A stretch of 64,000 bases of DNA, taken from positions 20,718 to 84,717 of the forward strand of contig CAYPFY010000001.1 of assembly GCA_964410105.1 (NCBI GenBank), read 5' to 3'. The translations under genes and the position numbers were made by a program. How positions within the stretch are numbered: position 1 is the stretch's first letter; each line of letters opens with the position of its first letter. Below are positions 1 to 64,000 of this stretch, one piece after another. The notes under the pieces are model-generated. The model was not told the DNA's origin and ran no database searches. It saw only the letters and a program-made list of their open reading frames with translations. The stretch is from an uncultured Chlorobiaceae bacterium. Lineage in GTDB: Bacteria; Bacteroidota; Ignavibacteria; UBA10030; SZUA-254.

Positions 1-1
1 T

Positions 2-3000
2 CCGGGCGCATCTTTCCCGAACCGGATCTCCGCTTCGGTCAATGGCGGGGGTATCACGGTCAATAGCGTCACATACACGGATCCGACGCACGTGACGCTT
101 AATATCACCCTTTCCCCGTCAGCCTTGAATGGTGCTCGGACCGTCACGGTGACAGATCCTGATAATCAATCTGCCACGAGCGCATCCGGAATACTTACGG
201 TGACGGGGTCCACATGTCCGTCCATCACTCTTTCCCCTTCGACGCTGCCGGGCGGCTCGGCCGGAATTCCCTACAACCAGACTATCGCCGCGAGCGGCGG
301 TGTATCCCCCTACACGTTCACACTCACAAGCGGCGCGCTTCCCGTGGGCCTCACCCTCAGCTCCGGGGGAGCGCTTTCCGGAAGCCAGCCTCATGGCGGC
401 GTTTTCAATTTTACGGTGCAGGCCACCGATCACAATGGCTGCACGGGGACGCTCGCCTATGCTCTCACGATCACGTGCCCGACGATAACTCTTTCACCTC
501 CCACGCTTCCCGGGGGCACGGTGGGCTCGGCCTACGACCAGACCGTTTCGGCATCGGGCGGCACCGGGCCTTACGCATTCTCCGTCACCTCCGGATCTCT
601 GCCGGCCGGGCTGAGCCTCTCGGCAGGAGGCATCCTCTCCGGAACGCCGACGACGAGTCTTACCTATAACTTCACAGTCTCGGCCCGGGATGCGGACAGC
701 TGTTCTGGAAGCTTGGGCTATTCCGTGACGATACAACCCGCTCCGCCTCCCACGGTCTCGCTGATCGATCTTGGATTGGCGTACGCGCAGGATTTCAACT
801 CTCTCGGCAATTCGGGCACACCCGGTATGAGCACGCTCCCCCGGGGGTGGGTCCTCAGTGAGTCGGGCGCGAATGCCGACACCACCTACGGCACCGGGAC
901 CGGCTCGTCGACGACGGGGAATACGTACAGCTTCGGCTCGGCCGCCAGCACCGAAAGAGCTTTCGGCGGCCTCCAGAGCGGGAACCTCGTCCCGACGATC
1001 GGCGCAGCGTTCACGAATAATACCGGATCGACTGTTACCGCGCTTTCACTCTCGTACACGGGTGAACAGTGGAGGCTCGGCACGGCCGGAAGACACGATT
1101 CGCTCCTCTTCCAGCTCAGCCTCGATGCTACGAGTCTGACGACAGGCACATGGACGAGCTATCCGCCCCTGAACTTCGCGGGGCCGGTCTCAACAGGCTC
1201 GACCGGCGCTCTCGATGGAAACTCTTCCGCCAACAGGACGGCGATCTCCTCGACTATCACCGGTCTCTCCATTCCCAACGGGTCAGTGTTCTATATCCGT
1301 TGGAACGATTTTAATGCGACAGGCGGCGATGACGGCCTCGCCGTCGACGATTTTTCGATCACTCCCTTTGCCGCGCCGCCTCCCACCAATCCCACGGCAT
1401 CCGGACAGGCAAGGCCTGACAGCGTCATATCGGGCGAACCCACGCTTCTCACGGTCAGCGTAACGCCGGGAGCGAACCCCGCGAGCAGCGGGATAGCGGT
1501 GACGGTGAACCTGAGCTCCGTCGGAGGTTCCGCCGCGCAGAATTTCTTCGACGACGGATCGCACGGCGACTCGGCCGCCGGAGATAACAGATTTTCCTTC
1601 CGTGATACCGTCATTGCCGCCCCGGGTCTAAAATCGCTGTCGGTGAGCGCGGCAGATTCGCAGGGGCGCAACGCCTCCGCGTCAATTACTCTGGTGGTGA
1701 AGCCGACGCCGACCAATCCGACCGCGAGCGGAAATGCGCATCCGTCGACCGTCGCCCCAGGCGTTCCGACGCTGCTGAGAGTGGCCGTGACGCCCGGGAC
1801 CAATCCGGCCAGCACGGGCATCACGGTGTCCGGAAACCTGAGCGCCATCGGCGGATCGGCGAGTCAAACCTTTTTTGACGACGGCTCGCACGGCGATTCG
1901 GCATCGGGGGACAATGTGTTTTCCTTTCGCGATACCGTCGACCTATCCACGCCTGCGGGTGGAAAGCTGCTTCCCGTCGCCGTGTCCGATGCCCAGGGAA
2001 GGAGCGGGTCCGATTCGATCGCTCTCACCGTGACGGGCCCGTGCCCGGCGATCTCACTCGGCCCCGACACATTGCCGAGGGGTCTGGCGACGGTTGCGTA
2101 TGACCAGGCGATCACTGCAAGCGGGGGAACGGGTCCTTACTCGTTCGAGATCGCCGCGGGGACGCTTCCCCAGGGCCTCTCCCTTTCTGCTTCCGGCGTC
2201 CTGGCAGGAATCCCTGCAGTGCCTGAAACTGCCTCGTTCACAGTCCGGGCAACCGACGATGTCGGCTGCAAAGGGTCAAGGCTGGATACGCTCATCATCG
2301 GGCCAAGCCCGACAATCACAGCGAAAATCCCGGTCGCCTCGAGGTGGAATCTTGTGTCAAATCCGGTGACGGTGACGAACGATTCCGTCTCCGCTCTGTT
2401 TCCGTCACGTGCGAGCAGCGCCTTCGGCTATAGTTTGGGAAGCTATCAGATCGCGACAAAATTCCGACACGGGTTCGGGTACTGGCTGAAATTCGGAGCT
2501 CCTGAGACGGCGATGATCACGGGGAACACGAGGATCTCCGATACGGCGGACGTCCAAACCGGGTGGAATATCCTCGGATCGATCTCGCAGAAAATCCCGG
2601 TCGCGTCGATCTCCGGCATTGGAACCAGTCTCAGGTCGCGGCTCTTCGGCTACGCCGGAGGTTATGTGCAGGCGGATACGATTCTTCCCGGATTCGGCTA
2701 CTGGGCAAAATTTGATTCGTCGGGGAAATGCGTCATCAGAACCGGTCCGTCACAATCCATATCCACGAAGCCTTCCGGCGCCGACGAATCCTCGCTCACC
2801 CGGCTGACAGTCACGGACGCCGGAGGATATAGCCAGACTCTCTTCATCGGGGTTTCGGAAAAGGACGATGATCTGCAAATTTTCGAGCTGCCCCCGACTC
2901 CGCCTCCGGGGATCCCCGATGTCCGTTTCGCCACGGAGCGCTCCGTTGATCTTTTGCCGAATGATTTTACGGGGAACGCGCGCCTGCTGATGAATTCGCT

Positions 3001-3439
3001 CGCGTACCCGGTGGAACTCCGCTGGGCCTCCGTCGAGATCCCGGATATCCAGTATACCGTAAGGGGCCCGAGCTTGCTCCGGAAGGTTTTGGCCGGCGAG
3101 GGGAGTCTCGTGATCGGAGATCGCTCGGTCACGTCGCTTATCCTCGAGGCGCGGGATCGCTCCCGTCTCCCCAAAAACTTTGAATTGTATCAGAACTACC
3201 CTAACCCCTTCAATCCGACGACGACGATCAGATTCGATGTTCCGCGAAAATCGGCGGTTTCTCTGATCGTGTATAATACGCTCGGGGAAAAAGTCGCGAC
3301 GCTCCTTGAAAACGTTACCGTGGACGAGGGGGAGCAGTCCGTAAAGCTGAATTCAGAAAAACTTTCATCGGGAGTATATTTTTACCGGCTCACCGCGGGG
3401 GAATTCACCCGGGTCCGGAAGATGCTCCTGATTCATTAG
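2..3439 (+). CDS. Surface protein with repeated Ig-like domains, internal tandem repeats and a T9SS (Por) C-terminal sorting domain. The gene is 5'-partial: frame 2 is open from base 2, so it starts upstream of the window.
   Basis: Recurrent SGGxxPYxFxxxxGxLPxGLxL...SGTP modules typical of putative Ig domains. Two tandem modules of about 105 aa (PTNPTASG...FFDDGSHGDSAxGDNxFSFRDTV). A second internal pair (GFGYWLKFG / GFGYWAKFD). The C-terminus NYPNPFNPTTTIRFDVP...VYNTLGEKV...SGVYFYRL matches the T9SS CTD. No stop codon lies upstream in frame. Confidence 0.8.
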   Translation, partial: PGASFPNRISASVNGGGITVNSVTYTDPTHVTLNITLSPSALNGARTVTVTDPDNQSATSASGILTVTGSTCPSITLSPSTLPGGSAGIPYNQTIAASGGVSPYTFTLTSGALPVGLTLSSGGALSGSQPHGGVFNFTVQATDHNGCTGTLAYALTITCPTITLSPPTLPGGTVGSAYDQTVSASGGTGPYAFSVTSGSLPAGLSLSAGGILSGTPTTSLTYNFTVSARDADSCSGSLGYSVTIQPAPPPTVSLIDLGLAYAQDFNSLGNSGTPGMSTLPRGWVLSESGANADTTYGTGTGSSTTGNTYSFGSAASTERAFGGLQSGNLVPTIGAAFTNNTGSTVTALSLSYTGEQWRLGTAGRHDSLLFQLSLDATSLTTGTWTSYPPLNFAGPVSTGSTGALDGNSSANRTAISSTITGLSIPNGSVFYIRWNDFNATGGDDGLAVDDFSITPFAAPPPTNPTASGQARPDSVISGEPTLLTVSVTPGANPASSGIAVTVNLSSVGGSAAQNFFDDGSHGDSAAGDNRFSFRDTVIAAPGLKSLSVSAADSQGRNASASITLVVKPTPTNPTASGNAHPSTVAPGVPTLLRVAVTPGTNPASTGITVSGNLSAIGGSASQTFFDDGSHGDSASGDNVFSFRDTVDLSTPAGGKLLPVAVSDAQGRSGSDSIALTVTGPCPAISLGPDTLPRGLATVAYDQAITASGGTGPYSFEIAAGTLPQGLSLSASGVLAGIPAVPETASFTVRATDDVGCKGSRLDTLIIGPSPTITAKIPVASRWNLVSNPVTVTNDSVSALFPSRASSAFGYSLGSYQIATKFRHGFGYWLKFGAPETAMITGNTRISDTADVQTGWNILGSISQKIPVASISGIGTSLRSRLFGYAGGYVQADTILPGFGYWAKFDSSGKCVIRTGPSQSISTKPSGADESSLTRLTVTDAGGYSQTLFIGVSEKDDDLQIFELPPTPPPGIPDVRFATERSVDLLPNDFTGNARLLMNSLAYPVELRWASVEIPDIQYTVRGPSLLRKVLAGEGSLVIGDRSVTSLILEARDRSRLPKNFELYQNYPNPFNPTTTIRFDVPRKSAVSLIVYNTLGEKVATLLENVTVDEGEQSVKLNSEKLSSGVYFYRLTAGEFTRVRKMLLIH
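1378..2035 (+). repeat. Intragenic tandem duplication, two copies of about 320 nt each, encoding the PTNPTASG...DDGSHGDS modules of the adhesin
   Basis: Protein-level repeat APPPTNPTASGQARPD...LVVK followed by PTPTNPTASGNAHPS...LTVTGP. The matching nucleotide runs (ccaccaatcccacggcatccgga versus cgaccaatccgaccgcgagcgga) are diverged. Confidence 0.6.
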
Positions 3440-3576
3440 TCTGTCGGCTGCTCCCGGGCCTTCCGGTCGCCGGCGTAACGAGTGGGAAGATGCGGGAGCT
3501 TTCGTGAAGTGACCTCACGAGCCCGGATGTCACGTGCGCATCCCTGTTGTCTGATTTTCCCCCAACCCCTTAGGAT

Positions 3577-3605
3577 TTGACAGTTATCAGCATTCTCCTT
3601 ATGTT
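3577..3605 (+). promoter_or_regulatory. Putative sigma-70 promoter TTGACA-17-TATGTT upstream of the BNR protein gene
   Basis: ttgaca gttatcagcattctcct tatgtt lies about 40 nt upstream of the ATG at 3645. Confidence 0.4.
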
Positions 3606-3644
3606 CCCCGTAGTTTCCCCCACATTATCAGGGAGTTTTTCCCC

Positions 3645-6600
3645 ATGAGGTACCTGCTCGCATCGTGTGCTCTCCTTATTCTCCCCGTTCACGCGGGGGT
3701 AGCGGCTGACGCTCAGGATTCCAAGAAATCCGATAACACGATGTCATCGGACATTTTTTCGGGAATTCAACTCAGATCAATCGGACCCGCTCTGACGTCG
3801 GGGAGGATATCCTCGATCGCCGTCAATCCCGCGGACCATAGCACGTGGTATATCGCCGCCGCTTCGGGTGGGGTATGGAAAACAACGAATTGCGGCACAT
3901 CCTGGACCCCGCTCTTCGACCACGAGGGATCGTATTCGATCGGGACCGTGGCGGTGGACCCCGCCAATCCCTCCGTCGTATGGGTTGGCAGCGGGGAGAA
4001 CAACAGCCAGAGGAGCGTGTCGTACGGCGACGGTGTCTACCGGTCTGAGGACGGCGGGAAGTCATGGAAAAATATGGGGCTCAAGCGGTCGGAGCATATT
4101 GCGAGAATCCTGATTGACCCACGGAACACAAATGTCGTTTATGTCGCCTCTCAGGGCCCCCTCTGGGGACCCGGGGGGGACCGGGGTCTCTATAAGTCGA
4201 CCGACGGCGGAAAAAACTGGAACGCGATTCTCACCATCAGCGAGAATACGGGCGTGACCGACCTCGTGATGGATCCGAAGAATCCTGATGTCCTGATCGC
4301 GGCGGCGTACCAGAGGAGGAGGCATGTCTGGACCTTGATCGACGGCGGCCCGGAATCGGCGATCGAGAAAACGACCGACGGCGGCAAGACCTGGACAAAA
4401 CTATCTTCCGGCATTCCAGCTGTGGATCTGGGGAGGATAGGACTGGCGATATCGCCGTCAGATTCCCGCGTGGTCTATGCCCTCATTGAAGCCGCGAACA
4501 AAAAGGGGGGAATATTCCGGTCGACGGATGCGGGATCAAGCTGGGAGAAGCGGAACGATTTCGACGCGTCCGCCATGTATTACGGTACGATAGTCGCCGA
4601 TCCGAAGAATGTGGATCGCCTCTACGTCATGAATACGATTCTTCAGGTGTCGGACGATGGGGGAAAAACCGTCCGCGCCCTGGGCGAGAAATCGAAACAT
4701 GTCGACAACCATGCCATGTGGGTCGAGCCGGAGAACTCGAACCATTACCTGGTCGGATGCGACGGCGGTCTCTACGAGAGCTACGACCGCGGTCAGAACT
4801 GGGATTTTAAACGCAATCTTCCGATAACGCAGTTCTACGACGTTGACGTCGACAATGAATCGCCGTTTTACAATGTGTATGGAGGGACGCAGGACAATTT
4901 CTCGCTCTGCGGTCCCTCGAGGACCCGCAGCGCCTCAGGGATCGTCAATGCGGATTGGATCGTCACGACCGGCGGCGACGGCTTCCAGTCCCGTATCGAC
5001 CCGGAGGATCCCGCAATCGTCTACGCGGAGAGCCAGTACGGGGGACTGGTGCGTTTCGACAGAAGAACAGGGGAACAGATCGGCCTCCAGCCGCAGCCCG
5101 CAGCGGGGGAGGAGCCCTTGCGGTGGAACTGGGACTCCCCCATGATCATCAGCCCGCACCTTCATACGCGTCTTTACTTTGCCGCGAACAGACTGTTCCG
5201 CAGCGACGACCGTGGAGATACCTGGAAGGCGATCAGCGGCGACCTCACGAGGCGCATCGACCGTAATTCTCTCCCGGTGATGGGGAAGGTTTGGGGGGTT
5301 GACGCCGTGGCGAAGAATGCCTCAACCTCCTTTTACGGCAACTGTACAGCGCTCTCCGAATCTCCGTTGAAAGAAGGACTGCTCTATGTCGGAACGGACG
5401 ACGGCCTGATTCATGTCACGGAGGATGGCGGCGCCACATGGCGGAAGATAGAAACATTCCCCGGCATCCCCGAGAAAACATACGTCAGCCGGATCCTTGC
5501 GTCACGAAATGCCGAACAGACGGTGTATGCCGCCTTCGATCACCACAAGGGCGAAGATTTTGCCCCCTATGTCCTGAAAAGCACAGACGCCGGTCGTTCG
5601 TGGGTCTCGATCAAGGGAGATCTTCCTTCGAACGGCCCGGTCCTGGCCCTCGCGGAGGATTCCCCGGACCTCCTGTTTGCGGGCACGGAGTTCGGCCTTT
5701 TCTTCACGCCGAACGGGGGGGAGAAATGGATTCAGCTCAAAGGGGGTCTCCCCACGGTGGCGGTCCGGGATCTCGCGATCCAGCGACGGGAGAACGATCT
5801 TGTCCTCGCCACGTTCGGGCGGGGCTTTTATGTGCTCGACGATTTCACTCCCCTCAGGCATGCAAAGCCGGAGACTCTCCGCCAGGAGGCATCGATCTTC
5901 CCGGTCAAAGATGCCCTGATGTATATCCAGTCCCAGCCCCTGGGAGGGACGAAGAAAGCGTTCCAGGGAGAGTCGTATTTCTCCGTGCCCAATCCTCCCT
6001 TCGGAGCGACCTTCACCTTCTACCTGAAAGACGCTGTCAAGACGAAGAAGGAAAAGCGGCAGGAGGAGCAGAAGGATCTTGAGAAGAAGAACGCCCCGGT
6101 GCCGTACCCGACGCTCGATCAGTTGCGGGCGGAGGACGAGGAGGAATCCCCGGCAGTGTTCCTCACCGTGAGCGACACGACCGGCAGAGTGATCAGGCAG
6201 CTCTCGGGTCCCCTCGCGAAGGGTATCGCAAGAGTTTCCTGGGATCTTCGTTATCCAGCCCCCGTTCTCTCCCCGCCTCCGGCCGAGGGCGCGGATGAGC
6301 CCGATGGAGGCCCGCTCGTCATGCCCGGAACTTATCAGGTCAGCCTCTCCCGGCGACTTAACGGCGAGACGAAGCGACTCGCCGGTCCGCAAAGATTTGC
6401 CGTAGTAGTGGAGGGAAACCGCTCCATCAAGCCCGAGAATCGCCAGGCCCTTGCGGAATTTCAGCAGAAAGTATCGAAGCTCCATCGTGCAGTCAACGGA
6501 GCGGTCCAGACGGCCAATGAATTGAGAACCCGCCTCGGCCTCATCCGCCGGGCGCTGAAGGAGACCGCCGGGCCCGTGGAAGGGCTGATGACTGACGCGA

Positions 6601-6914
6601 GAACGATAGAATTGAAGACCAACGAAATCCTGAGAACTCTTTCAGGAGACGCAACGCTCCGCTCGCGAAACGAGATTTCTTCCCCGTCGATCAATGACCG
6701 CGTATCCAGTATCGAGGACGATGAGAGACTGTCGACCTCCCTTCCCACTGAAACTCACCGTGCGGCCTATAAGATCGCGGGGGATGAGTTCTCCCGGGTG
6801 CTGGAGAAACTGCATGCCCTTGTTACGGGAGACCTCGTCAAGCTGGAACAGGCCATGGAGGCCGCCGGGGCTCCCTGGACGACCGGGCGTGTGGTAGAAT
6901 GGAAGGGCGAATAA
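3645..6914 (+). CDS. Secreted BNR/Asp-box repeat beta-propeller protein (sortilin/VPS10-like or GH74-like glycosidase family)
   Basis: N-terminal signal peptide MRYLLASCALLILPVHAGVAA. At least 10 Asp-box motifs (SEDGGKSWK, STDGGKNWN, TTDGGKTWT, STDAGSSWE, SDDGGKTV, YDRGQNWD, SDDRGDTWK, TEDGGATWR, STDAGRSWV, PNGGEKWI). A helical C-terminal extension of about 350 aa. Confidence 0.6.
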   Translation: MRYLLASCALLILPVHAGVAADAQDSKKSDNTMSSDIFSGIQLRSIGPALTSGRISSIAVNPADHSTWYIAAASGGVWKTTNCGTSWTPLFDHEGSYSIGTVAVDPANPSVVWVGSGENNSQRSVSYGDGVYRSEDGGKSWKNMGLKRSEHIARILIDPRNTNVVYVASQGPLWGPGGDRGLYKSTDGGKNWNAILTISENTGVTDLVMDPKNPDVLIAAAYQRRRHVWTLIDGGPESAIEKTTDGGKTWTKLSSGIPAVDLGRIGLAISPSDSRVVYALIEAANKKGGIFRSTDAGSSWEKRNDFDASAMYYGTIVADPKNVDRLYVMNTILQVSDDGGKTVRALGEKSKHVDNHAMWVEPENSNHYLVGCDGGLYESYDRGQNWDFKRNLPITQFYDVDVDNESPFYNVYGGTQDNFSLCGPSRTRSASGIVNADWIVTTGGDGFQSRIDPEDPAIVYAESQYGGLVRFDRRTGEQIGLQPQPAAGEEPLRWNWDSPMIISPHLHTRLYFAANRLFRSDDRGDTWKAISGDLTRRIDRNSLPVMGKVWGVDAVAKNASTSFYGNCTALSESPLKEGLLYVGTDDGLIHVTEDGGATWRKIETFPGIPEKTYVSRILASRNAEQTVYAAFDHHKGEDFAPYVLKSTDAGRSWVSIKGDLPSNGPVLALAEDSPDLLFAGTEFGLFFTPNGGEKWIQLKGGLPTVAVRDLAIQRRENDLVLATFGRGFYVLDDFTPLRHAKPETLRQEASIFPVKDALMYIQSQPLGGTKKAFQGESYFSVPNPPFGATFTFYLKDAVKTKKEKRQEEQKDLEKKNAPVPYPTLDQLRAEDEEESPAVFLTVSDTTGRVIRQLSGPLAKGIARVSWDLRYPAPVLSPPPAEGADEPDGGPLVMPGTYQVSLSRRLNGETKRLAGPQRFAVVVEGNRSIKPENRQALAEFQQKVSKLHRAVNGAVQTANELRTRLGLIRRALKETAGPVEGLMTDARTIELKTNEILRTLSGDATLRSRNEISSPSINDRVSSIEDDERLSTSLPTETHRAAYKIAGDEFSRVLEKLHALVTGDLVKLEQAMEAAGAPWTTGRVVEWKGE

Positions 6915-6925
6915 AGGAGAGTTTT

Positions 6926-7108
6926 ATGGAAGAGCAAAAACAGGACGGGCCGATCATAGACGAGTATAAGGGGAATAAGATCCTGCTTCTGAACCCCGGG
7001 TCGCGGTTTCCCTTCTCGTTCGGCGTCGCGAAGGCTAAACTCATACTCCAGCACATCGATGACATCCGGAAATTTGTCCTGGAGTACGACAAAAAACCCC
7101 CCGCGTGA
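6926..7108 (+). CDS. Small hypothetical protein (60 aa)
   Basis: ATG preceded by aaggag with a 6-nt spacer. No overlapping gene. Sequence MEEQKQDGPIIDEYKGNKILLLNPGSRFPFSFGVAKAKLILQHIDDIRKFVLEYDKKPPA is not low-complexity. No homology recognised. Confidence 0.3.
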   Translation: MEEQKQDGPIIDEYKGNKILLLNPGSRFPFSFGVAKAKLILQHIDDIRKFVLEYDKKPPA

Positions 7109-7151
7109 TTCCGGCTGATCAGGAAAGACGCACGGCGGGGCGTTCCCGGGT

Positions 7152-8378
7152 ATGACGGGCCCTGACCACATTGCCGAATCATACGTGAAGCTGGTCCTCG
7201 CCGTCGGAAACCACGACGCGGACTATGTCGATGCGTATTACGGCCCGCCGGAGTTCAAGAACGAGCCGAAGATGTCCCTGCCGGCCATCGCCGAATCGGC
7301 AAACGGCCTCATCCGGGAACTCAGGTCCGTCGGCACTGACCGTCTCCCCGAACTCGAGCTTCTGCGTCACCGCTACCTTCTCAAGCAACTGGAGTCCCTT
7401 GCCGCCCGTGTCCGGCAACTCGGGGGGGAAAAAAAGACGTTCGACGAGGAGGCGGCGGCGCTCTATGACGCCGAGCCACCGAGCTTTCCGGAGGATCATT
7501 TCAAATCGGTTCTGAACGAACTGAGCGCGCTCCTTCCGCCCGGAAGGGCGGGTGAAACGGTGAGCACCCGCTTCGAGAGTTTTAAACGGGACTTCATCAT
7601 TCCGAAGGAAAAGCTGGACGCCGTTTTCCAGACTGCAATTTCGGAGTGCCGCGAGCGGACGAAGAAGCATATCGAGCTGGCTCCGAACGAGAATTTTATC
7701 GTCGAGTATGTCACCAACAAATCGTGGAGCGGATACAACTGGTACAAGGGAAACAATTTCAGCCTGATCCAGGTCAATACGGATCTTCCCATTTATATCG
7801 ACAGAGCCGTCGATCTCGCCGCCCACGAAGGCTATCCCGGCCACCATGTTTACAACTCTCTCTTAGAGTCCCACATGTACAGGAAGAGAGGGTGGGTGGA
7901 GTTCTCCGTTTATGCCCTGTTCAGCCCCCAGTCGCTGATCGCCGAAGGCACGGCCAATTACGGCATCGAGGTTGCTTTCCCGGGAAAGGACAGAATCGCG
8001 TTCGAATCGGAGGTCCTCTTCCCTGCAGCAGGGATGAACGCTTCTAAGGCGGATCTTTATTACAGGATACACGATCTGTTTGGGAAGCTGGCCTACGCAG
8101 GAAATGAATCGGCCAGGAAATATCTGAATGGAACGATATCCAGGTCGCAGGCGGCCGAGTGGCTCGTCACCTATGCCCTCATGTCGCCGGAACGGGCTGA
8201 ACAGAGGACCCGGTTTTTCGATTCCTACAGAAGTTACGTGATCAATTACAATCTCGGCCAGGACCTCGTGAGGAATTACATCGTCCGCCGGGGGGGGACT
8301 CCCGACCGGCCCGGAAAGAGATGGGAAGAGTTCAAGCTTCTTATCTCCTCGCCGCGGTTGCCGTCAGGGCTCCGCTAG
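7152..8378 (+). CDS. Hypothetical protein, possible metal-binding hydrolase (HEGYPGHH motif)
   Basis: 408-aa ORF with normal codon usage. AAHEGYPGHHVYNS motif. I cannot assign a family from memory. Confidence 0.5.
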   Translation: MTGPDHIAESYVKLVLAVGNHDADYVDAYYGPPEFKNEPKMSLPAIAESANGLIRELRSVGTDRLPELELLRHRYLLKQLESLAARVRQLGGEKKTFDEEAAALYDAEPPSFPEDHFKSVLNELSALLPPGRAGETVSTRFESFKRDFIIPKEKLDAVFQTAISECRERTKKHIELAPNENFIVEYVTNKSWSGYNWYKGNNFSLIQVNTDLPIYIDRAVDLAAHEGYPGHHVYNSLLESHMYRKRGWVEFSVYALFSPQSLIAEGTANYGIEVAFPGKDRIAFESEVLFPAAGMNASKADLYYRIHDLFGKLAYAGNESARKYLNGTISRSQAAEWLVTYALMSPERAEQRTRFFDSYRSYVINYNLGQDLVRNYIVRRGGTPDRPGKRWEEFKLLISSPRLPSGLR

Positions 8379-8382
8379 AAAC

Positions 8383-9207
8383 TCATCGGCGAGCGCCCAG
8401 GCTCCGCCTCTCTACCCGCTGTCCCTCAACCGCGGGAGCCGACGTTGATCTCTCGTCCCCGAACTTCCGCCGCCCTTCCGGTTTTTCCGGAGCTGGTGGA
8501 TTCGTCCCCCCGAGGGGTGCGGGGATTACAGTAACCGGGGCCGCGGGCGGGCAGACGGGCTGCGCGGGGAGGAGGATAGGCGCGGGGCTTGCGGTAACGG
8601 GGGAGGGTTCCTGCCAAGCCGGCTGGTCCTTGCTGAGGATCGGCCGCTCGTACAGACGCTCGTGATAAACCAGCCCCTCGATCGCATTATCTGCCATCCG
8701 CCGCAGCCATGCCCCGTCGGTGCTTCCGTCGTCAAACACGAGGGTGACGTTATCTCCGTCGATCCTGTAGAGTCCGGCAGTTTCCTGAGAATCATCGGAT
8801 GCCAGGCTGAACCGGCGGTCGCCGTCGAAGGTCAGCGTGGCACGAGGGCCCGTTTCCCCGCCCACAAGAAAGTCTCCCTCCAAAACTCTTTCATTGGGGC
8901 CCGGGCCTGATTGAGTGTAAATGAGCTCGCCATCCGGATAGGTGACGACCAGGCGGTTGTTGGCGATCCGCGCGAAGAGGGTATCGCTTTCTCTCCCGAT
9001 GGCTATATTTTCCCCCGAGGCCATATACGTTGACGGGTTATTGTCCACCAAAACCTCCCGGTCTGAAACGAACTCAAGGATTGACCGTTCATCGAAGGTA
9101 CGAAACTCCCACGAGCCGCGTAAAAGGGCGAGCATCCGGTCGCGGGTTTCCGCACGGAGAGTGATCGCCGTGAAGAGAAGGATGATGATGGAGAGCTTTC
9201 TTTTCAT
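8383..9207 (-). CDS. Secreted hypothetical protein with a Pro-rich C-terminus
   Basis: Signal peptide MKRKLSIIILLFTAITLRAE. C-terminus PAPILLPAQPVCPPAAPVTVIPAPLGGTNPPAPEKP. Confidence 0.5.
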   Translation of the reverse strand: MKRKLSIIILLFTAITLRAETRDRMLALLRGSWEFRTFDERSILEFVSDREVLVDNNPSTYMASGENIAIGRESDTLFARIANNRLVVTYPDGELIYTQSGPGPNERVLEGDFLVGGETGPRATLTFDGDRRFSLASDDSQETAGLYRIDGDNVTLVFDDGSTDGAWLRRMADNAIEGLVYHERLYERPILSKDQPAWQEPSPVTASPAPILLPAQPVCPPAAPVTVIPAPLGGTNPPAPEKPEGRRKFGDERSTSAPAVEGQRVERRSLGARR

Positions 9208-9417
9208 AAAACTGTGTGCCTTTCATCCGTACCAGCGCAAAAAAAGTGCCAGATCAAGAATCCATACCAAGCGGAAGCAGAAGGGCTTTCGGGCCTTGCT
9301 CCCCCGGTGTATCTGTGCCAAAAAGGCGACAATCCTGCACTCTTGATGGCTCCATTTTGAAACAGATGATTTGAAAAAGGCGCCGGATTTTGTATCTTAA
9401 AGAAAAATTAGTGGGGT

Positions 9418-11067
<1,650 letters not shown>

Positions 11068-11070
11068 GCA

Positions 11071-11949
11071 TTGGACACCATCAGGCACATCCTGGCCTCG
11101 ATGAGGCCTCAGCAGTGGATCAAGAATTTTTTTCTCTTCGCAGCGCTCGTTTTTTCCGGCCACCTCTTTCACACCCCCGATATCCTTCTGACCGTGGCGG
11201 GATTTTTCTTCTTTTCCATCGCCGCGAGCAGCGTCTACCTCCTGAATGACGTCATCGACCTCGAGAGGGATAAACTCCACCCGACGAAGTCGCTGAGGCC
11301 GCTCCCGGCCGGGAAGCTTTCCCCCCGAACGGCGCTCGCCGCATCGGGATTGCTCGCCGCGCTGGGGCTCGCGGGAGCATTCTCCCTGAGGACCGAGTTC
11401 GGCGGAATCCTCACCTGCTACGTGGTTCTCAATGTCCTCTATTCCCTCAGGCTCAAGGATGTCGTCATCCTGGACGTCATGACGATCGCCGCGGGCTTTG
11501 TCCTGAGGGTTCTGGCGGGAGCCGTGCTTATCTCCGTCCCCACCTCAGAGTGGCTCATCATCTGCACCGTCCTTCTGTCTCTTTTTCTCGGGTTCAGCAA
11601 AAGGCGCCACGAGATCACAGTCCTTGAAGTCCAGGCGAATACTCACCGGACCGTGCTCCAGCATTACAGCCCGTACTTTCTCGATCAGATGATCGGGATC
11701 GTGACGGCCTCGACGGTCATGTCGTACGCTCTCTATACGATCAGCGAGGAGACCGTGAGGAAGTTCAACACCCATGACCTCATCTACACAGTCCCGTTTG
11801 TTCTTTATGGGATTTTTCGCTACCTATATCTTATCCACAAAAGAGATGAAGGCGGCAGCCCGACGCGGATAGCAATGACCGATTGGCCGCTCATCATCAA
11901 CATCATGGCGTGGATCGGCGCAACATCGTTTATCATCTATAGGAAGTAG
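11071..11949 (+). CDS. UbiA-family prenyltransferase (similar to decaprenyl-phosphate phosphoribosyltransferase)
   Basis: NDVIDLERDKLHPTKSLRPLPAGKLS Asp-rich motif. Nine predicted TM helices. A second motif around YSLRLKDVVILD. Confidence 0.8.
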   Translation: MDTIRHILASMRPQQWIKNFFLFAALVFSGHLFHTPDILLTVAGFFFFSIAASSVYLLNDVIDLERDKLHPTKSLRPLPAGKLSPRTALAASGLLAALGLAGAFSLRTEFGGILTCYVVLNVLYSLRLKDVVILDVMTIAAGFVLRVLAGAVLISVPTSEWLIICTVLLSLFLGFSKRRHEITVLEVQANTHRTVLQHYSPYFLDQMIGIVTASTVMSYALYTISEETVRKFNTHDLIYTVPFVLYGIFRYLYLIHKRDEGGSPTRIAMTDWPLIINIMAWIGATSFIIYRK

Positions 11950-11954
11950 GAAGC

Positions 11955-13064
11955 GTGAAATCGAAAGTAGCCGTCCTTAAGACTCAGCCCGACTCCGTGC
12001 TCGATGATATCCAGAGGCTCATGTCTCTGGCCGGGTGTGAATCGGAGCTCCGGAAAGGGGCGACGACGATTCTGAAGGATAATATCTCGTGGCATTTCCC
12101 CTTCCCGGCTGCGAACACGACCCCCTGGCAGATGGAAGGCACCATCCTCGCCCTCCGGAACGCCGGGTTCGATGATCTCGTCTGCGTCCAGAATAAGACC
12201 GTCGTCACGAACGCCTTCAAAGGGGAGGATCTCAACAACTATGTCCCCATATTCCGGCGTTACGGGGTTCCCGTGCTCTATAATTTCCGGGAGTCGGATA
12301 TCCGGTGGGTCGATTACCGGCCCCGCGCCCCGATGCATGTCCTAGACAAGATCTATCCGGAGGGGATTTCCATCCCCGATTATTTCCAGGGGAAGAATAT
12401 CGTTCACCTTCCCACCGTCAAGTGCCATATCTATACGACGACCACAGGGGCGATGAAGAATGCCTTCGGCGGCCTCCTCAATACGAAGCGCCATTACACG
12501 CACTCCTGGATACATAAGACGCTCGTCGACCTGCTTGCGATTCAGCGCGAGATTCACCCCGGCATCTTTGCCGTCATGGACGGGACCACGGCGGGAAACG
12601 GCCCGGGTCCGCGGACCATGTTTCCGGTCGTGAAAGACTATATCCTGGCGAGCGCCGATCAGGTGGCCATCGATGCCGTCGCGGCGAAGATGATGGGATT
12701 CGACCCGCTCTCGATCGAGTACATCAGCCTTGCCCACAGGGATCGCCTGGGAACGGGCGACGTCCGGGACATCGAGATCGTGGGCGCCGATGTGTCACGG
12801 GAGTCCTGGGGTTTCACGGTCGGGAACAACGGCGTGAGTCTATTCGGGAACCTCGCCTGGTTCGGTCCTCTGCGGGGCATGCAAAAGCTGTTCTTCCACA
12901 CCCCGATGGTGCACGCGTTTATCTTCGGTTCCGAGGCGTACCACGATTATTACCGCTGGCCGCTGAAGGACAGGAAGACTTTCGAGAGGTGGAGGGAACA
13001 GACTCACTGGGGCCAGCTCTTCCGCCAGTATGAGACCGGCGAAGTGTGGCAGGAAATCGCCTAG
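11955..13064 (+). CDS. DUF362 domain-containing protein
   Basis: GTG start after aggaag. Family resemblance (AVMDGTTAGNGPGP region). Assignment made from memory. Confidence 0.5.
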   Translation: MKSKVAVLKTQPDSVLDDIQRLMSLAGCESELRKGATTILKDNISWHFPFPAANTTPWQMEGTILALRNAGFDDLVCVQNKTVVTNAFKGEDLNNYVPIFRRYGVPVLYNFRESDIRWVDYRPRAPMHVLDKIYPEGISIPDYFQGKNIVHLPTVKCHIYTTTTGAMKNAFGGLLNTKRHYTHSWIHKTLVDLLAIQREIHPGIFAVMDGTTAGNGPGPRTMFPVVKDYILASADQVAIDAVAAKMMGFDPLSIEYISLAHRDRLGTGDVRDIEIVGADVSRESWGFTVGNNGVSLFGNLAWFGPLRGMQKLFFHTPMVHAFIFGSEAYHDYYRWPLKDRKTFERWREQTHWGQLFRQYETGEVWQEIA

Positions 13065-13975
13065 GATTGTCCGCACAGCGCCGAGCGGAGGCGTTCCTCC
13101 TGGCTATCACCGTCGTCTGGGGGAGCACATTCGTGGTTACAAAATCTCTCCTTGCCCACGAATCACCACTGTTTTATAGCGCGCTCCGGTTCCTGGTCGC
13201 CGCGCTGATCCTTCCCGCCTTTTCATTCAAAAGATTTCTCAGCATCCCCCGTTCAACCTGGCTCAAGGGTTCGATTCTCGGAGTCCTCCTCTACGCAGGA
13301 TTTGTGCTGCAGACTGTCGGACTGCTCTCGACGACTTCGTCCAAATCGGCGTTCTTCACGGGGATGCTCGTCGTTCTTACCCCCATCGTTCACTATGCCC
13401 TGCAGGGAGCCCTCAGGCTTTCCCGCCGGCCGTTGAGGATCGGCAATCTGGTCGGGGTCGCCTGCGGTGCGGCAGGCCTCTATCTCCTTACCTCGCCGGG
13501 TGAATCAGGACTGAGCACCGGCGATATGCTGACGCTTGGCTGCGCCCTTCTGTTCGCTCTCTACATCGTTTTTCTCGATTCGGCGTCGTCCGAGCCGGAT
13601 AAGCTTCAGCTGACCTTCGTGCAGTTCGTGCTGTGCGGGGTTGTGGGAATGCTCGTTGCCCTCCCCTCGGAGGATGTGAAAATCGGGGTCGCTGCTCCCG
13701 ATATCATCTCATTCCTCTATCTAACCATCTTTGCGACTATCATCGCCATGTGGGTGCAAAACAGGTTTCAGGGAGATACGACGCCGACCCGGGCTGCCGT
13801 TATCTTCACGCTCGAACCGGTCGTTGCGGCGTTTTTCGGCTATTTTGTGCGCGGCGAGATGCTTGGGCCCGCGGGGATCGCCGGGGCTGTTACGATTGTG
13901 GGTGGATTGATTCTCTCGGAGTTTTCCGAAGAGATCCCGGGGCTTCGGTACTCGGTCGGAATGGCGAACCCTTAA
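13046..13975 (+). CDS. EamA/DMT-superfamily transporter
   Basis: Ten TM helices. Duplicated EamA-like halves (VVWGSTFVVTKSLL ...). Confidence 0.8.
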   Translation: MAGNRLGLSAQRRAEAFLLAITVVWGSTFVVTKSLLAHESPLFYSALRFLVAALILPAFSFKRFLSIPRSTWLKGSILGVLLYAGFVLQTVGLLSTTSSKSAFFTGMLVVLTPIVHYALQGALRLSRRPLRIGNLVGVACGAAGLYLLTSPGESGLSTGDMLTLGCALLFALYIVFLDSASSEPDKLQLTFVQFVLCGVVGMLVALPSEDVKIGVAAPDIISFLYLTIFATIIAMWVQNRFQGDTTPTRAAVIFTLEPVVAAFFGYFVRGEMLGPAGIAGAVTIVGGLILSEFSEEIPGLRYSVGMANP

Positions 13976-14100
13976 ACTGGCCCCGGATCTTTCAGGTTGT
14001 TGCGGGCGAACTGCTCGTTTTGCGAGACAAGGCGGCGGCGAAAACTGGCAGGAGGAGGGCGGGACTTGCTAAAAATATTCAGCTTCGGATACCGGTTTCC

Positions 14101-14310
14101 TTACACACGCGGTCGCGGGCTGGGCCGCGGGAGATGTCCGATCTGCTTTTCTATTCCGTTAAGAATTCTTCTGAGAGAACCGATTTTTGATTCGCTTGCT
14201 CCCAGGCTTCGGTCGTGTTCCATAGAGTAAATGAGGTGGTTCAGATTAGCGCGGGATCGGAGCAGATAGGTGATGCGGGCGGTTTTCGGCGTGGCGGTGT
14301 CTTGCTTCAT
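14101..14310 (-). CDS. Lone small ORF (69 aa) inside the intergenic island; hypothetical
   Basis: ATG preceded by ggagaatcaatt (an RBS-like ggaga). Sequence MKQDTATPKTARITYLLRSRANLNHLIYSMEHDRSLGASESKIGSLRRILNGIEKQIGHLPRPSPRPRV. No homology recognised. Confidence 0.2.
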   Translation of the reverse strand: MKQDTATPKTARITYLLRSRANLNHLIYSMEHDRSLGASESKIGSLRRILNGIEKQIGHLPRPSPRPRV

Positions 14311-14851
14311 AATTGATTCTCCCTTTAAGCTGGGTGCCTTTCCTCCCATCGTCATGCGCCATCAGCATGAATCCTCATGAATGTAACCAATATTATTCGT
14401 TAACCGCAAGCGGGCGACAGATTAAAAAAAATTCATCCCGTGAGATTCCTACATGTCATCGACAAGCGATTTCCCGGCGGCGGTCTTGCGCGCTCTGACT
14501 ACATGGAGATATCATGGACCGATACTTTTGAGTTTCTTTTCAACTCCTTGCCTGATAATGCATTGCCATTGTCATTTCGAGCGGATCCTTTGTAGTAGCG
14601 GCTGGAGTGAAAGCGTCTTCCGGGCTAAGACCATGAGCCTGGGGATATCTTGAAGCAGGGATGAAGATACTCCGCGCCCCGCGACGGGAGATCGAATACC
14701 CTCTCCGGAAAAACCAGGTCTGAGCGCTCCCCCTCAAATTCTCTCTGCAGGGTCACCGGTTTCAATGATATGCCTCCGGGAAACGGCGACGGGAGCACTG
14801 TTTGACTTTCAACGCTTTTCATCGTATTTTCTCAGGGCAGTTGAAGCTATC

Positions 14852-15124
14852 ATGGAAGTTGGGGCTCAGATTATTGTTTCCGGTCTGGTGCAGGGGGTTG
14901 GGTTTCGATACTTTGTGTTCGGTCATGCCACCAAGCTTGGTCTGAGGGGTTTTGTGGCGAACCGGTATGATGGGAGCGTCGAAATCAATGCGGTGGGAGA
15001 GCGGTCCATCATCGAGGAACTCATCGGCCGGGTCAAAGTCGGCCCGCGGTCCTCTTCCGTTCGCAATGTGAGCATCTCCTGGAAGGAGCCGGACGAGCGA
15101 TATCACCTGTTCGAAATACGCTAA
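14852..15124 (+). CDS. acyP: Acylphosphatase
   Basis: VQGVGFRYFV...GxVxNxxDGSVEI signature. 90 aa. Confidence 0.9.
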   Translation: MEVGAQIIVSGLVQGVGFRYFVFGHATKLGLRGFVANRYDGSVEINAVGERSIIEELIGRVKVGPRSSSVRNVSISWKEPDERYHLFEIR

Positions 15125-15135
15125 TTTTTCCGTAA

Positions 15136-15630
15136 ATGGACATTCGTTTCGGTTTCGGGTATGACGTCCACCGGATGGTCACTAACCGAAAGCTCGTCCT
15201 GGGAGGGGTCGAAATACCGTTTGTCAAGGGTCTGCTGGGGCACTCGGATGCGGATGTACTCTGTCACGCACTCGCGGATGCGCTTCTGGGGGCCGCCGCC
15301 GTCGGAGACATCGGCAAACACTTTCCCGATACCGATCCGCGATTCAAAGATATCTCCAGCCTCGTTCTTCTGAAGCACGTCGGCGGATTGATCCGGTCCA
15401 ATAATTTTGAGATCATCAACGTGGACTCGACAATCCTTCTCCAGCAGCCAAAGCTTGCCGCCTACACGAAGCGGATGAGAGAAAACATCTCATCGTCCCT
15501 CGGCCTGCAATTGAACCAGGTTTCCGTCAAAGCCACAACCAACGAAGAGCTCGGCTTCATCGGCATGGGAGAGGGGGCCGCGGCCTATGCCGTCGCCTCC
15601 ATTCGCGCAATCGCGTTCACCTACGGCTGA
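15136..15630 (+). CDS. ispF: 2-C-methyl-D-erythritol 2,4-cyclodiphosphate synthase
   Basis: FGYDVHR...[38 protein letters not shown]. Confidence 0.95.
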
Positions 15631-15635
15631 GTCCG

Positions 15636-16235
15636 TTGGGCGAAATCCTCGAGCGCATCTCGACGTTCGATCCCCTCTGGATCTCCATAACGATTTTCCT
15701 CATCGCCTTTTTGGAAAATATCTTTCCTCCCGCGCCGAGCGATGCCATCGTCCTTCTGGGAGGTGCCCTTGCAGGCATGGAGCAGGTGAGCTTCATCGCT
15801 CCTCTGGCTGCGGGAACGGCGGGAAGCACGCTGGGATTCATGACGATGTACGGGGTAGGCCGGTGGTTCGGCCAGAGGATCCTCGAGAGGGGGAAAATCT
15901 CCTGGGTCAACCTGGATGCCCTTCATAAATTTGAAAAATGGTTCGCCAGGTACGGGTTCTGGCTCATCCTTGGTAACCGGTTCCTCCCCGGGACGAGGGC
16001 CGTCATCTCATTCTTCGCCGGAGTTTCACGGACCGATTTCAGGACCACGTCGATTCTCTCGTCGCTGGGATCGCTGGCCTGGTACGGGATTCTGGTCTAC
16101 GGGGGTTATACCCTCGGCGCCCAGTGGCAGAAGGCGGGGGAGTATCTGAAAACGTACGGAGTGGCGGTGACGATCATCGTCTCGCTGGCCCTGACGTCCG
16201 TCATCCTGCGAAAAATTCTCAGGTCGCATGATTGA
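15636..16235 (+). CDS. DedA/SNARE-associated family membrane protein
   Basis: FLENIFPPAPSDAIVLLGGALAG and FLPGTRAVISFFAG motifs. Confidence 0.85.
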   Translation: MGEILERISTFDPLWISITIFLIAFLENIFPPAPSDAIVLLGGALAGMEQVSFIAPLAAGTAGSTLGFMTMYGVGRWFGQRILERGKISWVNLDALHKFEKWFARYGFWLILGNRFLPGTRAVISFFAGVSRTDFRTTSILSSLGSLAWYGILVYGGYTLGAQWQKAGEYLKTYGVAVTIIVSLALTSVILRKILRSHD

Positions 16236-16824
16236 AATTGCACAAAAAATCGACAGGGACCTCTTCATCCTGATCAATCAGACGTGGGCCAACCCCTTTT
16301 TCGATCTCGTCATGCCACCGCTCACTGATTGGAATAAGCACTGGGCCGGTCTCTCCCTGGCGGGTTTTTTGTGGATCCTTCTTTTCTGGAAGGGGGGGAG
16401 GAGGGGGAGGGTTCTTGCCCTGCTTCTTATCCCCCTCATCACGATGACGGACCAGATGACGAGCGCAATCGTCAAGCCCTTCTTCCACCGTCCGCGCCCC
16501 TGCCACGAGAACGGGACGTTCATTGAGCAGCTGAGGCTCCTCGTCCCGTGCGGGAGCGGTTATTCGTTTCCGTCGTCCCATGCCGTCAATAATTTCGCCC
16601 TTGCCACGTTTCTGGGATACTACTACCGGCGCTGGGCATGGGCCTATCTTCTCTACGCCTCCCTCATGGGCTTTTCGAGAATTGTCGTTGGGGTGCATTA
16701 CCCGCTGGATGTAGCAGCGGGAGCATTTTTCGGAATTGCGTGTGCCCTTCTCCTTATCGGCGCATGGGTGAAAGTCTCGGCGCAATTTCCCATCCTGCGG
16801 ATCGACGATGCCACGATACCGTAG
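16228..16824 (+). CDS. PAP2-family phosphatase (phosphatidic acid phosphatase / undecaprenyl-PP phosphatase-like)
   Basis: KxxxxRxRP ... PSSH ... VGVHYPLDV tripartite PAP2 motif. 8-nt overlap with dedA. Confidence 0.85.
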   Translation: MIEIAQKIDRDLFILINQTWANPFFDLVMPPLTDWNKHWAGLSLAGFLWILLFWKGGRRGRVLALLLIPLITMTDQMTSAIVKPFFHRPRPCHENGTFIEQLRLLVPCGSGYSFPSSHAVNNFALATFLGYYYRRWAWAYLLYASLMGFSRIVVGVHYPLDVAAGAFFGIACALLLIGAWVKVSAQFPILRIDDATIP

Positions 16825-18403
16825 CCTTTTCGCAATCCTCGCCGGCATCCTCCTCGGTCTCTCGTTCCCCCCGTTTTCAAGTGGGGCGTTGGCCATGGTC
16901 GCTTTTGTTCCCCTGTTTTTTGCACTGAGGGAAGAAAATTTCCGCAGCGGTTTGCGCTATTCCTATGTGTGCTTTCTCGTTTTTAATCTCATTACCCTCT
17001 ACTGGACCGGCGGATTCACGCATGGGAAAGACTTATACCTGATGGCGGCCGGGTCGCTTCTCATTCTCGCTCATCCCTTCTTCTTCCTGATTCCGATTGC
17101 CGCCTGGATCTACTTTCGCCGCCACTTCGGGATGAACCGCTCCCTGGTCGCATTCCCTTTTTTTTGGGTGACTTTTGAATACGTCCATTCGAGAACTCAG
17201 CTGAGCTTTCCCTGGATTTCACTGGGAAATACGCAGACTTATGACCTTTCGCTCATACAGTTTATCTCATGTACCGGCGCATCCGGACTCTCATTCCTGA
17301 TCCTTTGTCTGAATGTGCTTGTCTATTTCTGGATTCATCAGATCGCACACCGTGGCTGGAAGCCTCTTTCGGCAAAGAGCGTTCTTCTGCTCGGTCTTAT
17401 CGCCGCACTGTACATCCTCCCGAAATGGTATGGGGAATCGGTGATTGCGGAGAAAATTCCCCCCTCGACGACGACGGTCCGCGTCGGGGTCGTCCAGCCC
17501 AATATCGATCCTTTTGAAAAGTGGCAGGGTAATGCCGAGCGGCAGCTTTCCGAGATCCAGCAGATCACTGACCGGCTCGGCGGGACGGATCTTATCCTCT
17601 GGCCGGAAACGGCCGTCCCAGGTTATGTGCTCCATCCCTCGAACGCGGGAGTTTTTGAAAGAATAAGGAGGCAGGTCGACTCACTCTCCATAAATCTGCT
17701 CACCGGGATTCCCGACCTGGTTTATTACACCGGGAAATATCCGGAAAGCAGCAAGAAGGCCCCTAACGGGGACCGATACGACACTTTTAATAGTTCGATG
17801 CTTCTCCGCCCGAATTCCCCGCAAATTCAAAAGTATGCCAAAATTGTCCTCGTCCCGTTTGCGGAGAGGGTGCCCTTTGCAGAAGAGTTCAGCTTTCTGA
17901 ATGCGGCGAGGTGGAACTTCGGTCTGGGGGGGTGGGCGCCCGGTACCGATACCGCGTTGCTTCATTTCACAACCGGAAAAGGTTTGCAGGTAAGGTTTTC
18001 CACGATGATCTGTTATGAGTCGGTTTATCCTGAGCTGGTGGCCTCGTTCGTTCGGAAGGGAGCGGAGTTTCTTACCGTCATAACAAACGACAGCTGGTGG
18101 GGAAACACCTCGGGAGCGTATCAGCACAAACAGTTTTCCGTTCTTCGTGCGGTTGAGAACCGCCGGTGGATGGTCCAGTGCGCAAACGGCGGCATATCCT
18201 GCGTGGTGGATCCGCTCGGGATTATCAGGGATGAAACCAAAATGTTCACGCAAGCCTCGCTGATCGCCGGGGTGGAGCCGAGGCACGACCTGACATATTA
18301 TACCCTTCATGGCGACTGGCTTGGAGAACTCTGCGGGGTGATCGCATCATTCCTCCTTGCTTCCGCGGTCGGGATGAGCGTTTTTCGCCGCATGCGGACG
18401 TGA
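16808..18403 (+). CDS. lnt: Apolipoprotein N-acyltransferase
   Basis: N-terminal polytopic domain plus a CN-hydrolase domain (MICYESVYPEL, the E-K-C triad context). Confidence 0.85.
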   Translation: MPRYRSLFAILAGILLGLSFPPFSSGALAMVAFVPLFFALREENFRSGLRYSYVCFLVFNLITLYWTGGFTHGKDLYLMAAGSLLILAHPFFFLIPIAAWIYFRRHFGMNRSLVAFPFFWVTFEYVHSRTQLSFPWISLGNTQTYDLSLIQFISCTGASGLSFLILCLNVLVYFWIHQIAHRGWKPLSAKSVLLLGLIAALYILPKWYGESVIAEKIPPSTTTVRVGVVQPNIDPFEKWQGNAERQLSEIQQITDRLGGTDLILWPETAVPGYVLHPSNAGVFERIRRQVDSLSINLLTGIPDLVYYTGKYPESSKKAPNGDRYDTFNSSMLLRPNSPQIQKYAKIVLVPFAERVPFAEEFSFLNAARWNFGLGGWAPGTDTALLHFTTGKGLQVRFSTMICYESVYPELVASFVRKGAEFLTVITNDSWWGNTSGAYQHKQFSVLRAVENRRWMVQCANGGISCVVDPLGIIRDETKMFTQASLIAGVEPRHDLTYYTLHGDWLGELCGVIASFLLASAVGMSVFRRMRT

Positions 18404-18462
18404 TTTTGATTTATGCATTAACGAGTAATATATTGAAAACTCAGGACATTAAGCTATCCGAT

Positions 18463-19494
18463 ATGAAGTTCATCGATCTGCGAAGCGACACTGTCACGAA
18501 GCCTTCGGCGGCCATGATGCGGGCTATCCTCAGCGCGGAGGTGGGGGACGACGTTTTCGGCGAGGACCCGACAGTCAACTCCCTCCAGGAGAGGGTTGCT
18601 GACCTGTTTGGTAAGGAGTCGGCCCTCTTCGTCCCGAGCGGAACCATGGGTAACGAAATATGCATAAAAGCGCATACGGAGCCGGGGAACGAGATCATCG
18701 TGGAGCAGGAATCTCACATATTCGTCTACGAGACGGCTGCTCCCTCTCTTCTCTCCGGAGTGCAGATGAACCCTGTAAGAGGGGTGCGTGGAGTAATGCC
18801 GCTTGATGCACTCAAGAATGCCATACGGCCGAAAGCCTATTACATGCCCCGGACGACCCTGATCTGCATCGAAAATACACACGGTCTTTCCGCCGGCTCC
18901 GTGTACCCCCTGGAAAGAATCAGGGAGACCCGTCAGCTGGCCCTTTCGGGGGGGATCAAGATGCATCTCGACGGAGCCCGGATCTGGAATGCCTCGATCG
19001 CCTCCGGTGTTGCGCTGACGGACTATGCCCGGAATTTCGATTCCCTTTCGGTGTGCTTCTCAAAGGGGCTCGGTGCTCCGGTTGGATCCATTGTCATCGG
19101 GGATTCAGAGTTCATCGCCCGGGCGAGGAAGTTCAGAAAGATTTTTGGCGGGGGAATGCGCCAGGCGGGCTTGCTTGCGGCCGCCGCTCATTACGCCCTC
19201 GATCATAACATTGAGAGATTGAGGGAGGACCATGAGAAGGCAAAATACTTCGCCAACGAACTCCGGACGCTGAACGATATGGGGATCAATCCGGAGGAGG
19301 TTCAGACGAACATGGTCTTTGCGGACATCACACGGTCAGGAAAATCTCAGGAGGAAGTACTCAACCTGCTGAAATCAAGGGGAATACTGCTGACTCCTGA
19401 ACGGAATACCTCGATCCGCGCGGTCATGCACCTGGACGTTTCCATGGCGGACGTCAAAGAAGCGGCAAAAACGTTCAAAACCCTCTTCAGCTGA
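18463..19494 (+). CDS. ltaE: Low-specificity L-threonine aldolase
   Basis: MKFIDLRSDTVTKPSAAMMRAI...GTMGNE.. The start is taken at the internal ATG 21 codons into the track ORF. Confidence 0.85.
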   Translation: MKFIDLRSDTVTKPSAAMMRAILSAEVGDDVFGEDPTVNSLQERVADLFGKESALFVPSGTMGNEICIKAHTEPGNEIIVEQESHIFVYETAAPSLLSGVQMNPVRGVRGVMPLDALKNAIRPKAYYMPRTTLICIENTHGLSAGSVYPLERIRETRQLALSGGIKMHLDGARIWNASIASGVALTDYARNFDSLSVCFSKGLGAPVGSIVIGDSEFIARARKFRKIFGGGMRQAGLLAAAAHYALDHNIERLREDHEKAKYFANELRTLNDMGINPEEVQTNMVFADITRSGKSQEEVLNLLKSRGILLTPERNTSIRAVMHLDVSMADVKEAAKTFKTLFS

Positions 19495-19499
19495 GCCAG

Positions 19500-19952
19500 G
19501 TGGACCGGTCCAAGTTCAAATTCTCTTCCCAAATCAGGGTTCGCAATTATGAAGTGGACTGGCAGGGGATCGTCCATAACGCTACCTATCTCCTGTACTT
19601 TGAGGTGGGACGCATTGAGTATTTGAAGAATATCAAGCTGCTCGATGTCGATTCGATAGCCGGGCGGGACTCGTACGTCTTGCTCGCCCGCAACGAAATC
19701 GATTACCGCCAGCCGGCCCGCTTTGACGAAGTGCTGACAGTGCATACGCGCATTTCATATATCAGGAACACCAGCTTCGCCTTTGAAGGATTCATCGAGT
19801 CGTCCTCAGGGAGCATCAAGGCCGAAAACGTGGCAATTCATGTCTGGGTCGACAGAAAAACGGGTACTGCCATCCGCGCGGGGGACAATTTCAGGCGAAT
19901 TGTGGGCGAATTTGAAGGGAAGGACATAGTTCTCCTCGAGAGCGACCCGTAG
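19500..19952 (+). CDS. Acyl-CoA thioesterase, hotdog fold (YbgC/4HBT family)
   Basis: VRNYEVDWQGIVHNATYLLYFEVGRIEYL. Confidence 0.8.
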   Translation: MDRSKFKFSSQIRVRNYEVDWQGIVHNATYLLYFEVGRIEYLKNIKLLDVDSIAGRDSYVLLARNEIDYRQPARFDEVLTVHTRISYIRNTSFAFEGFIESSSGSIKAENVAIHVWVDRKTGTAIRAGDNFRRIVGEFEGKDIVLLESDP

Positions 19953-20003
19953 CCCGATTTGCAATTCACCCAAACTCTTTTTATATTGCCAGTGCCCCGA
20001 TTT

Positions 20004-20036
20004 AAAGTCCCACCCTCGATGGGACTTTTTTCGTTT
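20004..20036 (+). terminator. Rho-independent terminator downstream of the thioesterase
   Basis: aaagtccca-ccctcga-tgggacttt followed by ttttttcgttt. Confidence 0.7.
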
Positions 20037-20065
20037 CAGAATCCGGCTTTTATCCCGGGTACCAT

Positions 20066-20518
20066 ATGGCAAGCGTCGATCAAATCCAGAATATCGTTTC
20101 CCCGATTGTCGAATCCAGGGGCGCATTCGTCGTGGAAATCAATATCCGGGGCACACAGAACGGAAAAGTTGTCGAGATTTTCGTCGACACGGACCGCGGG
20201 ATTACGACGGGGGAATGCGCCGATTTGAGCAACGAGATCTCCCCGACGCTCGACAGGGCGAGTCTCTTCGCTCACCGGTACCATCTTGTGGTCTCCTCCC
20301 CCGGCGTCGAGCGGCCCCTGAAGTTTGCGCGACAGTATCCCCGGAACGTCGGGAGGGCGATGATCATATCCTACCGGGACGATGGGATCGAGGGAAAAAT
20401 ACAGGGGACCCTGATCGAGGCGACTCCCTCGGAGCTGTCTCTCCGCACGGAGAAGGGAGAACTTAAAAAAATCCCCGTGGACCAGGTGCTTGAGGCTCGG
20501 GTCAAGGCCGCCTGGTGA
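20066..20518 (+). CDS. rimP: Ribosome maturation factor RimP
   Basis: Family conservation and its position immediately upstream of nusA. Confidence 0.85.
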   Translation: MASVDQIQNIVSPIVESRGAFVVEINIRGTQNGKVVEIFVDTDRGITTGECADLSNEISPTLDRASLFAHRYHLVVSSPGVERPLKFARQYPRNVGRAMIISYRDDGIEGKIQGTLIEATPSELSLRTEKGELKKIPVDQVLEARVKAAW

Positions 20519-20543
20519 AATATCTAATTTTTGAGAGGTTAGG

Positions 20544-21920
20544 ATGAATTACGAGATTGTTGAATCCTTCTCCCAGATGGTCCGGGAAAAGAGAATTGAT
20601 AAGGATATGCTCGCCGGCATCATCGAGGATGTGTTCTCGATGATGGTGAGGAAGAAATACGGCATGGAGTCCCGTTTCGATGTCGTGGTGAACATGGATA
20701 AGGGAGACATTGAGATTTACCTGGAAAAGCAGATCGTCGAACAGGTCACCGATCCCAGCACACAGATCGACCTCGAAACGGTCCGCAAGAAAACGGACGA
20801 GCCGCTTGCCATCGGGGATGATTTCGTTGAAGTGGTCGACCTCCAGAGTTTCGGCAGGCGTCTTGTTGTGAGCGCCAAGCAGAATCTCAACCAGCGGATC
20901 AAAGAGGTCGAAAAGGAGATCATCTACAACGAGTACAGCAACTCCGTCGGGGAGATCATCGTCGGGGAGATTTATCAGATCCGGAAAGGGGAGATCCTCA
21001 TCAACCACAACCGGAACGAGCTCATTCTCCCGAAAAACGAGCAAATCGCCCGCGAACGATACCGCAAAGGGGATACGATCAGAGCCCTTCTGAAAGAAGT
21101 GCGCAAGAACGCCTCATCGCCCATGGTGATCATCTCCCGTTCGGATCCCAAATTCTTGTCAAAACTATTCGAGATCGAGATTCCGGAGATTTATGACGGC
21201 GTCATCGAGATCAAGGCCGTGGCCCGCGAGGCGGGCGAACGATCGAAGGTCGCCGTGGAGTCGCATGATGACCGGATCGATGCCGTCGGAGCGTGCGTCG
21301 GGATGAAGGGCGTGAGGATACACGCCATCGTCCGCGAGCTCAATAACGAGAACATCGACGTCATCAACTTTTCCGACAACAGCACCGTTTTCATCCAGCG
21401 TGCCCTCTCGCCGGCCAAGCTCAAGAGCCTGCAGCTGGATGAGGCCACCAAGACGGCGACCGCCCTGGTCGACAAGGATCAGGTTTCGCTCGCGATCGGC
21501 CGGAACGGGCAGAACATCCGCCTCGCCTCAAAGCTGACCGGCTACGAGATCAATATCGTGAAGGAAGGAGCCGAGGAAGAGTATGACATGGACCTCGAGG
21601 AATTCCGCGAAGAGCTCGGCGAGCCTCTCTACGAACGATTGATGGATGAGGGGTACGAAACGGCCCGGGCGGTGATCGATGCTCACATGGACGATCTCCT
21701 TGCGATCGAAGGCCTTGACGAGGAGAAGATCAAGTCGATCAAGGAGATGATGAAACGGGAGATCGAGGAAGCGGAAGTTGAGGAGGAAGAAGTGCCAGCA
21801 GTCCCGGCGGCCGAGAAGGGAAATACGCCTGCCCCGGCGCCGCCGCCGGCAGAAGTCGATGGCAACGTTGCAGAAGCCCCGCAGGATAAAGAACCGGAGG
21901 AGACCGAACCGGCGCCATGA
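20544..21920 (+). CDS. nusA: Transcription termination/antitermination factor NusA
   Basis: S1 domain and two KH domains. Acidic C-terminal tail. Confidence 0.95.
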   Translation: MNYEIVESFSQMVREKRIDKDMLAGIIEDVFSMMVRKKYGMESRFDVVVNMDKGDIEIYLEKQIVEQVTDPSTQIDLETVRKKTDEPLAIGDDFVEVVDLQSFGRRLVVSAKQNLNQRIKEVEKEIIYNEYSNSVGEIIVGEIYQIRKGEILINHNRNELILPKNEQIARERYRKGDTIRALLKEVRKNASSPMVIISRSDPKFLSKLFEIEIPEIYDGVIEIKAVAREAGERSKVAVESHDDRIDAVGACVGMKGVRIHAIVRELNNENIDVINFSDNSTVFIQRALSPAKLKSLQLDEATKTATALVDKDQVSLAIGRNGQNIRLASKLTGYEINIVKEGAEEEYDMDLEEFREELGEPLYERLMDEGYETARAVIDAHMDDLLAIEGLDEEKIKSIKEMMKREIEEAEVEEEEVPAVPAAEKGNTPAPAPPPAEVDGNVAEAPQDKEPEETEPAP

Positions 21921-24580
21921 CCGAAAAGACACAGTCCAGGAAAAAGATCTATCAGATCGCGAAGGAGATCAACATCTCCCACGAGACTCTGATGGACTAT
22001 CTAAAAAAGAAGGGACACGAGGTCAAGAGCCACATGTCCGTGGTGGATGACGCGATGATGCACGATATCCTTTCCCATTTCAAGAAGGACAAGGAGGTCG
22101 CTGAAAAGCACCAGCGCAAGATCCAGACCATGCGCGAAACCCGGAAGAAGGTGGAATCGAAGGCAGCCGCGGTCGCCGAGACGTCGAAAGCCAAGGTCGT
22201 GAAGAAGGAGAAGCCCGAGGAGATGGCAGAGGGGGCGCCGCCGCTACCGCATCCTCCGCCGGCCGTCGTTGAGACGGAGGTGAAGCGGGCCGAGGAGATT
22301 CCTCAGCCCGTAGCTCCCGCGGCTGAAAATGTTCCCTCCGTCGGCGAGATCGGCGAGCCCGAGGTTGTTGAGGCGGAAGTTGAAGCGAGCGCAAAGACCG
22401 AGCAGAAGCCGGAAATCCTCGCCCGCCGCACTCCCAAGATGGGGCTGAAGATCAAGGGGAAGATCGACCTGGAGGAGGTCAACCGTTCAAACGCTGTTCA
22501 CGAGGGTCTCACCGAGCCGGCGGAAGGCGCCGCGGCGAAGGAGGACGAACAGAAGAAGAAAAAGAAGAAGAAAAAGAGAATCCGCACCGAGGTTCCCTCG
22601 GTGCCGGTGGTCGAGGAGACCGACGAGCTACAGCGAAAATCGAAAAAGAAGAAGAAGCTCAAGTACCGGGAGGTCGATAAGGTGGAAGTCGAAGAGGCGA
22701 TCAAGCGCACTCTGGCGGAGATGGATGAAGGGGGGGCAGTCGTCCAGCGCGCCAATTTCAAGAAGAAACGGAAGGAAAAGCGCCTCATGGAGGAACAGCG
22801 CCACCTCGAAGAGATGGAAAGGGAGAAATCCATCCTTCGCGTGACGGAATTCGTCTCCGTGCACGAATTGGCCAACCTCATGGGCGTCAATGTTGCCGAT
22901 GTCATCAAGAAGTGCATCGAACTGGGGCTGATGGTGTCGATCAACCAGCGGCTCGACAAGGACACGATCACCCTTGTGGCCGACGAATTCGGGCTCGAGG
23001 TCCGCTTCTTCTCTGAGCTCGACGAGGAGCTCGCGGAGGAGGAGCCGGCTGACGAGGCCGCGCTCGCGATGCGTCCCCCGGTCGTCACCATCATGGGACA
23101 CGTCGACCACGGCAAGACGTCTCTCCTTGACTACATCCGGCGCAGCAATGTCGTCGCCGGCGAGGCCGGGGGTATAACCCAGCATATCGGCGCCTACATG
23201 GTGACCCTCGACAACGGGAAGAACATCACCTTTCTTGATACTCCGGGCCATGAGGCGTTCACGGCCATGCGCGCCCGCGGGGCGCAGCTCACCGACATCG
23301 TGGTCCTTGTGGTCGCGGCGGACGATAACGTGATGCCGCAGACCGTCGAGGCCATAAGCCACGCCCAGGCCGCCAACGTTCCGATCGTCATTGCGATCAA
23401 CAAGACCGATAAGCCCGAGGCGAACGCCGACCGGATCCGCCAGCAGCTTTCGGAGAAAAACGTGCTCGTCGAAGAGTGGGGGGGAAAATACCAGAGCGTC
23501 GAGCTCTCGGCTCGCACCGGAAAAAACGTCGGCCTCCTGCTCGAAAAAATTCTCCTCGAGGCGGAGGTTCTGGATCTGAAGGCGAGCCCCGATGGCTTCG
23601 CCCGGGGCGCCGTCGTGGAAGCGCAGGTGGACAAGGGGAAGGGAACCGTCGCGACGGTCCTCGTCCAGAGGGGGAGGATGATGGTCGGCGATTCCTTCAT
23701 TGCCGGGATCCAGAGCGGGAAGGTGAGGGCGATGCTCGACGAGCGGGGACGTCGCCTTGAATCAGTCGGACCTTCGATGCCGGTTCAGATCCTCGGATTC
23801 GACGGCGTGCCGCAGGCCGGGGACGGGTTCGCCGTGGTCGAAAGCGAGCGGGAGGCGCGCGATATCAGCCTCCGGCGCCAGCAGATGAAACGCGAACAGG
23901 ATTTCCGGCTCATCCGGAGCGTCACGCTCGACGATATTTCAAAGAAAATTCAGGAAGGCCAGATCAAGGAGCTCAAGGTGATCGTGAAGGGCGACGTGGA
24001 CGGCTCGGTCGGCGCTCTGTCCGATTCGCTCATGAAGATCACGCACGAAGAAGTCCGTGTCCACGTTATCCATCATGCCGTCGGCGGGATATCCGAGTCC
24101 GATGTCCTCCTCGCCGCCGCATCCGATGCCATCATCATCGGATTTCATGTGCGTCCGAACCTGAACGCACGGCGCCTTGCCGAACAGGAATCGATCGATA
24201 TCCGGCTCTACAACATCATCTACGACGCCATCGAAGATGTGAAGAAAGCGCTCGAGGGCCTTTTGACTCCCGAGAAGAACGAGGAGATAACGGCCACCGT
24301 GGAGGTCCGGGAAATATTCAAGGTGCCGCGGATCGGAACCGTTGCCGGGTGTTCCGTCCAGGACGGAAAGATCGCCCGCGGAAACAAGGTGCGCCTCATC
24401 CGGGACGGGATCGTCGTCTTCGAGGGGGGCATCGCCTCTCTCCGCCGGTTCAAGGACGACGTCCGTGAGGTGGAAGCCGGCTTCGAGTGCGGCATCGGGC
24501 TCGAAGGCTTTAACGATATCAAGGTGGGGGATACGATCGAGGCCTACAAGATTGTCGAAACGATGAGAAAGCTGGTGTGA
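21917..24580 (+). CDS. infB: Translation initiation factor IF-2
   Basis: GHVDHGKTSLLD G-domain. Lys/Glu-rich N-terminal region. 4-nt overlap with nusA. Confidence 0.95.
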   Translation: MTEKTQSRKKIYQIAKEINISHETLMDYLKKKGHEVKSHMSVVDDAMMHDILSHFKKDKEVAEKHQRKIQTMRETRKKVESKAAAVAETSKAKVVKKEKPEEMAEGAPPLPHPPPAVVETEVKRAEEIPQPVAPAAENVPSVGEIGEPEVVEAEVEASAKTEQKPEILARRTPKMGLKIKGKIDLEEVNRSNAVHEGLTEPAEGAAAKEDEQKKKKKKKKRIRTEVPSVPVVEETDELQRKSKKKKKLKYREVDKVEVEEAIKRTLAEMDEGGAVVQRANFKKKRKEKRLMEEQRHLEEMEREKSILRVTEFVSVHELANLMGVNVADVIKKCIELGLMVSINQRLDKDTITLVADEFGLEVRFFSELDEELAEEEPADEAALAMRPPVVTIMGHVDHGKTSLLDYIRRSNVVAGEAGGITQHIGAYMVTLDNGKNITFLDTPGHEAFTAMRARGAQLTDIVVLVVAADDNVMPQTVEAISHAQAANVPIVIAINKTDKPEANADRIRQQLSEKNVLVEEWGGKYQSVELSARTGKNVGLLLEKILLEAEVLDLKASPDGFARGAVVEAQVDKGKGTVATVLVQRGRMMVGDSFIAGIQSGKVRAMLDERGRRLESVGPSMPVQILGFDGVPQAGDGFAVVESEREARDISLRRQQMKREQDFRLIRSVTLDDISKKIQEGQIKELKVIVKGDVDGSVGALSDSLMKITHEEVRVHVIHHAVGGISESDVLLAAASDAIIIGFHVRPNLNARRLAEQESIDIRLYNIIYDAIEDVKKALEGLLTPEKNEEITATVEVREIFKVPRIGTVAGCSVQDGKIARGNKVRLIRDGIVVFEGGIASLRRFKDDVREVEAGFECGIGLEGFNDIKVGDTIEAYKIVETMRKLV

Positions 24581-24584
24581 CGTC

Positions 24585-24947
24585 ATGTCGTTACGAACGG
24601 AACGAGTTGCGTCCCTCATCAAAGAGGAAGTGGGGATGTTTTTCACCCGCGAGTACAGGGATCCCGCCTACGGATTCATCACCGTCACCGACGTGCATGT
24701 CTCGCCGGACCTGCGTACCGCAAAGATCTACGTGAGCATCATGGGTTCGCCGGAGAAGCGGGAAGCGACGATGAACATGCTCGAAAACCACAAAGGCGAG
24801 ATCCGTTCGTTCATCGGATCGCACATCCGGCTCAAATTCACCCCGGCCGTGCACTTTTATGTCGATGAGACTCTCGACCGGGTTGAAAAGATCGACCGGC
24901 TGATCAAGCAGATCCACAAGGATGAACGGCCGTCCAGCACGCCCTGA
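24585..24947 (+). CDS. rbfA: Ribosome-binding factor A
   Basis: RVASLIKEEVG...DVHVSPDLRTAKIYVS. Confidence 0.9.
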   Translation: MSLRTERVASLIKEEVGMFFTREYRDPAYGFITVTDVHVSPDLRTAKIYVSIMGSPEKREATMNMLENHKGEIRSFIGSHIRLKFTPAVHFYVDETLDRVEKIDRLIKQIHKDERPSSTP

Positions 24948-24956
24948 TTTTTTTCG

Positions 24957-25913
24957 ATGATCACCGGCACCGCATCCCGTCCGCTCGGATTTAACGCAAA
25001 CTCGGTCGTGACCGTCGGGACGTTCGACGGAGTGCATCTCGGCCACCGCTCGATCCTGAGGGAGCTCATGCGGCGATCGGCGGCCCTCTCGGCGCGGAGC
25101 ATCGTCATCACGTTCGACCGGCATCCGCGCGAGGTTTTGGGAAAAGGGCCCGTCGACTTGCTCACGCCTCTTGAGGACCGGCTCGCGCTGATCGAGGCTG
25201 CCGGCGCCGATGCGGCGCTCGTCCTTGAATTTACTTACGAGTTCTCGCGGCAGACCCCCCGCGATTTCTTCGAAAAAACAGTTATCAGGGGGACGGGCGC
25301 GAGCGAAGTCATCGTCGGATATGATCACATGTTTGGCCGCGACCGGGAAGCCGGGATCCGCGAACTGCGCGCTCTCGGGGATGAATACAGGTTCGGCGTG
25401 ACCGTGGTCGACCCCGTCACCGTCGGCGGGGAGCTCGTCAAAAGCTCCAGGATCCGGGAACTCCTCCTCCGGGGGGATGCAGCGCACGCCGAAAAACTTC
25501 TCGGCCGTCCCTACGGATTCCGGGGGATGGTCATCGCCGGCGATCGGCGCGGCGCTTCGCTGGGATTTCCGACGGCCAATATCGCGGCCGGAGACAGCCG
25601 CCAGCTTGTTCCTGCCGGGGGGGTCTATTGCGTCCAGGTCTCTTTCGACGGTCGCCGGACGGGCGGAATGCTCAATATCGGCGTCCGTCCGACCTTTGCC
25701 GATTCAGGGACGCGCACGATCGAGGTGAACATCTTCGATTTTTCAGGAGATCTCTACGGGAAGACGATCACAGTGGAATTTTTGAAACGCATACGGGACG
25801 AGAAGAGATTCTCATCCGCGAAACTACTCATTGAACAATTGCGGCGGGACCGGGACGAGTGCCTTCAGTACCTCGCTTCCTCCGTGATGGCGAACTCAGG
25901 AAAGGAGTTTTAA
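24957..25913 (+). CDS. ribF: Bifunctional riboflavin kinase / FMN adenylyltransferase
   Basis: [10 protein letters not shown] ... PTANI ... GxRPTF. Confidence 0.9.
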
Positions 25914-26182
25914 TGCCGATAACAAAGGAACAGAAACGCGAGATTGTGGCGAAGTACGGGAAGGGGGAGAAGGATACCGGATCCCCGGAAGTCCAGATCG
26001 CCCTCCTCACGACGCGCATCAACGAGCTCTCGGGTCATTTCGTGCGGAATGTGAAGGATAACCATTCACGCCGGGGACTGCTGAAGATGGTCGGAAAACG
26101 GAGACGGCTCCTGGAATATCTTCAGGAAAAAAATGTCGACCGGTACCGCAAGATAATCCAGGAATTGGATCTCAGAAAGTAA
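25913..26182 (+). CDS. rpsO: 30S ribosomal protein S15
   Basis: [16 protein letters not shown]...[26 protein letters not shown] overlap with the ribF stop. The start is taken at the internal ATG of the track ORF. Confidence 0.9.
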
Positions 26183-26232
26183 GACACGCTGCGCGAAAAG
26201 CAGGTGGTTCATGAATCAGTTGAAAGTATATC

Positions 26233-28512
26233 ATGGTAACGAACAAATCTATTGACATCGGTGGACGGACCATGTCCATCGAAACCGGGCGGCTCGCAAA
26301 GCAGGCTGATGGTTCAGTCATGGTCCGCTACGGCGATACGATGGTGCTCGCGACGGTCGTCGCCAGCCGGGAAGTCGTCGAGGGGAAGGATTACTTTCCC
26401 CTCCAGGTCGAGTACCGGGAAAAAACCGCGGCCGCCGGAAAAATTCCCGGCGGTTTTCTCAAACGCGAGGGCCGGCCCTCGGAAAAGGAGGTCCTCTCCT
26501 CGCGGCTGATCGACCGGCCGATCAGGCCCATGTTCCCCGAAGCCTTCAGGCAGGAAACGCAGTTGATGCTGACGGTGTTTTCCTCCGACCAGGAGAATGA
26601 CGGAGACATCCTCGGCGCGATCGGCGCCTCCGCGGCGCTGATGATCTCCGATATCCCGTTCGACGGCCCGATCTCCGAGGTGAGAGTCGGGCGCCTCGAC
26701 GGCCAATTCGTCATCAACCCGACCTTCGCCCAGCTCGTAACGAGCGATATGGACATCACCGTCGCCGGCACCCGGACGTCGATCGTGATGGTGGAAGGGG
26801 AATCGAAGGAGATTTCGGAAAATGATATGCTCGAGGCGCTGAAATTCGCGCACGCGCATATCGTGAAGCTCTGCGACATTCAGATCGAACTGCGCAATGA
26901 ATGCGGACGGCCGAAACGGGAGTTTTCCCACAATCCGCTGAAGGCGGCGCTCCTGAGGCCGGTGGCCGAGATCGCCCGTAACCCTGTCCGCGACGTGACG
27001 GAAAAAGTCCTTCTGAAAGATGAAAGGAGCGCGGCGAACGCCCAGATTCAGGAAAAAACGATGGCCGCTCTCCTGGAAAAGGGGCCGTCGCTTCTTCCGT
27101 TAATCAAGGAGGCCCTCGGAGCTGCGTCCGCGGATCCGGCTGAATTCCTCGCGGAGCATAAGGGCCTCGTCTCAGAAATTCTCCATGACCTCGAGTACGA
27201 GGAAATGCGTAAAATGATTCTCGAGAAGGGGAAGCGTCTCGATGGGCGCGGCACGCGGGAGATCCGGCCCATCACGTGCGAGGTCGGCCTACTACCGCGC
27301 ACCCACGGCTCCGCCCTCTTCCAACGGGGCGAAACTCAGAGCCTCACCACCGTCACGCTCGGCACCAAGATGGATGAGCAATTGATCGACGGGCTTCTGC
27401 CTGAATCGTCGAAGAGGTTCATGCTCCATTATAATTTTCCTCCCTTTTCGGTCGGGGAGGTGGGAAGGCTCGGATTCACCGGGCGACGGGAGATCGGCCA
27501 CGGGAATCTGGCCGAACGGTCGTTGAAAAATATGGTCCCGGGCGAATCGGAATTCCCCTACACGGTCAGGATCGTCTCCGATATCCTCGAGTCGAACGGC
27601 TCATCCTCCATGGCGACGGTCTGCGCCGGCACGCTCTCCCTCATGGACGCCGGGGTTCCCCTCAAGCGGCCCGTCGCCGGCATCGCCATGGGACTCATCA
27701 AGGAAGGGGAGAAGATCGCCATCCTCAGCGATATCCTCGGGAACGAGGACCATCTCGGCGACATGGATTTCAAGGTCGCCGGCACGACCGAGGGGATCAC
27801 GGGCTTCCAGATGGATATAAAGATTCAGGGCATCTCCTTCGAAATCTTTTCCCGCGCCCTCGAACAGGCGAAGGAGGGACGCCTGCACATCCTCTCCATC
27901 ATGGGCAGCACGATCTCCCAGCCGAGATCGGACCTTTCCCGGTATGCGCCACGGCTGACCACGATGAAGATTCCTACCGATATGATCGGGACGGTCATCG
28001 GCCCCGGAGGGAAGATGATCCGCCAGATTGTCAAGGACACCGGTGCGGAAATCAACATCGAGGACGATGGAACGATCGTCATCGCCTCCGTCTCCGCCGA
28101 GGGGAGCGAAAAGGCCTACGGGATCATCAGCAAGCTCGTCGAGCAGCCCGAGGTGGGAAAGGTTTATAAGGGAAAGGTGACGAGGCTGATGGACTTCGGT
28201 GCGTTCGTGGAGTTCCTCCCGGGCCGGGAGGGACTCGTCCACATCTCTCACCTTGACATGAACCGGGTCAATAAGGTCTCCGATATCGTCAAGGTAGGGG
28301 ATGAGTTCGAGGTCAAGCTTATCAAGATTGACGAGGAAGGGAGGAATAACCTGAGCCGCAAGGCCCTGATGGCCGGCTACGATCCGGAGAAGGAAGCGCA
28401 GCGGGAGGCCGAGCGGAGAGAAAAACGCGGGGAACGCAGGGATGGGCGTCGCGAGGGAGGGGGTCACTCCCACCATCATCGCGGCGGAGGGGGACATCAC
28501 CGGCCGGGATGA
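26233..28512 (+). CDS. pnp: Polyribonucleotide nucleotidyltransferase (PNPase) with a His/Gly-rich C-terminal tail
   Basis: Two RNase PH domains, a KH domain and an S1 domain. Tail RREGGGHSHHHRGGGGHHRPG. Confidence 0.95.
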   Translation: MVTNKSIDIGGRTMSIETGRLAKQADGSVMVRYGDTMVLATVVASREVVEGKDYFPLQVEYREKTAAAGKIPGGFLKREGRPSEKEVLSSRLIDRPIRPMFPEAFRQETQLMLTVFSSDQENDGDILGAIGASAALMISDIPFDGPISEVRVGRLDGQFVINPTFAQLVTSDMDITVAGTRTSIVMVEGESKEISENDMLEALKFAHAHIVKLCDIQIELRNECGRPKREFSHNPLKAALLRPVAEIARNPVRDVTEKVLLKDERSAANAQIQEKTMAALLEKGPSLLPLIKEALGAASADPAEFLAEHKGLVSEILHDLEYEEMRKMILEKGKRLDGRGTREIRPITCEVGLLPRTHGSALFQRGETQSLTTVTLGTKMDEQLIDGLLPESSKRFMLHYNFPPFSVGEVGRLGFTGRREIGHGNLAERSLKNMVPGESEFPYTVRIVSDILESNGSSSMATVCAGTLSLMDAGVPLKRPVAGIAMGLIKEGEKIAILSDILGNEDHLGDMDFKVAGTTEGITGFQMDIKIQGISFEIFSRALEQAKEGRLHILSIMGSTISQPRSDLSRYAPRLTTMKIPTDMIGTVIGPGGKMIRQIVKDTGAEINIEDDGTIVIASVSAEGSEKAYGIISKLVEQPEVGKVYKGKVTRLMDFGAFVEFLPGREGLVHISHLDMNRVNKVSDIVKVGDEFEVKLIKIDEEGRNNLSRKALMAGYDPEKEAQREAERREKRGERRDGRREGGGHSHHHRGGGGHHRPG

Positions 28513-28594
28513 GACTGATCGCCCGGATGTACGTTTCGTGACGAGGGCCGCCCCCCCGGGGTGATCTCCCGGGAGCGGTCTCGGGGGGGAGGAG

Positions 28595-30229
28595 TTAGAC
28601 CCTGATGACCTGGTGCTTGAAGCGACCGATCTGGATCTCGGTCCTGAGCCAGCGAACAAATTCCAGACCGTGCTTATTCATGAAATGAATGGCGTTGAGC
28701 TCGCGCTCCTGGAAATTCTTGTTCGGATAGAGGGTATTCGACACTTTCTGAATCTGCCTCAGCGCCGCCTCGTGCTTCCGGGACTGCGCAGCGGTCACCT
28801 TCTCCTTCAGGGCCTGCATGTTGCCTTCCATCTTTGAGCGGGTCGTCTCCAGCGCTCCGAGCAGCGTCGAGTCGATGTAATTGATCCCGAATTTCAGCTC
28901 GTTGCATTGATCGTTGAGCCGGCTGATGGCGGAGTCGAACATCTCGTCGATTTTTATGCCTGAAACCATGTCGATGACCTTGCGGTCGGCCTGGTCGGGC
29001 GCCCGCAGGAATCCGAGCGCATCCATCTCATATTTTTCCAAAATCCTTTCGAGCCTCTCCTCCACGATCGTCGCCGTCGCGCGTGGATAGATCCGCGGCA
29101 TCGACAGATCGAAGTGCTTGTAAACGTTCCTCAGCTGCGCGTAGTAGGCGATCTCCGCAGGCCCGGCCACATAGGCGACCGTGGGCAGCAGCATGTCCTG
29201 ACAGATCGGACGGAGAGCCACGTTGGGGCTGAGGAGCTCGGGTTGCTCGGAAGCGATCCGCAGCATCTCGTCCTTCGGGATGAAGTGACGCGTCCCCTTG
29301 AGGCTGAAGTCATTCTCCCGCGGCTCGACGACGTACCGACCGCCTTTGTGAAAGTAAAACAGATTAAGCGCCTTCGTCTTGATCTGCGCATGGTAATTGC
29401 CTTCAAGCTTGGCGCTTTGTTCGATGATCAGCTGCGAGACCCGCGGATACTCCCTGATTTCCCTCTCGAAGATGGGGGACACGATCCGCTTGAGCCGTGG
29501 GTCGCTCGAGGAGATGAAGACGAGCCCGTCATCCTGAAACAATGTTCCCATGAGGGAGGCGAACGCGGCATTGAACGTCGCGTCCGGCCTGTAGGACGAT
29601 TTCATCAGGTCGATCACCGGCTGCTTGAACTCGGAATTCCCCAAAATCTTCTGAAGGTCCTCGTAAAACTTCGTCAGCGCGCCGTTGAGGCTTATCTCGC
29701 CGACCGACGACCCGGCCTTCCTTCCCTCCGGAATATATTCGATGAACGTGGGGACATTCTCATAATTGAGGACCCCCACCCGGCTCACTTCCTCGAAATC
29801 GTGATCCTCTCCTTCCAGCCAGAATACGGGGACGAACCGGAATTCGGGAAACTGAGACCCGAGCTGCTCGGCGAGCTTCAGGGCCGTGACGGTCTTGTAA
29901 ACCGTGTAGAGCGGCCCGCCGAGCAATCCCACCTGCTGTCCGGTGACGACGGCGAATGTCCGCTCCTCTCCGAGCAACCGGATATTGTCGAGGGTTTTTG
30001 GCGTCGCGCCGAACGAGGTGTTTTGCTCCAGCAGGACCTCGACAAGCTGCCCCCGGTGTGGGATCGCGCGCGGACGGAGATTATCGAAGGACCGGTAATC
30101 GGCCTCGTAAAACTGCTGGACTTTCTTAAAATCCGTAACGTAATCGGAGTAGAGACGGGAGAAGGCACCCTCTCCTGTTCCGTGGAGGCGCGGCAGATCG
30201 CCGATCTCGATCCATTCCGATGGGTTCAT
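28595..30229 (-). CDS. bshC: Bacillithiol biosynthesis cysteine-adding enzyme BshC
   Basis: About 540 aa. N-terminus MNPSEWIEIGDLP...LYSDYV and overall BshC/YllA-family resemblance. Assignment made from memory. Confidence 0.65.
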   Translation of the reverse strand: MNPSEWIEIGDLPRLHGTGEGAFSRLYSDYVTDFKKVQQFYEADYRSFDNLRPRAIPHRGQLVEVLLEQNTSFGATPKTLDNIRLLGEERTFAVVTGQQVGLLGGPLYTVYKTVTALKLAEQLGSQFPEFRFVPVFWLEGEDHDFEEVSRVGVLNYENVPTFIEYIPEGRKAGSSVGEISLNGALTKFYEDLQKILGNSEFKQPVIDLMKSSYRPDATFNAAFASLMGTLFQDDGLVFISSSDPRLKRIVSPIFEREIREYPRVSQLIIEQSAKLEGNYHAQIKTKALNLFYFHKGGRYVVEPRENDFSLKGTRHFIPKDEMLRIASEQPELLSPNVALRPICQDMLLPTVAYVAGPAEIAYYAQLRNVYKHFDLSMPRIYPRATATIVEERLERILEKYEMDALGFLRAPDQADRKVIDMVSGIKIDEMFDSAISRLNDQCNELKFGINYIDSTLLGALETTRSKMEGNMQALKEKVTAAQSRKHEAALRQIQKVSNTLYPNKNFQERELNAIHFMNKHGLEFVRWLRTEIQIGRFKHQVIRV

Positions 30230-30333
30230 TGCGTGGGAGTGAATTTTGCCAAATATAACGCCTGGCCGTCAGATATGCAAACGACGATGCCCGGCTGAGC
30301 GCCGGCCGCTCGACGACCCGCGCGATGAATTGT

Positions 30334-30362
30334 TTGACACGCATCCTTTTTTTTGCTATATT
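30334..30362 (+). promoter_or_regulatory. Consensus sigma-70 promoter TTGACA-17-TATATT for the Rieske/cytochrome b operon, in the divergent region shared with bshC
   Basis: ttgaca cgcatccttttttttgc tatatt lies about 37 nt upstream of the Rieske ATG at 30399. Confidence 0.55.
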
Positions 30363-30398
30363 TTTGCGCATCAGGACTTTGTTCTTTTTTTTCGAATA

Positions 30399-31052
30399 AT
30401 GGAGACACCAAGCGACAGCACGGTAGCACCGAAAGAGCCTGTGAAGACATCAGTTCCTGCCGACGGCGCAGGCTCAAAGGCTTCTCCATCTCCTCCTCTA
30501 GCAGCGAAAGTCCCCGGTCCCAAGAAACCGAAGCAAGACCGCCCCCCCGAGCAGGATCCCGGCATCTGGCGCATCAGCCGGCGCAACCTCTTTTCTGTGG
30601 CAGGATGGGCCGCATTCTTTGTTTTCCTCGCCACCTCGACCATAGGCACTCTCAGGATGATGTTCCCCCGGATCCTCTATGAGCCTCCATCGGCGTTCAA
30701 GGCCGGGTTTCCGGACGACTACATCATCGGAGAGGTGAGCGAGAAGTATAAGGACGACTTCCGGGTCTGGATCATCCGGGAGTCGGAGGGTTTTTACGCG
30801 CTTTCGGCGATTTGCACACACCTTGGATGCACTCCCCGCTGGCTCTCGGCGGAAAACAAATTCAAATGCCCCTGTCACGGGAGCGGCTTCCGCCGGACGG
30901 GCATCAATTTCGAAGGCCCCGCGCCGAGACCCCTCGAGAGGCTGAAGATCGCCTTCGCCGATGATGGCCAGATCATAGTCGACCGCAATATCAAGTTTTT
31001 GTTTGAAAAGGGAGAATGGATTAATCCCGACGCATTCCTGAGGTACAGCTGA
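30399..31052 (+). CDS. petC: Rieske [2Fe-2S] subunit of a cytochrome bc / b6f-type complex
   Basis: [10 protein letters not shown] ... CPCHGSGF Rieske boxes. N-terminal TM anchor. The start is taken at the internal ATG (METPSD), because the upstream part of the track ORF runs through the promoter. Confidence 0.85.
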
Positions 31053-31053
31053 G

Positions 31054-31824
31054 ATGATCAAGATCCGGGAAAAACTGCAGCAGTCGGAAGTCTGGAAATC
31101 GATCTTCCGCCACAATTATCAGGACACGAACAGGAATCGGGCCCTTCAAATCGTCGACAACGTGTTCCTTCACCTCCACCCGGTCCGCATTCCGCGCCAT
31201 GCGACGAATATGGGATTTACGTGGGGAATGGGAGGAATCACCTTCCTCCTTTTCATCGTCCTGACGATCACCGGCGTCATACTCATGTTCTACTACCGGC
31301 CCGCCGCCGAGTATGCATACGAAGACATGAAGTATCTCATGAACGACGTCGCGTTCGGACCTCTCATCAGGAATATGCACCGGTGGGCCGCTCACGCCAT
31401 GGTGATTACGGTGATGCTTCACATGTTCAGGGTGTTCCTGACCGGATCCTACAAGCCGCCCCGACAGTTCAACTGGGTCGTCGGCGTGCTTCTCCTCGTG
31501 CTTACTCTCCTTTTGAGCTTCACCGGTTATCTGCTGCCGTGGGACCAGCTTGCGATCTGGGCGGTCACCGTGGGGACGAATATGGCCCGCGCGACCCCGC
31601 TCCTCGGACACCAGGGCCCGTTCGGGCCGGAACTGGGCATGCGCATCGATAACGACGTCCGGTTCGTCCTCCTGGGCGGCACGCAGGTGGGCCCCCCGAC
31701 GCTGCTGAGGTTCTACGTCGGACACTGCATCTTTCTTCCCCTCATCGCCACGATCTTCATGGTCGTCCATTTCTGGAGGATACGTAAAGACGGCGGGATC
31801 TCGGGCCCGGAATCAAAAGAATAG
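31054..31824 (+). CDS. petB: Cytochrome b6-like subunit (N-terminal haem-bearing half of a split cytochrome b)
   Basis: [22 protein letters not shown]...HRWAAHAMV...[23 protein letters not shown]. Conserved His haem ligands on helices B and D. Confidence 0.9.
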
Positions 31825-31827
31825 ACC

Positions 31828-32712
31828 ATGCAGCATGTCTGGGAATTAGTTCGGAAGCCGGATAATATCCCGATCGTCGGGCTGCTGGTGCTGGTTATCC
31901 TCTACACCTGGTGGGGGTTCTCCCGCGCCCTTAAGAACGACAGACAGGGATTCCTCGACGAAAGCACGCTGAGCGAGAAGATCCAGGTCTGGCCGAATCT
32001 GGTCCGCGTCGAATTCCTGGCAACGCTCTTCGTGATGGTCGTCCTCGTTTTCTGGTCGTTCCTTATCGACGCGCCGCTCGAGGAGCCCGCAAATCCGACC
32101 CTCACCCCGAATCCCTCCAAGGCCCCCTGGTATTTTCTCGGTCTGCAGGAGATGCTCGTCTACTTCGATCCCTGGATCGCGGGGGTGGTCATGCCGTCCC
32201 TGATCATCGTCGGCCTCATGGTGATTCCCTACATCGATGTCAACGAGAAGGGAAGCGGATACTACACGCTCAAGGAGCGCAAGTTCTCGATCCTCACCTT
32301 CTGCTTCGGATTCCTGATCTTGTGGGTCTCTCTCATCGTGCTCGGAACCTTCTGGCGGGGCCCCGGGTGGTATTTCTTCTTCCCGTGGCAGGAATGGGAT
32401 ACCCACCGCGTGGTCGCCCTCACCAATGTCGACCTGTCCGAATTTTTCGGGATCCACACGCGCCGCGCCGATAACAGCCTCAATCCGTCGGCGGTAGTTT
32501 TCGGCTCCGCGGTGATCCTCTTCTATTACTCCCTGATCGGGCTCTACTGGTTCCGCAAGAAAAACACGGAGATCATGAAAAAACTGGGGTTCGTGAAATA
32601 TAACATCGTCGCCTTCCTCTTCATGACCATGACCGCCCTTCCGATAAAGATGATCCTCCGGATCGGGTTTAACATCAAATACATCCTCGTCACCCCCTGG
32701 TTTAATATCTGA
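31828..32712 (+). CDS. petD: Cytochrome b C-terminal half (subunit IV / PetD-like), extended to 294 aa with extra TM helices
   Basis: PWYFLGLQEMLVYFDPWIAGVVMPSLIIVGLMVIPYID (the PEW-loop region). Confidence 0.8.
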   Translation: MQHVWELVRKPDNIPIVGLLVLVILYTWWGFSRALKNDRQGFLDESTLSEKIQVWPNLVRVEFLATLFVMVVLVFWSFLIDAPLEEPANPTLTPNPSKAPWYFLGLQEMLVYFDPWIAGVVMPSLIIVGLMVIPYIDVNEKGSGYYTLKERKFSILTFCFGFLILWVSLIVLGTFWRGPGWYFFFPWQEWDTHRVVALTNVDLSEFFGIHTRRADNSLNPSAVVFGSAVILFYYSLIGLYWFRKKNTEIMKKLGFVKYNIVAFLFMTMTALPIKMILRIGFNIKYILVTPWFNI

Positions 32713-32715
32713 CCT

Positions 32716-35292
32716 ATGCGACTCCTGTCGTTCTTCGTCACTCGTGCGAAGACCCCCATCGAGACACGCGATTACGGGCGGATCTATCTGGTGCTTTCAG
32801 GCCTGCTTTTCCTTGGCACGATGTGGGCCGTCGTCGACGAGATCTCCACCCGCCGTCCCTGGAAGGAGATGCAGGAGGCCTACTACAATCTCAGCATCCA
32901 GCGCTGGGGAGACAAGCTCAAGGAATCGCAGGCGTCCCTTGACTCCGCGGCTTATGCCGGAGTGCGTAAGGACCTGTCCGATGCGGAAGCCAGGCTGAAT
33001 TCCCCCGAAGCCCTGCAGGCTCAGAAGGAGATCACACAGCTCGAGGAGGATCTCCTCGATGTCAACAGGGACTACACCTTCGCCAAAAGCCGCGGAGATG
33101 AAGCCTACTATTTCTGGAAGAAATCGGTCCACGAGGGGAAAGAAGATGTTGCCTATAAGAAGGAGCTGAAGGAGCTGGAGGGAAAGATGGCGGAGGCCAA
33201 TGCGAAGATCGAGCGCCTCACCTCCCGTCATGACTCCCTCGCCGCGACCATCAACCAGTACAAATCGGCCGTCAAAGCCGCGAGATCCAAGGTCAAGGAG
33301 CTCTACGCGCCGATCGAACTTGCCACCTCCAAGATCGAGAAGGCGAAGACCAGCGCCATCCAGATCAAGCAGGTGATGTTAAACGATTTCGACAAGTCCA
33401 ATTTCGGGATCCCCAAGGCGCGCATCGACCGGTGCCAGACCTGCCATATGGGCTGGAAGGAAGATCTGATGGAGGATGTCCCCCAGCCCTATACAAAACA
33501 TCCTTTCCCTGAGCTTCTCAAAATCCATAACCCGGAAGGCTACGGCTGCACGACCTGCCACCGCGGCCAGGGGCCCGGCCTCACCGCAGGGATGGCCCAC
33601 GGAGATGAGGACAAGTACTGGGAATGGCCCCTCCTCAGGGGCGAGGAAGTATACGCCTCCTGCAATGGATGCCACACGGATCAGACATACCTTAAGTACG
33701 GCGGACGGCTCAACAAGGCGAAGAAAATGCTTGCCGAATCGGGATGCTTCGGATGCCATGAGATCAAGGGTTTTCTTGAGGTGGCGAAGATAGGTCCGGA
33801 GATAAACAACATGGCCGCCAAGACCACTCCGGAATGGCTCTTCCGGTGGATCCGGAATCCGAAAGATTATAATCAGCACACCCGGATGCCGAACTTCAGG
33901 CTGACGAACGACCAGGCTGAAGCGATCGGTGCATACCTCTGGAACATCTCGGCCCAATCTTCCAAGGCGCCCAGTACCGGACAGGGAGGGAACGCAGATC
34001 ACGGCAGGCTCCTTGTGGACAGCATAGGGTGCAAGGGTTGCCATGTGATCGGCGACGACACACGGATGCGGGCGGCCCGGGGAGTGAGTTTCGATATCGC
34101 CCCCGAACTCACGCGCGCCGGGAGCAAACTGGACCCAGACTGGGCCTTCGAATGGATAAAGAACCCGAAAAAATTCAGGCCGACCACGCGTATGCCCAGC
34201 CTCAGGCTCTCGGATCAGGAGGCGCGGGATATCGTCGCCTACCTGATGACGCTGCGCGACGACCGGCGATTCGAGCAGGTCAACCTGTCATTCAATGATG
34301 CGGATAAGATCAAAAGGGGGGATAAGCTGATACGCGAGTATGGGTGCGGAGGCTGCCACACGATCCGGGGCATGGAGAAGGAATCACGGGTGAGCGTCGC
34401 CCTCTCGAACATCGGGCGGAAGCGCGTCGACGAGATTGACTTCGGCGATACGAAGGTGCCCCACACCTGGGATGATTGGATCGTGGGGAAACTCAGGGAC
34501 TCGCGGCAGTATGCGACCGAGAGGATTGTCTCGAAGATGCCCGTGTTCGCCCTTGCCGACAGCGAGATCATCATCCTCAGGACGCTGCTGCGGGGTCTGA
34601 CGAAGGAAGGTCCGGAAGAGCAGTATCACCGGCCGTTCGACAAAAACCTCCAAACGGTGGAGGCCGGGCGCCGGCTGACCCAGTATTATAACTGCATCCA
34701 ATGCCACCTGATCGAGGAACAGGGGGGATACATCAAGGCCACGCTGGAGGATGAAGCGTTTGCGCCTCCCTATCTCTACCCGGAGGGTGACAAGGTTCAG
34801 GAGCCGTGGCTCCATGATTTTCTCAAAGGCCCGGTCTCGATCCGACCATGGCTGACGATCAGGATGCCGACGTTCAGCCTCACGGACGATGAGATCACGA
34901 CGGTGGCAAGGTATTTCCTGGCTCTACACAAGAAGGAAATCGAGCTGAAGGATTATTCTGCCTACCAGCCCGACCCGGCCTATGCGGCCGTGGGGAAGAA
35001 ACTGTTTCAGGATCTGCAATGCCTGAGCTGCCACTACACGGGAAGAATCCCCGAAGGGAAGACCCCTGCCGACTTGGCTCCGAATCTTGCGCTGGCGAAA
35101 GGGAGGCTGAAGCCCGAATGGATCGATGACTGGGTAGCAAACCCGGAATTGATTCAGCCGGGGACGAAGATGCCGCAATTCTTCCCCGATCTGAAAGAGC
35201 CTTCTCCCTACTCGCCGGAGTTCAAGGGAGATGCGCGGGAACAGATCCGCGCTCTTCGTGAATACGTGATGACGATTCAGAAGTCGAAGTAG
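32716..35292 (+). CDS. Membrane-anchored octahaem c-type cytochrome with an N-terminal coiled-coil region of about 200 aa
   Basis: Eight CxxCH motifs (CQTCH, CTTCH, CNGCH, CFGCH, CKGCH, CGGCH, CIQCH, CLSCH). Five are followed by MPxF/L Met-ligand motifs. N-terminal TM helix, then a long heptad-rich segment. Confidence 0.85.
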   Translation: MRLLSFFVTRAKTPIETRDYGRIYLVLSGLLFLGTMWAVVDEISTRRPWKEMQEAYYNLSIQRWGDKLKESQASLDSAAYAGVRKDLSDAEARLNSPEALQAQKEITQLEEDLLDVNRDYTFAKSRGDEAYYFWKKSVHEGKEDVAYKKELKELEGKMAEANAKIERLTSRHDSLAATINQYKSAVKAARSKVKELYAPIELATSKIEKAKTSAIQIKQVMLNDFDKSNFGIPKARIDRCQTCHMGWKEDLMEDVPQPYTKHPFPELLKIHNPEGYGCTTCHRGQGPGLTAGMAHGDEDKYWEWPLLRGEEVYASCNGCHTDQTYLKYGGRLNKAKKMLAESGCFGCHEIKGFLEVAKIGPEINNMAAKTTPEWLFRWIRNPKDYNQHTRMPNFRLTNDQAEAIGAYLWNISAQSSKAPSTGQGGNADHGRLLVDSIGCKGCHVIGDDTRMRAARGVSFDIAPELTRAGSKLDPDWAFEWIKNPKKFRPTTRMPSLRLSDQEARDIVAYLMTLRDDRRFEQVNLSFNDADKIKRGDKLIREYGCGGCHTIRGMEKESRVSVALSNIGRKRVDEIDFGDTKVPHTWDDWIVGKLRDSRQYATERIVSKMPVFALADSEIIILRTLLRGLTKEGPEEQYHRPFDKNLQTVEAGRRLTQYYNCIQCHLIEEQGGYIKATLEDEAFAPPYLYPEGDKVQEPWLHDFLKGPVSIRPWLTIRMPTFSLTDDEITTVARYFLALHKKEIELKDYSAYQPDPAYAAVGKKLFQDLQCLSCHYTGRIPEGKTPADLAPNLALAKGRLKPEWIDDWVANPELIQPGTKMPQFFPDLKEPSPYSPEFKGDAREQIRALREYVMTIQKSK

Positions 35293-35293
35293 T

Positions 35294-36124
35294 CTAGCCC
35301 AGTTCCCGGATAACTCCGCCGAGCAGCTCTCCGAATTTCTGCCTCACCCCGGCAGCCACATCCGTCACTTCAGCGTGTGAAAGCTTTTCGCCGCTGATTC
35401 CTGTCGAAAGGTTTGTTATGCAGGAAATCCCGGCTACACGCATCCCGAGCGACGTTGCGAGGGAAACCTCATTGACGGTCGACATTCCGACGGCGTCGGC
35501 GCCGAGCCTGCGGACCATACGGATCTCGGCGGCAGTCTCATACGAGGGGCCCTTCACGCCGCAATAGACCCCGGACCGAAGGGGAATTCCCTTCGTCCCG
35601 GCCACGTCCCGGATTACCTCTCTCAGCCCGCGGTCGAAAGTCTCTCGGTGCCGCACCCGGGCCGCTTCCACCGGTTTCTCAAATGTGAGGTTGATTTGGT
35701 CGGTTATCATCATCAGATCGCCGGGACTGAATCCCGGGTTAACTCCTCCCGCAGCATTTGTCACTATCAACGTCCGGATTCCGAGACGGGCGAACAGCCG
35801 GATCGGGTAGAGAACCTGCTCCAATTCTCCGGACTCGTAGAAATGGACCCGACCCTGGAGCACGCAGATCCTGGTGCCGCCGATTTTCCCGAATACCATG
35901 CGACCTCTGTGACCCGGTACCGTCGAGACGGGGAAATGGGGGATCTCGGAGGTTTCAATAAACGCGGGGTGGGCAACGCGGGATGCAAAATCTCCCAGCC
36001 CCGAACCGAGGACCAGCCCAAGCTTGGACGCGCTGAAACCCTTAAGAGTTTCGGTCGATTCCCTCACCCATTGATCCCGTTCAGTCGCTCTACCAGTCCT
36101 CTGGTTACTCACGCGTTTTTTCAT
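35294..36124 (-). CDS. Purine nucleoside phosphorylase (PNP/MTAP family 2)
   Basis: GLVLGSGLG ... IRTLIVTNAAGG ... MEVP-type conservation. The start is taken at the internal ATG (MKKRVS). Confidence 0.85.
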   Translation of the reverse strand: MKKRVSNQRTGRATERDQWVRESTETLKGFSASKLGLVLGSGLGDFASRVAHPAFIETSEIPHFPVSTVPGHRGRMVFGKIGGTRICVLQGRVHFYESGELEQVLYPIRLFARLGIRTLIVTNAAGGVNPGFSPGDLMMITDQINLTFEKPVEAARVRHRETFDRGLREVIRDVAGTKGIPLRSGVYCGVKGPSYETAAEIRMVRRLGADAVGMSTVNEVSLATSLGMRVAGISCITNLSTGISGEKLSHAEVTDVAAGVRQKFGELLGGVIRELG

Positions 36125-37004
36125 AAGGAATCCCGTCGGCCGCCGGTGGTACAGCCCTTCCAATGAACCCGGCAAGCACAATCATCGTAAGAACATACGG
36201 GATTAATTGAATAAACTGGATAGCATGGGAGTAGTTCTGCAAGAGTATTGAGAGACTTTCCGCGAAACCAAAGAGGACGCACGCTGCAACCGCTCCCGCC
36301 GGGGTCCACTTCCCGATGATCATTGCGGCGAGAGCGATAAAACCCCTTCCCGCCGACATCCCGTCGGTAAAACTGTGCTGATTCAACGCAAGCCAGGCAC
36401 CGCCGACTCCGCCAAGGGCGCCGCTGATGAGAACCCCGGCATGCCTCATCTTGCTGACGTCAATACCGAGTGTTTCTGCAGCTTCGGGGTTTTCTCCGAC
36501 TGACCGGAGACGGAGGCCGAACACCGTATGGTAGAGGACAACATGCGAGGCGGCGAGGAGGATGGCCGTGGCGATGACGAACGGGTTGTCGAGAAAGGGG
36601 AGGGAGGAGAGGCTTGGCCATTCTTCCAGCCCGGCGATCCTTGATGAATTGCTTGAACTGTTGAAGACTATCTGGCACGAGAACTTGGTTATACCGATTG
36701 CAAATAAATTTATTCCGATACCGCTCACGATCTGGTCGGCCTTCAGTGTGACGGTGATGAGGCTGTGAAGAAGGGCTGTCGCCGAGCCTGCGAGGACCCC
36801 GCAGAATATGCCGATGATGATGCTTCCTGTAAAAAACACACCGAGCGTCGTGGCGAAGGCGGAGATAAGGAGAATCCCCTCGAGGGCGATATTGACCACA
36901 CCGCCCCTTTCGCTGAATGTTGCTCCCAGAGCCGGGAGGGCATAGGGAACTGAGATTCTCAGTGTTTGGGACAGAAAGGCCAGGCTGACAATTGATTCAA
37001 GCAT
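36105..37004 (-). CDS. ABC transporter permease (nucleoside / simple-sugar type)
   Basis: Polytopic protein adjacent to the BMP-family binding protein and the tandem-ATPase protein. Confidence 0.8.
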   Translation of the reverse strand: MLESIVSLAFLSQTLRISVPYALPALGATFSERGGVVNIALEGILLISAFATTLGVFFTGSIIIGIFCGVLAGSATALLHSLITVTLKADQIVSGIGINLFAIGITKFSCQIVFNSSSNSSRIAGLEEWPSLSSLPFLDNPFVIATAILLAASHVVLYHTVFGLRLRSVGENPEAAETLGIDVSKMRHAGVLISGALGGVGGAWLALNQHSFTDGMSAGRGFIALAAMIIGKWTPAGAVAACVLFGFAESLSILLQNYSHAIQFIQLIPYVLTMIVLAGFIGRAVPPAADGIPYEKTRE

Positions 37005-38037
37005 GGACCCTCCGGCGCACCCAGAGGCTGATCAGCCGGGACATCGAAATCATGAGGAGAATGACGATAGCCTGAAGTATGTTGGACAGCTCCTTCGGGA
37101 CCAGGGTGTTTATCGAGAGGCTGCCGAACTCGAGCATCCCGAAAAAAAGTGAGGTAAGGATGATCGCCAGCGAGTTATTCCGGGCAAGGAGCGCGACGGC
37201 GATGCCGATAAAGCCGATTCCATCGGAAAATCCAAGCTCGAAGTAATGCTTGTACCCCATGACGAAATTGCTGCCGACAAGGCCGGCGCATGCTCCCGCA
37301 GCGGCAAAGGCCAGGGTGACGTTTCGCCTGATGTTTATTCTCCCGTATTCGGCCGCCGGCGGGCTCATTCCGATGAGCCGGATCTCGTAACCCCAGCGCG
37401 TGCTTGTGATGACGTAATGGGCTGCGACGCAGCAGATTATGGCGAGAATGAAGCTCAGGTTGACCGGAGAGCCCTGGAAGGGCGTGTATAACGATTCGAG
37501 CCGCATGAGCGTGGCCCCGTGCCCGATTTCGGGAGTGTGAACCGTGGCGGGGACGGCAAAGACGTTTATCGTAAAATAGCTGACGACGCCCGCGGCGATG
37601 AAGTTCATCATGATCGTATTGATCACTTCATGCGAACCGAATCGCGCCTTCAGAACGCCGGGAATGACACCCCACAATGCCCCCCCGGCCGCTCCGGCCA
37701 GTATGCAGAGAGGCGTCAAGATAGGTCCCGGTAACTGATCGAGGGCGGCTCCGGCGATGGCAGTCATGAACGCGCCGATTGTCAACTGACCCTCGGCGCC
37801 GATGTTGAAGAGCCCGGCCCTGAAACAAATCGCTGCGGAAAGCCCTGTGAACATCAGGGGGGTCGCTTTGAACAGGACCTGCCCTATTCCGTAGGTGCTC
37901 CCCAGCGTTCCGGAAAAAAATCTCTCGAAGACTTCGAAGGGATTTCTCCCGACCAGCAGGATGAAAAGCGTGCCGATGAGAAAGGAGACGATCAGGGCGC
38001 CCGCCGTGCCCAGGACGGAGGTCATGATGCGTCTCAT
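36997..38037 (-). CDS. ABC transporter permease
   Basis: Polytopic. 8-nt overlap with the downstream permease and 4-nt overlap with the ATPase. Confidence 0.8.
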   Translation of the reverse strand: MRRIMTSVLGTAGALIVSFLIGTLFILLVGRNPFEVFERFFSGTLGSTYGIGQVLFKATPLMFTGLSAAICFRAGLFNIGAEGQLTIGAFMTAIAGAALDQLPGPILTPLCILAGAAGGALWGVIPGVLKARFGSHEVINTIMMNFIAAGVVSYFTINVFAVPATVHTPEIGHGATLMRLESLYTPFQGSPVNLSFILAIICCVAAHYVITSTRWGYEIRLIGMSPPAAEYGRINIRRNVTLAFAAAGACAGLVGSNFVMGYKHYFELGFSDGIGFIGIAVALLARNNSLAIILTSLFFGMLEFGSLSINTLVPKELSNILQAIVILLMISMSRLISLWVRRRVHA

Positions 38038-39515
38038 GAGGGTTTCCCCTGAACCATGTAACCTCCGAGCTCACGCGGCGTCGTCGATCGTGCATCGGTC
38101 ACGAAGACAATCTCGCCGCCGTACATGACGGCGATGCGGTCCGAAAGACTCAGAAGCTCGTCAAGGTCGGAGGAGACGAGGAGTATGGCCTTGCCCTTGT
38201 CCCGCTCCTCCCTGAGAGCGCCGTGGACGAAGTGCATGGCGCCGATATCGAGCCCCCGTGTCGGCTGGCTCGCCACGATGACCGGCGCGTCTTTCGACAG
38301 TTCGCGGCCGACAACGACTTTCTGCTGGTTTCCCCCCGAGAGATTCCGGGCGCGCTGGCTTATCTCCGGGGGCCGGATGTCGAATCTGCGGATGATCGAG
38401 CGGGCATGGTCGCGGATGGCTCCCGTGCGAAGCCGGAAACGGGCGCTGAAAGTTTCTTCCCGCTGCCGGCCGAGGATGAGGTTTTCATATATCGTCATGT
38501 CGCCGGCGATCCCCCGTCGGGTACGGTCTTCTGGAATGTGCGCGATTTTTTGCCGGGATGCCTCCTCGCCGTTGATGGTGATTTGCCCCGAGGACGGCCT
38601 CCGCAGCCCCGCGATGACCTGCACAAGCTCCGACTGCCCATTCCCTTCAACGGCTGCGATGCCGAGGATTTCGCCCCTCGACACAGTGAGTGAAAGATCG
38701 CGAAGGGCCGTCACTCCACGGTCATTCAGCGCGCTGACGACATAGAGCACGAGGCCCGGACCCTCGGAGGAACGGGGGGATGACTGGGTTCGCGCGGGGA
38801 TATCCATCCCCACCATGAGCTGCGCCAGTTCGGCCTGTGTCGTTGAGTGGGTGGGGACGGATGCAACAACCTTGCCCCCCCGCATGACCGTGACGCTGTC
38901 GCTGATTTCCATGACCTCGGACAGCTTGTGCGAGATGAGGATGATCGTTTTCCCCCGGCGTTTGAGCTCCCGCAGGGTCGCGAAGAGCTCGTCGATCTCC
39001 TGGGGCGTGAGGACGGGAGTGGGCTCGTCGAGGATCAATATCCCCGCATTCCTGTAGAGCAGCTTGAGGATCTCCACCTTCTGCTGCGCGGCCACCGAGA
39101 GCGAATCGATCCGGGCGTCAGGGTCGACCCCGAGATCGGCCGGCAGATTCTCCACGGCCTCCCTCACATGGCGGATGTTCAAAAGGCCAAAGCGTTTACC
39201 CGGTTCTCTCCCCAGGATGACATTCTCGGCGACGGTGAGGGGAGGGATGAGCATGAAGTGCTGATGGACCATCCCGATTCCCAGAGAGATGGCGTCGGAG
39301 GGCTTGCGGATGTCAAGGGTGCGCCCGTTGATTGCGATGACTCCGCTGTCCGGGGTGTGGAAACCGTAGAGGATATGCATGAGGGTGGACTTCCCGGCTC
39401 CATTTTCCCCGATGAGCGCATGGATCTCCCCCTCCTCTACACGCAGATCAACCTGGTCGTTCGCAGTCACCGCGCCAAAGCGCTTGGTGATCTGCTGCAT
39501 CAGGACCGCGAGCAT
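38034..39515 (-). CDS. ABC transporter ATP-binding protein with two fused ATPase domains
   Basis: Two Walker A motifs (GENGAGKST, and a second in the C-terminal half). LSGGNQQK signature. Confidence 0.9.
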   Translation of the reverse strand: MLAVLMQQITKRFGAVTANDQVDLRVEEGEIHALIGENGAGKSTLMHILYGFHTPDSGVIAINGRTLDIRKPSDAISLGIGMVHQHFMLIPPLTVAENVILGREPGKRFGLLNIRHVREAVENLPADLGVDPDARIDSLSVAAQQKVEILKLLYRNAGILILDEPTPVLTPQEIDELFATLRELKRRGKTIILISHKLSEVMEISDSVTVMRGGKVVASVPTHSTTQAELAQLMVGMDIPARTQSSPRSSEGPGLVLYVVSALNDRGVTALRDLSLTVSRGEILGIAAVEGNGQSELVQVIAGLRRPSSGQITINGEEASRQKIAHIPEDRTRRGIAGDMTIYENLILGRQREETFSARFRLRTGAIRDHARSIIRRFDIRPPEISQRARNLSGGNQQKVVVGRELSKDAPVIVASQPTRGLDIGAMHFVHGALREERDKGKAILLVSSDLDELLSLSDRIAVMYGGEIVFVTDARSTTPRELGGYMVQGKPS

Positions 39516-39521
39516 GGCCGG

Positions 39522-40523
39522 CTATTGCGCAGAAACGACGATCTCGCCGCCGATGATCTTCGACCGGATCTCTTCCACCCGGGTATGGATGCTGTCCGGG
39601 ATCAGCGTTTTATTGTTATCGTCATAAACATAGTCGACGCCCTTCGACTTCAGGTCGAAGCGGTCGACTGTGCCTCCCTGAAAATGTCCTTCCTTGACCG
39701 CCCGGATCGTCTCAAAGATTGAGTTATCGACGACCTTGGTCATGCTGGTAAGGATGAAGCCCGGCGCCTCGTGGTACTGATCCGAATCGACGCCGATGAC
39801 AAGCTTCTTTCTCTGGCGAGCGGCCTCCATGACTCCCAGCCCGGTTACCCCCGAGGCGTGATAGATGATGTCCGCCCCCCGGTCGTACTGCCCGAGGGCG
39901 AGCTCTTCCCCCTTGCCCGGATTTTTGAACGCTTCGCCGGTCACTCCGGCGTAACCGATGAGAACCTTGCATCCCGGGTTCACATAGTTTGCCCCCGCCA
40001 GGTATCCCACCTCAAATTTTTTGATGAGGGGTGACTGCATTCCCCCGACAAAGCCGATCGTCCCCGACTTTGTCATCATTGCTGCCAGGGCGCCCACCAG
40101 GAAGGAGCCCTCTTCCTCCTTGAATTCCAGAGCCTCGAGATTCTGAGGGATCTGCTTGTTCGGATTGACCGTATAGTCAACGCAGGCGAATTTTTTCCCC
40201 GGAAATTCCTGTGAGATTTTTGTGATGTCGTCGGTGAAGATGAACCCGATGCCAAAAATGACGGCAAGCTCGCTGCGGCTTGCCAATTGCCGCAGCGCAG
40301 CCTCTCTATCGGCCCCGGGTCCGGGTTCGATATATTCAAAATCCACGCCGAGCTCCTTTTTGGCCCGTTCAAGCCCGCGATATGCCCCATCATTGAACGA
40401 TTTATCTCCCCGCCCGCCAACGTCGAAAACCAGCCCGACCCGGAGGCCTGCCGGGGCGTCCGCTTTTTTTGTGCACCCGCTCCAAACAGTCAGGGCGAGC
40501 AGGAGAGGAATCAGTTTGCTCAT
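39522..40523 (-). CDS. BMP-family (PnrA/Med-like) ABC substrate-binding lipoprotein, probably nucleoside-binding
   Basis: Lipobox LALTVWSGC. GLVFDVGGRGDKSFNDGAYRGLERAKKELG. The start is taken at MSKLIPL. Confidence 0.85.
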   Translation of the reverse strand: MSKLIPLLLALTVWSGCTKKADAPAGLRVGLVFDVGGRGDKSFNDGAYRGLERAKKELGVDFEYIEPGPGADREAALRQLASRSELAVIFGIGFIFTDDITKISQEFPGKKFACVDYTVNPNKQIPQNLEALEFKEEEGSFLVGALAAMMTKSGTIGFVGGMQSPLIKKFEVGYLAGANYVNPGCKVLIGYAGVTGEAFKNPGKGEELALGQYDRGADIIYHASGVTGLGVMEAARQRKKLVIGVDSDQYHEAPGFILTSMTKVVDNSIFETIRAVKEGHFQGGTVDRFDLKSKGVDYVYDDNNKTLIPDSIHTRVEEIRSKIIGGEIVVSAQ

Positions 40524-40524
40524 G

Positions 40525-41100
40525 TCAGTCCGTCGGGGGGTTGAAACATTTGCGGCATCGGGCCTCGTAGATGTTTTGTGCTCCCACCACAACCAGTTCG
40601 TGCTGGCCCGTGATCCGTTGAGTCCTGTCGGCCGGATTGCCACAGACCATGCAGATCGCAAGAGTTTTTGTGATGTACTCCGCCACTGAAAGAAGCTGGG
40701 GGATCGGTTGAAAGGGTTTACCCCTGTAATCCTGGTCGAGCCCCGCGACGATGACCCTCTTGCCGCGGTTGGCGAGATGCTCGCATATATCGACGAGGTC
40801 GGGCGTGAAAAACTGACCCTCATCGATACCTATTACCTGAGCGTCTTCGGATAACTCAAGGATTTCCTGAGGCTTGTCGACGACGATGGACGAAAGAGCC
40901 TGTTCGCTGTGGGAGACGATCTGGTGTGAGCTGTACCGGTTATCGATGCGGGGCTTGAATATGGTCACCTTTTGCCTGGCGATCTGCGCCCGGCGGAGCC
41001 GGCGAATGAGTTCCTCGGTCTTGCCGCTGAACATGCATCCACAAATTACTTCAATCCACCCGGTATCGCGTACAGTATTATGTAGGGTTACAACATCCAT
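40525..41100 (-). CDS. tdk: Thymidine kinase
   Basis: [15 protein letters not shown]-loop. C-terminal zinc ribbon CxxC...CxxC. Confidence 0.9.
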
Positions 41101-41492
41101 CTGAGAAGATCTCCACTGAAGGGGAGGGGGAGAAGATCGTTCATTTTCATTTTCTTTGTCCTGCCGTTTACGTCAGCAAGAATCACATCGATGTTGCCGG
41201 CAAGGTCCATGATCACCTGGCGGCAGGCCCCGCACGGGGGAATGAAGGTCGGCATGTCGGAGGTGATAGCGATGGCCCTGAAATGCCGGAAACCGCCGGA
41301 TACAGCCTTGAAAAGGGCAGTGCGCTCTGCGCATATCGTGAGGCTGAATGAGCTGTTTTCGATGTTCGTGCCGGTGATAATCTTACCTGACGCGGTAAGG
41401 AGCGCGGCTCCCACACGGAATTGAGAGAAGGGTGAATGGGAATACCGCTTGGCTTTCTGTGCGGCTGCGACGAGTCTTTTCAATTTTTGCAA
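41088..41492 (-). CDS. cdd: Cytidine deaminase
   Basis: [11 protein letters not shown] ... PCGACRQVI zinc-binding motifs. Confidence 0.9.
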
Positions 41493-41577
41493 AATGTCGG
41501 CGGCAAAAAAATGAATATAGAAAACGCCTGCCTGAGAATCAAACCGGTTTTGGGGGAATTCGCTCCGGCCAGAATGT

Positions 41578-42735
41578 TCAGTATTCCACCTGCGTGACCC
41601 CCAGCGTCCTCCAGGAAAAGGCGGGATATGTATTCCGAACGACTTTTACCATCGAAATAAAATCTGCGGGAAGGAGTTTCTCGCGTCCTTCGATGCTTAC
41701 TCTCACGAGGTGCTCCGCCCTGTCGAATTCCGGGTCTGCCGCCACAATCTTTCCCCGTCTGAAAAGCGCGCTGAACCCTCCCGGAGCCATGTTCAGGAGG
41801 GTTTCGAGCGGACTTCCATCTGCCCTGTAGACCAGTAAATCTGCCGGTGCTCCCGGCTTGACTGTTCCTCTCTCCATGTCAAGCATCGCTGCCGGGATCG
41901 ATGTTACCATGGCAAACAGTTTTTCCGGGCTCAACCGTTTGAGTTTTCGGGCTTTCCTCATTTCTGATAACAAGGTTCCACCCGAGCTGATTGAGGAATC
42001 GGTTCCGAGAGCCACGCGGAGGTTGTCGATCGGGGAGATGCCGCCATAGAGGTAGGCACCTGAACCGGGACACCATATCAACCCTCGACCATTGGTCTTA
42101 AGCAGGTTTATATCATCCTGTGTCAACCCGAATCCGTGAACCACAATGGTCCGGTCGGTGAGGCCGCCAAGATCGCGAAGTTGCGTCATCTCGGTACTCG
42201 CCAGAGTGTCAGTCCCTTCGGCGAGGTGAATCATAACGGGTTTTTTTGATTTTTTCGAAAGCTTTTTCCTCAAATCCCGGTCAAGGGCGAGCGAATGGAT
42301 CCATTGAAATTCTTTGAATACTTCTACGGGATAATTCGCATAAAAATGACGGAAATAGGCGTCATGATGGACAACGGTGGTGACCCCTGAAAGGATATTC
42401 TTGTAGGCACCCCAGAGGAGGCGGGTCTTGAGGGGAACCGTTAAAACCTGGTCGATGACCTCGCGGCATCGGCTTCTGACATCATGTGTCCATTCAACAT
42501 AGTTAGTGTAAGGCGGTGAGCCCATTGCAGGAAAGAGATCGAACTGAAGGTGAGCATGAGCATTGATCAGGCCAGGAAGGACAACGAAGCCTTCGAGATT
42601 CATAGACCGGACCCCCCTGGGGGAAGAGATTTTTGGGGCGACTGACTCTATCCGCCCTCCCGTTACGTCGAGATCTCGGGTTACGAACGTCCCGTCTTCA
42701 TGGATCAGGGCGTTCCTGAGGATGAACCGGCTCAA
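41578..42735 (-). CDS. Amidohydrolase-family metal-dependent hydrolase. Its start overlaps the methyltransferase stop by 4 nt.
   Basis: GLINAHAHLQFDL metal-binding HxH motif. TIM-barrel amidohydrolase pattern. Confidence 0.75.
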   Translation of the reverse strand: MSRFILRNALIHEDGTFVTRDLDVTGGRIESVAPKISSPRGVRSMNLEGFVVLPGLINAHAHLQFDLFPAMGSPPYTNYVEWTHDVRSRCREVIDQVLTVPLKTRLLWGAYKNILSGVTTVVHHDAYFRHFYANYPVEVFKEFQWIHSLALDRDLRKKLSKKSKKPVMIHLAEGTDTLASTEMTQLRDLGGLTDRTIVVHGFGLTQDDINLLKTNGRGLIWCPGSGAYLYGGISPIDNLRVALGTDSSISSGGTLLSEMRKARKLKRLSPEKLFAMVTSIPAAMLDMERGTVKPGAPADLLVYRADGSPLETLLNMAPGGFSALFRRGKIVAADPEFDRAEHLVRVSIEGREKLLPADFISMVKVVRNTYPAFSWRTLGVTQVEY

Positions 42736-43424
42736 ATCTTCCGAAGGATAAATGTGAGGAGGAGAGGCGTGCCCATGCTCCGGCGGTATTCTTGCTTCTT
42801 TCCGAATGTCTCGAAGACGTGCTCCACGGCGGGTCCGATTGGGGGCTCGTCTGAAAACTCCACCATGAATCCGTTCCGGCTGAACGCGCTGCGGTATTCT
42901 TCCGGAGAGTGCCGATAATGTTGGATTTCCAGTGACTTTCCCGCTATCCCCGGGAGGGCAAAAGTCCGCTTCCAGTCGGAACGCTGCGGGTGGAGATCGG
43001 CTATAAAAACTCTACCGCCCTGCCTGAGGGTCCTCGACATCTCCAGGATTCCCTGGTCAAGCTGCGGGAGATAGCCGAGGACAAGCACGCAGATCCCTAG
43101 GTCGAACACCGATGTCCTGAAAGGCAGTGACTCGAGGCGGGCATTGATGAGAAGATCGTGTCGTTTGGTCCGGCGCGACGCGGCCTGTTTCAGCATCTTT
43201 GGCGAAATATCGACTCCCATCGAGAATTCTGCGCCGGAGCAGACATCGGCGTACCTGCCGGTCCCGCAGCCGAAATCGGCCACTGTTTTCCCCCGGAAAT
43301 CGAGGGACGCGATGTGAGGGGCAAGGAGCTCCCTTTCCATCAGCAGGAGGGGGTTGTCCGTCTCGTAGGACGGCGCCCAGAGATCATAAGCCGTGGCCGG
43401 GGGAAGGGAGTATTCCTGATTCAC
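42732..43424 (-). CDS. Class I SAM-dependent methyltransferase
   Basis: VADFGCGTGRYA motif I. Acidic motif II. Confidence 0.8.
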   Translation of the reverse strand: MNQEYSLPPATAYDLWAPSYETDNPLLLMERELLAPHIASLDFRGKTVADFGCGTGRYADVCSGAEFSMGVDISPKMLKQAASRRTKRHDLLINARLESLPFRTSVFDLGICVLVLGYLPQLDQGILEMSRTLRQGGRVFIADLHPQRSDWKRTFALPGIAGKSLEIQHYRHSPEEYRSAFSRNGFMVEFSDEPPIGPAVEHVFETFGKKQEYRRSMGTPLLLTFILRKI

Positions 43425-44845
43425 CAGCTTGTCCGGTTGAGTATTTTGTAGCGGACGAAGTTGATCACCTCTTTTTCGACCGGGATTCTGTAAAAATCAT
43501 TCTTCATCCGGGCACCGGCAAGGTATCGCAGAGGCCTCCGCCAGCCTCCGCGCTCAGTTGCGAGCTTCGCATAAAACTTGAAATTTTCGACGAACCTCCT
43601 CTCCCGGTCGTTCACCCAGTATCCCGCATACAGGATGAAATCGATATCGCTCCATTCCGAGAGGTTTGAGGGGACGCGGTACCCTTTCCGGACGATGTAG
43701 TCGAAGAGGTCGGTTCCGGGATAGGGCGTGAAAAAGAATATGTTGAACTCGAAGTCAGGATTGATCCGTTTGATCTCCTTGATGGCCTCGAGGGTTTTGA
43801 GGGTGTTCGAGAAATTCTCCTCGGGAAATCCGACGATGAAGCCGAACGCGGCGCCGATTCCGTGGCGGGCCAGCTTTTCGGCGGAGATGATCGATTCCTC
43901 GGCGAGCGTGTCCTTTTTCATCAGATCGAGCATCTCCTGTGACCCCGATTCGGCCCCTATCATGACCTTGCGGAGATTCGAGGCGGAGATCTCGCTCAGG
44001 AAACCGTCATCAAGGGGCGCGATCTGATCAGCTCTCGACGTGGCGGCCCAGCTGAACGTCAGTCCTTTCGCGTTGATGCCCTCGCAGAACTCCAGCACCC
44101 GGCGCCGGTTTGCAAAAAAATTCTCATCCTGAAAGAGCACATCGCTGAGCCGGTAGCGGGAGACCAGATCGAAAACATCGGAGAGCATGCGCGGGCTTTT
44201 GAGTCCCGACCATCGCCGGCTGTAGACGTAGGGGTCGGCGCAAAACGCACAGCGGTATGGGCATCCCTGAGATGAATAGAAGTCTATCTGACGCCTCCCC
44301 TTGAGCCTGAAATACGTCTCTAGCGGGATGAGGCTGTAATCATACCGGGGGAATTCATTGATGTCGATGAATTTCCGTTCCGCATTCTCTTGAAAGACCC
44401 CGTTCCGCAGGTAGGCGAGCCCGGCGATCTTCTCGTATCCGGTATTACTGTCAAAGCTTTCGAGGAGCTCCTTGAAGGTCGCCTCCCCCTGCCCGAAGAC
44501 GCAGTAGTCCGCAAAACCCTCCCGCATGCATTGCTCGGGGAATATCGAGGGATGCCAGCCCCCCCAGACGACGGGAACTTTGGGGGAAAAACTCTTCGCC
44601 ATTGCCGATACGGACACTGCGTCCCTGATGGGGGTCCCGGTGATCACCGAGACGCCAAGGCAGCAGGCGGAAGGGAGGAGCTCCTTCACCTTTGCGTGGG
44701 CCGCGGCGACGCTCTTCTCAATCCGGGCGTCGATGATAGCGACCTCATACGCCTCTCTGTCGATCACCGACGCCAGCGCAAGGTACTGCAGTGGCATCGT
44801 GTAATAGGGCGCCATCGGATTATAGAGTATGATCGTCTTTTTCAT
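43421..44845 (-). CDS. Cobalamin-binding (class B) radical SAM enzyme
   Basis: N-terminal B12-binding Rossmann region. CPYRCAFCADP CxxxCxxC motif. 474 aa. Confidence 0.85.
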   Translation of the reverse strand: MKKTIILYNPMAPYYTMPLQYLALASVIDREAYEVAIIDARIEKSVAAAHAKVKELLPSACCLGVSVITGTPIRDAVSVSAMAKSFSPKVPVVWGGWHPSIFPEQCMREGFADYCVFGQGEATFKELLESFDSNTGYEKIAGLAYLRNGVFQENAERKFIDINEFPRYDYSLIPLETYFRLKGRRQIDFYSSQGCPYRCAFCADPYVYSRRWSGLKSPRMLSDVFDLVSRYRLSDVLFQDENFFANRRRVLEFCEGINAKGLTFSWAATSRADQIAPLDDGFLSEISASNLRKVMIGAESGSQEMLDLMKKDTLAEESIISAEKLARHGIGAAFGFIVGFPEENFSNTLKTLEAIKEIKRINPDFEFNIFFFTPYPGTDLFDYIVRKGYRVPSNLSEWSDIDFILYAGYWVNDRERRFVENFKFYAKLATERGGWRRPLRYLAGARMKNDFYRIPVEKEVINFVRYKILNRTSW

Positions 44846-46326
44846 GCGGGGTATTGCTCCGCCCCTTCGATCTGGGGCTGGCGGTACTTGAATATTTTAT
44901 AGAGAACAAGACGGATCTCGTACGGGCTGAAATACATTTGGAGCCTGTATCGCCACCCGCCCAGGAATTTCAGTATCCTGCGCCTCCACGGGGTAATTTT
45001 AACATCGGCCACGCTCGGAGCGTACGCGCTCAGGACGATCTCAAAGTTCCGGATCTTACGGCGGTGCCTCGGCTTCAGCCATGGTGTAAAGGAGGATTTG
45101 CGCGCTCCGTTGTCTTCCCATCGCGGATCGGCCCAGTCTTCAAGTTTTTGCGGAAATTCGAACCCGAATCTCCTGGCCTCTTCGTAAATCTTCGCTCCGG
45201 GCAGCAACACCGGGGAGTAGGTGTGAAAGACGATTTCGCTCTCCGGATTGATCTGCTTGATCGACCTGATGAAGCCAATATCCTCGTCGATTTTTTGGCC
45301 GATGTTGTCCCCCGGATTCCCGAGGATGAAGGAGAGTTCCGGGATGATGGAATAGTCCTTCATGCGGCGGGCGAAACTCCGGATCGAGTCTCCGGACTGG
45401 GTTCCCCCCTTGTTCATCAGGTTCAAAACCTCGTCGGAACCGGTCTCGGCTCCCGAGAAAATCATGCGGCACCCCGCCTCGTGCATCGCGCCGAGAGTCG
45501 CATCCGAGTATTTCAAGAGCGTATCGATTCTTCCTTCCGCCCACCAGGACATTTTCATCGATTTCAGACGATCGCAGATCTCCGCCGTGCGCTTCTCAGA
45601 GACAAAAAAATTGTCGTCGAAGAATTCAATCGAATCGACCCCATAATCATTCCTGAGCCGGAGCAGTTCGCCGATAAGCCGTTCGGGGCTCTGGGCGAGC
45701 CATTTCCCGCCGAACATTGGGACGACGCTGCAAAAGCCGCAGAAGAAGGGACAGCCGAGGCTCGACACGTATCCGGTCGTCCGCTCACCGAGGTAGGTTC
45801 GCTGCAGATAGCGCTTCATCGGCACGCTCCGGTAGGGGAGGGGCGGCAGTGCGTCGGGATGCACCCATTCCCGCGCTTCGTTCTTCACAGGACCGTGGCG
45901 AGATTTCCATGAAATGCCTTTGACCTTTCGCGGCGCTCCTCCGCCTTCTAAGACCCCGATGAGTTCGGGCAGGGCGCATTCCCCCTGGGACCAGACGACG
46001 AAATCGACCAGCGGGGATTCGATCACTGTCTCCAGGTACACGGATGGGAAACTCCCGCCCCAGATGATTTTTATTTCCGGAAACTTCTTGCGCAGGAATC
46101 GTGATATTTTTATTGCATTCGTGAGCTGAGGTCCGGGCATCACCGTCAATCCCGCATAGCGTATGCCGTGCAGCTCGACGAGCGCCGGGAGCGTGCGGAA
46201 ATCGTCCAGATTCTCATCAAAGATTCTATAGGGAATTCTTCCCTCCAGACCCGAAGCCACCGAAAGGAGAGAGAGAGGCGCACGATGGTTGTTCCGTGCG
46301 CTCCGTGGATTGATGAGCAGGATCAT
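44842..46326 (-). CDS. Cobalamin-binding (class B) radical SAM enzyme, paralogue of the preceding gene
   Basis: CPFFCGFCSV motif. B12-binding N-terminal domain. 494 aa. Confidence 0.85.
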   Translation of the reverse strand: MILLINPRSARNNHRAPLSLLSVASGLEGRIPYRIFDENLDDFRTLPALVELHGIRYAGLTVMPGPQLTNAIKISRFLRKKFPEIKIIWGGSFPSVYLETVIESPLVDFVVWSQGECALPELIGVLEGGGAPRKVKGISWKSRHGPVKNEAREWVHPDALPPLPYRSVPMKRYLQRTYLGERTTGYVSSLGCPFFCGFCSVVPMFGGKWLAQSPERLIGELLRLRNDYGVDSIEFFDDNFFVSEKRTAEICDRLKSMKMSWWAEGRIDTLLKYSDATLGAMHEAGCRMIFSGAETGSDEVLNLMNKGGTQSGDSIRSFARRMKDYSIIPELSFILGNPGDNIGQKIDEDIGFIRSIKQINPESEIVFHTYSPVLLPGAKIYEEARRFGFEFPQKLEDWADPRWEDNGARKSSFTPWLKPRHRRKIRNFEIVLSAYAPSVADVKITPWRRRILKFLGGWRYRLQMYFSPYEIRLVLYKIFKYRQPQIEGAEQYPA

Positions 46327-46356
46327 GATTGAAAGTACTGAAATTTCACCTGCTGA

Positions 46357-47448
46357 TCAAAACCCAAACTCCCTTTCCGGAGCTTTTTCCCAAAACGTTC
46401 TGAAAAATACCATCCCGATCAGTGTATAGGGGGCGATATAGAAGCGATTCGCCGCGGCAGGGAAGAGCAGGAAGTGCAGAATAACGGTGCTCAGAGCGAT
46501 GCTCCCCAGCCGTAGCCCGGCCGATCTTCCCCAACCGGCCGCGGTCCCGCCCAGCAACCCCAGGATCAGGAATAGCAGAAGCGAACTCTCGTTGACAAGA
46601 GCTCCCCACAGGCCCCTGCCCAAGGCGTAACAATAGTTTTTCAGAAAAATCGCCGGACTCGCAACGGCGTCGATCCCAGGAAGCGGCAGAACGGTTTTCA
46701 AGCTAAGTGTACCGAAAAAATAGGTTATGGCGAGGTAGACAGCCGTTCCCGTTCCGAGCAGGAAGAAGTATTCCGCGCGTGAAATCGAGAAACCCCGCGT
46801 GATGAAGCAGGCATATGTTGACCAGATGGCAAGCAGAAGGAGGTTATCCGGCCGGGTGAGAAGCGAAACAAGGAGAAGTGCCCGCGATGCTTTGGAGAAC
46901 CCTTTCACGAGAAGGTAGAAGGCCGCAAGGACGATCGCCGCAGAGAGTGCGTCCGGAGTCGACAATCGGGCACCCTCGAAAACCCCGGCCGCGACCAGTG
47001 TGAGGCACCCCGCGACACTTCCGGCAGGTCCCTGCCGGGCAACCCACGCGCCCACAAGGAGGATGATGACCGCAGCGGAGACGATCGATATGGCGCGCGT
47101 TGCTTCGACTGCGGAAATCCCCAGTTTGCCGAGACCGTAGATGACGGCAACATAGAGAGGCCGGATCCTGTAGAGGGGTATCTGACCGATGAAGAACATC
47201 GGGTTCGAGGCTGTCTCTCTCCGGTAGGGGTTTTCTGCCGATACCAGCAAGCGATAGTTCGAGTCCGGAATCTCTTTCCTGACCGTCTCGTAAGATTTTG
47301 CATGGAGAGCCGCGGGATCGTGCTCTTCGACCGAGTAAGAGGCCGCGGTGTACGCGAGAAGATCCCAGTTATAGTACGGATTCTTCCAGGCGTACATGAG
47401 CATTGCGAGGGTGAAAAGAAAATAAGCGGCTGTCGAAATCCTTTGCAT
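46357..47448 (-). CDS. Polytopic integral membrane protein of unknown function (about 10 TM helices)
   Basis: Hydrophobic profile. Located between the radical SAM and GT genes. No motif recognised. Confidence 0.6.
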   Translation of the reverse strand: MQRISTAAYFLFTLAMLMYAWKNPYYNWDLLAYTAASYSVEEHDPAALHAKSYETVRKEIPDSNYRLLVSAENPYRRETASNPMFFIGQIPLYRIRPLYVAVIYGLGKLGISAVEATRAISIVSAAVIILLVGAWVARQGPAGSVAGCLTLVAAGVFEGARLSTPDALSAAIVLAAFYLLVKGFSKASRALLLVSLLTRPDNLLLLAIWSTYACFITRGFSISRAEYFFLLGTGTAVYLAITYFFGTLSLKTVLPLPGIDAVASPAIFLKNYCYALGRGLWGALVNESSLLLFLILGLLGGTAAGWGRSAGLRLGSIALSTVILHFLLFPAAANRFYIAPYTLIGMVFFRTFWEKAPEREFGF

Positions 47449-47538
47449 GGAAAGCGATTTTCTTCTCAGGAAGGCCCCGCCCGATCCGCCTCATGAAACG
47501 ATGAATGCGATCCCGGGCGGGTGCGCTCCCGATTGAGC

Positions 47539-48759
47539 CTATCCCCGTACCAGCGTAATCTTTGTTATCTCGGGAGGACAGTTGATCCGGATCGGCACGC
47601 CCACCGTTCCGATCCCTCTTGAAACGTACATGAGAGAGGACCCGATCGAGTATTTTCCCGCCACGTACGGGGAGGCGACGCGGGCGGGAGCAATGATTCC
47701 CCCTCCGATGCGGGCGAACACGATCTGCCCTCCGTGCGTGTGACCGGAGAGCGTAAGATCGATATGCCTGCTGGCCGCCTCCTCGAAAAAGTAGGGTCGG
47801 TGGCAGAGAAGCAGGTTCGGACCCTTGGCAGTTTTTCCGACGACACCGTCGAAGAGGCGGGCCGCCCGGTCCGAATTGCCGACGTCGTTCACCCCCAGGA
47901 TATTCAAGAAATCCTCGCCCCGTTTAAGCGTAGCCGCGTCATTCCGCAAGAGCCTGATGCCGCACGCATTGACCTCCCTGGCAACCGATTCCACGTCCCG
48001 CGTGTAGTAGTCGTGATTCCCCAGCACTCCGAACACGCCATCCGGCGCCGCCAGCACCCCGAAGGCCCTGGCAAACGGATAAACCTCGTCGACCATGCTG
48101 TTGACAAAATCCCCGGTCACTGCGATGACATCGGCATGGAGACGGTTGACTTCGTCGGCGTATTCGCGCATCCTCTCCTCCGGCATGAACACGCTCGAAT
48201 GGATGTCGCTGATGAGGGCAATGGTGAAGCCGTCAAATTTTTCGCCCAGATTCTTTACCGGCAGCGTGATGGATGAAATCTCCCCCTGATCCCGATGCCA
48301 CGTGCCGTAAGCCGAGCCGCTGAAGGCGGCGCCCGCGATCGCAATCGCGCCCCGGCGAAGGAAAAGGCGGCGGCGGGCGTCGTAGGCGCGGATGCGCTCG
48401 CGGGACGATTCGACCCACCGGCTGCCCCGACCCATCCGGCCGACGATCCATCCCGCCGTGACGAATGGCAGTGTGACGACTTTTCCCGCCATCAGCAGGA
48501 GAAACAGGAGTGCGAAAGAAAAGTGCCAGATATAAAGGGGTATGATCCAGACGCCGATCGCCCATCGGGGGAGCGATTGCAAGGGGATGAGGAGGAGAAC
48601 TCCGAGGGAAAGGTTGAATACCCCGAATGCGATGGCTCCGAGGAGCCGGATTGAGTTACGGTGGGTTGTCCGGGTGATGGCGCGGTAGAAGTAAAGCTGC
48701 ATGCCGACGAGGAGAAGCATAACGGAGATCTGGAAGAGGAGAAATCGGGTCGACATCAC
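47539..48759 (-). CDS. Membrane-anchored calcineurin-like metallophosphoesterase
   Basis: Four N-terminal TM helices, then GDFVN ... GNHDYYT ... GHTHGGQ phosphoesterase motifs. Confidence 0.8.
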   Translation of the reverse strand: MMSTRFLLFQISVMLLLVGMQLYFYRAITRTTHRNSIRLLGAIAFGVFNLSLGVLLLIPLQSLPRWAIGVWIIPLYIWHFSFALLFLLLMAGKVVTLPFVTAGWIVGRMGRGSRWVESSRERIRAYDARRRLFLRRGAIAIAGAAFSGSAYGTWHRDQGEISSITLPVKNLGEKFDGFTIALISDIHSSVFMPEERMREYADEVNRLHADVIAVTGDFVNSMVDEVYPFARAFGVLAAPDGVFGVLGNHDYYTRDVESVAREVNACGIRLLRNDAATLKRGEDFLNILGVNDVGNSDRAARLFDGVVGKTAKGPNLLLCHRPYFFEEAASRHIDLTLSGHTHGGQIVFARIGGGIIAPARVASPYVAGKYSIGSSLMYVSRGIGTVGVPIRINCPPEITKITLVRG

Positions 48760-49892
48760 GCGTTAGCGGTCGTGGAGAGCCCGAGAACCCTATTGTAGAG
48801 CATTCGGAACTGATGAGCGGTCCAGTCTGCGTCGTGCGCGCAGACCCACCCGTACGCATTACGGCGGAGGCGTGCGGCTTCCTCCGGCTGAGCCAGGATT
48901 TTCAATATTTTCCCGGCCAGCGCCGTGTACTCTCCGGGAGAGACCGAAACGGACGCGTCGGGCCCGAGATCCGAGATGAGGCCGACTTCAGTGCCGCAAA
49001 TGAGCACCCGGCTTGCCGCCGCTTCTGCGACCGCCACTCCCTCTGCTTCGTAGAGAGATGTGTGCAGGAGGGCGTCAGCCCACGAATAATGCTGCGGCAG
49101 CTCGGAGTGAGGAACATAGCCGAGGAACTCCAGCTCATTCCCGAGCCCCAGACTCCGGGCAAGTATTTTCAGCTCCTCGTCGAGCGGACCTCCGCCGATC
49201 ATACGCAACCGCGCGGGAGTCTTCCGCCTCACGAGGTCAAATGCCTTCAGCAGAGTCCCCTGATCTTTTACCCTGTTGGAGAATCCGACATGGAGGAATT
49301 TTACAGCCGAAGCCTCTCGATTGCGGCCATTCGCAAAAAAATCCCTTTCGGCCCCATGCGGGATTACCGCGGAATCCCTTGATACCCCGAATCGCCGGAG
49401 CTCCCTCTGCTGGAAGTTCGTGAGGGTTGTGAGCGCCGTGGCCTTCCGGCATGCCCAGAGCGTCAGAGATTTCAAAGGCTGCTTGCGCATGTCCCCGTAG
49501 TCACAGTGAGGCAAATCGGCTGCCTCCCCTCCCTGGAGGCTCACAATAGCCGGAATGCCGCACAGTTTCCCGAGGACGACCGCGGTCCAGCCGCAGGGAA
49601 ATGCCCAGAAGGCGTGAATGAGATCGAATTTTTTCTGACGATGATCCTCAAAGAATGACCGCATGTATTGCACAATCTTTTTCGGGGCCCTGTCTCCAAA
49701 CTCCGCCCGGATGTAGCGTACCCGCGCTTCGCCGCAGTGAAAGGGCTCACTGTCAAGGTCGGGCTTGACGAAGGAATAGACGGACACCTCAGCCTGCAGC
49801 GAAAGGCGACGGACGAGGCTGACAACTGCGGGGAGGTGCATTCCGGTCGGTCTCCCTATCCCTCCCGGAAGCAGCATGGCCACGCGAGTCAC
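48756..49892 (-). CDS. Family 4 glycosyltransferase (GT-B, group 1)
   Basis: C-terminal EGVAVAEAAASRVLICGTEVG motif region. 4-nt overlap with the upstream GT. Confidence 0.8.
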   Translation of the reverse strand: MTRVAMLLPGGIGRPTGMHLPAVVSLVRRLSLQAEVSVYSFVKPDLDSEPFHCGEARVRYIRAEFGDRAPKKIVQYMRSFFEDHRQKKFDLIHAFWAFPCGWTAVVLGKLCGIPAIVSLQGGEAADLPHCDYGDMRKQPLKSLTLWACRKATALTTLTNFQQRELRRFGVSRDSAVIPHGAERDFFANGRNREASAVKFLHVGFSNRVKDQGTLLKAFDLVRRKTPARLRMIGGGPLDEELKILARSLGLGNELEFLGYVPHSELPQHYSWADALLHTSLYEAEGVAVAEAAASRVLICGTEVGLISDLGPDASVSVSPGEYTALAGKILKILAQPEEAARLRRNAYGWVCAHDADWTAHQFRMLYNRVLGLSTTANA

Positions 49893-50983
49893 ATCCGCCT
49901 CCCGCCCTGGGCCTGGCGGTAAACTTCGGATGCCGCAGAGGCCACCGCCTCGAAGCTCAGGTTTTTATCGAAGTGAGCCCTTATCGCCGAGCGGGAGACC
50001 GGGATTTTCAGAGCCCTGGCTATGGCTTCGCAGCATGAAACAGCGTTTTTCGCAGCCCAGCGCGGTCCGCAATCCTGCACGATCCGTCTGAAGGGCGGGA
50101 TATCGGTGACAACCGGCATGGCTCCGCATGCGATCGATTCTATAAGAGCGTACCCGCTTCCCTCGTGCGAGCTTCCCAGGACAAAATAATCGGCGGCGCT
50201 GTACCACATGCGAAGGCGTTCACGGCTGAGAGATCCCAGAAAATGGATTCTGTCGCTGAGCTCATGAGAGCGGGCGAATCCGCGCAGGACATCGAGGTTT
50301 TCTCCAGAACTGTAGGCCATGTAAAGGTGCGAATCGGGCACCGATCTCAGAGCGAGGGCAAAACCCTCGAGAACAGTGAGCGGGTCTTTATTCTCATTGA
50401 GATGGCCGACCCAGAGAAAAACCTTTCTGCTGCCGAGATCCAGGGTCTTCCTGCATTCCGGATAAGGGAGGGGCTCCATGCGTGTGGAATTTTCCAGAAC
50501 TTCGTGCACCGGACGCTCGCCGATGAGGCTCATCCAGGGCTCTGCCTGCTCCCGGCTTGTGAACATGAACGCATCCACGTGGGAAAAGCCGCGGCGGTAG
50601 AGCCACCGCGATTTTCGCGGAAAACCGCCGCCGTGGTGCTGCCACAGAATTGCTGCGCCAGGGGGGAGGAGACGGCGGAGATGTCCGAAAAAAATCGGAA
50701 TTCCCCCCGCATGCACATAACTGGGGGAAATGCCGGCCGCGAATTTCAGCGCACGGCTCCCCGCGTGCCAAACGAGGGGAGAGAAGCCGTCCCGCAGGAA
50801 ATGGTATTCGACTCCGCGCCGGATGAAATGCGCATCCTGCCGGAAGCGCTGCACGGCGCTGACGCGGGCGAACGGGGTCATCGCCTCGCACCAGTCGCTG
50901 AGGCTCGGATATCTTTCAAGCAAATCTTCCGGGTCGGTCGCGTCGGCCTCGTACCGGGAATTGAGATAGACGAGATGCGGCAC
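49889..50983 (-). CDS. Family 4 glycosyltransferase (GT-B, group 1)
   Basis: EGSGYALIESIACGAMPVVTD (E-x7-E motif). Confidence 0.8.
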   Translation of the reverse strand: MPHLVYLNSRYEADATDPEDLLERYPSLSDWCEAMTPFARVSAVQRFRQDAHFIRRGVEYHFLRDGFSPLVWHAGSRALKFAAGISPSYVHAGGIPIFFGHLRRLLPPGAAILWQHHGGGFPRKSRWLYRRGFSHVDAFMFTSREQAEPWMSLIGERPVHEVLENSTRMEPLPYPECRKTLDLGSRKVFLWVGHLNENKDPLTVLEGFALALRSVPDSHLYMAYSSGENLDVLRGFARSHELSDRIHFLGSLSRERLRMWYSAADYFVLGSSHEGSGYALIESIACGAMPVVTDIPPFRRIVQDCGPRWAAKNAVSCCEAIARALKIPVSRSAIRAHFDKNLSFEAVASAASEVYRQAQGGRRM

Positions 50984-51765
50984 TATCTTTCCCGGCGGCG
51001 GGCTTCGATGAGAATGTGATCTCCGAGCAGCCTCCAGGGAGGAACGGAGCGGATTTTTTCTTCGAACTGGAGCAGGCGTTCGGTGACGCCAGGATGTGTG
51101 CTTATGAATGAGTTCGATCCCGGCGGGGGGGAGACGATGCTCAGCCCGTAGGCGGCGCGGAGCTGAAAATCGCGTTCGATCATCCGGCAGACTTCGGTGA
51201 GCGAGTAGTACTTCACCTGAACTTCACCCTCCCGGAGCCGGACCGGAACGGCCTCGTTCCGCCACCGGCGGAAGGGAGACTTGCCCCGCAACAGAAAGCT
51301 CGCCATCTCCCAGAGACTGTATTTGTTCAGGAGGCAGATCACCATCGAGGCTCCGGGCCTCAGCACGGAGTGAATTGTCGTGAAAACATGGCTCAGATCG
51401 GACGAGCAATTAAGGGCCCCGAAGTTCGAGAGGACGCCGTTGAATGTTTTGTCAAGATTCTCGAGCGATTCGTAGGTGAGCTCGCGAAGCTCGATCATGT
51501 GGCCGAGGTCGAGAAGAGAGATTTTTTCGCCTGCCCTCTGGATCATCCGCGCCGAGGAATCGATCGCCGTCACACGTATGCCGCGCTGGGCAAGCATGAT
51601 GGCATCGGTGGCGGTGCCGCAGCCGAGATCCAGGACCTGGTCGCCCGCCTGAAAGTTTCTCTGCGCCGCGCTCCAGACGACGGAGCGGATCCTGCGCGCG
51701 ATTTCTCTTCCCTCGAATGCCTCATCGTAGGCGACGGCTTCGCCGTCGAATGCATCAGTTTTCAT
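50983..51765 (-). CDS. Class I SAM-dependent methyltransferase
   Basis: VLDLGCGTATDAI motif I. Confidence 0.8.
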   Translation of the reverse strand: MKTDAFDGEAVAYDEAFEGREIARRIRSVVWSAAQRNFQAGDQVLDLGCGTATDAIMLAQRGIRVTAIDSSARMIQRAGEKISLLDLGHMIELRELTYESLENLDKTFNGVLSNFGALNCSSDLSHVFTTIHSVLRPGASMVICLLNKYSLWEMASFLLRGKSPFRRWRNEAVPVRLREGEVQVKYYSLTEVCRMIERDFQLRAAYGLSIVSPPPGSNSFISTHPGVTERLLQFEEKIRSVPPWRLLGDHILIEARRRER

Positions 51766-53147
51766 GTCCGTGAGTATTTTGAGAATTCCATGCCGAGCCG
51801 CGCAAGCTTGGACTTGACAAGCGCCGACGCAATGGTCCCGAAATGTTTTCTCCCGTTGCGGCGGAGCTGGTGCTGGCGAACTTCGTTGACGAGGTACCTG
51901 TTCGCGTACCAGTAGAATCTCTTGGTATTCCGCCCCGAATAGTTCAGGTCTCTGTCCGTATGCCCGCTCCAGTCCGCGGGGCCTGTGAGCCGCACTTCCA
52001 CCTCCGAAAAATATTCAGTTCCCTTGATCGGATAGGCGGTGGTCGTCAGAAATGTATCGGCGCCCGTTTCCTTCAGATGCTTGACTGTGAGCTCGATGTC
52101 CTCGATCTCCTCTCCCGGGTATCCTAGCATGACGAAAAGGCCCGTCTGAATGCCGTGACGGCGCGCGAGCTTGGTGACAGTGCGGATTTCTTCCACGGAG
52201 ACTCGCCGCTTCATTGCATCGAGGATCCGCTGCGATCCGCTCTCTGAGCCGTACCAGATCCGGAACGATCCCAGCTCGGCCATTTTCCCGAGAATCTCAT
52301 CCGTGAGCCTGTCGGCGCGCGTGATGCATTCGAAGGGAATCCTGAGGTTCCTGCGCTTCATCTCTTCATGGAAGGCGGAAAACCACCGGTGATTGATCGT
52401 GAAAACATCGTCGGCGAACCAGAGCATGTCGGGTTTGTACCGGGCCAGGATTTCTTCGATCTCGCTGACAACATTCTCCGGAGAACGTCGCCTGTGGGTC
52501 TCACCATAGACGGACCTGCTGCACCACGTGCAGGTGTAGGGACATCCCCGGGCGCAGATCAGCGACAGGGAGCCCCGTCCATGATGCCGGCGCCAGGTTT
52601 CGATATACAGGTTCACATCGATCGATTCGCGGTCCGGCAGGGGAAGCGCGTCGAGATTCGCTATAAGCGGACGGGGAGGGGTTCTTGCGATTGAGCCATC
52701 GTCTTTGCGGTAAGCGATGCCTGGAATAGCGCCGAGCGAGGTTTTGGCCAGGAATGCGGGGATGAGCTCCTCCATCGCCATTTCTCCCTCACCCATCACG
52801 GCCGCGTCCGCACCCCAGGCAACGTATTTTTCTGCATATTCGGGCACATCAGGCCCCCCCACAACCACCGAGCATCCCTGTCCCTTACACACGGTGATCT
52901 GCCTTAAAACGTTCAGTTTTGTCATCAGGTTCGAATAAATCCCGACGACGGAAGGACGGTGCAGCGCAATATAATCGTCGAAATCCTGCTTTGTCCGGAA
53001 TGTCGTGTCGAACACTTTGACATCGAATCCCTTTTTTTTCAGGTAGGCACTGATAGAGAGAATACCGAGCGCGGGGTAGGGCTTCATGATCCGGCGCTCC
53101 GCCTCGTCCTCGTCAAGGAAATAGCCGTGCGTCAGGAGCGCATCCAT
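51762..53147 (-). CDS. Cobalamin-binding (class B) radical SAM enzyme
   Basis: CPYTCTWCSRSVYG motif. The start is set at MDALLTHGYFL, whose ATG shares one base with the upstream stop (TGATGG). The track ORF runs further upstream, but that stretch overlaps the preceding gene. Confidence 0.85.
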   Translation of the reverse strand: MDALLTHGYFLDEDEAERRIMKPYPALGILSISAYLKKKGFDVKVFDTTFRTKQDFDDYIALHRPSVVGIYSNLMTKLNVLRQITVCKGQGCSVVVGGPDVPEYAEKYVAWGADAAVMGEGEMAMEELIPAFLAKTSLGAIPGIAYRKDDGSIARTPPRPLIANLDALPLPDRESIDVNLYIETWRRHHGRGSLSLICARGCPYTCTWCSRSVYGETHRRRSPENVVSEIEEILARYKPDMLWFADDVFTINHRWFSAFHEEMKRRNLRIPFECITRADRLTDEILGKMAELGSFRIWYGSESGSQRILDAMKRRVSVEEIRTVTKLARRHGIQTGLFVMLGYPGEEIEDIELTVKHLKETGADTFLTTTAYPIKGTEYFSEVEVRLTGPADWSGHTDRDLNYSGRNTKRFYWYANRYLVNEVRQHQLRRNGRKHFGTIASALVKSKLARLGMEFSKYSRT

Positions 53148-54652
53148 CAGATAATTCCTTTGGATTGCAGCCGAGAGAGCTTCGCTTCCAGGGGCGGGAG
53201 AGTGGCGGCGTGATAGGCCATCGCGAGCAGATCCCGCACATTTTTTCTGGACATCGACCCGGGATGGACGCTTAGATTTCGCAAGATGTCCTGCCCCTGC
53301 CAGAGTCGGAATCGCTTGTGCGTTACCGTGTGGAGCATCCGGTAAAAATCCGGGACATATGTCCCCCGAAACATCAGGTGCAGATCCTGGCTGTCGACCC
53401 AGTTCTGTTTTTCCCCCAGTTCCGACCTTACTTTTTCGAAAAAGGGAGTTCCGGGGAGGGGATAGGACACCGAGATTCCGATCTCGTCCGGCTTGCATTC
53501 CTTCACCAGGCGGAGCGTTTTATCGATATCCTCCCGGTCTTCGCCCGGATATCCGAATTGAAGGAAAAAGCCCACACGGATCCCGCTTGTGCGGAGCTGG
53601 GACGCCGAGAGACGGATCTGCTCGATAGTTGTCCCCTTTTCCATCGCGTCAAGAATCTTTTGGGATCCCGATTCCGCTCCTATCCAGACCGTGTGGCATC
53701 CGGCGCGGCCGAGATTTCTTATTGTGTCGTCGCGGAGCAGGAGGTCCGCACGCGAGAGGCACTTGAAGGGAATCTTTCCCTTCTCGCCGGAGAGCAAACC
53801 CGCAAATTTCTCCACCCACCCGGGTTTCAGCCCGAAAATATCGTCGCAGAACCAGAGGTGGTCCGGTCTGATGTTTTCCCTGATCTGCAGCATCTCTGCG
53901 ATCACGTTTTCAGGGGATCGGGAGTGGTAAACCTGACCATATATAGGCTTTGCGCACCAGTTGCAATGAAAGGGGCAACCCCGTGTGGTGACGATATTTG
54001 TAGAAAAATATCCGTGTCTTTCCCAGGCCTTCCGATACGAGCGGAAGTCGATGAAATCCCTTGCCGGAAAGGGCAATGTGTCGAGATCATGGAGGAGAGG
54101 CCTCTTCACCGACCGCTCGAGCCCGGACTTATCGCGGTAGGCGATTCCCTGGATTTTCCCAACATCGTGGGATCCATCCTTAACTGCTGAAACCAGTTCG
54201 CTGAGCGTGATTTCCCCCTCACCGAGCACCACAAAGTCGGCGCCATGGTCGATATAGGACTCAGCATGATCGGCCGGGTCAGATCCATGGACGATCACGG
54301 TGCATCCACGGGTCTTTGCGAGCGCGGTCATGCGGAATGCAGCCTCACGCATCCTCTCGAGGCACATCTTTGTGAGATAGTTGAAATCGTCGTCATAAAT
54401 GACAACAATTTTAGGAGAGTAGCGATCGAGGTATAAGGATATTTCCCCGGGGTCTGAGGCGAGCATGCTATCGAAGAGCTGACACTTCAGGCCGCGGGAG
54501 CGGAGGTAGGCGGCGGCGTAGAGGGTGCCAAGCGGCGCATAGGGCATCATTGCGCCGTATTCCTTCGGGTCGAACCTCAGGAAATAGGAGTGCGTAAAGA
54601 GAATATCACACTCCCCCTCGAGCCGGTCTTCTTTGTTTTCTCTTCGGAGCAT
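53147..54652 (-). CDS. Cobalamin-binding (class B) radical SAM enzyme, paralogue of 51762..53147
   Basis: CPFHCNWCAKPIYG motif. The start is set at MLRRENKEDRLEGECDILFTHSYFL, by analogy with the paralogue's LLTHGYFL N-terminus and to avoid the NTase gene. Confidence 0.8.
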   Translation of the reverse strand: MLRRENKEDRLEGECDILFTHSYFLRFDPKEYGAMMPYAPLGTLYAAAYLRSRGLKCQLFDSMLASDPGEISLYLDRYSPKIVVIYDDDFNYLTKMCLERMREAAFRMTALAKTRGCTVIVHGSDPADHAESYIDHGADFVVLGEGEITLSELVSAVKDGSHDVGKIQGIAYRDKSGLERSVKRPLLHDLDTLPFPARDFIDFRSYRKAWERHGYFSTNIVTTRGCPFHCNWCAKPIYGQVYHSRSPENVIAEMLQIRENIRPDHLWFCDDIFGLKPGWVEKFAGLLSGEKGKIPFKCLSRADLLLRDDTIRNLGRAGCHTVWIGAESGSQKILDAMEKGTTIEQIRLSASQLRTSGIRVGFFLQFGYPGEDREDIDKTLRLVKECKPDEIGISVSYPLPGTPFFEKVRSELGEKQNWVDSQDLHLMFRGTYVPDFYRMLHTVTHKRFRLWQGQDILRNLSVHPGSMSRKNVRDLLAMAYHAATLPPLEAKLSRLQSKGII

Positions 54653-54677
54653 GGGATCTCTGAAGCGGAGGGGTCCC

Positions 54678-55598
54678 TTATAAGCGGGGAGCATCGCCCG
54701 ATTCTTCCGCTTCGTGAAGTTTCGCATCATAAAGCGCCATAACCTTTTGGGAGAAATTCCCCACGTAGGCGCGTGATTCGTGCTCGCTTGAACGAAAGAT
54801 ATGGGCGCGGGTCCGAGCGTCATACTGAGGATATCTGCGAGCCCAGACCCGGATCATCATATGCATGAGCGAGCGCTCGAGAGAATCGGCCCAGTGCCCT
54901 GAGAAGGGGATTTCGAAAAAACGCTGAAGCAGACTCTTGCGGTTGTTAGCCTCGTATGAATTGAGCCCGCAGTTCTGGTAGTTGGGGAAAAACTCCTTGA
55001 TCCAGTTATTGGCGTTCAGATAACGGAGATAAAGCTCCATATTGAAAAGGGGCTTCAGGTGGGCGATCTCCGTGGCCGTATAATAGTTTCTCTCTTGGAG
55101 CGTGAGACATTCCGTATCGATGTAGTAGTTGAGGCAAAAGTACTTTTTGCTGTTTAAAAGAAAGAGTTTCTTGAAAAGCATCAAGAGGGTTCTCGTGATC
55201 CAGAGGCGGCCGGGGGAAGTGATGATCACGTAGTCGATATCGCTTCTGGGATTGGCGACCCCCTTCGACAGGTCTCCCGAGATGAACACAGCCCGGACGA
55301 AGGGGAATCTCTTGATAATATGTGCCATGAACCGGGCGATTCTCATCCGTCTCCGGGCCCGGCGATGTCGCTCGGCCCGGATCTTTGAGAATTGACGCCC
55401 GTTGAGCTGAAAAAACCCGTCTGCGGCCGAGAGAAGTCCCTCATCGGTCAGTTTATCCAGCCATGAGCTCATAGTCACCCTGGAGAGGGAATTGGCGGGA
55501 AACAGATAGAAAATCTCATCGGCCGTGAGAGGATGGTCGAAGATTTCGTAATAGAGGAGCGTGCGTCTGAGAAGATGCCTGAATTCCGGGGGGGGCAT
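54678..55598 (-). CDS. Hypothetical protein with a nucleotidyltransferase-fold (Pol-beta-like) motif
   Basis: FISGDLSKGVANPRSDIDYVIITS (GS...DxD). First gene of the co-directional array. Confidence 0.5.
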   Translation of the reverse strand: MPPPEFRHLLRRTLLYYEIFDHPLTADEIFYLFPANSLSRVTMSSWLDKLTDEGLLSAADGFFQLNGRQFSKIRAERHRRARRRMRIARFMAHIIKRFPFVRAVFISGDLSKGVANPRSDIDYVIITSPGRLWITRTLLMLFKKLFLLNSKKYFCLNYYIDTECLTLQERNYYTATEIAHLKPLFNMELYLRYLNANNWIKEFFPNYQNCGLNSYEANNRKSLLQRFFEIPFSGHWADSLERSLMHMMIRVWARRYPQYDARTRAHIFRSSEHESRAYVGNFSQKVMALYDAKLHEAEESGDAPRL

Positions 55599-55677
55599 AA
55601 ATTAATTTACTCTTTTTTCACTCCATTGCAAACATGGCAGTTGAAGTTCAGCCCGCATTTTCCTATATTTTCACGGT

Positions 55678-56436
55678 TTGAAAACGATTCTGACTTCGCC
55701 CACGGCGAGGAAAATCTACCTCCTCCTTACGCTCCTGACCGTTCTTTTCGTCATCTGCAACAACGTGCTTTTCCCCTGGTATGTGAACCAAGGGGCCATT
55801 CTTACCGTTCCCACGGTTGTCGGCATGAGTTTTGACGATGCGCGCCGCTACCTCGATTCCCTCGGCTTCGAGTCAAAGAAGGGGGATGTCAGGATGGACC
55901 GTGAACACGCGGCGGGGGTCGTCATTGCGCAGAACCCCCAGGATGGGAGCAGGGTCAAGAAGGGGCGGAGGATCTACCTGACGGTAAGTGGCGGCGAACT
56001 GCAGGTTGTGGTGCCCAACGTGAGGGGGAGAACCCTTCGCGACGCCACCTTTGCGCTGGAGAAGGAGGGTTTGAAACTGGGGGGTGTCGAATACGCCAAT
56101 TCTGACGAATTTCCGGCAAACACGGTGATCGAACAGAAAATCGCCTCCGGCACGAAGGTAAAGCGCGACGTCTACGTCTCGGTTGTGGTCAGTCAGGGGA
56201 GCAGTTTGCAGAAAATCCCCGTGCCGGATGTGACGGGGAAAACTCTCGCCGAGGCTACGTCCGCGCTGGTGCTTGCCGGGTTGAGGGTTGGGAACATAAC
56301 CCATGTGCCGTCGGCCGACCTCCTGCCCAACACGATTGTGGATCAATACCCCCGGGTGGGGGAGATGGTGGCCGCGGGTCAGGCGATCGACCTTTTCGTC
56401 GTTCAGGGATCGCGAAGCGATGTTCCGGGCAATTAG
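55678..56436 (+). CDS. PASTA domain-containing membrane protein (three PASTA repeats)
   Basis: N-terminal TM helix. Three repeats of about 70 aa (VPTVVGMSFDDARRYL..., VVPNVRGRTLRDATFAL..., PVPDVTGKTLAEATSAL...). Confidence 0.75.
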   Translation: MKTILTSPTARKIYLLLTLLTVLFVICNNVLFPWYVNQGAILTVPTVVGMSFDDARRYLDSLGFESKKGDVRMDREHAAGVVIAQNPQDGSRVKKGRRIYLTVSGGELQVVVPNVRGRTLRDATFALEKEGLKLGGVEYANSDEFPANTVIEQKIASGTKVKRDVYVSVVVSQGSSLQKIPVPDVTGKTLAEATSALVLAGLRVGNITHVPSADLLPNTIVDQYPRVGEMVAAGQAIDLFVVQGSRSDVPGN

Positions 56437-57111
56437 ATGAAGATCGCCCCCTCGATACTCTCGGCCGATTTCCGAAATCTTGAGCGCGACATCCGTCTCT
56501 GCGAGGAGGGGGGCGCGGACTGGCTCCACCTCGACGTGATGGACGGCCGTTTCGTTCCGAACATCACATTCGGACCTGTCGTCGTGAAGGCCATCCGCTC
56601 GATCACGAAGCTTCCCCTCGACACGCACATGATGGTTCAGGACCCGGACCGCTATCTGGAGGAATTCCGTGACGCAGGCTCCGACCGGATCACGGTTCAC
56701 GTCGAGACCTGCCCTCATCTCCACAGGATCGTGGAAAGGATCAGGGAGCTCGGCATGAAAGCGGGGGTGACGCTCAATCCGTCGACTCCGGTCTCGTCGC
56801 TGCGCGAGATTGTGCCTTTTGTGGACCTGGTCCTCGTGATGACGGTGAACCCGGGGTTCGGGGGACAGGCGTTCATCCGCCCCCTTCTCTCGAAGATAGG
56901 GCGGGTGGCGGAGCTGATCGGCCAGTCGGGCGGCGATTCGGCCGTCGAGCTGGAGGTGGACGGGGGAGTGGATGAACGTAATGCGGCAGCGATAGCATCC
57001 CAGGGGGCGAGCGTCCTTGTGGCCGGGAATTCGATCTTTTCCGGGAAGGACATCCGGGGGGCGATCCGGGGGCTCCGCCGCGCGGCGTCACAGCCCCAGA
57101 AAAAAGCTTGA
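56437..57111 (+). CDS. rpe: Ribulose-phosphate 3-epimerase
   Basis: APSILSADF...LHLDVMDGRFVPNITFGP...MTVNPGFGGQ. Confidence 0.95.
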   Translation: MKIAPSILSADFRNLERDIRLCEEGGADWLHLDVMDGRFVPNITFGPVVVKAIRSITKLPLDTHMMVQDPDRYLEEFRDAGSDRITVHVETCPHLHRIVERIRELGMKAGVTLNPSTPVSSLREIVPFVDLVLVMTVNPGFGGQAFIRPLLSKIGRVAELIGQSGGDSAVELEVDGGVDERNAAAIASQGASVLVAGNSIFSGKDIRGAIRGLRRAASQPQKKA

Positions 57112-57136
57112 CACTTACCGAAGAAAACCTTATATT
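57108..57136 (+). promoter_or_regulatory. Consensus sigma-70 promoter TTGACA-17-TATATT upstream of the Lrp/AsnC regulator
   Basis: ttgaca cttaccgaagaaaacct tatatt. Confidence 0.55.
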
Positions 57137-57177
57137 CAGTAATGATTCGGCTAAATATCATTACTAAGTAAGGTTTT
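57125..57177 (+). promoter_or_regulatory. Nested inverted repeat (AAAACCTTA..AGTAATGAT-N10-ATCATTACT..TAAGGTTTT) overlapping the -10 and +1 of the lrp promoter. Candidate operator and/or rpe terminator.
   Basis: Perfect 9-bp inner palindrome and perfect 9-bp outer palindrome. Followed by gcctcattttt. Confidence 0.5.
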
Positions 57178-57201
57178 GCCTCATTTTTCCCTAAGTTTCG
57201 T

Positions 57202-57693
57202 ATGACCGGCACGATCGACGATATCGACCTTGCCCTCCTCGACATCCTCCAGAAGAACGGCCGCACCCGCCGCAGCGAGCTCGCCGACTCGGTCGGGCTC
57301 TCCATACCGAGCATCAGCGAAAGACTCCGCAAGCTCGAAGATAACGGCTATATCACCGGCTACAGCGCCAAAGTTGATCATGTCAAACTGGGGAAAGACA
57401 TCACTGCCTTCATCATGGTGACGGTCGATTCCTCCAAGCATTATCACGCCTTCGTCGAGCACGCCCATTCGATCGACGAGATCCTCGAGTGCCACGCCAT
57501 CACCGGCGTGGGCTCCCACCTCCTGAAGATCCGCACCGAGAATACGGCAAGCCTGGAACGGCTTCTCGCCAGGATCCAATCCTGGACCGGCGTCCACGGC
57601 ACGCAGACTCACCTTGTGCTCTCCACATCGAAAGAAACCACGACGATCAAAATCACAAATACCAAAACACACCACGGGAGTTCCCATGCCTAG
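57202..57693 (+). CDS. Lrp/AsnC-family transcriptional regulator
   Basis: LDILQKNGRTRRSELADSVGLSIPSISERLRKLEDNGYITGY HTH. RAM domain. Confidence 0.85.
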   Translation: MTGTIDDIDLALLDILQKNGRTRRSELADSVGLSIPSISERLRKLEDNGYITGYSAKVDHVKLGKDITAFIMVTVDSSKHYHAFVEHAHSIDEILECHAITGVGSHLLKIRTENTASLERLLARIQSWTGVHGTQTHLVLSTSKETTTIKITNTKTHHGSSHA

Positions 57694-59047
57694 CAAGAAC
57701 GGAAAGTCCGACGTCCGGAAAAAAGAAATCCTCGACAGAGCCAAACGGGAGAACGTGCAGTTCGTCCAGCTGCAGTTCACCGACCTGAACGGGCTTTTGA
57801 AAGGGGTCACCATCCCGGTCTCCAAACTCCAGGGAGCCCTCGAGGATGGGCTCTGGTTTGACGGCTCCTCGATCGAGGGTTTCACAAGAATCTTTGAGAG
57901 CGACATGTACCTTGAACTCGATACGGCCACCTACGCGGTCGTGCCCTGGACGAAGGGGAACTCGCAGCCTGTCGTCGCCAGGGTGATGTGCGATGTCTTC
58001 ATGCCGGACGGAAAGCCATTCGAGGGGGACCCCCGGCACATCCTCAAAAAGCAGCTGGAACGTGCCCGGAAGATGGGCTTCCATTACAACGTGGGGCCCG
58101 AGCTGGAGTTCTTCCTGTTCCGAAAGGAGAATCACACTCTCCTTCCCCTTCCCCACGACACCGCGGGATATTTCGATCAAACCATGGATCTCGCCGTCGA
58201 GATCCGGCAGGAGATGACCGAGATGCTTCACGGCTTCGGGATCGACGTCGAGGCGCTTCACCACGAGGTCGCCGTCGGCCAGCATGAGATCGATTTCCGT
58301 TACGGCGACGCCCTCACGATCGCCGATCAGGCGTCGACGCTGAAATACACGCTGAAATACGTGGCCGCCCACAATAACCTTCATGCCACCTTCATGCCGA
58401 AACCGATCGCCGGGATCAACGGATCCGGGATGCACGTGCACCAGAGCCTTTTCAGCTCGACGGGCAAAAACCTTTTCTTCGATCCCAAAGACGAGTATCA
58501 TCTCTCGAAGCTGGCGAGATCCTTCATCATGGGACAGCTGACGCACATCAAGGGAATGAACGCGATATTGAATCCGACTATCAATTCCTACAAAAGGCTG
58601 GTCGTCGGTTACGAAGCCCCGGTATACATCGCCTGGGGCCAGCGGAACCGCTCCGCGCTGATGCGGATTCCCCGCTATACGCCCGGAAGGGAGAAGGCGG
58701 TGCGGGCCGAGCTGCGGTGCCCGGATCCCACGGCGAACCCTTACCTCGCCTTCGCCGTCATGCTTGCCGCGGGCCTCGATGGAATTCAGAAGAAAATGGT
58801 GCCGCCGCCTCCCGTCGAGGAGAATATCTATGAATTCACCCCTGCCGAGGCGAAGAAGCGGAACATCGGAGTTCTCTCGAAGGACATCATGGAAGCCGTC
58901 GCGGCCCTCGAGAAGGACGATGTGGTTCGCGAAGCTTTGGGGGAATTCGCGTTCAACAAATTCAGGGAGCTGAAACACCAGGAGTGGGACGAATACCGCA
59001 TGCAGGTCTCGGCCTGGGAAGTCGATCAGTATCTCGAAAAATACTGA
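57686..59047 (+). CDS. glnA: Glutamine synthetase, type I
   Basis: GS beta-grasp and catalytic domains. The start is taken at MPSKNG, overlapping the lrp 3' end by 8 nt. Confidence 0.9.
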   Translation: MPSKNGKSDVRKKEILDRAKRENVQFVQLQFTDLNGLLKGVTIPVSKLQGALEDGLWFDGSSIEGFTRIFESDMYLELDTATYAVVPWTKGNSQPVVARVMCDVFMPDGKPFEGDPRHILKKQLERARKMGFHYNVGPELEFFLFRKENHTLLPLPHDTAGYFDQTMDLAVEIRQEMTEMLHGFGIDVEALHHEVAVGQHEIDFRYGDALTIADQASTLKYTLKYVAAHNNLHATFMPKPIAGINGSGMHVHQSLFSSTGKNLFFDPKDEYHLSKLARSFIMGQLTHIKGMNAILNPTINSYKRLVVGYEAPVYIAWGQRNRSALMRIPRYTPGREKAVRAELRCPDPTANPYLAFAVMLAAGLDGIQKKMVPPPPVEENIYEFTPAEAKKRNIGVLSKDIMEAVAALEKDDVVREALGEFAFNKFRELKHQEWDEYRMQVSAWEVDQYLEKY

Positions 59048-59113
59048 AAACCTCCTTCATCAGGGCGATTCCTACTTGAGATTGGGCGGGAAGTTTGCTA
59101 TACTTCCCCGCCC

Positions 59114-59890
59114 ATGACTTCCGTCACCTACACGCTCTCCGGCAGGACGGCTCTCGTCACTCTGAACCGTCCCGAGCGCCGCAACGCGCTGGACGATGTC
59201 ATGATCCGGGAGATCACCGAGTGTTTCACGGCCATCAACAGGAGTACCGACTCCCGGGTCGCCGTGCTCACCGGATCCGGATCGGCATTCTGCGCCGGGA
59301 TGGACCTGGCCTATCTTCAGAAATTCTCGCAGCTCAGCCACGAGGAGAATCTTGAAGATGCCCGCAATCTCATGAAAATGCTCAGGCTTCTGAGCTCCCT
59401 CCGAAAACCTCTCATCGCCATGGTCAACGGCCCCGCGCTCGGCGGAGGATGCGGAATCGCCGCCGCCGCCGATTTCGTCCTTGCCTCCGACCGGGAGGCA
59501 AAGCTCGGCGCCCCGGAGGTCCGTCTCGGGTTTCTTCCCGCCGTCATCCTCCCGTTCCTCATAAAAAGGATGGGGGAGGGATCGGCAAGGGAATTCGTCC
59601 TCAGCGGCGACGTGATCGATGCGCGGGCGGCCATGGCCAAGGGCCTTGTGACCGAGATTGTCCCGCACGACGGTCTGGGCGAAACGGCCCTGGGCTTCGC
59701 CGAAAAACTGTCGCGGATGACGAGCCCCTCGTCGGTCACTCTCACCAAAGATCTTTTTGCCCGTCTTCACGAAATGAACGAGGGAGATTCCCTTGATTAC
59801 GCCGTCAATCTCAACGCCATGGCGCGGAAAACCGAGGATTTTCGGAAGGGGATAGAATCGTTCATCAAGAAGGAGCCGCTTGAATGGTGA
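59114..59890 (+). CDS. Enoyl-CoA hydratase/isomerase (crotonase) family protein
   Basis: ALVTLNRPERRNAL ... GSAFCAGMDL ... MVNGPALGGG. Confidence 0.85.
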   Translation: MTSVTYTLSGRTALVTLNRPERRNALDDVMIREITECFTAINRSTDSRVAVLTGSGSAFCAGMDLAYLQKFSQLSHEENLEDARNLMKMLRLLSSLRKPLIAMVNGPALGGGCGIAAAADFVLASDREAKLGAPEVRLGFLPAVILPFLIKRMGEGSAREFVLSGDVIDARAAMAKGLVTEIVPHDGLGETALGFAEKLSRMTSPSSVTLTKDLFARLHEMNEGDSLDYAVNLNAMARKTEDFRKGIESFIKKEPLEW

Positions 59891-60420
59891 TGGCAGTGGA
59901 GGATCTGCGCGCTGCCATCCGGAATGTCCCCGATTTTCCAAAAAAAGGGATAGTGTTCCGGGACATCACCACACTTCTCAAACAACCCCGGGCGTTCTCG
60001 TCTGCCATCGATCTGCTGGCCGCGCACTGCGGGAAAAGACCGATCGATAAGGTTGTGAGCGTCGAATCGCGGGGATTCATTTTCGGAAGCGTTCTCGCCT
60101 ACAAGCTCGGCGCGGGGTTCGTTCCGGTCCGGAAGCCGAAAAAACTCCCCGGCGACACGATTAGCCAAACGTACCAGCTCGAGTACGGGACCGATTCCCT
60201 GGAAATCCATAAGGACGCCATCCGCCCCGGCGAACGCTCTCTTGTCGTCGACGATCTTATCGCCACCGGCGGAACGGTCCTCGCCGCATGCGAACTCGTC
60301 GAGAGGCTCGGGGGAATAATCGACGGCGTCGCCTTCCTGATTGAACTCTCCTTCCTCGGCGGCAGGAAACGGCTACACAAGTACGACGTTTTCTCCGTCA
60401 TCCAGTACGATACCGAGTAA
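59884..60420 (+). CDS. apt: Adenine phosphoribosyltransferase
   Basis: DFPKKGIVFRDITTLL ... VVDDLIATGGT PRPP motif. Confidence 0.9.
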   Translation: MVMAVEDLRAAIRNVPDFPKKGIVFRDITTLLKQPRAFSSAIDLLAAHCGKRPIDKVVSVESRGFIFGSVLAYKLGAGFVPVRKPKKLPGDTISQTYQLEYGTDSLEIHKDAIRPGERSLVVDDLIATGGTVLAACELVERLGGIIDGVAFLIELSFLGGRKRLHKYDVFSVIQYDTE

Positions 60421-60508
60421 CTGATTTCCCTCCCCGAGCTCGTTCCGCTGAAACCCGCTTTTTCATTGCGGGAGACGGTATTTTATCCTATATTGGCCAG
60501 TCCTCCAC

Positions 60509-61882
60509 ATGAAGACGATCATCGAGCCATTTAAGATCAAGACCGTCGAGCCGATACGGTTCACCTCGCCCGAGGAACGAAGCCGCATCCTCGCCGAAGC
60601 GGGGTTCAACCCGTTCCTCATCCGGGCGGAAGACGTTTTGATCGACCTCCTCACCGACAGCGGCACGTCGGCCATGAGCGCCAAGCAGTGGGCCGGGATG
60701 ATGGAGGGGGATGAATCGTACGCTGGCGCGCGGAGTTTTTTCCGCTTCGAACGGATCGCGAAGGATCTGACCGGCTTCGACTTTATCATCCCCACGCACC
60801 AGGGGCGCGCGGCCGAGAAAATTCTCTTCACCCTTCTGGGAGGAGCAGGTAAATATTTTCCCAACAATACTCACTTCGACACGACCCGGGCAAACATAGA
60901 GTTCTCCGGGGCTGAGGCGCTCGACTTTCCCACGCCGGCGGCACGGGAGACCGCATCGCCGGCCGATTTCAAGGGAGATATGGACATCCCTGCGCTCGAA
61001 CGCTGCATAAGGGAAAAGGGGAGGGAAAGCATCCCGCTCGTGATGGTGACGGTCACCAACAACGCGGGCGGAGGCCAGCCGGTCTCGATGAAAAATATCC
61101 GCGAGACGAAAGAACTCTGTTCGCGCTACGGGATCCCGCTTTTCCTCGATGCCTGCCGGTTCGCGGAGAATGCCTTTTTCATCAAGAAACGGGAAAAGGG
61201 CTTTGGGACGGTACCGGTGAAATCGATCGTCCAGGAGATGTTTTCCTACGCCGACGGTTGCACGATGAGCGCAAAGAAAGATGCCATTGTCAATATGGGG
61301 GGATTCCTCGGCCTGAACGACGCCGATCTGGCATCGAAGGCGCGCAATATTCTCATCGTCACCGAAGGTTTTCCGACATACGGAGGGCTTGCCGGCCGGG
61401 ATCTCGAGGCGATGGCCCAGGGCCTTGAAGAGGTTTTGGATGAGAACTACCTTACCTACCGGATCCGGTCCGTCGAGTATCTCGGCGAAAAACTCAGCCG
61501 GGCCGGAGTCCCGATCCTGGAGCCGCCGGGAGGCCACGCGATCTATCTCGACGCGAAGCGCTTCGCCCCCCATATCGCGCCGCATCACTTCCCGGGACAG
61601 GCAATCGTCTGTGAACTCTACCTCGCGGCCGGGATCCGGTCGGTCGAGATAGGAAGCGTGATGTTCGGCCGCAAGAATCCGTCGACGGGAGAATTCGTGC
61701 CGGCCCCCATGGAACTCGTCCGGCTCGCGATACCCCGGCGGGTCTATACCCAGAGCCATATCGACTATGTAGTCGAGGCGGTTCTGGATGTCTACTCCCG
61801 CCGCAAGCAACTTGCCGGACTCCGCATCGTCTCCGAGGCCCCTCTGCTCAGACATTTTACGGCGCGGTTCGAATCCCTATGA
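60509..61882 (+). CDS. tnaA: Tryptophanase / tyrosine phenol-lyase (PLP beta-eliminating lyase)
   Basis: MKTIIEPFKIKTVEPIRFTSPEER...TDSGTSAMS...SAKKD (PLP-Lys region). Confidence 0.85.
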   Translation: MKTIIEPFKIKTVEPIRFTSPEERSRILAEAGFNPFLIRAEDVLIDLLTDSGTSAMSAKQWAGMMEGDESYAGARSFFRFERIAKDLTGFDFIIPTHQGRAAEKILFTLLGGAGKYFPNNTHFDTTRANIEFSGAEALDFPTPAARETASPADFKGDMDIPALERCIREKGRESIPLVMVTVTNNAGGGQPVSMKNIRETKELCSRYGIPLFLDACRFAENAFFIKKREKGFGTVPVKSIVQEMFSYADGCTMSAKKDAIVNMGGFLGLNDADLASKARNILIVTEGFPTYGGLAGRDLEAMAQGLEEVLDENYLTYRIRSVEYLGEKLSRAGVPILEPPGGHAIYLDAKRFAPHIAPHHFPGQAIVCELYLAAGIRSVEIGSVMFGRKNPSTGEFVPAPMELVRLAIPRRVYTQSHIDYVVEAVLDVYSRRKQLAGLRIVSEAPLLRHFTARFESL

Positions 61883-62583
61883 TCGTCTGCTCCGTCTGCC
61901 GGACCGAGAATCACCACCTTGCGATCACCTGCCGCTCGTGCGGCGGGTTTCTGCAGGCCAAAGTCGAGAACCTCGATCTCTTCTCGACGGCGTGGGGCGT
62001 CATCGAGCGCCCGCGGCGGGCTTTCCGGACCATCGGGCTGGCGGTGCATAAAAATTTCGCGTACGTCCTCGCCGCCACCTCCGGCATCGCGTTCGTCTTC
62101 CTTGCCTTCTGGATCGTGAAGGCGGGCGATCAGGCCGAGTCTCTTCTGAATATCATCGCGGCCGCCCTCGCCGTGGGCCCCTTTTTCGGGATCGCGGCCC
62201 TGCTAGCCGGCGCCGCGCTGGCACAGGCGGTATCGTCGATCGTCCGCGCCCCCCTCACGTTCCGGAACTGTTTTGCCCTCTTCGCCTGGTCCATGGTGCC
62301 GGTTGTGATTTCCCTCCTCGTCGTGATGCCCGTTGAGATCCTCTCGTTCGGTCAGTTTTTTTTCACCACCAATCCGTCGCCGCTCGTCCTGCGGCCGGTT
62401 TCCTATGTCATACTCCTCGGGCTTGACGGCCTCTTCGCCCTCTGGACGCTCCTCCTCCAGTTTGCGGGCCTGAAGACGCTTCTTCAGAACGGCTGGGGGA
62501 AAGCCGTGCTGGTTCAGATCGCGGCGCTGGCCCCACTGTGCGTCTCCCTCTGGATCGCGCGGTTGGTGCTGAAGGGAGCATGA
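61879..62583 (+). CDS. Membrane protein with an N-terminal zinc ribbon (Yip1-like)
   Basis: CSVCRTENHHLAITCRSCGGF followed by five TM helices. 4-nt overlap with tnaA. Confidence 0.55.
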   Translation: MIVCSVCRTENHHLAITCRSCGGFLQAKVENLDLFSTAWGVIERPRRAFRTIGLAVHKNFAYVLAATSGIAFVFLAFWIVKAGDQAESLLNIIAAALAVGPFFGIAALLAGAALAQAVSSIVRAPLTFRNCFALFAWSMVPVVISLLVVMPVEILSFGQFFFTTNPSPLVLRPVSYVILLGLDGLFALWTLLLQFAGLKTLLQNGWGKAVLVQIAALAPLCVSLWIARLVLKGA

Positions 62584-62954
62584 TGGAGCGGGAAGTTTTT
62601 GAAGAAATCGTCGAGAGGGTTTTCCACAATCTTCCCGAGCAATTCAAATCGGCGGTCGACAATGTCCGGATCGTCGTCGAGGATTTTCCCTCTGACGATC
62701 TCGTGAGGTCATTGCATCTTCAGTCCCGGCACCACCTCCTCGGGCTTTACCAGGGGATTCCGCTGACTCTTCGGGGGACATGGTACGGGATGACCCCGGT
62801 CGTGCCGGATACGATCTCGCTGTACCAGAAAAACATCGAGGCGCGCAGCCGCAGCGATGCGGAGATCGAGAGCGCCATCTATGACACGCTCGTCCACGAA
62901 GTGGGTCATTACTTCGGGATGAACGAAGAGGAGATCCGAAAAGCGGGTTATTAA
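62580..62954 (+). CDS. Small metallopeptidase-family protein (mini-zincin, C-terminal HExxH)
   Basis: LVHEVGHYFGMNEEEIRKAGY terminus. The start is taken at MMEREV, which overlaps the upstream stop (ATGA). Confidence 0.7.
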   Translation: MMEREVFEEIVERVFHNLPEQFKSAVDNVRIVVEDFPSDDLVRSLHLQSRHHLLGLYQGIPLTLRGTWYGMTPVVPDTISLYQKNIEARSRSDAEIESAIYDTLVHEVGHYFGMNEEEIRKAGY

Positions 62955-62997
62955 GCGAATTTTTTGTATATTGAACGGAGTATAAAAGGAGTCTTCA

Positions 62998-63294
62998 ATG
63001 GGAAAAGTCATATTCACGATTTCATATGATATCGCGCCGGATAAGAGGGACGAATACCTTGCCCTCACGCAGGAAATGAAGCAGCACTTTGCGAGCTCGA
63101 ACGGCCGGTCGTATGCGATCTATGAACAGAAGGGAAGGAAGAACAGCTTCTCCGAAGTCTTTATTTTCAATAACATGGAAGAATATGACCAACTCGAGGA
63201 TCAGGACGACCAGATGGCCTTGCTCGTTCAGCGTCTCGAGACCCTCCTCGCCGACCGCAAGATGAAGTACACGACCCTCATCGAACTGGACTAA
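62998..63294 (+). CDS. Hypothetical small protein (98 aa)
   Basis: Preceded by aaaggag. No family recognised. Possibly an ABM-like dimeric alpha/beta barrel. Confidence 0.4.
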   Translation: MGKVIFTISYDIAPDKRDEYLALTQEMKQHFASSNGRSYAIYEQKGRKNSFSEVFIFNNMEEYDQLEDQDDQMALLVQRLETLLADRKMKYTTLIELD

Positions 63295-63306
63295 AACCCG
63301 TTGTAG

Positions 63307-63789
63307 ATGCCCGCCCGGCCTGCCGACCCCATCGCGCAATTGATGCAGGAACATAATGACGCGCTCGTTCAGCTGAAGCTCCTCAACAAGGCAGCCCAGG
63401 CGGTCATGAGCGACGGCTGCTCACCGCGCCAGTTCACCAGGATCCGCGCGGCCCTGAGATTCATCAAGGAAGAAGTGAGCGTCCATAATGAGAGGGAGGA
63501 AGCTGCTCTCTTTCCCGTCCTCGAGCGATATGTCGAGGGCCCGACGCGGGTGATGCGAGCCGATCACGAGAAACTCCGGAGGGGATTTCGCCGTCTCGAA
63601 CAGTCCGTCGGGGTTTTGAGGAAAAAGCCCGACAGTTTCTCCGCCATCAAGCGTTTTTCCGAGATTTCCAGGGATGTCGTGCAGCTCTTCGTCAATCATA
63701 TCCATAAGGAGAACTATATCCTTTTTCCCCTTGTGAGACAGTTCCTTGGAAAGGACGAGCTGCGTGAGATTGCGAGGAAAATGCTTTGA
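63307..63789 (+). CDS. Hemerythrin-like (HHE cation-binding) domain protein
   Basis: Spaced H...HxxxE...H...HxxxE pattern (LMQEHNDAL, HNEREEAALFPVLE, HIHKENYILFPLV). Confidence 0.75.
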   Translation: MPARPADPIAQLMQEHNDALVQLKLLNKAAQAVMSDGCSPRQFTRIRAALRFIKEEVSVHNEREEAALFPVLERYVEGPTRVMRADHEKLRRGFRRLEQSVGVLRKKPDSFSAIKRFSEISRDVVQLFVNHIHKENYILFPLVRQFLGKDELREIARKML

Positions 63790-63865
63790 GCCCCCGTGGC
63801 CACGGGTCCTCTCCTGATCGAACCCACCGGCCGGGATCTGAAATCGGGGGGGGGAACCTGAATCG

Positions 63866-64000
63866 TTACTTTCTTGCCTCGAGCGTGGCCGACAGCGTGA
63901 CGTTGTCCGCTCCCCGTCGCACCAGGATCTCGACCTGATCTCCCGGTTTGTATTTTTCCAGGAGATACATGAAGTCGTAGATGTTTCTGACATCCTTCCC
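63866..64000 (-). CDS. 3'-terminal fragment (44 aa) of a PDZ-domain protein, probably an HtrA/DegP-like serine protease. The gene continues beyond the window.
   Basis: Reverse-strand translation GKDVRNIYDFMYLLEKYKPGDQVEILVRRGADNVTLSATLEARK*. This is a typical PDZ C-terminal strand pattern. Confidence 0.45.
   Translation of the reverse strand, partial: GKDVRNIYDFMYLLEKYKPGDQVEILVRRGADNVTLSATLEARK

Follow-up and report, generated by a model that had tools for sequence, protein, structure and literature searches.

The minus strand of the window (the whole analysed stretch of DNA, 64,000 nucleotides) carries a chromosomal operon of 12 genes at 41578-55598, and all features described below lie on that strand. 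Eleven co-directional ORFs are present at 42732-55598, as the initial annotation had reported, and all of the radical SAM and methyltransferase motifs that it quoted are found in their translations; it had missed the twelfth gene, which encodes a deaminase-type amidohydrolase (41578-42735) and overlaps the stop codon of the methyltransferase gene MT2 (TTGA). The 5' half of what we refer to as the frame consists here of the first gene, U306, the radical SAM pair rSAM-A/rSAM-B and the methyltransferase MT1, and its 3' half of a second radical SAM pair (rSAM-C/rSAM-D), the second methyltransferase (MT2) and the amidohydrolase. Between the two halves lies a cassette that, in this genome, encodes two cytoplasmic GT4 glycosyltransferases (GT4a and GT4b), a membrane metallophosphoesterase (MPE) and a GT-C-fold transferase. 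Overlaps of 1-4 nt (ATGA, GTGA or TGATG), previously described as almost universal, occur at 7 of the 10 internal junctions of the 11-gene set, including MT1/GT4a (1 nt) and GT4b/MPE (4 nt), whereas gaps of 90 nt and 30 nt separate MPE from the GT-C gene and the GT-C gene from rSAM-C, respectively, and, depending on the start codon chosen, U306 and rSAM-A overlap by 17 nt or lie ~25 nt apart. The GC content of the operon is that of the remaining window, within which no genes for an initiating PGT, Wzx or Wzy were found.

The four radical SAM proteins are rSAM-A (53147-54694, with CPFHCNWC and a start at ATG 54694 or ATG 54652), rSAM-B (51762-53147, CPYTCTWC; corrected start at 53147, 461 aa), rSAM-C (44842-46326, CPFFCGFC) and rSAM-D (43421-44845, CPYRCAFC), of which B and D are class B proteins and A and C have class B architecture. 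rSAM-A and rSAM-B are a paralogous pair (36% identity), and conservation within the system is highest for rSAM-B. PF04055 is above the Pfam threshold in all four (70.1 bits for A, 81.6 for B, 40.8 for C, and 52 for D), whereas the B12-binding domain PF02310, which had been assigned to each of them, exceeds its Pfam cut-off of 32.1 bits in rSAM-B (51.7) and rSAM-D (57.8) and falls below it in rSAM-A (27.6 bits, E = 3e-6) and rSAM-C (28.9 bits, E = 1e-6). Comparison with proteins of solved structure shows that the nearest relative of rSAM-B is the glutamine C-methyltransferase QCMT (9ccb), and its profile matches only B12-type radical SAM proteins, methylthiotransferases and ELP3 in the PDB; for rSAM-A, QCMT (69 bits) and AprD4 (66 bits) are nearly tied, and AprD4 is the top match of both rSAM-C and rSAM-D (69 bits for the latter). 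AprD4 is a sugar diol-dehydratase that acts in the C3'-deoxygenation of apramycin. Given that PF02310 passes in two of the four only and that AprD4 ranks first among solved relatives for C and D, and almost so for A, a reading of all four as cobalamin-dependent methylases is unproven. Among NCBIfam models, HpnJ scores 136.7 for rSAM-A, as its top match, and 109 for rSAM-C (cut-off 577.6), and BchE scores 135.6 for rSAM-B, again as the top match, and 123 for rSAM-D (cut-off 481). Families that modify peptides, lipids, tetrapyrroles and phosphonates give the four proteins about equal scores, so a sugar substrate cannot be read from the sequence alone.

The presence of two class I SAM methyltransferases and two GT4 glycosyltransferases is confirmed by Pfam. 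MT1 (50983-51765, DLGCGTA), whose place is always directly downstream of rSAM-B, matches Methyltransf_25/31/11, with CpaM as its top NCBIfam match (69 vs. a cut-off of 180), and MT2 (42732-43424, DFGCGTG) matches Methyltransf_11 (64.6 bits) and the DVU_1556-family model (59.5 vs. a cut-off of 155). An ortholog of MT2 is found at one related locus (L036), and in most related loci its position is taken by a methyltransferase with an NPPY motif (F6). In the variable cassette, GT4a (49889-50983) matches Glycos_transf_1 (72 bits), its C-terminal domain alone being above the Pfam threshold, and its orthologs are confined to few loci (e.g., L023 and L040); GT4b (48756-49892) matches Glycos_transf_1 (89.8 bits), Glyco_trans_4_4 and Glyco_transf_4, and its top NCBIfam match is BshA (71 vs. 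a cut-off of 274). MPE (47539-48759) is a membrane-anchored calcineurin-like metallophosphoesterase, as had been proposed: hydropathy analysis places four strongly hydrophobic N-terminal segments ahead of an RRRLFLRR motif with a weaker hydrophobic segment, followed by the catalytic domain (one Metallophos domain, 40.5 bits; NCBIfam YaeI 114 vs. 188 and LpxG 93 vs. 350). The protein previously described as a ten-TM protein of unknown family ('TM10', 46357-47448) is indeed polytopic; it has ~11-12 helices, however, and the GT-C fold, with an invariant Asp directly following TM1, and belongs to a rare family of such glycosyltransferases.

U306 (54678-55598) combines a winged helix, a Pol-beta/kanamycin-nucleotidyltransferase-like domain and a helical C-domain. 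Its earlier identification as a Pol-beta-fold nucleotidyltransferase-like protein is backed by the motif and weakly by the fold (Foldseek E > 0.01), and with its N-terminal winged helix U306 could instead be a regulator. U306 domains are found fused to Bac_transf (a PGT), to GT4 and to a methyltransferase. The PGT-U306 fusion sits in a GT4/Wzy locus (L090) and the GT4-U306 fusion in a PGT/Wzy/RgpF locus (L091), where an rSAM-A ortholog (526 bits) directly follows the fusion, with an rSAM-D ortholog (390 bits) farther downstream. At the other end of the operon, the amidohydrolase (Amidohydro_1, 68.6 bits) carries the cog0402 deaminase site, and its nearest PDB relatives are the cog0402 amidohydrolases 3hpa, 4dyk and 4gbd, the MTA/SAH deaminase 4f0r and TM0936. 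Its orthologs accompany the radical SAM core elsewhere; in Anaerolineae, the orthologous family that partners A, B and MT1 is encoded directly upstream of rSAM-A and has the same invariant residues (HxH, HLAE, H and D). Here the gene adjoins cdd, tdk and genes for nucleoside transporters, so that a role in nucleoside salvage is an alternative.

Relatives of rSAM-B were identified in 278 GTDB species, including Ignavibacteria, KSB1, Chloroflexota, Acidobacteriota and Myxococcota; the best 80 of the 278 are 52-73% identical to it and represent at least 8 phyla. Co-directional genes within 10.5 kb were counted at the 35 loci with full flanks. These neighbours include frame genes (rSAM-A in 29, MT1 in 30, U306 in 21, rSAM-C in 20, and rSAM-D in 8 of 35), and they are accompanied by GT9 (13), GT87 (13), GT4 (10), Wzx (9) and MPE orthologs (9). 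With the queries used, one or more glycan genes were found in 26 of the 35 loci and no glycan gene in 9, and a GT-C gene was found in 14, the counts of 26 and 14 being lower bounds. The Anaerolineae loci also carry GT87, PMT_2, SPASM radical SAM and GNAT genes, and PIG-L deacetylases are inserted at two loci. Ignavibacteria-type genomes share a common chromosomal site for the locus, and the middle cassette varies between otherwise syntenic genomes. Neighbourhood comparison, which the initial annotation had suggested for the 11-gene order, thus shows that this order is not conserved as a whole. The conserved unit is the frame, i.e., the nucleotidyltransferase-like protein, rSAM-A/B and a methyltransferase, usually with the C/D pair and a second methyltransferase. 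Genes for GT4, GT9, GT87/GT-C, Wzx, phosphoesterase and SPASM radical SAM proteins make up the hypervariable cassette that the frame flanks. This enzyme core recurs beside surface-sugar assembly genes in at least 8 bacterial phyla.

We consider it somewhat more probable than not (probability of about 0.55) that the operon serves to produce a sugar remodelled by radical chemistry and to link it to a glycoconjugate of the cell envelope. The membrane-associated envelope-glycoconjugate pathway proposed at the outset is supported by the GT4s and the GT-C enzyme encoded here, with GT9, GT87, PMT_2 and Wzx in related loci, and with the PGT and GT4 fusions of the U306 family in Wzy-type loci. We infer the substrate, steps, their order and the membrane topology as follows. 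On the cytoplasmic face, the GT4s would load one or more sugars on polyprenyl phosphate or a glycolipid as the lipid carrier, and the radical SAM enzymes would functionalise unactivated sugar carbons by C-methylation, deoxygenation or ring contraction, for which precedents exist in MoeK5 and GenK, AprD4, and HpnJ and Cds, respectively. MoeK5 (moenomycin) and GenK/GenD1 (gentamicin) are B12-dependent radical SAM sugar C-methyltransferases. The class I methyltransferases may O- or N-methylate the product, U306 may nucleotidylate an intermediate or transfer a phosphate group, and the deaminase may remove 5'-deoxyadenosine and SAH. After flipping, the GT-C enzyme would move the unit, a lipid-linked sugar remodelled by radical chemistry, to an envelope acceptor on the far side of the cytoplasmic membrane, and a phosphate would be trimmed off by the phosphoesterase.

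It appears unlikely that the product is, rather than part of the envelope, a soluble specialised metabolite resembling aminoglycosides, aminocyclitols or nucleosides. An aminoglycoside-like toolkit is indeed spread across the loci (GT4, PIG-L deacetylase, SPASM radical SAM, AprD4-like and B12 radical SAM proteins, N-/O-methyltransferases and the kanamycin-nucleotidyltransferase-like protein), and the deaminase is of the nucleobase-deaminase type; however, neither a cyclitol synthase nor an aminotransferase is among the annotated genes of the window or the sampled loci, assembly on a lipid carrier outside the cytoplasm is indicated by the GT-C, GT87, PMT_2, Wzx, Wzy and PGT partners, the chromosomal site common to Ignavibacteria-type genomes looks like that of a vertically inherited core function, and the GC content does not differ from that of the remaining window. 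Tailoring of lipid tails or polycyclic lipids, in which the radical SAM enzymes would methylate, cyclise or cross-link hydrocarbon chains (hopanoid, brGDGT-like or ladderane-like) and the glycosyltransferases would add only the head group, is quite unlikely. Weak matches to HpnJ, HpnR and TIGR04072 (the 'lipid biosynthesis B12-binding/radical SAM protein' family), the membrane proteins of the locus, and the frequency of the B12-binding type among characterised lipid-modifying radical SAM enzymes (PMC13459092, PMC11214058) speak for it, but the scores are far below the cut-offs (137/577.6, 95/650 and 118/360, respectively) and the PDB matches of rSAM-B are confined to the groups given above. 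Gene context does not support a lipid-tail target either: squalene-hopene cyclase, hpn, and acyl or ether lipid genes are absent from the Pfam-annotated neighbours, and the recurrent partners are glycan genes, with U306 itself fused to PGT and GT4.

The variable cassette, which differs among otherwise syntenic genomes, and a locus with the frame but without glycan genes (L034) are also compatible with two independent radical SAM modules flanking an insertion hotspot for unrelated glycan-gene islands. On the 3' side, 30 nt separate the cassette from rSAM-C, whereas on the 5' side start/stop overlaps continue from the frame (MT1/GT4a) into the cassette (GT4b/MPE); core and glycan genes also occur together, in differing orders, in unrelated phyla, and the GT4-U306 fusion adjoins an rSAM-A ortholog, which makes the absence of a single pathway very unlikely. 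Highly improbable, in our assessment, is modification of a peptide or protein (a RiPP, or C-methylation and glycosylation of an envelope protein). The top solved relative of rSAM-A and rSAM-B modifies glutamine, ApyD and RiPP C-methyltransferase models are matched weakly, and the GT-C fold includes protein O-mannosyl- and oligosaccharyl-transferases; yet these scores, too, are far under the cut-offs (ApyD 130/750, TIGR03975 87/282), genes for a protease, leader recognition and ABC export are lacking, and Wzy/PGT polysaccharide loci carry the same core. A RiPP had been doubted from the start, and remains unlikely because intra-operon gaps of 25-90 nt are too small for a precursor peptide ORF.

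As had been surmised, no characterised pathway matches: 0 of the 12 operon proteins reach any NCBIfam family cut-off, and the NCBIfam and literature searches found no curated family or paper describing the system and no characterised member. Among the nearest known systems, BzaC/BzaD/BzaE of anaerobic benzimidazole synthesis likewise place two paralogous B12 radical SAM proteins beside a class I methyltransferase, but scores against the BzaD model are 50-82 (cut-off 450), bzaA/B and cobT are absent from the annotated neighbours, and the surrounding genes here are those of glycan assembly. In the Arn (Und-P-Ara4N/ArnT) and mycobacterial decaprenyl-P-arabinose/PimE systems, the modifiers are dehydrogenases, transaminases and epimerases, whereas here they are radical SAM enzymes. 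AprD4, the top solved relative of rSAM-C and rSAM-D and nearly so of rSAM-A, has class-B-like architecture and a sugar substrate, but its NCBIfam model scores only 60-81 against a cut-off of 500, and an AprD3-like reductase was not identified. MoeK5 (named in PMC11214058) and GenK/GenD1 are alike by description, as class B enzymes that modify the sugars of glycosylated and in part lipid-linked molecules and are clustered with glycosyltransferases and class I methyltransferases; theirs, however, are actinomycete antibiotic clusters, and ours is a chromosomal cassette found in many phyla and partnered by GT-C, Wzx and Wzy. The hopanoid side-chain pathway HpnI/HpnK/HpnJ and the archaeal calditol synthase Cds follow the same logic: a hexosamine or hexose is added to a membrane lipid by a glycosyltransferase, may be deacetylated by a hydrolase, and undergoes ring contraction by a radical SAM enzyme (PMC13459092). 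HpnJ is the top NCBIfam match of rSAM-A and of rSAM-C, although at no more than a quarter of its cut-off, and hpn and shc genes are absent from the annotated neighbours here. Compared with these systems, the glycosyltransferases of the present operon are of the GT4 and GT-C types, its hydrolase is a cog0402-type amidohydrolase, and four radical SAM proteins and two methyltransferases stand in place of a single radical SAM enzyme.

The minus strand of the window carries, at 42732-55598, the eleven consecutive open reading frames that the initial annotation had described, and all the sequence motifs quoted there were found in the translations. In transcription order, they encode U306, a nucleotidyltransferase-like protein (54678-55598); the radical SAM proteins rSAM-A (53147-54694, alternative start 54652) and rSAM-B (51762-53147); the class I SAM methyltransferase MT1 (50983-51765); the glycosyltransferases GT4a (49889-50983) and GT4b (48756-49892); the membrane metallophosphoesterase MPE (47539-48759); the polytopic protein TM10 (46357-47448); the radical SAM proteins rSAM-C (44842-46326) and rSAM-D (43421-44845); and the second class I methyltransferase, MT2 (42732-43424). 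Pfam searches confirmed the two class I methyltransferases, the two GT4s and the single Metallophos domain. Eleven genes, which had been taken as the full extent of the locus, proved too few: a twelfth minus-strand gene, for an amidohydrolase (41578-42735), has a TTG start that overlaps the TGA of MT2. The coupling proposed for almost all junctions holds, as 1-4-nt start/stop overlaps, for 7 of the 10 internal ones, whereas the other 3 are short gaps or ambiguous. The GC content of the locus (0.55-0.60) is the same as that of the remainder of the window, and the flanking genes encode NusA, IF-2, PNPase, Lnt, T9SS cargo proteins and methylmalonyl-CoA mutase; because of these housekeeping flanks and the matching GC content, we place the locus in the chromosomal core of an Ignavibacteria-like bacterium from the FCB group. 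Rfam detected no riboswitch or other RNA in the whole window, scans for sigma-70 promoters and terminators gave only chance-level results, and PGT, Wzx and Wzy were absent from the window by Pfam, which does not correspond to a Wzy-dependent locus.

The amidohydrolase gene is followed, after a gap of 85 nt, by cdd, tdk and the genes of a nucleoside ABC system, which form a nucleoside-salvage block directly downstream of the operon (36105-41492, minus strand; cytidine deaminase, thymidine kinase, a Bmp/PnrA-type binding protein, an ABC ATPase and two permeases); cdd-tdk-Bmp also follows the locus in related Ignavibacteria-type genomes. On the plus strand, at 30246-35292, genes for a Rieske protein, cytochrome b, a split subunit and then an 858-aa multi-CxxCH protein suggest, from their sequences, a complex of the cytochrome bc type that has a large multihaem protein as partner. 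The minus-strand gene at 28595-30229 encodes a 544-aa protein that we take to be BshC-like (bacillithiol synthesis). The region spanning 92-6914 and 9418-11067 encodes a T9SS-sorted He_PIG/SprB-repeat protein (1115 aa) and a BNR/sortilin protein (1089 aa); methylmalonyl-CoA mutase lies in the same flanking region, which indicates that cobalamin is used elsewhere in the organism too.

Very many orthologs of rSAM-B exist at 60-70% identity. Scanning one genome per GTDB species, we found 278 rSAM-B relatives, the best 80 of which are 52-73% identical and come from Ignavibacteria and 'Bacteroidota' MAGs, KSB1, many Anaerolineae and other Chloroflexota, and Acidobacteriota, as well as from Polyangiaceae, Latescibacterota, Gemmatimonas and one Pleurocapsa genome. 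For the 35 loci with full flanks, six-frame open reading frames were classified by the window proteins, and co-directional neighbours within 10.5 kb were counted. The most frequent neighbours were MT1 (30/35), rSAM-A (29/35), U306 (21/35) and rSAM-C (20/35), followed by an NPPY-motif methyltransferase (14/35), GT9 and GT87 (13/35 each), GT4 (10/35), a Wzx-like flippase and MPE (9/35 each), rSAM-D (8/35), the amidohydrolase (7/35) and a SPASM radical SAM protein (5/35). At least one glycan-assembly gene is present in at least 26 of these loci and a GT-C gene in at least 14, both counts being lower bounds.

In Ignavibacteria-type genomes, the locus occupies a single syntenic site, bordered by a PASTA gene/rpe and, at the opposite end, by cdd/tdk. 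The 11-gene order, for which a comparison across FCB-group genomes had been suggested, proved not to be conserved: the genes between MT1 and rSAM-C are GT4-GT4-MPE-GT-C in the window and, depending on the genome, GT9-GT87-MPE, GT87-MPE-GT87, GT9-GT4-SPASM-GT87, MPE-GT4-GT4 or none at all. What is conserved is therefore a frame of radical SAM and methyltransferase genes, which encloses a hypervariable cassette for glycosylation. By analogy, a constant frame with a hypervariable middle resembles O-antigen loci and suggests selection on surface structure. Unrelated phyla have glycan-assembly genes next to the core, in differing arrangements (GT9, GT87, GT4 and Polysacc_synt among the related loci); in Anaerolineae, GT87, two PMT_2-type GT-C proteins, a SPASM radical SAM protein and a GNAT protein lie downstream of rSAM-C. 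A PIG-L de-N-acetylase gene lies between rSAM-A and rSAM-B in one related locus (L017) and near rSAM-B in another (L066). In some Ignavibacteria-type loci, rSAM-A and rSAM-B are separated by an additional, fifth radical SAM gene of the B12-binding kind (474 aa; L010 1776-3197, L011 8548-9969, L015 8572-9993); other insertions at this position, in different genomes, carry the PIG-L de-N-acetylase with a DNA_alkylation-family protein (L017 6660-8172), a 165-aa membrane protein without a Pfam family (L021 9465-9959) and a SnoaL-like protein (L014 9391-9885).

The high-confidence structural model of U306 (pLDDT 92.6) predicts a winged helix, a Pol-beta-type nucleotidyltransferase domain and a helical C-domain, with weak fold matches to MNT, AadA/ANT and DrrA. 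Residues S107-G108, D120, D122 and E177, which make up the hG[GS]...DxD motif and a third carboxylate, are invariant across the family, which is large (6055 cluster representatives at E<=1e-3). U306 itself has no Pfam match (one family member scored 20.7 bits against NTP_transf_2, cut-off 21), and a PDB sequence search with it returned no matches. Members of the family are fused to a Bac_transf phosphoglycosyl transferase (PGT), to GT4 or to a class I methyltransferase. Of these, PGT-U306 belongs to a GT4/GT4/Wzy/epimerase locus (L090) and GT4-U306 to a PGT/DUF1972-GT/Wzy/RgpF locus (L091), in which an rSAM-A ortholog (526 bits) immediately follows it; a carbamoyltransferase gene and one for an rSAM-D ortholog (390 bits) are located further downstream. 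These fusions are the strongest link of the core to glycan assembly.

All four radical SAM proteins contain the CxxxCxxC motif, and the Radical_SAM domain assigned to them was upheld by Pfam in 4/4 (PF04055, 40.8-81.6 bits vs. a cut-off of 29.5). The N-terminal B12-binding region, attributed to each of them, exceeds the PF02310 cut-off of 32.1 in rSAM-B (51.7) and rSAM-D (57.8) and falls short of it in rSAM-A (27.6) and rSAM-C (28.9), where the match is below threshold yet significant (E ~1e-6); NCBIfam alignments to B12-radical SAM families cover the N-terminal regions of the proteins. The top solved match of rSAM-A and rSAM-B is the peptide glutamine C-methyltransferase QCMT, and that of rSAM-C and rSAM-D is AprD4, which is nearly tied for rSAM-A as well. 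AprD4 carries out sugar-diol dehydration in apramycin biosynthesis, reportedly without cobalamin. Across phyla, the orthologs of the four proteins fall into clearly distinct sets; in paralogy, A goes with B (36% identity) and C with D (27%). Duplication of an rSAM-rSAM-MT triad was considered and rejected, given that it calls for the pairs A/C and B/D and that MT1 and MT2 have no BLAST similarity.

The initial annotation recognised no characterised pathway here; in NCBIfam (June 2026), all 12 operon proteins stay below every cut-off. For HpnJ (TIGR03471, cut-off 577.6), the scores were 136.7, 117.5, 109 and 101.8 for rSAM-A to rSAM-D; the best radical SAM scores against other families were 135.6 for BchE (TIGR02026, cut-off 481), 95 for HpnR (TIGR04367, 650), 118 for the lipid-biosynthesis B12-radical SAM family (TIGR04072, 360), 121 for PhpK (600), 82 for BzaD (450) and 112 for MgmA/QCMT (TIGR04014, 360). 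These cut-offs, together with gene context, led us to reject hopanoid, BchE/BchQ/R-type, ladderane, phosphonate P-methylase and Bza readings.

Within the cassette, the modelled structure of TM10 has the transmembrane fold of GT-C enzymes and carries an acidic residue within its first extracytoplasmic loop, and the Asp straight after the first helix is invariant; comparison values were 17.3 for ALG12, 16.7 for Pmt4, 16.6 for ArnT, 15.9 for AglB and 12.4 for PimE. TM10 is thus a predicted GT-C protein, assigned by fold only: it has no Pfam match to GT87 or PMT_2, hhalign against GT87-type neighbours gave a probability of 0.2, and its sole NCBIfam match (NF046093) scored 26 bits vs. a cut-off of 150. 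The contexts of its homologs, one phage-like contig and one unrelated locus, are uninformative. The former, with terminase, portal and resolvase genes, carries a distant homolog (L002 10001-10993, E 5e-9) that recalls phage-encoded glycan-modifying GT-C proteins. MPE exceeds the cut-off of the general Metallophos domain (40.5 vs. 21.5) and stays below those of the equivalogs YaeI (114/188) and LpxG (93/350). Its residues ~128-157 comprise a twin-arginine-like RRRLFLRR and then an Ala/Gly-rich hydrophobic stretch, located after four N-terminal hydrophobic segments rather than at the N-terminus; since MPE orthologs are equally long, its start codon is probably right.

The amidohydrolase is 26-33% identical to a family whose genes immediately precede rSAM-A in eleven of the related loci (by label, Anaerolineae or other Chloroflexota), and with this family it shares many invariant residues, including HxH, HLAE, H and D. 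In the window protein, H60, H62, H170-E173, H200 and D246 are present and invariant and constitute the active-site pattern of cog0402 deaminases, a group that spans MTA/SAH/5'-dA, guanine and 8-oxoG enzymes. MTA/SAH deaminases are among its nearest solved relatives, and it scores far below all deaminase equivalog cut-offs (e.g., 42.6/522 for 5'-dA deaminase). Where they occur in related loci, the amidohydrolase (e.g., L054, L067, L072) and U306 (e.g., L039, L042, L052) both lie directly upstream of rSAM-A, but never in the same locus; the window is the only locus seen to carry the two together.

Several independent lines of evidence link the locus to surface-glycan assembly, including Wzx in 9 of the 35 related loci and PGT with Wzy in L090 and L091. 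Tailoring of an envelope glycoconjugate through a radically remodelled sugar is, as a general statement, our main reading, with a probability of roughly 0.55; each single step is much less certain. No membrane segments are predicted in the GT4s, the four radical SAM proteins, the methyltransferases or U306; these soluble enzymes would work on the cytoplasmic side, with a sugar linked to a lipid or a nucleotide as their substrate. The radical SAM pairs might functionalise C-H bonds of the sugar, the candidate reactions being C-methylation (precedents MoeK5 and GenK), deoxygenation (AprD4) and ring contraction (HpnJ and Cds, as described in PMC13459092). The methyltransferases could cap hydroxyl or amino groups, and U306 could nucleotidylate or phospho-transfer the intermediate. 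The unit would then be flipped and moved by the GT-C protein to an extracytoplasmic acceptor, as by ArnT and PimE, and MPE, whose catalytic domain follows RRRLFLRR and the hydrophobic segment, would remove phosphate on the periplasmic side. The simplest role for the putative deaminase would be clearance of inhibitory 5'-deoxyadenosine and SAH, by-products of the four radical SAM proteins and two methyltransferases. At clearly less than even odds, we also entertain an unrecognised multi-phylum module in which methyltransferases, the nucleotidyltransferase-like protein and 2-4 class-B radical SAM proteins work on a lipid carrier; their product, a C-branched, deoxygenated or carbocyclic sugar, would be placed on the cell surface by GT-C. 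With such a module, bacterial surface-glycan assembly would gain its first step that depends on radical SAM chemistry and B12, a role mentioned neither in PMC12931638 nor, in the sections covered, in PMC13459092.

The enzyme toolkit would also fit a soluble aminoglycoside- or nucleoside-like metabolite; however, the GT-C, Wzx, Wzy and PGT partners and the vertical synteny do not, which makes this product unlikely. Tailoring of lipid tails is quite unlikely, given that every family cut-off was missed and that lipid-synthesis genes are lacking among the neighbours, with no hpn/shc families among the annotated neighbours of related loci. Thus, of the glycoconjugate proposal made initially, the glycan part is supported, whereas lipid as the methylation target, and with it the picture of four methylases acting on a lipid, is not. 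Two modules flanking an unrelated insertion hotspot could in principle produce a variable middle; this account is very unlikely, being contradicted by start/stop overlaps that join frame genes to cassette genes and by the GT4-U306 gene that adjoins an rSAM-A ortholog. Peptide or protein modification, despite the match to QCMT, is highly improbable: intergenic gaps of <=90 nt leave no room for an adjacent precursor peptide gene, and the RiPP radical SAM models were missed (87/282 for TIGR03975, 130/750 for ApyD), in agreement with the earlier argument against a RiPP.

No account of the cassette emerged from literature searches that paired B12-radical SAM proteins with polysaccharide, heptosyltransferase, Ignavibacteria or brGDGT. 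The words polysaccharide, glycan and lipopolysaccharide are absent from a 2026 review of B12-radical SAM enzymes (PMC12931638), and a 2026 review of lipid radical SAM enzymes (PMC13459092) treats, in the sections covered, lipid tails and lipid head groups only. If the cassette remodels a surface sugar, it would provide a new chemical route to envelope diversity. In abundant uncultured groups (e.g., Ignavibacteria, Anaerolineae, KSB1 and Acidobacteriota), the structure of the surface would then be tied to the supply of cobalamin; functions would be assigned to the large U306 family and the rare GT-C family, neither of which has a Pfam model; and four new, highly conserved radical SAM subfamilies would become available for mechanistic study. 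The locus is larger than first stated and its core is widely conserved; the cassette is a well-defined, tractable target. We classify the operon as a locus for glycoconjugate tailoring, with uncharacterised core chemistry. By the tests run, it falls outside each of the three known kinds that it most resembles in its working: head-group remodelling by HpnI/K/J or Cds, sugar tailoring by MoeK5, GenK or AprD4, and Arn or PimE-type GT-C delivery.
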